NCBI GenBank assembly: GCA_963662265.2
Contig: CAXXHA010000034.1
Span: 1-39,188 of the forward strand
Reading direction: 5' to 3'
DNA: 39,188 bases
DNA from: Spirochaetia bacterium
Lineage (GTDB): Bacteria; Spirochaetota; Spirochaetia; CADAEX01
Made by a program: the position numbers and the translations under genes. The notes beneath the pieces were generated by a model. The model did no database searches. It worked only from the letters and a program-made list of their open reading frames with translations, and had not been told where the DNA came from. Positions 1 through 39,188 of this stretch are shown piece by piece. The stretch's first letter is position 1, and each line of letters starts with the position of its first letter.

Positions 1-602
1 CATCCTGGAATGAGAAGCTATGACTTTTTTCTGCTGAATAAGAACACCGGGAACATCTGTCATCCCGTCTTTGGGAGAAAATCCCCACCCGCCGAAAAAT
101 GCCATATCAAGTTCCCATTTGAAAAAGTCTTTTCAATATCACTGTCTATACAGAAAGGGTTTCCTTTTTAATCCCCCCGCCTATAATAACAACATTACAG
201 AAAGGGGCTTTCCGAGGTTATAGGCTATATCAATGCTGTTTGTAATGACTGTCAGATTTTTAATATCTGCAAGGAAAGAACACATCTCAACAGTTGTTGT
301 ACTGGCGCCTATGAATATGATATCGCCGGATGAAACAAGAGATGCAGCTTTTTCCCCTATTTCAATCTTCCTGTCAAGATTCTTCACTTTTCTTTTTTCA
401 AATGCTACATGGTTGACATCTCCTCACTTGAGATAGCACCGCCATGAGTCCTTAAAACCTTTCCCTCTGTTTCAAGCTGCTTGAGATCCTTTCTGATAGT
501 TACAAGTGATATACTGAATGCTTCAGATAGCTCTCTCACAGTAACTCTGCCGTTTGCTGAGATCATTTCGAGAATACTGTTAAGCCTTTCCTGCTGAAAC
601 AC
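1..602 (-). CDS. DeoR/GlpR-family transcriptional regulator (several frameshifts; 3' end runs off the window)
   Basis: The N-terminal HTH 'VTVRELSEAFSISLVTIRKDLKQLETEGKVLRTHGGA' is in ORF 405-602. The sensor domain 'GDIIFIGASTTT...LTVITNSIDIA' is in ORF 181-387, and 'LDMAFFGGWGFSPKDGMTD' continues in another frame toward base 1. Confidence 0.88.
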
Positions 603-626
603 GATTCTTTATTATCCATAATTCCG

Positions 627-655
627 ATTTTATTGCTGTTGAAGTTTATTGTCAA
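627..655 (-). promoter_or_regulatory. sigma70-type promoter of the DeoR regulator
   Basis: The minus strand reads TTGACA-N17-TAAAAT about 25 bp upstream of the GTG start. Confidence 0.7.
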
Positions 656-718
656 ACATTCAATTAATAATTAAAGGCAGCATATTTCAGCCGCCTGAAT
701 ATAAACACAGCTTTTAAC

Positions 719-1437
719 CTACCCCTTATAAGGAGGAATCATGCCTATTTCACGGAGCATATCAATCCCCTCTATAATCTCAGGCGCCGCCCTGGTACCA
801 ATAAGCTCTGCTCCTGCAATAATAAATGCAAACGCATTCTGTGGTCTTGGAAATTTCACACCGGAGACTTTGAGCCGCACATCAGATCCCTTAAGAGCCT
901 CTTTCATTACCAGGAACTGCTCCATACTCGGACCATCAAACTGCCCGGAAGAAGTTTTTGCATAATCAAGCCCAGCTTCAGCTACAAGCTTGCTTGCTGC
1001 TGCAATCTCCTCGTCTGTAAGAAAACACACCTCAAGAATCACCTTTGTAAGTGCACCGGAAGCAGCCTTTTTGAATTCTTCAAGCTCTTCCTTTACGACA
1101 TCATACCTTTTGTCTTTTAAAGCCCGATATTCATAACTATATCAACAGCTGTACACCCTTTTTTAACAGCATCCTCTGTTTTCAAAAGCTTTAACAGAAG
1201 CAGGAGCAGAACCAAAGGGGAATGAAATACCTACAGCGGGCGGATATCTGTCCCTTTCAGCTCTTCAGCAACCACCGGTGTCCAGTATGGAGATGATGAA
1301 TAAAAAGCAGCACAGTTGTATTTTACTGCTATTCTGCACCCCTCCCTGATATCTTTTTCCTGTGTATTCTTCGGCAATATTGAGTAGTCAAATAATTTGC
1401 CTGCATTCTGTTTGTTCAGTTTTGTTAAGTCGATCAT
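719..1437 (-). CDS. deoC: deoxyribose-phosphate aldolase (DeoC)-like class I aldolase, divergent; about 3 frameshifts
   Basis: Joined frames give 'GISFPFG...KAFETEDAVKKG...DIVMNIG...KVILEVCFLT...YAKTSSG...LKVSG...GAELIGT'. These match the DeoC catalytic Asp, the Schiff-base Lys and the second Lys motifs. Confidence 0.8.
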
Positions 1438-1452
1438 TATATATATCCTTTA

Positions 1453-3000
1453 TTATTTATTTAATTCAGAAAGTTTTCTGTACAGTCCTGTATGATTCAT
1501 AGCCTCATAGGCAGATGTGTAAACCTCATAAACTTTCCGGTATACTGCAGCTGTTTCAGGATCAGGTTTGATTGTATCAATGTAATGTAACCATTTTATC
1601 CATCCCCTTCCCTGCATCAGAAAATTTATCAACACCTACACCGGCAAGTATTGCAGCCCCCACAATTGTTGCATCCTCAACTTCAAGCTGTTTCACCTCA
1701 ACATTGAACATGTCAGCAATCATCTGCCTCCAGGCAGGAGACTTTGTTGCTCCACCTGTAATTGCAAGAGACCTTTATTTCGATGTTGTTTTCCTTCATC
1801 TTCTCATACATATCCTTGCTTTCAAGGGTAATCCCCTCCATGACAGAACGGATCATATCGCTTTTTGTATTTGAAAACTTTATTCCCATAAACGATCCCT
1901 TTGCCTCGGAGTTCCAGTAGGGATATCCGGAACCTATCAGAAACGGCATAAACATAACACCGTTTGAACCGGGAGCGCTGTTGTTTATATGTTCCTCCAT
2001 AATCACATAAGGGTCTTTTCCTCTTTACCCCCATGTTCTTTTTCAAGATCAGCCATGGTATCTCTGCACCACCTGTAACTGCTTGCAGCTCCAAGCTGAA
2101 TACCTTCAACCTCATACATGCCGAGTATTCTGATGAAGGGACCATCATGAAACCTGACTTATCCTCAAGCACCGGCTTCTCTGTTCCGACAACAAGAAAG
2201 ACCTGCAGTGCCAAGAGTAAGGGATGCATAAACTGGTTCACTTACACCGGCGCCTACCGCAGCACACTGCTGGTCACCTGTTCCTGTAACAAGGGGTGTT
2301 CCCTCTTTGAGGCCTGTTAAAACTGCCGCTTCGGCAGAAACTGAGCCTATTACAGTTGCCGGATCAACAAGTTTCCCCAGTTTTTCCTTTTCTATACCAA
2401 ATGTATCAAGTACCCTGTCAGACCACGAAAGTGTATTTACATCAATCATTCCTGAACAGCATGCATTGGTCCTTTCACAAAAGAAATCATCTGTTCCAAT
2501 CTCCACATTACATAATCAGATGTCAGGAGGATTTTTTTAACCTTTGCGTTTATTTCAGGTTCATTTCTCATACCCAGACTATCTTTTCAAGACTGAATGT
2601 AGGGGTTACAGGCATTCCGGCAATTTTGTAAAGCTCGTCAGCAGGTATTTTTGAATTAATATATTCAATCTCAGAAGCTGCCCTGTTATCCTGCCAGCCG
2701 AAGAAATTCGACCTATTACTTCATTGTCTTTATGCAATAAAAAGAAAAGTAGCTCTCTGGACAGAAAACCCGACCCAGGCAATTTTACTATTATCAATTT
2801 TTCCGCTTTCTATAGCATCTTTACAGGCACCAAAAGTCTGCTGCATCATCATTTCTGCATCCTGCTCAACCCAGTCCTGCCTGGGATAGATGCAGGGATA
2901 CTCTCTGTATCCGCTGCTGATAACATTACCTTCAGTGTCCATAACCATTGCTTTTGTGCCGGTTGTGCCGACATCAATACCTACAAGATAATCAGGACAT
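1453..3000 (-). CDS. FGGY-family carbohydrate kinase (xylulokinase-like); many frameshifts
   Basis: Fragments in successive frames give 'LVGIDVGTTGTKA', 'WVEQD', 'GTGDQQCAAVGAG', 'LTLGTAG', 'PGSNGVMFMPFL', 'RSVMEGITL', 'TGGATKS' and 'PDPETAAVY'. The ATG is at 3000. Confidence 0.85.
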
Positions 3001-3518
3001 TCTGTTTTCGACTCCCATGAATATATTTATAAGGTATTCACATGCAAAAAGTGTAACATTACCAAGTAATATTGCAACCAAAGTTGACAGAAAAAACCTG
3101 GTTCACACCTGTTGGATTAAGAGTAACAGAGTTAAATACAGCAAAAACTGAAGCAGCCCTCCTATAAATCCGCATGGTGTTATTTCAAATGATTTCCACA
3201 CAGCCATCCAGCAGAGAGGCAGGCACACAATAAAAATAGCTGCAGGCATTGCAAAAAGACCGAGAAAAGGGAGAAATCCTGCTATCCATATACCAATATA
3301 TGCCCAGACAGCTCCTGTTATATTCATTGTAAGTGATGCCTTAAAACCATTCACTCCGCCGCCGGCAAGAAATCCGCTTGCCCATGTCAGATACACAACA
3401 AAACTGGGAATCCAGAATCCGATTGAAGGATACATAGTTATCCATGTCCAGAACCCTCCAAGAATTGCAACACTCCATGCAAGAGCATTTTTCTCTCTCC
3501 AATACTGCTTTTTTCCAT
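2992..3518 (-). CDS. DUF1097-family (YcdZ-like) inner-membrane protein; frameshifted near both ends
   Basis: Hydrophobic multi-pass protein with 'SVAILGGFW...W..F...WASGFLAGGG..G...S...NITGAVW...P.GFIG', the pattern typical of DUF1097. RBS AAAGAGGTG precedes the ATG at 3518. Confidence 0.65.
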
Positions 3519-3527
3519 AACACACCT

Positions 3528-3603
3528 CTTTCGTTTTATTTGTTATTAGTTTCGAAAGCTTTCGTTTTATTTATTCTAGTACCGTTTTATTTAATTGTGT
3601 CAA
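3528..3603 (-). promoter_or_regulatory. promoter/operator of the sugar operon (putative DeoR-family operator)
   Basis: CTTTCGTTTTATTT occurs exactly at 3528-3541 and 3559-3572, with a partial copy CGTTTTATTT at 3583-3592 and the palindrome TTTCGAAA between them. The minus strand has TTGACA (3598-3603) and TAGAAT (3573-3578) with a 19 bp spacer. Confidence 0.65.
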
Positions 3604-3666
3604 ATTAATTTTGAGCTTTTCTTCAAAGAAATGGAAAAAAAAGCAATAAATCTGTATAATTCACCC

Positions 3667-3903
3667 ATGAAAATCACTCAGAAATACCTGAAATATCTTT
3701 ATCTCTTTATTATCCTTGGAATAGTCATCGGGTCCCTGTGCTGGGAAATACTTGAAAGGCTTATCTCCCTGACAGGAATAGACATGAACCTCAGCGTCGG
3801 TCCTGTAGGTTTTGATATCTCAGTTCTCTCCGTATACCTGAAAATCAATCCCGGAAGCTTTCTGGGTGCGGCAGGCGGATGGTTTTTTATCAGGAAGGTC
3901 TGA
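3667..3903 (+). CDS. small membrane protein, DUF4321-like
   Basis: 78 aa with two hydrophobic segments and the pattern 'FIILGIVIGSLCWEIL...GFDISVLSVYLKINPGSFLG'. TATAAT lies 6 nt before the ATG. Confidence 0.6.
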   Translation: MKITQKYLKYLYLFIILGIVIGSLCWEILERLISLTGIDMNLSVGPVGFDISVLSVYLKINPGSFLGAAGGWFFIRKV

Positions 3904-3913
3904 TTGCAACAGC

Positions 3914-4132
3914 ACTTCATCAGCATAAAAAACATATGATTGAGAAGTACGAACTTCATCAGCCCTGCAGAATAAGCCTGATTTACACAGTCAGGTATCG
4001 CCATAAAAATATAACTGAGATACATCATGGCATCAGCATGAAGAACAAGCATGTTTTGCACAGTCAGGTATCAGCTATAAAGAATATACCTAAGATGCAT
4101 TATGCATGGAGAATAAGCCTGCTATGCAGCAC
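3914..4132. repeat. degenerate tandem repeat, ~37 bp units in an alternating ~73 bp dimer
   Basis: ATCAGC-like anchors at 3919, 3958, 3997, 4032 and 4070. Exact CACAGTCAGGTATC at 3986 and 4059. Exact AGAATAAGCCTG at 3969 and 4110. Confidence 0.7.
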
Positions 4133-4218
4133 TGCAGAAAACTCATGGAAACATTAAAAAAACATATAAGACTATCAGCATTCCGGCTGAAGACCCTGGA
4201 GAAATATTGAAATGAACA

Positions 4219-4807
4219 ATGAAAAAACCAGTAATAATACTTGCATCAAAATCACCCAGGACGGCAGGAAATAATAAAAAGGCTGGATATCCCCTATACA
4301 GTTAAACCCATGTCATATAGACGAATCTGTAGATCATAACAATATAGATGCAGTACTTGAGCTTGCCGAAAAAAAAACTTGACCATGCAGTACTTGAAAA
4401 CACAGAATCAGCTGAAAACTGGATTTTCGCAGCCGATACGCTTGTTTTTTTCAGAAAACAGGCTGCTGGGACAGCCGGCAACAGAAGAGGAAGCATTCAG
4501 ACACATAAAACTGCTTTCAGGAAAAGAAACACCAGGTTTGCAACCGGTCTTGCACTCTACAAGCAGGGAAAAAGACAGAAAATACATTGACAGGGATATT
4601 ACAGATGTAATATTTCCTGAACTTTCAGATAATATTATTGAATGGTATATATCCACAGGTGAATGGAAGGGAGCAGCAGGCGGATACAGAATACAGGAAA
4701 AAGGGGGATGCCTTACAGAAAGAATTGAAGGCTCATATACCAATGTGATGGGCTTGCCAATAAGGCGTTTTTTCTGTATGATGCTTGACGCAAGGGGTAT
4801 CCTGTAA
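4219..4807 (+). CDS. maf: Maf-family nucleoside triphosphate pyrophosphatase; frameshifted
   Basis: 'MKKPVIILASKSPR..EII', then 'WIFAADTLV', 'LLSGK', and 'EWKGAAGGYRIQEKG...IEGSYTNVMGLP', spread across three frames. Confidence 0.88.
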
Positions 4808-5030
4808 AAAATTAATATTCCACCATTATGATATTTATCCTGATGCAGTAAAGAAGCAGAAGTATTCAATATTCTGCAAATTTCATTACCGGGGATGGAG
4901 AATATTCAGAAGGATGAGAAAAAGAGACGGAAAGCGTATTTTTAAGGGGAATCATAAGCAATACTCAGCCTTATGAATCTACTCGGGCAGAATAAGCCGA
5001 CTTAACTATAACGCTTTCAGGAGGGAAACA

Positions 5031-5973
5031 TTGGCAGTAGTTTACAATGAAAAATCTGCTTGAATCTGGTGTTCATTTCGGTCACCAGACAAAAAGATGG
5101 GATCCGAGAATGAAGAAATTCATCTTCGCAGAAAGAAACGGAATCCACATCATCGACTTACAGAAAACAATCGTAGCAATCAAAGAAGCTTACGAAGAAG
5201 TAAGAAAAACAGTTCACGAAGGCAAATCAGTCCTCTTTATCGGAACAAAGAAACAGGCTCAGATGGCTGTAGAAAAAGAGGCAAAAAGATGCGGCATGTT
5301 TTACGTCAACAACAGATGGCTTGGCGGTATGCTCACAAACTTTTCAACAATCAAAAAATCAATCATGAGACTCAAAAAAATTGAGAAAATGGAAGTTGAC
5401 GGAACTTTCGAAAGCCTCACAAAAAAAGAAGTCTCTAAACTTGTTAAAGAAAAAGCAAAACTTGAAAAGAACCTCGGCGGAATCAAAGACATGAAAGATC
5501 TTCCGGGAATTATTTTCATTATTGATACAAAAAGCGAAGCAATTGCTGTTGCTGAAGCTAGAAGATGCGGTATTCCTATAGTTGCAGTTGTAGATACAAA
5601 CTGTAACCCCGAAGGTATCGACTTCCCTATCCCCGGTAATGATGATGCAATCAGAGCTATCTCACTCTTTACTCAGACAATTGCAAATGCTGTTATTGAA
5701 GCTGACAACGAAATCGGACTTCAGGTTATTGAAAACCTCCAGGATGAAGAAGAAGCAGAAGCAGAAACTACAGAAAACGCGGCAGAAGAAGCTGTAGAAA
5801 CTGTATCTCTTGCTGCTGCAATCGGAAATGATGATGAAGCTGATAATGAAAAATTCACAGCTGAAGATTATTCAGACTATGTACCTGAAGAAAAAACTGC
5901 CGAAGCTGAAGCTGAAGCTGAACCGGAAGCAGAAGAAGAAATTGTAGACGCAGATAAATATTACGAAGACTAG
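5031..5973 (+). CDS. rpsB: 30S ribosomal protein S2 with a long acidic C-terminal tail
   Basis: Motifs '[19 protein letters not shown]', '[12 protein letters not shown]' and '[11 protein letters not shown]'. The SD AGGAGG precedes TTG 5031, and removing one T at 5040-5043 gives M-A-V-V-T-M-K-N. The uninterrupted ORF starts at ATG 5047. Confidence 0.98.
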
Positions 5974-5982
5974 GAGCTGATT

Positions 5983-6825
5983 GTGGAAATTAAACCAATT
6001 GATGTAAAAAAACTCAGAGAACAGACTGGCGCAGGTATGCTTGACTGCAAAAACGCGCTTAAAGAAGCTGAAGGCAATATTGCTAAAGCTGTAAAACTTC
6101 TCAAGGAAAAAGGTCTTGCTGCTGCAGCTAAAAGAAGCGCAAGAGCAACAGAAGAAGGTAAAATCTTCACAAAAATAACAGATGGAAAAGCTGTAATTAT
6201 TGAACTTTCCTGCGAAACAGACTTTGTTGCAAGAAATGAGAATTTTATAAACCTTGGAAACAGCCTTACAGATGCTGTAATCTCAACAGGCGCAACAGAT
6301 GTGACAGAAGATCTCAAGCTTATAGTAAAAGAAGCTATCGGCACACTCAAGGAAAACATGGAACTCAAGAGAGTAAAGGTTCTTGATATTGCTGATGATG
6401 AATATGTAATTGATTATATTCACGGTGTGGGAAACATCGGAGCTCTTATCAAACTCAAAGCAGACAGCAAAGATGCTTTTGCAAATGATGCTGTTAAGGA
6501 ATTTGCTTTTGATTCTGCTCTTCATGTTGCTGCATTCAACCCTGTTGCACTTTCTGCAGAAACAGTTGATCCTGCATATATCAAAGAACAGGAAGATATT
6601 TTTACAAAACAGGCAGAAAGCCTTGATAAACCTGACAATGTAAAACAGGGAATCATCAAAGGCAAACTCAACAAACATCTTTCAGAAATCTGCTTCCTGA
6701 ATCAGCCTTTTGTTAAGGATGACAAGAAGAGAGTATCTCAGGTTCTTGCTGATACAGCTAAGGCTGCAGGCGCAAAACTTGATATTGCTGAATATGTTTA
6801 TTTCAGAGTTGGTGAATCTGCATAA
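5983..6825 (+). CDS. tsf: translation elongation factor Ts
   Basis: 'VKKLREQTGAGMLDCKNAL', 'ELSCETDFVARN' and 'LNQPFVKD'; directly follows rpsB. Confidence 0.98.
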   Translation: MEIKPIDVKKLREQTGAGMLDCKNALKEAEGNIAKAVKLLKEKGLAAAAKRSARATEEGKIFTKITDGKAVIIELSCETDFVARNENFINLGNSLTDAVISTGATDVTEDLKLIVKEAIGTLKENMELKRVKVLDIADDEYVIDYIHGVGNIGALIKLKADSKDAFANDAVKEFAFDSALHVAAFNPVALSAETVDPAYIKEQEDIFTKQAESLDKPDNVKQGIIKGKLNKHLSEICFLNQPFVKDDKKRVSQVLADTAKAAGAKLDIAEYVYFRVGESA

Positions 6826-6836
6826 CATAATTCAAG

Positions 6837-6876
6837 ATACAGCCGTCTGTCGAATGACAGGCGGCTGTATTTTTTT
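6837..6876 (+). terminator. rho-independent terminator after tsf
   Basis: 15 bp stem ATACAGCCGTCTGTC / GACAGGCGGCTGTAT with a GAAT loop, followed by a T run. Confidence 0.9.
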
Positions 6877-7156
6877 ATTCCATATAACGGAAAACTTATT
6901 AAACTGCAGTTATGACCGACATAATTAATTCCCTGTATTATTGCAAAGCTGCCCAGTTCATCACTTCCAATGCAACACCAGCAATTTTCACTATAATATC
7001 GGGGAAAATCAGATTTTCAGTTTTTTTCACCGGAAATAATATAATTTGATAAATTAAATTTATTTCAGAGTGTCCATAAAAACTGTAAATATGTTATATT
7101 TTTAAATAAAATATTTAATTTCAAAGCCGACTGCTTGAAAAGGAGACATTTTAAAA

Positions 7157-7711
7157 ATGGATGAAATCAAATCAAAAGCAGAAAGTAAAATGAAGAAAAG
7201 CCTTGCTGCACTGAATGACGAGTTCAGCGCTATCAGAACCGGCAGAGCTTCTGCTTCATTATTCGACAAAATCAATGTGGATTATTTCGGAACAGCAACA
7301 CCTTTAAACCAGGTTGCTACTATATCTATCCCTGAAGCAAGACTCGTTGTTATTCAGCCATGGGACAGAAATATAATAGGGGAAATAGAAAAAGCTATTC
7401 AGAAATCAGAGCTTTCACTCAACCCCAGCAATGACGGGAAAATTATCAGAATCGCAATTCCGCCTCTTACAGAGGAAAGAAGAAAAGAACTTGTCAAGAT
7501 GGCTAAGAGCACAGCTGAAAACAGCAAAGTAGCTATCAGAAACATCAGACGTGATGCAAATGATGAACTCAAGAAGAAACAGAAAAAAAGTGAAATCACA
7601 GAAGATGACGAGAAACAGGGAATTGATGATATTCAGAAAATAACAGACAAATATGTTGCAGAAATCACAAAATCCCTTGAAGCAAAAGAAAAGGAAATAA
7701 TGGAAATCTAA
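7157..7711 (+). CDS. frr: ribosome recycling factor
   Basis: 'IRTGRAS', 'LNPSNDG', '[13 protein letters not shown]', 'IRNIRRDAN' and 'KEKEIMEI'. Confidence 0.98.
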
Positions 7712-8434
7712 TGCCTGAAAAATCTATTCCGCAGCATATCGGTATAATTATGGATGGCAACGGCCGCTGGGCCCAGAACCTCGGGAAACCCAGAAGTTTC
7801 GGGCACAGAGAAGGCCTTGAAGCTGCAAAAAGAATAACAAAAGCTGCTTCTGAACTGGGTGTACAATATATAACACTCTACGTATTTTCCACAGAAAACT
7901 GGAAACGGGCAGAAGCAGAAGTTTCGTTTCTGATGCAGCTTCTGAAATATCACCTTAAAAAAGAATTTGATTTTTACAGAGAAAATCAGACAAGAGTACT
8001 TCATTCCGGCGACATCACCACCCTGCCTGAACAGGTAAGAAAGGAAATAAAATCTGTGGTGCATGACACAGCTGATTTCAAGGGGTTAACTGTAAACCTT
8101 GCAATTAACTATGGCGGAAGGGATGAAATAATCAGGGCTGCCAACAGGTGGCTCAGAGAAAACAGATCCTCTGATACTCCCATTACAGAAGAATCACTTA
8201 TCTCATTCATGGACCAGCCGGGAGTTCCCGATCCTGATCTTATAATAAGAACTGCAGGGGAAAAAAGGCTGAGTAATTTCCTTTTATGGGAGAGCGCATA
8301 CAGCGAATACTATTTTTCAGATAAATTCTGGCCTGAATGGACCAAAAACAGAACTTGAAGAAGCAATTAAAGAATACATGAAACGTGACCGAAAATTCGG
8401 TACTGTACCACAGGAGAAAAAACTTGATGAGTAA
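7711..8434 (+). CDS. uppS: undecaprenyl diphosphate synthase; one extra A near 8344-8348
   Basis: 'HIGIIMDGNGRW', 'FSTENWKR', 'NYGGRDEI' and 'RTAGEKRLSNFLLW'. Removing one A restores the conserved tail 'ELEEAIKEYMKRDRKFG...' to TAA 8434. Confidence 0.95.
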
Positions 8435-9273
8435 CTTAGTACGAAGAATATTACTGATTTTCACAGTAGTTCCTTTTCTGTTTGCTGTTATACTTTTTCT
8501 CCCCCACTATCATTACCTGGGAATCAGCCTTGTTATCACAGCATTTATAGCTTCCGGGAACATTTGAAACATGGAAACTTTTTCACGGCAAAAGGAATAA
8601 AACAGATACAGCATTTATCTGGATTGTTGCATTCTCAATACCGGCTGCTTTCTATTTTCTGAAAGCAGGTGTGCTTTCAGACCGGATTGTCGGCAATTAT
8701 ATCGGTATTCTTATTTTCCTTGCACTCTCCTACCAGATATTTACCCGTGATGAAAAATCATTTAAAGATATAAACAGAAAAACTTCTGCAGCACTGATGA
8801 TAATACTTTATCCGGGAGTTTTTTTTGCACATGCCATGCTTTTTTCAACACTTAAAAATCCGGCATTCTCAATCATTTTTTTCATGATTACAATATTTGC
8901 AAATGATATTCTTGCATACTGTACAGGCATGTTATGGGGCAAGAATTCGAGAAAAGTAATTCCTATAAGCCCTAACAAGAGTCTTGTAGGATTTATCGGA
9001 GGATTCTGCGGATCATTAATTTCAGCCTCTTTCTTCTATTTCATTAAACCAGGCTATTTCAACAACAGCATCGCAAATATCTTCATAATAGGCTCAATTA
9101 TGGCAGTATTCACAATTGTAGGCGACTTAATAGAATCTGCAATGAAAAGATCTGCACAGATCAAGGATTCAGGGAATGCTCTTCCGGGACGTGGAGGAAT
9201 TCTCGACAATATTGATTCTATTATTTTCAGCGCTCCTGCTTTTTATTATATTATGCTTATCCTTCAATCATAG
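8427..9273 (+). CDS. cdsA: phosphatidate cytidylyltransferase; one extra G near 8556-8558
   Basis: 'NDILAY..G', 'ISPNKS..GFIGG' and 'GDLIESAMKR...KDSG...PGRGGILD..DS'. The N-terminal part from ATG 8427 joins the 8671 frame after removing one G. Confidence 0.93.
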
Positions 9274-9282
9274 GTTAACAAA

Positions 9283-10416
9283 ATGGACAGAAAAAAGGTA
9301 ATAATACTCGGCTGTACAGGCTCTATCGGACTGAATACAATTGATATAGTCAGGGCAATGCCTGAGTCTTTTGAAATTGCAGCACTTACAGCAAATACAA
9401 AAGAAAAAGAGCTTATCTCTCTTGCAGATGAGTTTAAAGTAAGAAATCTTGCCCTTACAGGCAAAACTCCTGAATCAGACAGAATCAAATACCATGGAAA
9501 AGATTCCATAACTCATCTGATACAGGAAACTGATGCAGATATAGTGGTAAACGGTGTGGCAGGTTCTGAGGGGCTGAAACCTTCAATTACTTCACTTGAA
9601 ACAGGTAAAGACCTTGCTCTCGCAAACAAGGAAACAATTGTCATGGCAGGAGGGCTTATCAATTCTCTTGCAGAAAAATATTCAGGAACTATCATTCCAG
9701 TTGATTCTGAGCACTCGGCTATTTTCCACCTGATAAGGGGACAGAAGAAAGAACATGTCAGGGAAATAGTGATAACAGCTTCCGGGGGTGCTTTCAGAGA
9801 CCTCAAAAAAGAAGACCTTGAAAAGGTTAAACTTGAAGACGCCCTGAAACACCCTAACTGGTCAATGGGAAACAAGATCACTATCGATTCAGCTTCAATG
9901 GCAAACAAGGGTCTTGAAGTAATAGAAGCGCATCAGCTGTTTCATGTTGGACTCGACAATATAAAAGTCCTTATCCATCCGCAGAGCATGGTGCATTCTC
10001 TTATCAGAACAAACGAAGGCTCTCTTTATGCACAGATAAGCAAGCCGGATATGAGAATACCTATACAGAATGCCCTTACCTACCCTGATCTCGGCCCCTC
10101 GCTTTACGGCAGTCTTGATCTTGAAAACATATCGCTTGATTTCAAAAAGCCGGATTTTGACAAGTACAGAATGCTTTACCTTGCATACAGGGCAGCAGAA
10201 AGCGGAGAAGGATACAACATAGCCTACAACGCTGCAAATGAAGTTGCAGTAGAAGCTTTTTCACAGAAAAAAATCAGATTTCTCGATATTCCTGTAATAA
10301 CAGAGAAAACACTGTCACACGGATGGATGAGCAAGGCTGAAAGCTTTGACGAAGTCTTTGAAACAGACAGGATGTCAAGAAAACTGGCAGAAGATATAAC
10401 AAACAATATTTTATAG
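9283..10416 (+). CDS. dxr: 1-deoxy-D-xylulose-5-phosphate reductoisomerase
   Basis: 'LGCTGSIG', 'LALANKET', 'PVDSEHSAI', 'HPNWSMGNKITIDSA..NKGLEVIEA' and 'NAANEVAV'. Confidence 0.98.
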   Translation: MDRKKVIILGCTGSIGLNTIDIVRAMPESFEIAALTANTKEKELISLADEFKVRNLALTGKTPESDRIKYHGKDSITHLIQETDADIVVNGVAGSEGLKPSITSLETGKDLALANKETIVMAGGLINSLAEKYSGTIIPVDSEHSAIFHLIRGQKKEHVREIVITASGGAFRDLKKEDLEKVKLEDALKHPNWSMGNKITIDSASMANKGLEVIEAHQLFHVGLDNIKVLIHPQSMVHSLIRTNEGSLYAQISKPDMRIPIQNALTYPDLGPSLYGSLDLENISLDFKKPDFDKYRMLYLAYRAAESGEGYNIAYNAANEVAVEAFSQKKIRFLDIPVITEKTLSHGWMSKAESFDEVFETDRMSRKLAEDITNNIL

Positions 10417-10425
10417 AGAGAGAAA

Positions 10426-11784
10426 ATGATAAGTAATATAATTATCGGAATTGTCGGTCTTGGAATTGTTGTATTCTTTCATGAAGCAGGACATTTCATT
10501 GCTGCCAAACTTTTTGGAATAACTGTAGAGGCATTCTCACTGGGATGGGGAAAGAAGTTGTTCTCCTTTAAAAAAGGGGAAACAGAATACTGCGTATCAG
10601 CTCTTCCTCTTGGCGGCTACTGCCAGATGAAAGGGGAAGAAGTCTTAAAAAGGGCACTTGAAAAAGACCTTGATTACCTTGACTACGAGGAGGGCTCCCT
10701 GTTCAGTGTAAAACCATGGAAAAGAATAATTGTATTTTTCGCAGGCCCTTTCATGAACCTTGTATTCTCGGTTCTTGTCCTTTCCCTGATCTGGATGCAT
10801 GGTTTTTCAATATATTCTCCCGGCAACAGAATAATCCTGGCATCTGAAATATCAGAGGATTTCAAAAACCAGCCGGCTGATGCTGCGGGACTGGAAACAG
10901 GCGACAGAATCATCCGGGTGGAAGGAACAGATGTATACCACTTTCAGGACTTGAGAGAGAATATCTCGGTAAATCCTGATAAACAGGTAAAAATAACTGT
11001 AAAAAGGGACAACAGGGAACTGGACCTCAGCATAACCCCTGCCCTTAACAAATCAAACGGTACAGGAAGAATAGGAGTTTATCCCTGGATAGATCCTGTT
11101 GTTTCAGAAGTTGCAGAAGGATCATCCGCAGATATTGCGGGATTGAGAAAAGGGGATATCATTATTGAAGCTGAGAACAACCCGGTATCAAACCAGATGG
11201 ACTTCTATAAGCTTCTCAACGAGAAACCTAATTATCTTTCAGTAAAAATTAAACGGGGAGCAGAAATAATACCTGTTAAACTTATATTTTCATACAACGA
11301 TGCAGGAATCACAGATCCCGGTTTTATATTCAACATAGATTCCTACAGGACACCTGATTATTCTTTTACTGAATCATTCAAAAAGGGTACTTCAGAATCT
11401 TTCAAGACCCTGTTTCTCTCAATCAAGGGTTTTAAAATGCTTTTCAGCGGTGTCGATGTAAACAATGCAGTTTCAGGCCCGATAAGAATAACCTACATGA
11501 TGGGAGAAATAGCGAAAGAGGGATTTTCAAGAAGTTTTGAATATGGAATTATAAATTTTTTCCAGTTTCTTTCACTGATCAGCATAGCATTGTTCTTCAT
11601 GAATCTCCTCCCGATACCGGCACTGGATGGGGGGCAGATTATTTTCACACTGTCAGAAATTATTATGAGGAAGAAATTCAAACCGAAAGCAGTATACAGA
11701 TATCAGATTTTCGGATTTGTAATAATATTTGCTTTAATATTCTTTTCATTTTTTAATGATTTAATATTTTTTATAAAGAAGTGA
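10426..11784 (+). CDS. rseP: RIP metalloprotease RseP (site-2 protease, two PDZ domains)
   Basis: HEAGH zinc motif, 'AGPFMN', two PDZ repeats ('PADAAGLETGDRI', 'SADIAGLRKGDII') and 'NLLPIPALDGG'. Confidence 0.97.
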   Translation: MISNIIIGIVGLGIVVFFHEAGHFIAAKLFGITVEAFSLGWGKKLFSFKKGETEYCVSALPLGGYCQMKGEEVLKRALEKDLDYLDYEEGSLFSVKPWKRIIVFFAGPFMNLVFSVLVLSLIWMHGFSIYSPGNRIILASEISEDFKNQPADAAGLETGDRIIRVEGTDVYHFQDLRENISVNPDKQVKITVKRDNRELDLSITPALNKSNGTGRIGVYPWIDPVVSEVAEGSSADIAGLRKGDIIIEAENNPVSNQMDFYKLLNEKPNYLSVKIKRGAEIIPVKLIFSYNDAGITDPGFIFNIDSYRTPDYSFTESFKKGTSESFKTLFLSIKGFKMLFSGVDVNNAVSGPIRITYMMGEIAKEGFSRSFEYGIINFFQFLSLISIALFFMNLLPIPALDGGQIIFTLSEIIMRKKFKPKAVYRYQIFGFVIIFALIFFSFFNDLIFFIKK

Positions 11785-11795
11785 GGTATATATAT

Positions 11796-12452
11796 ATGAA
11801 GAAAGTAATGATACCGTGTCTATGCGGAAAACCTTCACAGTTCGAATATGAGGAAAATGCAGTTCTTGACAGGGATACTGAGGATATGATTTTAAGCGGC
11901 AATTTCATGACTGCCGAATGCTCAAGCTGCGGAAAAACACTTAAACCAGATTTTTCAGTCCGGTTCAAAAACGCAGAAAAGAAAATTGATATCCTTTATA
12001 TACCTGAAAAAGACAGAGACAGCTACCTCAGGGGCAAATCTGATTACAGTTTTAAAAAACCGAACAGAATAGTAATTGGATATCATGAACTTGCGGAAAA
12101 AATCAAAATCATGAGGGAAAATCTTGACGACTCTGTCATAGAATCTGTTAAATACTACATTCTTTCAAAAATTGAAAATGATGTAAAACCTGAAAATGAA
12201 ATTAATATTTATTTCAACAACCTTCATGATGAAAAACTGGTTTTTGAAATACACGGGCTTCAGAAGGATGAGATAGGATTGCTTCCCATTGAAAAAAGCT
12301 TCTATGATATAAATGCCGAGAAACTTGCTGAACACAGAGATACAGAACCGTTTAAAACATTTCTCAATCCGCCTTATGTATCACTGATGAAAGTCTACAG
12401 GGAATATGAGGAAAACAATCCCGACCAAGCGCCGGTAGAAGAGGAAAAATAA
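11796..12452 (+). CDS. CpXC-domain (zinc-ribbon) protein
   Basis: N-terminal 'CLCG...IL.G.F....CSSCG' zinc-ribbon pattern. SD GAGGT precedes ATG 11796 (alternative GTG at 11781). It follows rseP. Confidence 0.75.
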   Translation: MKKVMIPCLCGKPSQFEYEENAVLDRDTEDMILSGNFMTAECSSCGKTLKPDFSVRFKNAEKKIDILYIPEKDRDSYLRGKSDYSFKKPNRIVIGYHELAEKIKIMRENLDDSVIESVKYYILSKIENDVKPENEINIYFNNLHDEKLVFEIHGLQKDEIGLLPIEKSFYDINAEKLAEHRDTEPFKTFLNPPYVSLMKVYREYEENNPDQAPVEEEK

Positions 12453-12463
12453 CAGACCTTATT

Positions 12464-12500
12464 AAACGGAAGACTTCATACTGAATCTTCCGTTTTTTTT
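12464..12500 (+). terminator. rho-independent terminator between converging operons (possibly bidirectional)
   Basis: Stem AAACGGAAGA(C)TTCA / TGAATCTTCCGTTT followed by a T run. Confidence 0.85.
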
Positions 12501-12518
12501 ATATATATTACCCCTCCA

Positions 12519-12806
12519 TCAATGTGACGGATTCTTTTTTACAACATCAATTGCATATTTCACAGCTTCCTCGGCAGCCTTTACATATTCGGTGTGTCTC
12601 GCGCTCTTCGCATACAGAGAACCTGTAAGTGATGTTTTATAAATAGGTTTAATATTGTTCAAAGCAAAAGCTACAATATCAAGAACGCAATCCTGACATT
12701 TGCATATTGATTCATCATGTTCAAGCTCTTTTTCAAGAATTTCCTTAACTATTTCTTCAGCTTCGTTCTTGAGATATTCAAAATTGTAACTGCTGTTAAT
12801 ATCCAT
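12519..12806 (-). CDS. comFB: ComFB-family protein
   Basis: 'NEAEEIV...CKCQDCVLDIVAFALNNIKPIY...AIDVVKKNPSH' is the ComFB signature. SD AGAGGG precedes ATG 12806. Confidence 0.9.
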   Translation of the reverse strand: MDINSSYNFEYLKNEAEEIVKEILEKELEHDESICKCQDCVLDIVAFALNNIKPIYKTSLTGSLYAKSARHTEYVKAAEEAVKYAIDVVKKNPSH

Positions 12807-13061
12807 ACATAACCCTCTTAATAACAAATAGAACTATTTTAATAATCGGTTTTTTTTATCGTTTTACAAGTAAATTCTAATATTTCTGCATCCGGGAATC
12901 AAATACATTTATTTCAACAGTAATTTTTGATTTTTTTGCCGCTTCAGATGCAGTTTTAATGTTCAGAACTTCTACCAGCCGTTATTACGGATCATCAGCT
13001 TAAAAAACATACTTAGGCTTGCAGAAACAGATAAAATAAATACCCTTCATATTTCATCCAT

Positions 13062-13092
13062 AAAAAAAGCCGGACTGCTGAGTGCATCCGGC
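13062..13092 (-). terminator. rho-independent terminator downstream of dnaB
   Basis: The minus strand reads GCCGGATGC-ACTCA-GCAGTCCGGC followed by T7. Confidence 0.8.
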
Positions 13093-13212
13093 CCTTTCCC
13101 GGCCAAAGTACCATTACTGGCAGACCGGCATCACCTGTACCTAAGTACCGGCAACAATTATCCTTTTTATTTAACAGGCTTTCCAAACATTGCTGTCCAG
13201 CCTTATAATTAC

Positions 13213-14553
13213 CTACTCTTCATTGCTCTTTGATTCAAACCTTGTATAACTGGGTCTGAATATTACATTAATTTCACCGATAGGGCCGTTTCTCTGCTTT
13301 GCAACAATCAGTTCAGTATCAATAGCCGAAGGCATTTCTCTTGAACCGGTATCCTCTCCCATCCTGTCCCTGTGAAGAAACATAACAAGGTCTGCATCCT
13401 GTTCGATTGATCCCGACTCCCTGAGATCGGCAAGGGTCGGTTTCTTACCTTCAGTTTCCCTTTTTACCTGAGATAAAACAACAACAGGCATTTCAAGCTC
13501 TCTTGCAAGCGCTTTAAGCGACCTTGAAATCTCTGCTATCTGCTCATGACGGGGAATAGATTTATTCTCAGCCTGAACAAGGGTAAGGTAGTCGATAAAA
13601 ATAATTTTTACTCCGTTCTGCTTCTGCATCTTCCTGGCCTGGGACCGGAGATCGAGTATCTTAACTTCAGGACTTGCTTCAATATATAAAGGAGCCTCAT
13701 AAATTTCACCGACAGCGTCGTGAAGCTGGCTTATCTGCATTTCAGAAAGGTACCCGGATCTTATAAGGTTACTTCTTATTTTTGCTTCACTTGCAAGAAG
13801 CCTCATCATGATAGCCTGGGATGACATTTCAAGTGAAAAGAAGCCGGTAGGTACTTTATGACGTATCGCAATATTTGCAGCCATAGAAAGGGCCAGAGCA
13901 GTCTTACCGATTGACGGACGTGCGCCTATTACAATGAATTCCGATTTCTGAAAACCGTTTGTAAGATGATCAAGATCATCATAACCGGAAGGAACCCCTG
14001 TGCAGACATCATCAGAAGTCATCAGCTTCTGTATGGCATCGAGAGCCCCCGGAAGAAGTTCCTTCAGAGACTGATAACCGCCCACATACTGCTTTTCTGT
14101 TATTTCAAAGATATCCCGCTCAGCTTCCTCAAGCACCTGGCCTGTGGGAATTGTGTCATCCATGGCACCTGAAGTTATACTTCCCGATATTTTCAACAGA
14201 TGACGTCTTACACTGCTTTCCTGAACAATCTTCGCATAATACTCAATATTCGCACTTGAAGGGACTTCTGATGTAAGTGTAGATATATAACCTGCCCCTC
14301 CTGCCTCATCAAGCTTGCCTGCAGCTTTAAGCTGCTGAACAACAGTGAGGATGTCTATGTTTTCGTTTTTTTCGGAAAGTTCAATTACGGAATCAAAGAT
14401 AAGCTTGTGCCGGTTTTTATAGAAGTCTGCGGCACGGAGGTACTGAAGAGCAATATCCAGAGCATCCGGATCAAGTAAAATCGCCCCAAGAGCAGCTTTT
14501 TCAGCTTCAAGGTTATGAGGCGGTATTTTATCTTTTAATCCGGATGACTCCAT
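13213..14553 (-). CDS. dnaB: replicative DNA helicase
   Basis: 'PPHNLEAE', Walker A 'GARPSIGKT', 'FSLEM', 'IDYL', 'DLRESGSIEQDAD' and 'KQRNGP'. No intein is visible. Confidence 0.98.
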   Translation of the reverse strand: MESSGLKDKIPPHNLEAEKAALGAILLDPDALDIALQYLRAADFYKNRHKLIFDSVIELSEKNENIDILTVVQQLKAAGKLDEAGGAGYISTLTSEVPSSANIEYYAKIVQESSVRRHLLKISGSITSGAMDDTIPTGQVLEEAERDIFEITEKQYVGGYQSLKELLPGALDAIQKLMTSDDVCTGVPSGYDDLDHLTNGFQKSEFIVIGARPSIGKTALALSMAANIAIRHKVPTGFFSLEMSSQAIMMRLLASEAKIRSNLIRSGYLSEMQISQLHDAVGEIYEAPLYIEASPEVKILDLRSQARKMQKQNGVKIIFIDYLTLVQAENKSIPRHEQIAEISRSLKALARELEMPVVVLSQVKRETEGKKPTLADLRESGSIEQDADLVMFLHRDRMGEDTGSREMPSAIDTELIVAKQRNGPIGEINVIFRPSYTRFESKSNEE

Positions 14554-14562
14554 AAAAAACTA

Positions 14563-15036
14563 TTATTCTGCTTCTTTAGCTTCAGCAGCAGCAACCACTA
14601 CTTTAAGCATTGCTGATTCTGAGTCATAAAGTTTTACTTTAACACTGTAATTACCAGTCATTTTTATAGCACTTTCAGGAACTTCAATTTTCTTTCTTTC
14701 GATTGTAACTCCCTCTTTGGCAAGTGCATCTGCAACAACAGCATTGTTTACAGAACCGAAAAGTTTACCTGTATCACCTGCAGGTACTTTAATTTCAAGA
14801 CCTTCAATACCTTCAATCTTTTCCTTAAGACTGAGAGCATCTTTTCTTTTTTCCTCTTTCCTCTTCGCAATCTGATCTTTTTTCTGCTCAAAAATATTAA
14901 TATATTTTTTATTGTATGGTACAGCAAGACCTTTGGGAAGGAGGTAGTTTCTTCCATATCCGTTAGCTACAGAACAAACATCACCTTCTTCGCCAAGGTT
15001 TGGCATATCCTGGTTAAGGATTACTTTTATTGCCAT
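14563..15036 (-). CDS. rplI: 50S ribosomal protein L9
   Basis: 'LGEEGDVCSVANGYGRNYLLPKG' and 'GKLFGSV'. Confidence 0.98.
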   Translation of the reverse strand: MAIKVILNQDMPNLGEEGDVCSVANGYGRNYLLPKGLAVPYNKKYINIFEQKKDQIAKRKEEKRKDALSLKEKIEGIEGLEIKVPAGDTGKLFGSVNNAVVADALAKEGVTIERKKIEVPESAIKMTGNYSVKVKLYDSESAMLKVVVAAAEAKEAE

Positions 15037-15111
15037 ATTAATTCTCCTATATCACTTTCGAGCACTTTTCTTACAGAAAAGTCTCTGTCGTTAATGATAA
15101 AACAAGTTTTA

Positions 15112-16107
15112 TCATCTCTCCTTCAAATTTTTCTCATATTTTATCCATATCTCAGATACACCCAGGAGGGGTACACCTATAAGGACAAAATAATTCACTC
15201 CCGGCTGAACAAGCAGCAGTGATAATGTAAATATTATCATTATCCTCATCGAATACGGGAATTTAAGAATTTTCATTAAATTCTGTATAATTCCAAGCCC
15301 TTTAATACCGTAAAGGGTTACCATAATCAGTAAAATATTCCAGCCTGTATATCCCAGAAACCCAACAGGAATTTTCCTGTCAACAAGAACAACCATCAGC
15401 GACAGAATCAGAGGCCATACCATGAAATCAGGCATGGAAAATTTTGACGGAACAAATGAACTTCTCCATTTTCCGAATCTGAAACTGGAACTGCCGAGGG
15501 CCCAGCTTACTGACAGTATCAGGAAATACCAGAAAAGATATGTCCTGAGTGCAGATTTCTTCACTGTTTCAGCCATAATTTCGGGCGTTAGCGACCTGAT
15601 AATTTCAGCCATTTCCCCCGCTTCCACCGAATCAGCCTGTGCCAGTGTTGCTTTTATAAGCTCAAGCGCAAAATTATACTGTTCAATGTAATATGCCTGC
15701 AGAATCTGATTATTATAAAACAGAAGAACAGGAATACCCAGTATAAAACCAGCGCCGACAGCAACAAGCATTCTTTTAAGCATCCGGGGATTTCCGGGCC
15801 AGTCATAGTTGATGTATAAAAATCCTGCCAGCAAATATGCAGGCAGAAGAACTTCAGAAATTACAAGAACAGCACGCTCAGCCTGGTTTTCAACACCGCC
15901 TGACCTGACAACCGCCATCACAAGAACTGCTGACAGAACTGCCAATGATGACATGAAAAATGTTCTGAAGTCCCGTCTGTTTCTGACAACCTGAAGAGGT
16001 ATGAGAAACAGCATTAGAAGATATCCGGACTGATGAAATAATGTTGCGAGTATTGTAAACCAGATTATATCAGGTGTAATTTTCTTCATTATCCGAATAA
16101 GCCTCAA
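15112..16107 (-). CDS. DUF2232 (YybS-like) membrane protein
   Basis: Multi-pass hydrophobic protein with 'F.MP...VWPLI', 'N......LYGIKGLGI' and 'LLGVSEIWI'. It occupies the conserved position between rpsR and rplI. Confidence 0.8.
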   Translation of the reverse strand: MRLIRIMKKITPDIIWFTILATLFHQSGYLLMLFLIPLQVVRNRRDFRTFFMSSLAVLSAVLVMAVVRSGGVENQAERAVLVISEVLLPAYLLAGFLYINYDWPGNPRMLKRMLVAVGAGFILGIPVLLFYNNQILQAYYIEQYNFALELIKATLAQADSVEAGEMAEIIRSLTPEIMAETVKKSALRTYLFWYFLILSVSWALGSSSFRFGKWRSSFVPSKFSMPDFMVWPLILSLMVVLVDRKIPVGFLGYTGWNILLIMVTLYGIKGLGIIQNLMKILKFPYSMRIMIIFTLSLLLVQPGVNYFVLIGVPLLGVSEIWIKYEKNLKER

Positions 16108-16126
16108 TTTCTATATCAGGAATATA

Positions 16127-16420
16127 TTATTTTTTTACAAAAGGAAGATATGCAAGAACTCTTGCTTTCTTGATCTCTCTTGTAAGAGCTCTCTGATGCT
16201 TAGCGCATGTTCCTGTAATTCTTCTTGGAAGAATTTTTCCCCTTTCTGTAACAAATCTTCTTAAAAGATCATGGTTTTTATAATCAATAGGCATTTTCTG
16301 TGTACAGAATTTGCAAACCTTTTTTCTGAACATTGGCCTTGGTCTGCCTTTGCCCGGCATACCTCTATCATCGCCAGCTGGTTTTGCATCTTTTGGTGCA
16401 TCTTTTACTTCGTCTGACAT
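16127..16420 (-). CDS. rpsR: 30S ribosomal protein S18 (zinc-binding type)
   Basis: 'RKKVCKFC...IDYK...[22 protein letters not shown]'. Confidence 0.98.
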
Positions 16421-16440
16421 CTATTTCTCCTTATAGAATA

Positions 16441-16980
16441 TTAAAATGGAATTCCGTCATCATCAAACTGGTCATTATTTGAATAATTGTTGTTCTGACC
16501 GTAGTTTTCAAAAGGCTGCGAATTGCCGCCCTGACCGGAATCGGGAGACTGAGGCCTTGAGTAGTTATTATTGTTACCGCCCTGGGAATTTCCGCCGCCC
16601 TGGTATGAGCCGCCTCCTCCCTGCTGTGAATAACTTCCCTGCTGTCCTCCGCCTGCAGAACCGCCTAACAACTGAATATTGTTTGCATGGATTTCAACCC
16701 TGCTTCTTGTCTGGCCATCCTGTTCCCATCGGCTCTGTCTGAGCTCACCATCAACTGCAACCTGCTTACCTTTTAAAAGGTATTTACTGAGCGCTTCCGC
16801 AACTCTTCCCCATAAAACAATGTCAAAATAGTTTACCTCTTCATCCCATTTATCACCGTTTTTTCTGCTTCTGTTTACTGCAATGGAGAATTTTCCTACA
16901 GGTGTACCTGAATTTGTGAACCTGAGATCTGCATCTCTAGTCAGTCTGCCGACAAGAAAAACTCTGTTAATATCTGTCAT
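16441..16980 (-). CDS. ssb: single-stranded DNA-binding protein
   Basis: OB fold 'INRVFLVGRLTRD...KGKQVAVDGELRQ', a G/Q/N-rich linker and the acidic tip 'DDDGIPF'. Confidence 0.98.
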   Translation of the reverse strand: MTDINRVFLVGRLTRDADLRFTNSGTPVGKFSIAVNRSRKNGDKWDEEVNYFDIVLWGRVAEALSKYLLKGKQVAVDGELRQSRWEQDGQTRSRVEIHANNIQLLGGSAGGGQQGSYSQQGGGGSYQGGGNSQGGNNNNYSRPQSPDSGQGGNSQPFENYGQNNNYSNNDQFDDDGIPF

Positions 16981-17005
16981 TTAATTATCCTCTGACAGAA
17001 TTATA

Positions 17006-17287
17006 CTACTGATCTGCTTTTACAAACAGAAATTTAAGTACATCAGAGTTAAGTCTTATCTCTTTTTCAGCTGAATCAATCTCAGTTCCGTCCATCTCGA
17101 GCTCATAGAAAAAGTATCTTCCTCTGGCCTGTTTTTTGATTTCATAAGCCAGAGTTCTTTCTCCGAGGTCTTCTTCTTTAAGGATTTTCGCGGATGTTTT
17201 TTCAAGAATTGATTTTACTGCTTCTTTAGCAGCCGCCATTCTATCTTCTTCAGTTCTGAAGATAAAAGTAACTTCATATTTCCTCAT
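17006..17287 (-). CDS. rpsF: 30S ribosomal protein S6
   Basis: 'MRKYEVTFIF...LGERTLAYEIKK...G.Y'. SD AAGGAGG precedes ATG 17287. Confidence 0.97.
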   Translation of the reverse strand: MRKYEVTFIFRTEEDRMAAAKEAVKSILEKTSAKILKEEDLGERTLAYEIKKQARGRYFFYELEMDGTEIDSAEKEIRLNSDVLKFLFVKADQ

Positions 17288-17290
17288 GTT

Positions 17291-17338
17291 TCCTCCTTTT
17301 GGTCTTTGATCCTTGCACAACGGCAGGATAAAGAGGTC
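17291..17338 (-). promoter_or_regulatory. S6:S18-binding (rpsF) leader RNA
   Basis: The minus strand reads CCTCTTT-ATCCTGC..GCAAGGAT-CAAAGACC-AAAAGGAGG. An outer stem pairs the SD and an inner hairpin is followed by GACC, the layout of rpsF autoregulatory leaders. Confidence 0.7.
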
Positions 17339-17343
17339 ATGGT

Positions 17344-17373
17344 AAAGTAACATGCTGATGAGGCGAGTGTCAA
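17344..17373 (-). promoter_or_regulatory. promoter of the rpsF operon
   Basis: Minus-strand TTGACA-N18-TACTTT with an extended TG, immediately upstream of the leader. Confidence 0.6.
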
Positions 17374-17662
17374 TACGGCGAAATGCTGAAGAGAATTACA
17401 ATCTGGTAATAAATACTGATATAGTAAGAAAATACAAAAACACCCGGTTTTTAAACTATCACCTTCATAATAAAAATCAGTATTTCAATAATACATTCTG
17501 CTGTCAGCATCCCTGCATGAGCAGACAGATACCACATACTGACCTCTGCCGCAATATAACAACTCTGCAAACCATATATCTGACAGCAAAGAGTGTTTTC
17601 ACTTTATTTTGAATCAGCAGGACATTTTCCTGTTTAACTAGCTGTATATAGAGGTAGATTTT

Positions 17663-18319
17663 ATGGAAGTAAGAGAAATGGCAGCCAGTGACAAGCCCAG
17701 GGAAAAACTTTTTTCAAACGGGGTAAAATACCTGTCAGACAGGGAGCTTCTTTCAATAATTATCGGATCAGGCATAAAAGGAAAAGGTGTTTATTCACTC
17801 TCTGATGAGATTCTCAAGATACTTGATGCTGAAAACTATTCGGTTGATATAAATACACTGAAATCTGTTTCAGGAATGGGGAAAGCAAAGACAGCGCTCC
17901 TGTCTGCAGCAGTCGAATTCTCAAGAAGAATTCTGGTTCCTGAAAAGAGCAGGATTTCATCCCCGACAGACATATATCCGGTTGTAAGACATTATGCAAA
18001 CAGGAGGCAGGAGACCTTCCTTTCAGTTTCTCTGAACGGCGCTCATGAGGTGATAAAAATAAGGGTTGTTTCTATTGGGTTGGTAAACCGCACATTAGTG
18101 CACCCGAGGGAGGTCTTTGCAGACCCTCTTGCAGACCGCGCTGCCGCCCTTATTGTCTGCCATAACCACCCGTCAGGCAACACAGACCCCAGCCCGGACG
18201 ACAGGGAGGTTACTGATATACTTAAAAAGGCAGGGAAGATTCTGGGGATAGAGCTGCTTGACCATATCATTTTCTCAGAGACTAATTTTTACAGCTTCTT
18301 AGAGAAGGGGGAGATTTAA
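17663..18319 (+). CDS. radC: RadC family protein (JAB/MPN domain)
   Basis: 'KPREKL...G...LSDRELLSIIIGSG', HhH 'GMGKAK', 'VHPREVF' and 'HNHPSG...PS..D...LLDHII'. Confidence 0.96.
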   Translation: MEVREMAASDKPREKLFSNGVKYLSDRELLSIIIGSGIKGKGVYSLSDEILKILDAENYSVDINTLKSVSGMGKAKTALLSAAVEFSRRILVPEKSRISSPTDIYPVVRHYANRRQETFLSVSLNGAHEVIKIRVVSIGLVNRTLVHPREVFADPLADRAAALIVCHNHPSGNTDPSPDDREVTDILKKAGKILGIELLDHIIFSETNFYSFLEKGEI

Positions 18320-18327
18320 CAACCGGA

Positions 18328-18582
18328 TTATCCAGCTTTTTTTCCTCTCTCTTTAGCAATCAAAATAAATATCAGCCCCAGGAGAAAAGACATCGCAAAG
18401 AATACAGCACTCATTGCAAGCATGGGAAGAAAAGCGAAACCAATAGACTTTATAATTAAAAAATCTATTGCCAGAGTAACAAGTAAAGAAAACAGAATAT
18501 TAAATTTCATACGCCCTGTAAAAACCATAACTGATACAACCCCGCTAAGGACTATAATACATAAAGGCTGTTCACCTGACAA
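18328..18582 (-). CDS. small hypothetical membrane protein (start uncertain)
   Basis: 84 aa with three hydrophobic stretches and a basic C-terminus. It fills the gap downstream of recQ. Confidence 0.5.
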   Translation of the reverse strand: MSGEQPLCIIVLSGVVSVMVFTGRMKFNILFSLLVTLAIDFLIIKSIGFAFLPMLAMSAVFFAMSFLLGLIFILIAKERGKKAG

Positions 18583-18612
18583 TTACAAAGACACATTATT
18601 CACATACAAATA

Positions 18613-20052
18613 TTATCCGCACCTGTCGCAGTTTCCGCACTCAGGCTCGTTGTCAAACCCGAAATATGACTCTATTCCCTGTCTCCTGCACCTTTCATCC
18701 CTGAAATAATTTACTATTCCGAGAAGCTTTTTCCTGTCACTTAAGATTTTCTCTTCAAACAGCGGCATATCGAGAAGCCTGTCTGGCAGTTTATCGGAAA
18801 TCACTCTGATATTTTTTCCTTCCAGGCTGCCTTCAGTTACATGATATCTCTCAAACAGGTTCAGACCTGTATCCAGACGGAAGTCAAACCTGTTCTTGTA
18901 AAAAAGTTCCTCTGCCACATATTCCCTGCCGAGTGAATGGACTTCCCGCTCTTTTGATTTAAGAAGCTGATAAAGCTTTTTCAGGAAGGCAGGTTCAGGA
19001 TTGGACCACCTGATGAAATCCATGTGGATTTCAAGATCATCCTGGCTGTACAGCATCATACAAAGGGATGATTCTCCGTCTCTCCCCGCCCTACCTATTT
19101 CCTGGTAATATGATTCAAGGCTTCCCGGTATTTCTGCGTGAATTACATACCTTATATCAGGCTTATCAATTCCCATTCCGAAAGAGTTTGTTGCAAGTAT
19201 CAGACTGTCAGATTTCATAAACCTGTTCTGGACAATTTTTCTTGCATGATTATCAAGTTTTCCGTGATAGATAAGATGGGGTATATTCCTGGTATCAAGA
19301 TGATGCGAAAACTCGTTAAGTGTGCGGATCAGGGAAAAATAAATAATCCCACTTCCTTCAACTGATTTAACAATATTCTCAATTTTTTCAAGTTTCTGAA
19401 AATCATCAAAACATTCTGAAGCTTCCAGTCTCAGGTTCGGCCTCTTTATCCCCTGATGAAATATAGTTATTTCATCAGGTTTCAGATTCATGGATTTTAT
19501 AATATCTGCCTGAACTTCCTTTGTCGCTGTTGCTGTAAATGCTGCGGTTAACGGGTTGCCCAGCAGCTTTCTTATTTCCGCGATTCTGGAATAATCAGGC
19601 CTGAAATCATGTCCCCACTGGGAAATGCAGTGAGCCTCATCAACTGCAAGAAGATTAATATCAGCCCTTTTGATACTGAATGTGAAATCAGAATTATTAA
19701 ACCGTTCAGGTGTCACATAAAGAAATTTCGTCTTTCCATATACAAACTCTTCGAGCCTTTTTTTTCTTTCCCGGTGCGAAACAGTTGAATTAATATATGA
19801 GGCACCTATCCCTTTTTCCTTCAGTGAATCAACCTGGTCTTTCATCAGTGAGATCAGGGGACTCAGAACAAGAGTTTTACCTTCAAGCATTAGAGCTGGA
19901 AGCTGATAGCATAAAGACTTCCCCCCTCCTGTAGGCATTAAAACAAGAGAATGCCCATTCTTTACATACAGTAGACGGTCAATCACCTCCTCCTGTATCC
20001 CCCTGAAACTGTCTATATTAAAATATTTTTTCAATGCTTCTTTTTTATCCAT
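18613..20052 (-). CDS. recQ: RecQ-family ATP-dependent DNA helicase (short form)
   Basis: 'MPTGGGKSLCYQLP', 'VDEAHCISQWGHDFRPDY', 'TATA', 'FGMGIDKPDIR', 'YYQEIGRAGRDG' and a terminal 'CRR...CGNCDRC'. Confidence 0.95.
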   Translation of the reverse strand: MDKKEALKKYFNIDSFRGIQEEVIDRLLYVKNGHSLVLMPTGGGKSLCYQLPALMLEGKTLVLSPLISLMKDQVDSLKEKGIGASYINSTVSHRERKKRLEEFVYGKTKFLYVTPERFNNSDFTFSIKRADINLLAVDEAHCISQWGHDFRPDYSRIAEIRKLLGNPLTAAFTATATKEVQADIIKSMNLKPDEITIFHQGIKRPNLRLEASECFDDFQKLEKIENIVKSVEGSGIIYFSLIRTLNEFSHHLDTRNIPHLIYHGKLDNHARKIVQNRFMKSDSLILATNSFGMGIDKPDIRYVIHAEIPGSLESYYQEIGRAGRDGESSLCMMLYSQDDLEIHMDFIRWSNPEPAFLKKLYQLLKSKEREVHSLGREYVAEELFYKNRFDFRLDTGLNLFERYHVTEGSLEGKNIRVISDKLPDRLLDMPLFEEKILSDRKKLLGIVNYFRDERCRRQGIESYFGFDNEPECGNCDRCG

Positions 20053-20405
20053 TTTTCATCCTGCAAACTTCCGTATATCTGTAAATATCCTGCCATGCTC
20101 CATATCAGAATCATGAAACTTTTTTTTATTTTTCCAAAGTTTTATAATACTTATTTTATTAAATGCCGGCTTTTCAGTCATAACAGCTATTTTTGGGCAC
20201 CTCTGAAAACTTTTATTTACGAGTTTTTCCCCGGTAAGATGCGGACAAGTGCCTTAGATGTTTGCCCACAAGGAACCTGTCCCCGAAGGGGGGGAATCTA
20301 TAAAAAAAACCTGTGTTTTTAATATACAAAAAATTATTATCACACAAGAGGCTATAGTCTTAATTGGAATAAAATGATGCAAATTTAAGAACAGGCCCTG
20401 GTTCA

Positions 20406-21617
20406 TCAGGATTCCTCGTTATACCACTTTTCCTTTCCATAAAGATTCTTTTCACATTCGGGACATAAACCGTGACTGAATGAAAGATTCGATTTTTTCT
20501 CAAGATAACTGTCAAGCTGTTTCCAGTACCCCTTATCATCCCTTATTTTTCTGCAGTGCGAACAGATGGGAAGCAGCCCGCCAAGGATATCGATATTATC
20601 GAGCGCCTCCTTGAGTTCAATTATAACATTTTCCTTTTCATGTTCAGCCTTCTTCCTGAATTCTATTTCCCTTTTCAATTTCCTGTTCCAGATAAATATC
20701 ACAATCAGAATAATACAGAAAAAAAGCGAGCTTAAAAGAATATACCTGAAAACATCGGCATAGCTTAGTCCATACTCATATCTTATCGAAAGCCAGTCAT
20801 TCCTGACTGCAGAATGCTGCTGCGGTGTAACAGCAGCAAGCCATTTGTTGATTATGGAAATAAGTTCAGGCCAGTCGCTCCTCACAGATATAAACAGTTC
20901 ATAGTTTTTATATTTTGTCGGCGATGCAACCTTGAGGTTTGACAGCCCGTTTTTATTTATCAGGTAACTGACAGCTGCAAGGTTTCCGATATATGCATCT
21001 GCCTGTCCGGAAGAAACAGCTTCAAGAGATTCCAGAGGTGATTCTGTAAAATAGGGATTAACTTCAATTTTATCCTCTTTAAGCCAGTCATGTACAACAA
21101 CACCTTTTACAAGGGCAACTTTCAGGTCATACAGGTCCTGAAGGCCTCCTATGAATCTTGAATCATCCCTGCTTACAATTACAAGGGGGAAGGAAAGATA
21201 GGAATCGGAAAAGGAAAGGTACTCCTCCCTTTCTGGACTCCTTGCTGAACAAGCAATAATATCAATTTCCCTGTTCCTTGCTCTTTTAAGAACTTCAGGC
21301 CAGGGAAGTTTTTCATAGGATTCCACTTCAAGACCGAGTGATGAAGTTATATAACCTATGTAATCGGCAGCAATGCCGGAAGCTTTTCCCTCTTCTGTAT
21401 AAAAGTGGAACGGAGGAAAATGAAAAGGCCCGCTGATACTGACTTTCCTGTGATTATCAAGCCATTTCTCCTCTTCCGGTGTAAGACTGATCCTGACATT
21501 ATTCAGTTCAGATAAATCAACTTCATTATCCGCTGCATATATAGAAATAATATTTAATATTAATAATACAGAAAACAGATATTTAAATACTCTACAAACT
21601 GAGTTTCTAAAAATCAT
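20406..21617 (-). CDS. membrane sensor: signal peptide + family-3 periplasmic binding domain + TM + Cys/His C-terminal motif
   Basis: 'LTPEEEKWL...FPPF...GIAADY...W...L...REID...R...LSFS..Y' and 'VRSDWPELISIINK' (BvgS/EvgS-like binding domain), one TM, 'WNRKLKREI', then 'LLPICSHCRKIRDDKGYW...FSHGLCPEC'. Confidence 0.85.
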   Translation of the reverse strand: MIFRNSVCRVFKYLFSVLLILNIISIYAADNEVDLSELNNVRISLTPEEEKWLDNHRKVSISGPFHFPPFHFYTEEGKASGIAADYIGYITSSLGLEVESYEKLPWPEVLKRARNREIDIIACSARSPEREEYLSFSDSYLSFPLVIVSRDDSRFIGGLQDLYDLKVALVKGVVVHDWLKEDKIEVNPYFTESPLESLEAVSSGQADAYIGNLAAVSYLINKNGLSNLKVASPTKYKNYELFISVRSDWPELISIINKWLAAVTPQQHSAVRNDWLSIRYEYGLSYADVFRYILLSSLFFCIILIVIFIWNRKLKREIEFRKKAEHEKENVIIELKEALDNIDILGGLLPICSHCRKIRDDKGYWKQLDSYLEKKSNLSFSHGLCPECEKNLYGKEKWYNEES

Positions 21618-21752
21618 TCAGATCTCCATTTTTTTTCTGTAATTTATACTGAAGACATCTAATATCAAGGCATTTAAAATTCAAACTATATTATTCATTA
21701 TAGTACAGCTTATAATATCTTTGATGATATTTGAAACATTTAAAAAATATTT

Positions 21753-23105
21753 TCAGCAATCAGAAGTCTTTGCCAGATGCTTTCTGCAATAAAACAGGGC
21801 GGTAACTGCTGTAAGAATCTGTCCCAGTGCAAGACCGGAAATCAGCCCTGTAAATCCGGAAAAACGGCTTCCCGCATATGCAAGAGGGATCTGGAGGATA
21901 AGTGTTCCTGCTGTGTTAAGCTGTGCAGAGGGATGCGGCAGCCCTGCGGCATTGAGAGACTGCCCTGTCCAGGTATAAAATGCAAACGCACCTGAAGCTG
22001 CTGTTAATATTCTCAGATAACTTACAGTATAATTAATAACTTCAGAATCACTGCTGAATATGCCGGAAAGAACAGGGGCAAGAAGCAGGGCTGCCGCAAA
22101 AACAAAAAAACCGTATATTACAGAAAGATGAAAGGAAACCTTCCGTATTGAATTTATCCTGCCCCATTTACCTGCTCCGATATTCTGCCCCACCATTGGA
22201 ACAAGAGCCATGCTGTAGGCCCTTACAAAAATTACAGCAAAGCTTTCTATTCTTGAACCTGATGCAACGGCAGCCACTGCTGCTGCACCGCCTGCTGCGG
22301 AAGCAAGAGATGTGAGAACTCCCCGTGTGAAAGGATAAAGAAGCTGGGTAAAAGCTGCAGGTATTCCAATATGCAGAATCCGTTTCCATGAGTCCCGGAT
22401 CTCCCTGAAACCAGGTTTTGAAAAATCCAGAAGTCCTGCACTGAAATGAAGAAAGGAAAGTGTTGCAGCCATACCTGCGCACCTTGAAATAACTGTGGCA
22501 AGAGATGCCCCTCTTATACCCATCGGTGGAAAACCGAGCCAGCCGAAAATAAGAACAGGGTCCAGGACAACATTCATACCGGCACATACCATCATGACAA
22601 TAAACGGCCTGATCATATCCCCTGTGGCCCTGAGGCAGCTGTCACTGACAGGCGGCATTATAATAGCTACAGATCCAAGGTACCATATAAACATGTATTC
22701 CTTCACCAGTTTCAGAACTTCCCCTGAAGCACCCATTGCACTGAACAGAATATCAAGGGTAAATATACCTGCCAGGCTTATAATACCTACAAGCAGAGCA
22801 GACAGAAGTATACCGTCAGTCGCAGTCCTCTTCATAAGATGAGAATCACCGCTTCCCATGGCCCTTGAAAGGACTGATGCAGACCCAAGGCTTATACCTG
22901 AAGCTGCAGCTGCAACAATCAGAATAACAGGGAATGTAAATCCCATTGCTGCAAGAGCATCAGTACCGAGACGGGAAACAAAAAAAGTATCAGTCAGGTT
23001 GAATACAGTAATCGCAAGAGAGCCCCCGATTCCGGGCCATGTAAGGGAAAAAAGCTGATGTTTAACCGGGCCGGCAGTCAGTGACAACTTGTTTTTTTTC
23101 TGCAT
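21753..23105 (-). CDS. MATE-family efflux transporter
   Basis: 'FNLTDTFFVSRLGTDALAA', 'LRATGD', 'NVVLDPVLIFG...MGIRGASLAT' and 'VGQNIGA'; about 12 TM segments. Confidence 0.95.
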   Translation of the reverse strand: MQKKNKLSLTAGPVKHQLFSLTWPGIGGSLAITVFNLTDTFFVSRLGTDALAAMGFTFPVILIVAAAASGISLGSASVLSRAMGSGDSHLMKRTATDGILLSALLVGIISLAGIFTLDILFSAMGASGEVLKLVKEYMFIWYLGSVAIIMPPVSDSCLRATGDMIRPFIVMMVCAGMNVVLDPVLIFGWLGFPPMGIRGASLATVISRCAGMAATLSFLHFSAGLLDFSKPGFREIRDSWKRILHIGIPAAFTQLLYPFTRGVLTSLASAAGGAAAVAAVASGSRIESFAVIFVRAYSMALVPMVGQNIGAGKWGRINSIRKVSFHLSVIYGFFVFAAALLLAPVLSGIFSSDSEVINYTVSYLRILTAASGAFAFYTWTGQSLNAAGLPHPSAQLNTAGTLILQIPLAYAGSRFSGFTGLISGLALGQILTAVTALFYCRKHLAKTSDC

Positions 23106-23132
23106 AAAGCTGATTATAGAGCGAAACTATAA

Positions 23133-24680
23133 TTACTGATAGACTTCACATTTGTTCCTGCCGTGATTTTTTGCCAGATAAAGCGCAATATCAGCTTTGT
23201 GGAGTATTTCATCGATTTTATCACCATCAGAAGGGATCAGGGCATAGATACCGAAACTTGCATTGATTTTAATGATTTCATCATTATAAACAAATTCATA
23301 TTTTTCAACCGCTTTTCTCAGTCTTTCGGAAATCGACAGTGTTGTTTCCGCATCTGAACCGGGGCAGATTATAAGAAACTCTTCACCTCCGTATCTTCCG
23401 AACAGATCTGTTACCCTCAATTCATCAGATAAAACTGATGCGATTTTTTTCAGAACATAATCCCCTGCAAGATGGCCGTAAACATCGTTAATTTTTTTAA
23501 AATAATCTATATCAATAAGAACAAATCCCAGATCAACACTGCTTCTCCTGGCTTTATCAATTTCCGTCTGTGCAAGATCAAGAATATGCCTCCTGTTGAA
23601 AATACCTGTCAGGGAATCATAAATAGCAAAATATTCAAGTTCCCTGATAAGCATAACAGATTTGGTAATATCACTGATTATAAAAACAAAACCTCTTCCG
23701 GATTTATTTCCTTTACTGATATAGGTTATCTTCAGAAGATAGTTTTTATTATTATATTCAAACTGGTATTCAAGATTTTCCGGAGAAGGTTCTGAATACT
23801 GTACAGCAGAATCAGCAAACCTCCTGAGCGGGGAAGTTTCTGGCAGAGAGGATCCTATCATTATTTCGCCGGGTATATCAGATTTCTTCGCCGATAAATT
23901 AATATCCTGGACTATTCCGTATGTATCAAAGACAACAAGAATCTCTCTTATGGAATCAACAGCAATCTCCCTGGCATATGGAACAATATCAAACATCCTG
24001 TATCTGAAAAGAGCTACTGCAAGAAGTATTCCTGTTATTGTCAGAAAAAAAGGCTGAAGATCTATATTATGCACTCTTGCAGGATTTATCACAGCTGAAA
24101 TTATAGGTAGAAGTCCTGATACAAAAACAAAAAGATACTGTTTCCTTTCAACCCCCTCTTTTTTAATGATATTTATCAGGAGAAGAATCTCTGCGGCAGA
24201 AGAAGATAGCACAAGGCTGAGCATATTAATCACATACCATGGCCCCACTGAATATTCAAGCATTGGAAATATTCTGTCAAAATCAAGACTGGTTGTCTTG
24301 TAGAATAAATCATGATTTTCAAGATTAAGCACAAGAAGCATTGTAATGACAGGTATTGCAAAAAGCAGGCAGAGAAAATAATATTTGATTTTTCTGCCTG
24401 TAACAAGTTTAACAGTAAATACAAAGAACAAAACAGCTGAAAAAGGTATCCCCAGGAACTGTATTCTCAATGAATCAAATATACCGGGAAGTGTATTCTG
24501 ATTGATTTCTAGAGCATATCCGAAACTGTAGAAAGATACAGAAAGCAGAAAAAGAGAGAATTCAAAAGCCCCGTTCACCTTCCTGCGGCATGCTGCCACC
24601 CAGGCAGCCAGCGAAGCTGAAGCAATACCGGAAATAACAAGTATAAACGCAAGCTGCATTGGGAGTTCTTTAAAAATCAT
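23133..24680 (-). CDS. diguanylate cyclase with an N-terminal 7TM (HisKA_7TM-like) sensor and a PAS-like linker
   Basis: Seven hydrophobic segments ending 'LFRYRMFDIVP', then 'DSLTGIFNRR', 'DIDYFKKINDVYGHLAGD', the I-site 'RVTD' and the A-site 'RYGGEEF'. Confidence 0.95.
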   Translation of the reverse strand: MIFKELPMQLAFILVISGIASASLAAWVAACRRKVNGAFEFSLFLLSVSFYSFGYALEINQNTLPGIFDSLRIQFLGIPFSAVLFFVFTVKLVTGRKIKYYFLCLLFAIPVITMLLVLNLENHDLFYKTTSLDFDRIFPMLEYSVGPWYVINMLSLVLSSSAAEILLLINIIKKEGVERKQYLFVFVSGLLPIISAVINPARVHNIDLQPFFLTITGILLAVALFRYRMFDIVPYAREIAVDSIREILVVFDTYGIVQDINLSAKKSDIPGEIMIGSSLPETSPLRRFADSAVQYSEPSPENLEYQFEYNNKNYLLKITYISKGNKSGRGFVFIISDITKSVMLIRELEYFAIYDSLTGIFNRRHILDLAQTEIDKARRSSVDLGFVLIDIDYFKKINDVYGHLAGDYVLKKIASVLSDELRVTDLFGRYGGEEFLIICPGSDAETTLSISERLRKAVEKYEFVYNDEIIKINASFGIYALIPSDGDKIDEILHKADIALYLAKNHGRNKCEVYQ

Positions 24681-24748
24681 TACACCCCCTGTTACACATA
24701 AATTATATGATGATTAATAATAAAAATCGAATAAAACAGCAACATCAT

Positions 24749-26032
24749 CTATGCAGTCTCTTTTACCCTGCCGCGGCATGGAAGCCTGATTACTACAGAT
24801 GTTCCGCTGCCCGGTGAAGAATTAATCCTGACCTTACCTTCCAGAAGATTTACCCTGTCTGCAAGTCCCCGGAGACCTAGGTTGAACCTGTCCTCAAGCT
24901 TATCATCCGGTTCAAATCCTATACCGTTGTCTTCAACCCGTATAATAAATTCAGGGAATGCAAGTATTACACTCACAGCAACTTCTGTTGCTCTTGAATG
25001 ACGGACAACATTAAAAAGGCATTCATGAATCATTTTAAAGGCAGCAGTCTCAAATTCATCATCAATTGATGTTTTATCAAGACCTATACATTTCAGATCA
25101 GTTCTGATGTTATTTGAAAAAGAAAAATCAGTGCAGAAATTTTCAAGCGATTCTTTGAGAGGTTTATCAAGTTCCTGCGGTCTCAAGTTATATGATATTT
25201 CTCTTGCAGATTTTATTATACGCTGAGAAACTGTATTTATATCATTTATAATCCTGTGCCAGTTAACTTCTTCCCTGCCGGCAGCCTGTTCGCATTTTTT
25301 ATTTATTACCAGTGCATTCTGAACTACAATATCATGAAGGTCAAGCGACATCCTGAGCCGTTCTTCGTCTCTTATCTTCATAAGCAGCCCGGAAAGATCC
25401 CTTATCCTGCGCTCCCTTTTTATAATAATATGGTAATTCAGAATCAGATTCACCAGGAAACTGAATATCAGGACCATGATGGAAACAATGATAATAAAAA
25501 CAGTCCAGTAATACCTGGTTCTTTCAACAAGATGCGATTCGATGTAAACAAGAATGTTTTTCAGTTTTTTTTCAAAAAAATCAGTCTCGTTTGAAAAATT
25601 GTAAATCTCGGAAACAAAAATATCAAAATTGTTTTTATACAAAACAGTCTCCACCAGTTTCAGCTGTATCTGCTGCCAGACAAGAACAACTGTAGCAATT
25701 TCATCCTGAGCCTGATTATTGATTATTCCCGCTGCAGAGAAAAGTTCCTTATCAAGAACATTATCCATTACAATTTCGAAATCAGAAACACTCCTTACAA
25801 GTGTATCAGTTCTACGGTTTTCAGGAGAACTCAGCATGTACTTTATTGTTTCACTTTTTACAATAAGCCAGTTTTCATATATTCTGTTGATTTCATTATT
25901 TTTCCTGATCATGGTAATTACACGGTTATATGAGGGAACAGTAATAAACGGGACAATTAAAATAAAAAGCAGGCAGAATAATATCAGAAGTCTCTTATGA
26001 AGCCTGCTGTCCGGAATAAAAAGCGGCATCAC
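24749..26032 (-). CDS. two-TM sensor histidine kinase (HisKA_3/NarX-like)
   Basis: H-box 'EERLRMSLDLHD', 'ISYNLRP', N-box 'ECLFNVVRHS', 'DNGIGF', 'GLRGLADRV..LEG' and 'PGSGT'. Confidence 0.93.
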   Translation of the reverse strand: MMPLFIPDSRLHKRLLILFCLLFILIVPFITVPSYNRVITMIRKNNEINRIYENWLIVKSETIKYMLSSPENRRTDTLVRSVSDFEIVMDNVLDKELFSAAGIINNQAQDEIATVVLVWQQIQLKLVETVLYKNNFDIFVSEIYNFSNETDFFEKKLKNILVYIESHLVERTRYYWTVFIIIVSIMVLIFSFLVNLILNYHIIIKRERRIRDLSGLLMKIRDEERLRMSLDLHDIVVQNALVINKKCEQAAGREEVNWHRIINDINTVSQRIIKSAREISYNLRPQELDKPLKESLENFCTDFSFSNNIRTDLKCIGLDKTSIDDEFETAAFKMIHECLFNVVRHSRATEVAVSVILAFPEFIIRVEDNGIGFEPDDKLEDRFNLGLRGLADRVNLLEGKVRINSSPGSGTSVVIRLPCRGRVKETA

Positions 26033-26997
26033 ATCAACTCCTTTTCCCTGAAATACCTGACAGCACCTTTATGAAAAGGAATTGTCACCCCTTCGGCCGG
26101 ATTATTCCAGTTTATTCTGGATGTAATTGTCGGGAGAAGATCAATCAGGTATTCACGGTTCTCAAACCATATCTTAGTAACCTCATAAGCTGTCTCCTCA
26201 GGCAGGTCTTCCATACATACTGTAAGATAGTTGCTGACAAGCTGGTAAGCATTTTCAGCACCTACTTCCTCTCCGAAAAGGGTCAGCCTGAAATAGGGAT
26301 ACCGTACAAGTACTTCCCTGATTATGTCGGGATTTCCTTCCAGGAACCGTATATCTGAAGAATCACAGATTTTTTTCAGTGTACCGTGTCCGTATCCGAA
26401 TTTATGAATAACAGCATCAATTTCCCTGTCTATAAACAGGTCAGCTGAATCATTTTTCATCATCCTGAGAATCTCGCTGTTTTTTTCATCAACACCGTGA
26501 AGCTTAAGCAGTTCAATAACAAAATCGCCCCAGAAATTTCCTTCTGAATATGTTGCTATCTTTTTCCCTTTCAATCCGCTTAAACTCTTTACTTCTGAAT
26601 CATTATGCACAATAAAATTAAGTACACCCGGCTGGGTGGCAAAAAGCGCCCTCAACCCTTTCAAAGGCTTATCCCAGAAAATTCCACCCCTGTATGCCAT
26701 ATCTGCCATGCTTGTTCCTGCATATCCTATTTCAACCTTGCCGTCTCTCAGTTTCCGCATAGTTTCAAATTCAAGTCCCGGAGATATGCTGTTTGCTGCA
26801 ATATATTCTGAATCCCTGCAGATCAGATTTGCCCATGCCGATCCGCATGCATGCCAGGTCCCCCCGATTGCAGAGGATTTGATATGAAGAAATTTCCACT
26901 CCCCGTATTTTTCATCAGCATTTTTTCTGATTTCATTATTATTGCAGCTGCTGAAAAATAAACAAATTAGAAAAGCATAAAGCAGTCTGGATCTCAT
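26029..26997 (-). CDS. TAXI-family (TRAP) solute-binding lipoprotein
   Basis: Lipobox 'LFFSSC', 'GGTWH..G', 'LRALF', 'VKSLSGLKGKKI', 'LPEETAYEVTK..FEN' and the C-terminal 'IPFHKGAVRYFRE'. Confidence 0.88.
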   Translation of the reverse strand: MRSRLLYAFLICLFFSSCNNNEIRKNADEKYGEWKFLHIKSSAIGGTWHACGSAWANLICRDSEYIAANSISPGLEFETMRKLRDGKVEIGYAGTSMADMAYRGGIFWDKPLKGLRALFATQPGVLNFIVHNDSEVKSLSGLKGKKIATYSEGNFWGDFVIELLKLHGVDEKNSEILRMMKNDSADLFIDREIDAVIHKFGYGHGTLKKICDSSDIRFLEGNPDIIREVLVRYPYFRLTLFGEEVGAENAYQLVSNYLTVCMEDLPEETAYEVTKIWFENREYLIDLLPTITSRINWNNPAEGVTIPFHKGAVRYFREKELM

Positions 26998-27183
26998 AAT
27001 CTACCGCCTGACAATTTAAATAAATATTTATATCATACTGATTTTAAGGAATTAAATTAATATGACTTGCTTCAAATATTCAGGAAATATTCTTTTATAT
27101 ACTTTTTTTTCTGATAATAAAAAGAGATATTATATATGAAATAATATACTTCAGGAAAATTCAGTTTTTAACACTCATAACAG

Positions 27184-29478
27184 CTACCTTACTTCATAGC
27201 TGATACTTCTTGTTTCACTTCCGTCATCTGCTGTAATCAAATGACTTCCCTTTTCCAGCCTGACCATTACAGAAACAGCGTTCTTCTCTCTTCCAATTAC
27301 TCTGCTGTCAAGCCTGAGAATTAATTCTTCATCCCTGCCGCTTACTACGCTGATTTTTATCATCTGGTCTTTACCCGGGAAATAGGGGTCCAGAATAAAG
27401 CTTGCATTGTTTATGGGAGAAAGAATCTCAAGCGACTGATTACTGTCTGAAACAATATCAGAATTAATCCCCCTGTAACTCAGCCACTCACTGTACTGGG
27501 GAGGATAGGAGGAACCGGAAGCTGTATGGAAAGTGCAGGGAGCAGGAATGTTTCCAGGCTTGAATATTTCTGTTTTAACAGAACTGCAGTATTCACCTGC
27601 AAGCATACCTGATATGGCGCATATCTCTTTTTTCACAGTATTGCCGTTTCTCCGGAATTCACCTCCCCCGCCTGAAGCATTGAAAAACTCGATAAGCGCA
27701 TCAGCAGGCAGAGAACTTCCCGGAGCGCCGATTACTGTATCGCCTGAGAAATTACCCATCCAGATACCTCCGGCAAGATCAGGCATAAGGCCGGCTGCCC
27801 ATATGTTGTTGAACTGATTCGATGTCCCTGTCTTAATCATTACTTCGTTATCCGACTTGAACACATTGCTGCTTCCGAAACCTGTAGTCCGGCTTAAGGG
27901 ATCGGTCAGGATATCACGTATTATAAGGGCGGAATCAGGATCAACAATACCTGAAGAGAAGGAACCCCCATAACCTGAAGATACAGATGACTCTTCATGA
28001 CTTATCATACCAATAATATTCCGATCAGCTGTTTCCCTCCCCCTGCTGCTGCCAGTCAGGAAAACAGGCTCCATGATTTTATGGTTATCACTGAAAATAC
28101 AGTAGCTGTTTACAAGTTCAAGAAGGGATACTTCAGCGCCCCCGAGAGCAAGAGAAAGCCCTGCAGAATCCTTTTTCCCGGCCAGTGACTTGAAGCCAAG
28201 CTCGACTAGCCTTTTCCTGAAATTCTCAACCCCAAGCTTTTCAAGTGTATATACAGCAGGCACATTGAGAGATGACCCGAGAGCATCCCTGAGCCTCACC
28301 GGGCCGTTGAAAGTATTATTGAAATTCTGCGGTATATAGACTTCCCCTGTCCCGAACTCGCAGGGTATATCGGGAAGAAGCGTTGAAGGGGTAAATCCCT
28401 TTTCAAGAGCCAGCTCATAGAGAAAAGGCTTCAGAGTGGAACCGGGCTGCCTCAGGGCTGTAACTCCGTCATTCATCCCTTCGCTTTCCAGTGAAAAATA
28501 ATCGGCAGATCCCGCATAAGCCAGAACTTCATGTGTTTCAGGATCTATAATTACCCCACTTCCGTTGCTGATCCTGAATTTACCTGCTTCGGATATACGC
28601 CTTTCAAGAACAGCTTCAAGCCTGCTCTGAAGTTCAAAATCAAGCGTTGTAATTACAGCTTCCCCTGAACAGGCATCCTCAGAGCTGATCATTTTCTCAA
28701 TCCTGTTGCAGAAATGGGGAGCATGGAAGGGCCAGCTGAAATACTTTATATGATTTCCAGCCTCTTCTACAGTTTTTCTTATTTCATCTTCTGTTATACC
28801 AGACCCGCACCTTAATAACAGTTCAGAAGCTGCCGATACAACATTTTCAGGGAATTTAACAGGATCATATACAGACGGGCTTCTCGGGACAACCGCAAGG
28901 ACAAGAGCCTGGGCCTCTGTAAGATATTCAGCACCAATTCCGAAATAAAGCCTGGATGCCGATTGTATCCCCTCAATATTTCTGCCGAACGGAACTGTAT
29001 TTATCCACATCATGAAAACAGATTCCTTGCTGAATCTCATGCTGTATCTTACAGCAGAAAAAGCCTCCCGCATCTTTCCCTTCAGCCCGCCGTTATGGGG
29101 GACAAGCTGCCGGGCAAGCTGCATTGTGATAGTGGATGCCCCTGAGACTGTCTTGCCGCTTGTCAGATTATCAGAAAAAGCCCTTGCAACAGATACAGGG
29201 TCGACACCGGGATGGAAAGAAAACCTCTTATCCTCGCTTCTGATAAAAACCTGTCTCACTTTTTCAGGTATTTTTTCATATTCAATCTTCTCCCTGTGAA
29301 GACCGTTTTCAAGGGGAAGGATTCTGAGTATTTTACCGTCCCTGCTCACAAGAGGGGATGAGAAAGAGCAGTTTTTAAATGCATCAGTATCCTTACCAGG
29401 AGCAATCAGGACTGCGGAAAGCGACAGGAGGAGAAAAGCAGCTGCAACAAGCAGCTGCTTCCTTTGATTATTTTTCAT
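27184..29478 (-). CDS. pbpC: penicillin-binding protein 1C
   Basis: Glycosyltransferase motifs 'SEDKRF..HPGVD' and 'GASTITMQLAR'. Transpeptidase motifs SxxK 'STLK', 'SLN' and 'KTGT'. It overlaps the macroglobulin gene end by 11 bp. Confidence 0.95.
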   Translation of the reverse strand: MKNNQRKQLLVAAAFLLLSLSAVLIAPGKDTDAFKNCSFSSPLVSRDGKILRILPLENGLHREKIEYEKIPEKVRQVFIRSEDKRFSFHPGVDPVSVARAFSDNLTSGKTVSGASTITMQLARQLVPHNGGLKGKMREAFSAVRYSMRFSKESVFMMWINTVPFGRNIEGIQSASRLYFGIGAEYLTEAQALVLAVVPRSPSVYDPVKFPENVVSAASELLLRCGSGITEDEIRKTVEEAGNHIKYFSWPFHAPHFCNRIEKMISSEDACSGEAVITTLDFELQSRLEAVLERRISEAGKFRISNGSGVIIDPETHEVLAYAGSADYFSLESEGMNDGVTALRQPGSTLKPFLYELALEKGFTPSTLLPDIPCEFGTGEVYIPQNFNNTFNGPVRLRDALGSSLNVPAVYTLEKLGVENFRKRLVELGFKSLAGKKDSAGLSLALGGAEVSLLELVNSYCIFSDNHKIMEPVFLTGSSRGRETADRNIIGMISHEESSVSSGYGGSFSSGIVDPDSALIIRDILTDPLSRTTGFGSSNVFKSDNEVMIKTGTSNQFNNIWAAGLMPDLAGGIWMGNFSGDTVIGAPGSSLPADALIEFFNASGGGGEFRRNGNTVKKEICAISGMLAGEYCSSVKTEIFKPGNIPAPCTFHTASGSSYPPQYSEWLSYRGINSDIVSDSNQSLEILSPINNASFILDPYFPGKDQMIKISVVSGRDEELILRLDSRVIGREKNAVSVMVRLEKGSHLITADDGSETRSISYEVR

Positions 29479-32400
29479 CTACAATTTCTATAAGCATACC
29501 GCCTGACCTTCCGAAGACCTCAGGTTCATCAATAACCTCTGCATATGCCGGCGGTGTGGGATAGGTACCGGCAGAAACAGTCCTGAAAAGGAAATCAACT
29601 GTCTGGCTCCCCTTCCTGAATGCGGGGAAGCGGTAGAAAACCCTGCTGTTGTAGACCTGTTTATCAGGTTTGAGAGAATATATACGCATCCCCTCATCTT
29701 CTATAAAAATGTAGCCCTCATCAACATAAGTTTCTGTATCTCCGTACTCAGTCTCATCTGTCCAGCTTCTACTGTCAACTCCCCCGCTTTCAGCATAGCT
29801 TCCTGTTGTAACAAAAGATGAATTAAGTATTTCACACCCTGAAGGGACAGGAATCTGAACCCCCAGGTCATAACGTGTTTTGGAGGAGGAAATTACAAAC
29901 CTCATCCTGTATGTTTCACCGTTTTTAAGAGAACTGCTCTCTATACTGTTTCCCTCAAGGTCCCGTATCTCGGTGAAAAGGCTTATCCCTTCGTCACGGG
30001 GAGATACAATTTCCGAAGGAAGGGCATATGAAAATGAAGCTGAATAGAAAAGCCTCCCCCTGCCTTCAGCACTGAAAGAAAGCGGATAGGGAGTATCTTT
30101 TTCAAGCGAATTGAGAGGTTTTTCATAGAGAGTGAATTTTTCATTTACAACAGAAGATGACAAGCCTTCGAAATTTCCGGAAAAAAGAGTTTCATTTCCT
30201 ATTTTCACTTCTGTACTCATATCAGCAGAAGCACTTTTTTCATTCATTGAATAATCTGCTGCAGCAAGCAGTACAGTAAGTGTATCATAACGGTTATTCC
30301 AGTAGCCGTTCTTCTCAGCCCTGCACAGGGTAGATGCATAAACAGGAAGGATATTATCGCTTCCCTTAATTCTGTGGTAAAGCATGCAGAGAAGAGAGAG
30401 TCTTCTAACAGGAGAATCAAAATACCCCTTTGCCTCATATGTTTCGGAAAAATCCACAGACCTTGTTCCTGTTTTTACGAATTTCCTGCAGTATTCAAGA
30501 ACCTCTTCAGCCTTCCTTCTGTCGCCGCTGTTATAAAGCGAAAGTCCGCAGTACAGGTAGCCTGACATACCCAGTTCATCCCCTTTTTCAAGAAGCCTTT
30601 GAGCATCTTCTCTCATGTCTTTTCCAAACCTGGAAAGGAGAAATGCAATCCTGCACTTGCTGAAAACCGATATATCAGGATCATTCATCTGGTTACCGAG
30701 GTAGGCAACAAGAGCATTTTCCCTCTTTTCGCTCAGGACAGATCTTTCCAGAAGCCTTGCGTATGACTGGTACTCTGCAATTTCAAGGCTGAGATAAAGG
30801 TCTGACCTTGAATAATAATCTTTATACCTGTAATCGTTTATAAAACCGCCGTCTGAAAACTGGTGTTTCTTAAGAAGAGATGCAAAACCGGACAATTCGG
30901 AAGCTGAAAAACTGTTTCCGGGACTCAGTTCTGAAAGTTTTTCCCCGAAAAGCATGTCGGGATACGAAGTATACATATTATCGCATAACGATATCTTCCA
31001 TGGCGAGTTATCCAGATATGAAACAGCATTTCCCGAAGAGGGGAACATCCCTGATGAGAGTGCAAGGCTTATCCCTCCGTACCCGCCGTTAACAGTCGAG
31101 GGAAATATAAACATTTCCTCGTCCGGACTTCCTTCCGCATCTGTGTTTCCTGTAATTGTGAAAGTCTCTTTAACAAGCGGCTTTGTGACTTTAATTTTCT
31201 GCTCAAGAATCTCATTGAAGTTATCAGCCTGCACAAGGAACTGGACAACAGCATCCCCTGTCTTTACAGCTGTAAAATCAAAAGGAACTGCCCTGCTGCT
31301 TCCCGCTTTCAGAAGGACTGCTTTTTTTGATTTTCCCGAGATTTTCAATATGTTGCTTTCGGCGGTAACAAGGATTTTAACATCTTTACCGGTAAGGTTT
31401 GTTAGAACTGCCTTAACCTCGGTCTTATCCCTTACCCTGAGTTCAAGCGGGGAAGCCGCCCTTACAGTTACAGGGTTTCTCACAAAAAGCTCATGCTCCC
31501 TGTAGCCGAAATTTCCGCTTTTTACAACAAAAGCTGTAGATCTGTATGTTGTAAGCGTATCGGGAAAAATGAAATCAGCGTCTGCAAATCCGTTTTCATC
31601 TGTCTTTAGAAAAGGCTTGAAAACAGCAAGGGGTGAAAATTCCTTTCTCCTCTGCATCTTGTCGCTGTCACCCCCAATATGGTCTTCAACCTCGTAAGTC
31701 ACAGGATCAATGAGAAGCGATCTTGAATCGCCCCCGAGAACTGCATGAGGATAGCGGTACGGTGAATAGAAATATTTTACCGGGTCAGGTATATGGTAAT
31801 TGATAAGGTCAAGAACACCCCTGTCTACCGCAAGAAATGTGACTTCCGCATCTTTGACAGGTTTCCCGTTTCTTGTAACCCTTACCCTGACCCTGCTTTC
31901 AGATCCCGGTTTATATATATCTTTATCAGGTATTATTTCAACCTCGAATTCTTTCGATTCTGTCGATATCCTGATCGGTGTAATGCCGAAATAACCTCTG
32001 GGTTTCCCGATATCCTCGTCATAATAGGAACGGGGAGTCTCTTTCCTTTCTGAATTTGAACAGAGAGCAATATAAACGACAGGTACCCAGCTTTCGCTTA
32101 CAGGTATTTCAAGAAGCCCTGCAGATCCCTTGATATCGATGAGTTTTTCCTCTAGAAGCCCTTCCCTCTCAATAGTCATAAGGTATTTACCGTCATTAAG
32201 CGGTGTTTTTACAAGTATTTTCGCAGTTTCCCCCGGCCTGTATTCATCCTTGTCAGGAATAAGCTCTATATTTTCAGGAGACCTCAGGCCCCAGTTGACC
32301 CAGCTCCCCCCTGTCACGTAAAAATCCAGTTCAGTTATTACAGCTCTTTCCTTCATATCGACTGAAGTAAGACGGAGCTTGTAACTGCCGCAGTTCTCAG

Positions 32401-35400
32401 GAAGGAATTCAGCCTCAGATATGCCGTTTTTCATATCTATTGTTACAGTTTTTTCGACACTCTCAACCATTTCCCAGTTATAGTTCATCCTGCCGTAGAC
32501 ACCTCTCTGGGTGGAACTTTTCCATTCCTTTCTGATAAGCTCAGCCTTTACCTGAACATCTTTAACATAAAGCTCCTCTTCAGGTGTGATGCTGTTGATA
32601 TCAAACAGGACAGGATCCCCCTTGCTGACAAAGGTGCTCCACCAGGATGAATCGGATTTTGACTTGATCTTTGCCCCTATATAGAATTCTGAAGGATGTA
32701 CTGTAACATTTCTTGCAGCGGCAAGTTCCTGGTTACTCAGGTCCTGCACGCTTATTTCTGCCGTATACCTGTAGGTCAGACCTTCACCATGGTCGCTTCC
32801 TGTTTTCTGTACAAGCTCAGCCTTCCCGCTGCCTGAAAGTTTCCCCCTCTTTGACCCGAGAGTTCTGAGGTAATCGCTCCTGTCAGGTCCGTAAACATAA
32901 TTTTTGAGTTCTCTGCCTGAGGGGGAATAGCTGATACTGCTTCTTCTCCAGCTGCTTCTGTAGGGAGCATCCGACATGTTCCCCCCCGAAAGGAATGATG
33001 CCTCCGCTTCCAGCGATATGCTGTCGCCTGCATAGTAGGTCATTTCTGACGGGGAAATATCAACCTGGAATTCCGCCCTCTTGAATTCAGCAACCCTGAA
33101 ATATATGCTCCTGTCTGCATATCTTTTCCTGTTTTCAAGGCTGCTGTTGAAAAACATTATCCTGTATTCCCCCACAGGAGTATTTTCCGGTATTTTAAAT
33201 TCCCCGGAAAAGCCCCCCTCTTCAGTAAGGGTAAAATCTCCTGCATAAATATTTTTTGACCTGTTGTCGAGTTCAGGAACAGTTATGCACTTTGTCCCTG
33301 TATCAGGAGACCATTCGCCTGTGGATCTCTTCTGCACAATCCCCCTGAAAGTTACTGTTTCCCCCGGTTTATACAGGCCCCTGTCTGTAAAAAGCATCGC
33401 ATGCTGCACAGGCTTTGTAACACTCCACGGCTCATTCATGCCGTAAATATTCCACCGGTACCTGTTATGACCGTAACCTGGCTGAAAATAGAGTGTATCA
33501 TCCCCTTTTGTTATTTTTACGATCATCCCCTCTTTATAATAGGATGGCTTGTTTCTGTCCCATTTTGTCCTTACAGGTGAAAAACTGTCTTTTTCATATT
33601 CTATTACCGACAGCCCGCTGCTGTCTGTCACACCTGAAGCAACAAGTCCTCTTTTTCCGTCAATAAGTTCCACTGTTGCATCTGCAACAGGGCTGCCTGA
33701 AGAGAGCGAGTTGACCCAGACAGCAGCCTTGTCATAACCGTACCTGACAGTGGCACCGAGATCAGAAACCTGGAGAATGAGTTTGTTGTACCTGTACCTG
33801 GTTTCATAGTCCTCTGTACCGTATTTCTTTCTTTTTACCCCCATCTTCCACCTGAGGCCTACAGTTCCGAAACCGGAGTCATTGAGATAATCCTTCAAAT
33901 CGACAGTCCTGAAATACTTCCTGTTTTTCTGCATGTATGAAGTATCAAATGTCCTGTATTCATAAGGATAGCTGTAACCGGTCCAGTCATCCACCTTGCC
34001 GATATTCCAGTAGCTGTCCTCGAGGTTCTGGAATTCAAAAATCATTTTAGGATCAAACTGTGCTTCCAGTGTCTTGAATCCAGAATCCCTGAAATAAGCA
34101 TAGGATGCAGCATCAGGAACTTCAATCTCTTCGAAATAGTTACGGGTAAGTTCTCTTCCGTAAATATCAGTAAGCCCCTTCCTGACTGTCACTGTATATT
34201 TAGAATTATATTCAACCGGGAGATTGTTTATTTTAACAATATTGTCGAATATCTCTATATTGTCTTCTGAAATAACTGTATCAAGTGTTGTTTCAATAAA
34301 TTCCAGAATCCTGCCTGCATCAGGTGAGACAGGATGGGTAAATGTAAGGTACACAGGATTGGAATCAGGCTTCTGGCTTCGGGGAAAACTGTAGCTGTAG
34401 TTGTCTGAATACCTGAAACGGAAAGGTTTTATAGTATGAAGGTTTCTGCTTGAATCATCAGATCTTCCGAGTGAATCTTCATATGACTTTGCCCCTTTTT
34501 TAAGACTTACAACAATATCTGTATCTTCAGGAAAATCCTCGCTGAAACTGAGTACAGCAGTTCTTTCATAGAGGTTTTCATCTTCCAGAAGGTATTCACT
34601 CCTTGATATTCCGAAAGGAACAGCATTGAGAGGAGATTTTGAAGTTACAACTTCTATATAGTCTTTTATCACATCAATATCGAAAGGATAGGACAGCTGT
34701 ACTGTTATCTTCCTGGCATCAGGCAGGGGAATATCCCTGATATTTATATATTCAGAATTATCAGGGGTCGAAGGGTATACAGATGTAAAATCGATGTATT
34801 CAGTATAAAAGCTGAATTCAATACCTTCCCTGAGGCTGGCCCCTGTTACTGATTTTGTATCAGCAGAAACAGACACAGTATATTCCTTCTGGGGTAGCAG
34901 TTTCCCGTCAGGTTCAAAGCTCAGTGTTCTTGACCCGTACCACCTGTATTTTCCCTGAACCGGAGGATCTATTTTCATTACAGGGGATTCAGCAAGAGTT
35001 TTTCCCAGCCTGGAAAGGGGGACAACCGGATCTGAAAAAACAACTGAAATCACCGGTTTTTTACTCATTTCATTCGGAAGCATTCCGGATGGTGAAAAAT
35101 CGGCGACATGAAAATCCCCACCCTCTCCTTGAGAAGATACAAATCCGCTCAGGTCAAAATCATCGGGATTGAAGTAATTCACATTTATTGATGATAAATC
35201 ATCATCAGCTTTTACAATTTCTTCAGGAGCAATTATATCTTTAATATCCGGAAGATTCGTAAATTCGCTTACATCTATTTCATTTTCATCTTCGAGAAAA
35301 TCCGGATTTATTTTATTTTCACTGTTTTTTTCAGATTGGAAACAGCCTGTGGAAAGAAAAAAAATTACAGCAGTAATAAATACATATTTGATCAGTCTTT

Positions 35401-35404
35401 TCAT
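29468..35404 (-). CDS. bacterial alpha-2-macroglobulin family lipoprotein (YfhM-like layout)
   Basis: About 1980 aa with lipobox 'LSTGC', MG motifs 'FTDRGLYKPGETV', 'DKDEYRPGETA', 'AVDRGVL', 'PDTLTTY' and the C-terminal 'PPAYAE...PEVFGRS'. It is paired with pbpC. An alternative ATG lies at 35416. Confidence 0.95.
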   Translation of the reverse strand: MKRLIKYVFITAVIFFLSTGCFQSEKNSENKINPDFLEDENEIDVSEFTNLPDIKDIIAPEEIVKADDDLSSINVNYFNPDDFDLSGFVSSQGEGGDFHVADFSPSGMLPNEMSKKPVISVVFSDPVVPLSRLGKTLAESPVMKIDPPVQGKYRWYGSRTLSFEPDGKLLPQKEYTVSVSADTKSVTGASLREGIEFSFYTEYIDFTSVYPSTPDNSEYINIRDIPLPDARKITVQLSYPFDIDVIKDYIEVVTSKSPLNAVPFGISRSEYLLEDENLYERTAVLSFSEDFPEDTDIVVSLKKGAKSYEDSLGRSDDSSRNLHTIKPFRFRYSDNYSYSFPRSQKPDSNPVYLTFTHPVSPDAGRILEFIETTLDTVISEDNIEIFDNIVKINNLPVEYNSKYTVTVRKGLTDIYGRELTRNYFEEIEVPDAASYAYFRDSGFKTLEAQFDPKMIFEFQNLEDSYWNIGKVDDWTGYSYPYEYRTFDTSYMQKNRKYFRTVDLKDYLNDSGFGTVGLRWKMGVKRKKYGTEDYETRYRYNKLILQVSDLGATVRYGYDKAAVWVNSLSSGSPVADATVELIDGKRGLVASGVTDSSGLSVIEYEKDSFSPVRTKWDRNKPSYYKEGMIVKITKGDDTLYFQPGYGHNRYRWNIYGMNEPWSVTKPVQHAMLFTDRGLYKPGETVTFRGIVQKRSTGEWSPDTGTKCITVPELDNRSKNIYAGDFTLTEEGGFSGEFKIPENTPVGEYRIMFFNSSLENRKRYADRSIYFRVAEFKRAEFQVDISPSEMTYYAGDSISLEAEASFLSGGNMSDAPYRSSWRRSSISYSPSGRELKNYVYGPDRSDYLRTLGSKRGKLSGSGKAELVQKTGSDHGEGLTYRYTAEISVQDLSNQELAAARNVTVHPSEFYIGAKIKSKSDSSWWSTFVSKGDPVLFDINSITPEEELYVKDVQVKAELIRKEWKSSTQRGVYGRMNYNWEMVESVEKTVTIDMKNGISEAEFLPENCGSYKLRLTSVDMKERAVITELDFYVTGGSWVNWGLRSPENIELIPDKDEYRPGETAKILVKTPLNDGKYLMTIEREGLLEEKLIDIKGSAGLLEIPVSESWVPVVYIALCSNSERKETPRSYYDEDIGKPRGYFGITPIRISTESKEFEVEIIPDKDIYKPGSESRVRVRVTRNGKPVKDAEVTFLAVDRGVLDLINYHIPDPVKYFYSPYRYPHAVLGGDSRSLLIDPVTYEVEDHIGGDSDKMQRRKEFSPLAVFKPFLKTDENGFADADFIFPDTLTTYRSTAFVVKSGNFGYREHELFVRNPVTVRAASPLELRVRDKTEVKAVLTNLTGKDVKILVTAESNILKISGKSKKAVLLKAGSSRAVPFDFTAVKTGDAVVQFLVQADNFNEILEQKIKVTKPLVKETFTITGNTDAEGSPDEEMFIFPSTVNGGYGGISLALSSGMFPSSGNAVSYLDNSPWKISLCDNMYTSYPDMLFGEKLSELSPGNSFSASELSGFASLLKKHQFSDGGFINDYRYKDYYSRSDLYLSLEIAEYQSYARLLERSVLSEKRENALVAYLGNQMNDPDISVFSKCRIAFLLSRFGKDMREDAQRLLEKGDELGMSGYLYCGLSLYNSGDRRKAEEVLEYCRKFVKTGTRSVDFSETYEAKGYFDSPVRRLSLLCMLYHRIKGSDNILPVYASTLCRAEKNGYWNNRYDTLTVLLAAADYSMNEKSASADMSTEVKIGNETLFSGNFEGLSSSVVNEKFTLYEKPLNSLEKDTPYPLSFSAEGRGRLFYSASFSYALPSEIVSPRDEGISLFTEIRDLEGNSIESSSLKNGETYRMRFVISSSKTRYDLGVQIPVPSGCEILNSSFVTTGSYAESGGVDSRSWTDETEYGDTETYVDEGYIFIEDEGMRIYSLKPDKQVYNSRVFYRFPAFRKGSQTVDFLFRTVSAGTYPTPPAYAEVIDEPEVFGRSGGMLIEIVDEK

Positions 35405-35665
35405 TATATACCCCATTTTTTTTAATATTTAAAGTATACAGTTTTATAATTTTCTTAGTCTACATCATGCAGGGAAATTTGAAGAATTGATTATTTGTTT
35501 TTCCAGTTTTTATGTTTTTCAATTTTAATGCTTACAGCATCTACTGTGCAAATCAGACAATACTGCTGAATGCAGAAATCAGATATGATGCACATAACTC
35601 GATATGCCGGGCATGGAGATTTTTTCAGGCTTAAGGAGAAGACAGAGCTTTCCGGACAGTCAAAG

Positions 35666-35693
35666 AAAAACCCCGGAAATTAAATTTCCGGGG
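35666..35693 (-). terminator. rho-independent terminator of fbaA
   Basis: Near-perfect palindrome CCCCGGAAATT-A-AATTTCCGGGG with T5 on the minus strand. Confidence 0.88.
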
Positions 35694-35750
35694 CTTATAT
35701 GTTTAATTATTTAAAACTGTTTAAATATAAAGCAGAGCTGATATTTTATA

Positions 35751-36827
35751 TTAGTTTCTGCCTACACAGTTGAGGTCTGCAAATGCTTTTTCAACTCTTG
35801 CAACCATGCTTTCCTGAGCTTTTCTGAGCCAAACTCTGGGGTCATAGTTTTTCTTGTTAGGTGCATCAGGACCTGAAGGGTTGCCAAGCTGTCCCTGGAG
35901 GTAGTCTTTCTTTTCATTGTAGTAGTTGAGAACACCTTCCCATGATGCCCACTGAGTATCTGTATCGATATTCATTTTAACAACACCGTAGCTGATAGCT
36001 TCCCTGATTTCTTCCTGTGAAGAACCTGATCCGCCGTGGAATACAAAAGTTACAGGATGATCTTCTGAAAGACCATGCTTTTCAATTATATATTTCTGTG
36101 AATTGCCGAGAATTGCAGGTGTGAGTTTTACATTTCCCGGTTTGTAAACACCGTGAACATTACCGAAAGCTGCAGCAATTGTGAAGTTTGGACTTACCTT
36201 GCTGAGTTCTGTATATGCATAATCAATTTCTTCAGGTTTTGAATATAGATCTTCAGGAGCTGCATCTGAATTATCTACACCATCTTCCTCGCCGCCAGTT
36301 ATACCGAGTTCGATTTCGAGAAACATTCCCATCTTACTCATTCTTTCGAGATATTTTTTGCTGATTTCAATATTCTCTTCGATTGGCTCTTCTGAAAGGT
36401 CAAGCATGTGTGAAGAAAAAAGCGGTTTGCCGTTCTTTTTAAAGTATTCCTCACCAGCATCAAGAAGTCCGTCAACCCATGGCATAAGTTTTTTTGCACA
36501 GTGGTCTGTATGAAGTACTACAGGAACACCGTATTTTTCTGCCATAAGGTGAACATGCATAGCACCTGAAATAGAACCGAGAACAGCCCTGTCCTGTCCT
36601 TCCGCTGCAAGTCCTTTACCAGCATAAAACTGGCCGCCGCCGTTTGAAAACTGAATCATTACAGGTGATTTAACTCTTGCTGCTGCTTCAAGAACTGCAT
36701 TCACAGAATCGCTTCCAACACAGTTAACTGCAGGAAGTGCAAATCCTTCTTTTTTACAGATATCAAAGAGTGTTTTGAGATCTTCGCCGTAAACAACACC
36801 GGGTTTGATTTTGTCTAATACTCCCAT
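35751..36827 (-). CDS. fbaA: class II fructose-bisphosphate aldolase (type A)
   Basis: 'FALPAVN', 'LHTDHC', 'SSHMLDLSEE', 'EIELGITGGEEDG', 'FGNVHGVYK' and 'FHGGSGS'. Confidence 0.98.
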   Translation of the reverse strand: MGVLDKIKPGVVYGEDLKTLFDICKKEGFALPAVNCVGSDSVNAVLEAAARVKSPVMIQFSNGGGQFYAGKGLAAEGQDRAVLGSISGAMHVHLMAEKYGVPVVLHTDHCAKKLMPWVDGLLDAGEEYFKKNGKPLFSSHMLDLSEEPIEENIEISKKYLERMSKMGMFLEIELGITGGEEDGVDNSDAAPEDLYSKPEEIDYAYTELSKVSPNFTIAAAFGNVHGVYKPGNVKLTPAILGNSQKYIIEKHGLSEDHPVTFVFHGGSGSSQEEIREAISYGVVKMNIDTDTQWASWEGVLNYYNEKKDYLQGQLGNPSGPDAPNKKNYDPRVWLRKAQESMVARVEKAFADLNCVGRN

Positions 36828-36864
36828 TTCCTCATCCTTTTTTTATTTTAATTTTCACCCCATT

Positions 36865-36893
36865 AGCATAAATATTTTGGGGGATTATGACAA
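36865..36893 (-). promoter_or_regulatory. probable fbaA promoter
   Basis: Minus-strand TTGTCA-N17-TATGCT about 38 bp upstream of the ATG. Confidence 0.5.
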
Positions 36894-37342
36894 ACCTATT
36901 TTACAGGATTTGACAAGATTTTTAAAATTTCTTTGTCTGATTTTCATATATTATGGCAAAAAAATCAACTAAAACCTGTATAAAATCTGTAATTTTTATT
37001 GTCATATATTAAGATTTTAAGCATTTTCAGACATTTATTGATAATATTTCCAGTTATAAGACAGGCTGAATCAAAAACCGGGTTTTATACTGAAGAAGTG
37101 AACAGATAAAGAGGGAATTTACTTCAATCCATAAAACTCCGTATCTGCGGTTTTTTTCAGGGAGGTATGCAGTGCGGGAAATCACCTCCTGAGGAAGGAA
37201 AGGATGCAGAAAAAAAATTTCATTTAATCAGGAATTATAATTATAAAGGAATACACAGCCTTGATTCCAATTAAACCAGACAAAAATAAAACACAGATCT
37301 TTAAAAAAAGTTTTATGTATCAAAATTATGATTTACAGCAGC

Positions 37343-38749
37343 CTATTTTGCTGAATCAGCAGCTTCCCGGCCGGCCATCCTGCCGAAGACTATTGTCTCA
37401 GTAAGGGAATTACCCCCGAGCCTGTTTGCCCCATGCACCCCGCCTGTAACCTCTCCTGCGGCAAAGAGTCCTTTCAGAACATTCCCTTCCCTGTCAATAA
37501 CCCTTGTCCTTGAATCAATTTTTATCCCCCCCATGCAGTAGTGAACTGCGGGAGCAACCCTGACTCCGTAATAAGGTGGTGTATCAATTGCTGAAGCAAG
37601 GTTTTTGCGGTTGTATTCAGAATCTTTTCCAGATAATACGCAGCTGTTATATTTGCTTATTGTTGAAGAGAATATAATGCTGTCCATGTTTAGCAGTGCG
37701 GCAAGTTCATCATATGTGGAACCGCTCTTTATCAGCTTCATCGAAATATAATCATCAGCAGCAGAAAGGCTATTCCTCACTTTTTCATCAAAAATCAGAT
37801 ATGCATATTTACCATCCTGTTCAAGAATATCCGAGCTCAGAACATCACGGTAGGACAGCTCATCTGTAAACCGCCTCCCTTTCTGGTTTACAAGTATTGC
37901 TCCGTTGCCTCTGACTGCTTCCGTAATCATGACACCATAATCAGGAACAACTGTGGGATGAGTCTGAATATAGTTCATACCAATAAAATCAGCCCCGACT
38001 TCCTCCCCCAGTTTTATCGCATCACCTGTTGCTCCGGGATGGTTGGTTGAATTAAAACCTGTAAGTTGCGGATTATACCTGACAAACAATTCGGGACTTC
38101 CTCCGAAACCTCCCGAAGCAAAAACAACACTCTTCGCAAGGATTTTATATTCCCGCCCTGTCTGGTTTATGACTTCAACACCTTTTGCCCTGCCGTCATA
38201 TATTACAGCAACAGCCCTGTTTTCAAGCCGCAGATCAATATTTCTCTTCCTCACCTGCTTTTCAAGTATTCCGACAATATGGCCTCCGACAGCAGCTCCG
38301 CCTGACGGGCGGTGTGTCCTTGGAACAGAGTGTCCCCCGAGGATACCAAGGTCTGAAAGATCTGCGCCCAGCTGTTTAAGCCATTCAACTGCATTGCGGC
38401 TGTTATCTACAAGTATTGCAACAAGTTTTTCATTGTTCAGGTAATGCCCTGATTTCATTGTGTCCTGGTAATAAAGATCACGGCTCCATTTTATGCCTAA
38501 TTTTTTCTGGAGACTTGTTCCTGTGCCATTCATGCCGCTGGCTGCCCTGCCTGTATTTCCCCCTACAAAAGGCATTTTTTCAAGAAGAATTACATCTGAA
38601 CCGTTGTCATAAGCTTCTATCGCGGCGGTCATCCCTGCCGCACCGCCCCCGATAACAACTACATCAGTTTTTTCCTCTCTGTTCATTACAAGCAGCGAGG
38701 CGACAAGCAGAATAATTACAGTTCCCGAGATAAATAGGTTCTTTCTCAT
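37343..38749 (-). CDS. flavocytochrome c-type fumarate reductase flavoprotein (exported/anchored, no heme domain)
   Basis: N-terminal hydrophobic anchor, FAD motif 'DVVVIGGGAAG', and 'IQTHPT', 'ITEAVRGNG', 'ELSYRD', 'VHYCMGG', 'HGANRLGGNS'. No CxxCH motif. Confidence 0.9.
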   Translation of the reverse strand: MRKNLFISGTVIILLVASLLVMNREEKTDVVVIGGGAAGMTAAIEAYDNGSDVILLEKMPFVGGNTGRAASGMNGTGTSLQKKLGIKWSRDLYYQDTMKSGHYLNNEKLVAILVDNSRNAVEWLKQLGADLSDLGILGGHSVPRTHRPSGGAAVGGHIVGILEKQVRKRNIDLRLENRAVAVIYDGRAKGVEVINQTGREYKILAKSVVFASGGFGGSPELFVRYNPQLTGFNSTNHPGATGDAIKLGEEVGADFIGMNYIQTHPTVVPDYGVMITEAVRGNGAILVNQKGRRFTDELSYRDVLSSDILEQDGKYAYLIFDEKVRNSLSAADDYISMKLIKSGSTYDELAALLNMDSIIFSSTISKYNSCVLSGKDSEYNRKNLASAIDTPPYYGVRVAPAVHYCMGGIKIDSRTRVIDREGNVLKGLFAAGEVTGGVHGANRLGGNSLTETIVFGRMAGREAADSAK

Positions 38750-39188
38750 TTCTTCATCCGGTAAAAATGCTGTGGTCTGCCAACCTTTCCATAGGAGAGC
38801 TCCATATCGAGGAATCCTTCCTTTACAAGGTATTCAATATACCGCCTTACTGTAACCCTGGCTAACCCGGCTTTTTCCCCCAGGGTCTCGGCTGTAAAAT
38901 CGCCATTCTCCTGTTCAATAACCTTTTTAACAGCCTTGAGTGTATGATAACTGAGCCCCTTTTCAATAACCTTGTCACTGTCGTCGAAATCCTGTTCCTC
39001 CATCGGGGTCAGCCTGTTTTTCATTATCAGCTGATCCAGTTTTTCCTGATCTGTTATTTCACCTGTGTTTAACAGTTTAATCCTTTTTCCGGCGCAGACT
39101 AGTGCTTCCCTGAATCGTTCATATGTAAACGGCTTGATTATATAATCAGCTATTCCAAGATTAAGTCCTTTCTCAATCGTAGCCAGTG
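38746..39188 (-). CDS. CitB/DcuR/DctR-family response regulator (5' end outside the window)
   Basis: Receiver end 'GIADYIIKPFTYERF', 'QEKLD', 'KGLS..TL' and the HTH 'GLARVTVRRYIEYL...YGKVGRP'. Confidence 0.92.
   Translation of the reverse strand, partial: LATIEKGLNLGIADYIIKPFTYERFREALVCAGKRIKLLNTGEITDQEKLDQLIMKNRLTPMEEQDFDDSDKVIEKGLSYHTLKAVKKVIEQENGDFTAETLGEKAGLARVTVRRYIEYLVKEGFLDMELSYGKVGRPQHFYRMKK

Follow-up and report, generated by a model that had tools for sequence, protein, structure and literature searches.

A gene for a TAXI-family solute-binding protein, a predicted lipoprotein, overlapping a HisKA_3 histidine kinase gene: a cut-down Spirochaetia uptake cassette and a possible ligand sensor

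The window, i.e., the whole stretch of 39,188 nucleotides analysed here, contains a gene for a solute-binding protein of the TAXI family, a predicted lipoprotein (P0001), which overlaps with the gene for a sensor histidine kinase (P0002; Table 1). The resulting two-gene operon is a reduced form of a nutrient-uptake cassette which comprises five genes in related Spirochaetia. With a probability of about 0.4, the TAXI protein presents its ligand to the predicted four-helix bundle of the kinase and acts as a ligand sensor. TAXI proteins represent the least-studied TRAP branch; ligands are known for only a handful of them, and the family is regarded as one of transport receptors. If the proposal is true, the family would join those binding proteins which double as sensors; on a more tentative view, the window would provide the first natural case of a TAXI protein whose sole remaining role is that of a ligand-binding kinase subunit. 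The locus offers a clean test bed, since genetic analysis of its two genes would not be complicated by a transporter, and five related cassettes provide built-in comparisons for the pair.

Table 1. Positions of the features of the window which are discussed in the text.
Feature	Positions	Strand	Basis
Gene for TAXI-family solute-binding protein (predicted lipoprotein), P0001, 322 aa	26029..26997	minus	Pfam and NCBIfam matches
SPGLEFET codons, residues 72-79, loop matching the STGGS carboxylate-binding loop of glutamate-binding TAXI proteins	26761..26784	minus	HMMER alignments to 1US4, 8S4J
HisKA_3 sensor histidine kinase gene, P0002, 426-427 aa	24749..26032 (or to 26029)	minus	Pfam HisKA_3 and HATPase_c
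Periplasmic sensor domain of the kinase, residues ~34-175, between TM1 and TM2	25508..25933	minus	AlphaFold2 model
HisKA_3 dimerisation/phosphoacceptor domain, residues 224-288	25169..25363	minus	Pfam
Presumed phospho-acceptor His233	25334-25336	minus	Invariant in 6-sequence alignment
HATPase_c catalytic domain, residues 330-419	24776..25045	minus	Pfam, E 1.4e-10
Coupling junction, last TAXI codons and kinase start	26027..26043	minus	Direct sequence reading
Region 5' of TAXI gene, 186 bp, presumed promoter of the pair	26998..27183	minus	Without the relatives' two-box operator
7TM / PAS-like / GGDEF diguanylate cyclase gene, context only	23133..24680	minus	Pfam HisKA_7TM and GGDEF

P0001 is a member of the TAXI family of TRAP solute-binding proteins, since curated cut-offs were passed over the full length, both with Pfam NMT1_3 (E 2e-36; 126.6 bits, cut-off 27; residues 43-319 on positions 5-288 of the 289 of the profile) and with NCBIfam TIGR02122 TRAP_TAXI (137 bits, cut-off 84.35; positions 1-319 of 320). 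Its hydrophobic N-terminus, inspected by eye, runs into LFFSSC (SCSG in most orthologues) and reads as a lipoprotein signal, with Cys18 (26944-26946) as the predicted lipobox cysteine. Identity to the solved TAXI proteins 1US4, 8U79 and 8S4J is about 25%, while eleven relatives at 48-74% identity form with P0001 a clade which is rare (12 clusters at at least 48% identity among 5.8 billion). The nearest of them, P0003, is 74% identical and is known as a partial sequence on a 2.5-kb contig. Both were grouped in the tree with 100/100 support on a long stem branch (0.79); their placement within the clade is a polytomy in which sister and nested positions are not separable, with an outgroup branch of 5.9.

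The motif SPGLEFET was aligned with the segments STGGSVAN and STGGSIYN of TAXI proteins whose structures are known. The preliminary description had called it altered, and as a difference from the STGGS type this was borne out by the alignment; as a sign of repurposing it was not, since all 12 clade members, transporter-linked ones included, have SPGLEFETM without any change. Judged from the sequences, the motif appears to mark a non-glutamate ligand across the clade. In VcGluP, S75 contacts the alpha-carboxylate of the ligand (PMC11574862). According to an HMMER alignment to 8S4J, this position corresponds to E76 in P0001, and none of the six glutamate-binding residues of VcGluP listed in PMC11574862 is kept, although at ~25% identity positions are approximate: Y45, S75, Q93, E125, Y200 and M201 are replaced by W48, E76, G94, G124, H198 and K199. 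By these differences from glutamate-binding proteins, the pocket suggests a ligand of a new class. An AlphaFold2 model of the TAXI protein from a 12-sequence alignment was poor (pLDDT 67.3, and < 50 for residues 71-123, which include the motif) and was left out of the pocket analysis and the fold search.

P0002 is, by its domains and the conserved His, N and G boxes, a HisKA_3 (NarL-type) two-component sensor kinase. The Pfam scores were 26.9 bits for HisKA_3 (cut-off 24) and 42 bits for HATPase_c (cut-off 26.4); H233, N341, D368, G370 and G372 are invariant among six aligned orthologues. Two hydrophobic stretches, at residues ~15-33 (TM1) and ~176-199 (TM2), enclose about 142 residues without a match to any Pfam family, those of four-helix-bundle sensors included, and HAMP and PAS domains were likewise not found with Pfam, in agreement with the initial account of a kinase with a periplasmic domain of ~140 aa and neither of these modules. 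Apart from an identical record, no kinase closer than ~40% identity was found in two protein libraries. A word-indexed search yielded no relative nearer than 31% identity at a query coverage of 67%; since this search missed the orthologues of the related loci, it is unfit for sizing the kinase family.

The periplasmic domain of the kinase is a predicted four-helix bundle between two transmembrane helices. AlphaFold2, applied to residues 1-205 with a 22-sequence alignment, yielded an all-helical model (pLDDT 82.5; helices 9-67, 75-92, 95-104, 106-132, 136-149 and 151-204). The best Foldseek matches were four-helix-bundle sensor domains, namely those of Vc1313-LBD, KinB, HK9, Tar, NarQ and Adeh_2942, with target-normalised TM scores of 0.48-0.65 and none with E <= 0.001; chain L of 5XSJ was a weak match (rank 30, TM 0.26-0.34). 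An Atlas feature search gave look-alikes of CHASE3, PilJ and 4HB_MCP domains, which may serve as a lead. The domain is rare, with 22 representatives among 1.84 billion proteins; 17 of these were scanned, and all 13 full-length ones are kinases of the same build. W55 and W119 are invariant in it and could line a ligand pocket of the kinase's own.

The two genes are joined by the minus-strand octamer ATGTGATG (26034-26027), which ends the TAXI gene and also starts the kinase gene. The TAXI stop TGA occupies 26031-26029, and the kinase start is either GTG at 26032 or ATG at 26029, resulting in an overlap of 1-4 nt; the overlapping stop and start, from which translational coupling had been proposed, could thus be read directly. 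A Shine-Dalgarno sequence, AAGGAG, is present within the 3' end of the TAXI gene (26043-26038), and the N-termini of orthologous kinases align to the junction start. This arrangement gives the impression of optimisation, not of accident.

For comparison, the window was set beside five related Spirochaetia loci (L001-L005). In each of these, genes for a regulator and a kinase are divergent from genes for a TAXI protein, a fused DctQM permease and a small secreted protein; an ORF of the DctM family (640-659 aa) follows directly downstream of TAXI, and a gene for a REC+GerE regulator directly after the kinase. The kinases are full-length orthologues of P0002, including the periplasmic domain (30-39% identity, BLASTP E 2e-63). 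TAXI and kinase genes are therefore neighbours in six of six loci, and such adjacency of two rare families is beyond chance. A fresh recruitment of a TAXI protein by a kinase, as originally suggested, has to be given up, since both orthologues already adjoin in all five relatives, together with DctQM and REC+GerE; retention of a permease at homologous loci had been set beforehand as evidence against the suggestion, and it was found in five of five. As to whether the pairing is unique to one genome, the association itself is not, whereas its co-directional form without permease and regulator was seen in one of the six loci, namely the window.

The window is the most divergent of the six in both genes. 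Its TAXI protein is 49-54% identical to the others, which share 59-86% among themselves, and for the kinase the corresponding values are 30-39% and 38-60%. The TAXI protein of L001 is closest to those of L002 and L003 (80-81%), while its kinase is closest to those of L004 and L005 (59-60%); this incongruence argues against tight co-evolution. Around the cassette the gene content changes from locus to locus (LarA and glycerate kinase, for instance, occur in L002 only), and for this reason no substrate was inferred from neighbours.

The absence of a fused DctQM permease and of a NarL-type regulator nearby, as first reported, was confirmed for the entire window: Pfam detected neither DctM nor a protein of the REC+GerE type among the 32 ORFs of 100 aa or more, and tblastn with ten queries (permeases, regulators and small proteins of the relatives) gave a best E of 0.001, inside a MatE gene. 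Two candidates were discarded on the basis of Pfam matches; a supposed response regulator at 17663-18319 (218 aa) is RadC, and a supposed TRAP DctPQM set at 13213-16107 consists of DnaB, L9 and a DUF2232 protein. A regulator of the DpiA/CitB type (HTH_64) is cut off by the end of the window, which includes its C-terminal part (38746-39186); it is not of the NarL type expected for the kinase. An identical kinase is encoded on a contig of 1,099,738 bases, and none of the best 120 relatives of the cassette permease is placed on a contig of this length, an indirect comparison which covered these 120 relatives and this one contig. The orthologous permease was therefore probably not simply relocated within that contig.

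The TAXI promoter shared by the relatives contains two direct ATAAGGAAAA-like boxes 30 bp apart, beside a -35 element. A loose regular expression for this operator, built post hoc, matched three times in the 186 bp upstream of the window's TAXI gene, compared with about three matches per kb over the window as a whole. Conservation of the operator was rejected, because a matrix made from ten boxes, which scored its own sites with 10.5-20 bits, gave no comparable box upstream of TAXI (<= 7.6 bits, rank 61 in the window). A scan of 20000-29700 for promoters and terminators was at the level of chance (25 and 10 sites, with 24.5 and 8.0 expected), and a search for repeats 5' of TAXI produced just one weak AT-rich inverted pair.

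The following sequence of events would account for a role of the TAXI protein as a sensor. Permease, small protein and regulator are missing from the locus, and TAXI and kinase genes form one translationally coupled operon. The presumably membrane-anchored lipoprotein may bind a non-glutamate ligand in the clade-conserved pocket and, in its closed form, could dock onto the periplasmic four-helix bundle. Docking would shift the transmembrane helices, which are predicted to continue directly into the HisKA_3 helix without an intervening HAMP domain, and autophosphorylation at His233 would be altered; the phosphoryl group would then pass to a NarL/LuxR-type regulator, presumably encoded elsewhere in the genome. 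More tentatively, the TAXI clade and the rare kinase domain may form a dedicated receptor complex, with the TAXI protein both feeding DctQM and signalling in the full cassettes, and serving purely as a kinase subunit in the window, where transport would be gone.

No TAXI protein acting as co-sensor of a kinase was found in searches of a paper library, in line with the initial statement that such a pairing is not known to be described. DctB of Bacillus subtilis is of the DctP type, and DctS is a kinase of the CitA/DcuS type. In the DctB-DctS-DctA system a binding protein of the TRAP type serves a kinase as co-sensor and is not a component of a TRAP transporter (PMC12718363, citing Graf et al. 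2014); the transporter DctA is required in addition, whereas the window pair combines a TAXI-type protein with a HisKA_3 kinase bearing a predicted four-helix-bundle sensor. BctC-BctE of Bordetella pertussis (BctDE / BctCBA) resembles the full cassettes, since the binding protein of a tripartite transporter serves uptake as well as an adjoining two-component system (PMC5812351). BctC, however, belongs to the TTT (TctC) family and not to TRAP/TAXI, and its system retains permease and regulator, with an interaction detected by two-hybrid analysis (PMC5812351), while the window is without both partners.

Other binding proteins are associated with signalling genes in XylFII-LytS, LuxP-LuxQ and HptA-HptS (Table 1 of PMC8050422). 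The binding proteins of kinases given in the table of that 2021 review are of the Peripla_BP_1, Peripla_BP_4, SBP_bac_11 and TctC types, with no TAXI type among them (PMC8050422). In XylFII-LytS of Clostridium beijerinckii (PDB 5XSJ) the binding-protein gene adjoins a kinase gene and not a transporter gene, as in the window (PMC8050422). XylFII docks sideways on the four-helix bundle of LytS, and MBP binds Tar (PMC8050422). The periplasmic domain of LytS is a TarH-like bundle with XylFII docked (PMC8050422), whereas the bundle of the window is a predicted model. XylFII is a Peripla_BP_4 (ABC-type) protein, in contrast to the TAXI protein (NMT1_3), and the kinase class differs; cognate regulator and target operon of XylFII-LytS are known.

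P0001 agrees in family and length, and probably also in its lipoprotein or secreted form, with the canonical TAXI-TRAP proteins of VcGluP-VcGluQM and TtGluBP. A fused DctQM partner is the rule for TAXI proteins (PMC5812351); it is present in all five relatives and missing from the window. A TAXI gene without a TRAP permease occurs in Bordetella pertussis (BP0403/BP0402), where it is likewise coupled, with a 3-bp overlap, to a non-TRAP partner (PMC12344293). This TAXI-GltS partnership (2025) was inferred from genome context, and the word "kinase" is absent from the main text of the paper (PMC12344293). There, the partner is a Na+/glutamate symporter, so that the function is still transport, and the TAXI protein is elongated, dimeric and glutamate-binding (PMC12344293).

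Several observations speak for the TAXI protein as a sensor subunit, i.e., the constant adjacency of two rare families, the intact state of both genes, and the failure to find a cassette-permease relative among the best 120 on the 1.1-Mb contig, which is indirect. The stop/start overlap without a transporter corresponds to the layout of dedicated binding-protein/kinase pairs such as XylFII-LytS, LuxP-LuxQ and HptA-HptS, and an association of the binding-protein gene with the kinase gene instead of a transporter gene, a feature of binding-protein-dependent kinases (LuxPQ, TorST, XylFII-LytS, HptAS, BctCE), is present in the window, while in the relatives the TAXI protein is tied to both transporter and kinase; the predicted bundle would be suited to docking as in LytS and Tar, and BctC-BctE and DctB-DctS-DctA could be regarded as precedents. 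On the other hand, the permease-less operon was seen only once, no second lineage with it turned up in the two libraries, where no kinase closer than ~40% identity was found although the TAXI protein has a relative of 74% identity, and neither a regulator at hand nor the relatives' operator boxes were found.

A contact between the two proteins is, moreover, not needed to explain the five relatives, which have the ordinary layout of a two-component system beside the transporter regulated by it. This leads to the main rival explanation, which is only slightly less probable than a sensor role of the TAXI protein: the bundle of the kinase would sense the substrate directly, and in the ancestral state the kinase would have switched on the TAXI-DctQM operon via the NarL-type regulator. 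The TAXI gene would be a former regulatory target, left before the kinase gene by a rearrangement, and its product, without touching the kinase, would feed a permease elsewhere or be useless, while the kinase would act on an unlinked regulator. The divergent arrangement with a shared two-box promoter in five of five relatives is in accordance with this, as are the incongruent similarities noted for L001 and the fact that such bundles take small ligands directly (the Foldseek matches included Tar, NarQ, PcaY and Vc1313-LBD; the invariant tryptophans would suit such a pocket); "orphan" TRAP binding-protein genes are also known (PMC12344293). What it leaves unexplained is the fitted stop and start with a Shine-Dalgarno sequence inside the TAXI gene; chance would not predict that, of five cassette genes, just those for the two parts sensing outside the cytoplasm were kept, and the result for the 1.1-Mb contig argues, if indirectly, against a permease elsewhere. 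If true, the locus would hold an ordinary regulator-target pair, disordered by a rearrangement, and would matter little beyond this genome.

Improbable, in our view, is a decaying remnant, i.e., a cassette in the course of being lost, in which TAXI protein and kinase are intact but no longer functional. Of the five cassette genes, three were not found in the window, and the broken genes at 1-4900, where a DeoR regulator is split into two pieces, an FGGY kinase into at least three, and Maf is truncated, indicate ongoing gene loss in this genome, which also weakens the case for a retained sensor. The divergence of both genes, the long stem branch of P0001 and P0003, and 13 private changes of P0001 at sites otherwise invariant (0-8 in other members) would fit decay. 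Both ORFs, however, are full length, without frameshift or stop; all catalytic residues of the kinase and all 77 invariant columns of the 12-member TAXI alignment are retained, the private changes are largely conservative, e.g., K/R, F/Y and I/V, and the junction does not have the appearance of decay. The divergence could merely reflect a more distant organism.

Very improbable is an output by cyclic di-GMP, with the pair acting by membrane contact, instead of phosphotransfer, on the cyclase encoded on the same strand 68 bp past the kinase stop, for which NspS-MbaA, a binding protein acting on a GGDEF/EAL protein (Table 1 of PMC8050422), is a precedent, since adjacency is the sole link, no GGDEF gene occurs within the cassette in five of five relatives, and a receiver domain in the cyclase was ruled out (residues 235-351 are PAS-like, with no REC match). 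Near the cassette of L004 only, an unrelated GGDEF gene of 246 aa was noted at a distance of 2.3 kb.

The TAXI protein (P0001) matched the NCBIfam family of TAXI-type TRAP binding proteins, TIGR02122, from end to end (137 bits; cut-off 84.35), and among solved structures it came closest, with about 25% identity, to the TAXI proteins 8U79, 1US4/1US5 and 8S4J. Its N-terminus, ending ...LFFSSC, reads by eye as a putative lipoprotein signal. Four signals are contained in the octamer ATGTGATG at the junction with the kinase gene (P0002): TAXI ends there with its final codon and its stop (26031-26029), and the kinase has two possible starts, GTG at 26032 and ATG at 26029, the latter with AAGGAG located 8 nt ahead. 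N-termini of orthologous kinases from related loci aligned to the P0002 start at this junction. The TAXI-kinase gene pair with overlapping stop and start, as given in the preliminary description, was thus confirmed by the octamer, the TIGR02122 match and the HisKA_3 and HATPase_c domains, and so was a kinase lacking HAMP or PAS, since Pfam gave neither match. In NCBIfam, P0002 most resembled MctS, UhpB, LiaS and NarQ/NarX, but only over their cytoplasmic halves and with scores well under the cut-offs.

Features of the window and of the five related Spirochaetia loci (L001-L005)
Feature	Location	Strand	Basis or remark
DeoR-type regulator, split in two ORFs	HTH 405-602, sensor domain 181-387		
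FGGY sugar kinase, at least three pieces	2730-2948, 2165-2506, 1713-2006		
Maf ORF, truncated	4379-4807		profile positions 76-184 of 187 only
SBP_bac_3 protein, 403 residues	20406-21617	minus	signal-like N-terminus, one transmembrane stretch
Diguanylate cyclase: N-terminal HisKA_7TM, PAS-like middle (by eye), GGDEF	23133-24680	minus	Pfam
Kinase gene (P0002)	24749-26032	minus	Pfam HisKA_3 + HATPase_c
Junction octamer	26034-26027	minus	direct sequence reading
TAXI gene (P0001, 322 residues)	26029-26997	minus	Pfam NMT1_3, E 2e-36
PBP1C-type penicillin-binding protein (764 aa) and 1982-residue bacterial alpha-2-macroglobulin gene	27184-35416	minus	Pfam
DpiA/CitB-like response regulator (HTH_64), C-terminal part, leaves window end	38746-39186	minus	Pfam
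Small ORF after DctQM gene	L001:5317-5685, L002:12850-13218, L003:12833-13204, L004:12060-12491, L005:5658-6077		
TAXI upstream promoter regions	L001:2235-2343, L002:9800-9907, L003:9775-9877, L004:8905-9018, L005:2590-2690		

A search for relatives of P0001 yielded 17 matches with E ≤ 0.001 among 1071 candidates, 11 at 48-74% identity and five more at 22-26%; the few named ones among the 11 close relatives came from Spirochaetia metagenome genomes. In the alignment of these 11 with P0001, 77 columns were invariant, including all of S72-M80 (SPGLEFETM). The motif SPGLEFET, previously described as altered, is therefore common to the whole clade, transporter-linked members included, and has no bearing on repurposing. 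Glutamate is bound in VcGluP by Y45, S75, Q93, E125, Y200 and M201 (PMC11574862). These residues aligned by HMMER (8S4J) to W48, E76, G94, G124, H198 and K199 of P0001, with 0/6 identical in a mapping that is approximate at about 25% identity; all six positions were invariant or nearly so across the clade. The presence of Glu at the carboxylate-binding serine position argues for a ligand other than a glutamate-type amino acid.

When the 12-sequence TAXI alignment was run against one genome per species, 30 stretches matched, five of which encode a relative. All five loci possess the same five-gene cassette: on one strand a REC+GerE regulator (219-227 residues) and a HisKA_3 kinase (409-453 residues), and on the divergent strand the TAXI protein (identified by Pfam in L001 and L002, by tblastn match in the other three), a DctM-family fused permease (640-659 residues) and an ORF of 122-143 residues. 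The small ORF has a signal-like N-terminus and 49-53% identity among the five loci; it gave no Pfam match and has no counterpart in the window. Genes flanking the cassette vary from locus to locus. In L002 alone, LarA-like (lactate racemase family) and glycerate kinase genes follow the regulator on the same strand (4645-7055, minus), a weak hint of an organic-acid substrate. The cassette, as the usual form of the association, is a familiar two-component system beside a transporter which is presumably under its control.

Over its full length P0002 is orthologous to the cassette kinases, at 30-39% identity (BLASTP E 2e-63, residues 27-422 versus L002). The motifs YENWL, SVS.YE, WQ.IQ.KL and ETD.FE are shared with them in the periplasmic part, and the catalytic residues are invariant. 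The TAXI-kinase association is therefore old and conserved (6/6 loci), and to this extent the pairing described before stands, but the permease is retained in 5/5 homologous loci. The L001 TAXI protein is nearest to those of L002 and L003 (80-81%) and its kinase to those of L004 and L005 (59-60%), which suggests recombination between the cassette halves at the divergent promoter.

Upstream of TAXI in L001-L005 two direct ATAAGGAAAA-like boxes were found, 30 bp apart, the second adjoining a CTGATA -35 element with a TATAAT-like -10; they constitute a candidate binding site for the NarL-type regulator of the cassette. With a matrix built from the ten boxes, whose site scores are 10.5-20 bits, no comparable box was detected ahead of the TAXI gene in the window, where the best score, 7.6 bits, ranked only 61st. 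Considering also the conserved cassette, the form in the window is a derived one: its locus has lost the permease, the small protein and the regulator, and the kinase has been turned round to follow TAXI, with the junction trimmed to an overlap. The claim of a new system is thereby reduced: the pair is real, but it is a derived two-gene remnant of a known-looking cassette, in a form seen once.

The reported absence of a permease and response regulator nearby was upheld. Pfam detected no DctM-family permease or REC+GerE regulator among 32 ORFs in the window that encode 100 residues or more, and tblastn with three permeases, three regulators and four small proteins from L001-L005 gave nothing better than E 0.001; that match falls inside the MatE gene, in its membrane part, and the remaining ones had E 0.27 or worse. 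As missing partners, the ORF 17663-18319 (218 residues) and the run 13213-16107 were rejected, being RadC and DnaB, L9 and a DUF2232 protein, respectively, by Pfam. The DpiA/CitB-like regulator is of a type which does not pair with HisKA_3 kinases; it overlaps the start of a FAD_binding_2 flavoprotein gene by 4 nt, the two together occupying 37343-39186 on the minus strand.

A profile of the sensor part (kinase residues 1-205, six loci), run against 1.84 billion representative proteins, gave 22 matches at E ≤ 0.001, 13 at E ≤ 1e-10 and three at E ≤ 1e-30. Seventeen of the 22 were scanned with Pfam, leaving out four fragments (54-123 residues) and one protein of 6489 residues. HATPase_c was present in 13/13 and HisKA_3 in 12/13 of the scanned matches of at least 400 residues; the four shorter ones (178-229 residues) were fragments with no Pfam match. 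The domain is therefore rare and so far found only in kinases of this kind. In the 6489-residue protein (P0155), excluded from further steps, four stretches match a 45-residue part of the profile (E 9.8e-09). An AlphaFold2 model from the 22-sequence alignment (pLDDT 82.5) was all-helical: TM1 runs into a long helix, three more helical segments come next, and the final helix leads into TM2 and on towards HisKA_3. Foldseek against the PDB ranked four-helix-bundle sensor domains first (Vc1313-LBD, KinB, HK9, Tar, NarQ, Adeh_2942, PcaY), with target-normalised TM-scores of 0.48-0.65 and none at E ≤ 0.001; CHASE3, PilJ and 4HB_MCP look-alikes from an Atlas feature search, taken as a lead only, agreed.

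That the TAXI protein is a co-sensor of the neighbouring kinase is the leading, still tentative, reading (probability about 0.4). The two genes are fused in one operon, the window is without any transporter partner, and what was kept of the cassette is precisely its two extracytoplasmic parts; both reading frames are intact with every family-invariant residue, and both families are rare and found together. A kinase identical to P0002 is recorded on a contig of 1,099,738 bases. Indirectly, of 6645 cassette-permease relatives (E ≤ 1e-30 among 8000 scored), the best 120 included none on a contig of that length or of 39,188 bases. For communication between this TAXI clade and the adjacent kinase, the two-gene remnant is the strongest hint so far. 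Against the co-sensor reading stand the ordinary layout in all five relatives, the single occurrence of the window form, the disagreement of TAXI and kinase similarities among loci, the missing regulator, the gene decay in the window and the divergence of the pair (both described below), and a kinase with no relative closer than about 40% identity in two protein collections, although the TAXI protein has a partial relative, P0003, at 74%.

A serious competitor, though itself doubtful, is that the kinase senses the ligand directly and TAXI is a former target. Small ligands bind to the four-helix bundle itself in Tar and NarQ, and in Tar-MBP and XylFII-LytS binding proteins dock onto it (PMC8050422); the fold therefore does not decide between this and a co-sensor. 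That the pair is a decaying remnant appears unlikely: the reading frames are intact and the family-invariant residues all present. It would agree with gene decay within the window (DeoR, FGGY kinase, Maf) and with the divergence of the pair, which exceeds that of the other five. P0001 and P0003 form a long branch (0.79; placement in the TAXI tree unresolved), and P0001 has 13 private changes, mostly conservative, at positions where the remaining eleven sequences do not vary (others 0-8). Such divergence is compatible with altered function, with weaker constraint or just with a host that is more distantly related. Output through the neighbouring cyclase, which starts 68 bp past the kinase stop and is without receiver domain, is very improbable.

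Binding-protein-dependent kinases are an established kind; LuxP-LuxQ, XylFII-LytS, TorT-TorS, HptA-HptS, ChvE-VirA, AioX-AioS, BctC-BctE, CBP-ChiS and GltB-GtrS are tabulated in a 2021 review, with binding-protein families including Peripla_BP_4, Peripla_BP_1 and SBP_bac_11 (Table 1 of PMC8050422). In the accessible text of that review "TAXI" was found only within the word "taxis", and the literature searched, itself of partial coverage, contained no description of a TAXI protein as kinase co-sensor. The logic of the full cassette is matched most closely by BctC (PMC5812351), and the closest TRAP-type case is DctB of B. subtilis, according to the discussion of PMC12718363. In TAXI-GltS, a TAXI protein left the TRAP permease for another partner, likewise inferred from translational coupling (PMC12344293; kinases are not mentioned in the accessible text). 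New here is the two-gene TAXI-kinase form, so far unique; the cassette is known-looking.

On the downstream side of the kinase, the cyclase, a MatE exporter and the SBP_bac_3 membrane protein follow on the same strand. The latter has a cytoplasmic tail, LPICSHCRKIRDD...GLCPEC, that is short and rich in Cys, and it looks like a membrane-bound sensor of binding-protein type with an unusual output end. Positions 1-4900 are a series of broken genes, which look like real pseudogenes and not sequencing errors, since the rest of the window carries long intact ORFs. Upstream of the pair lie pbpC and then the alpha-2-macroglobulin gene, a known gene pairing; the PBP1C-type gene overlaps the end of its partner by 11 nt.
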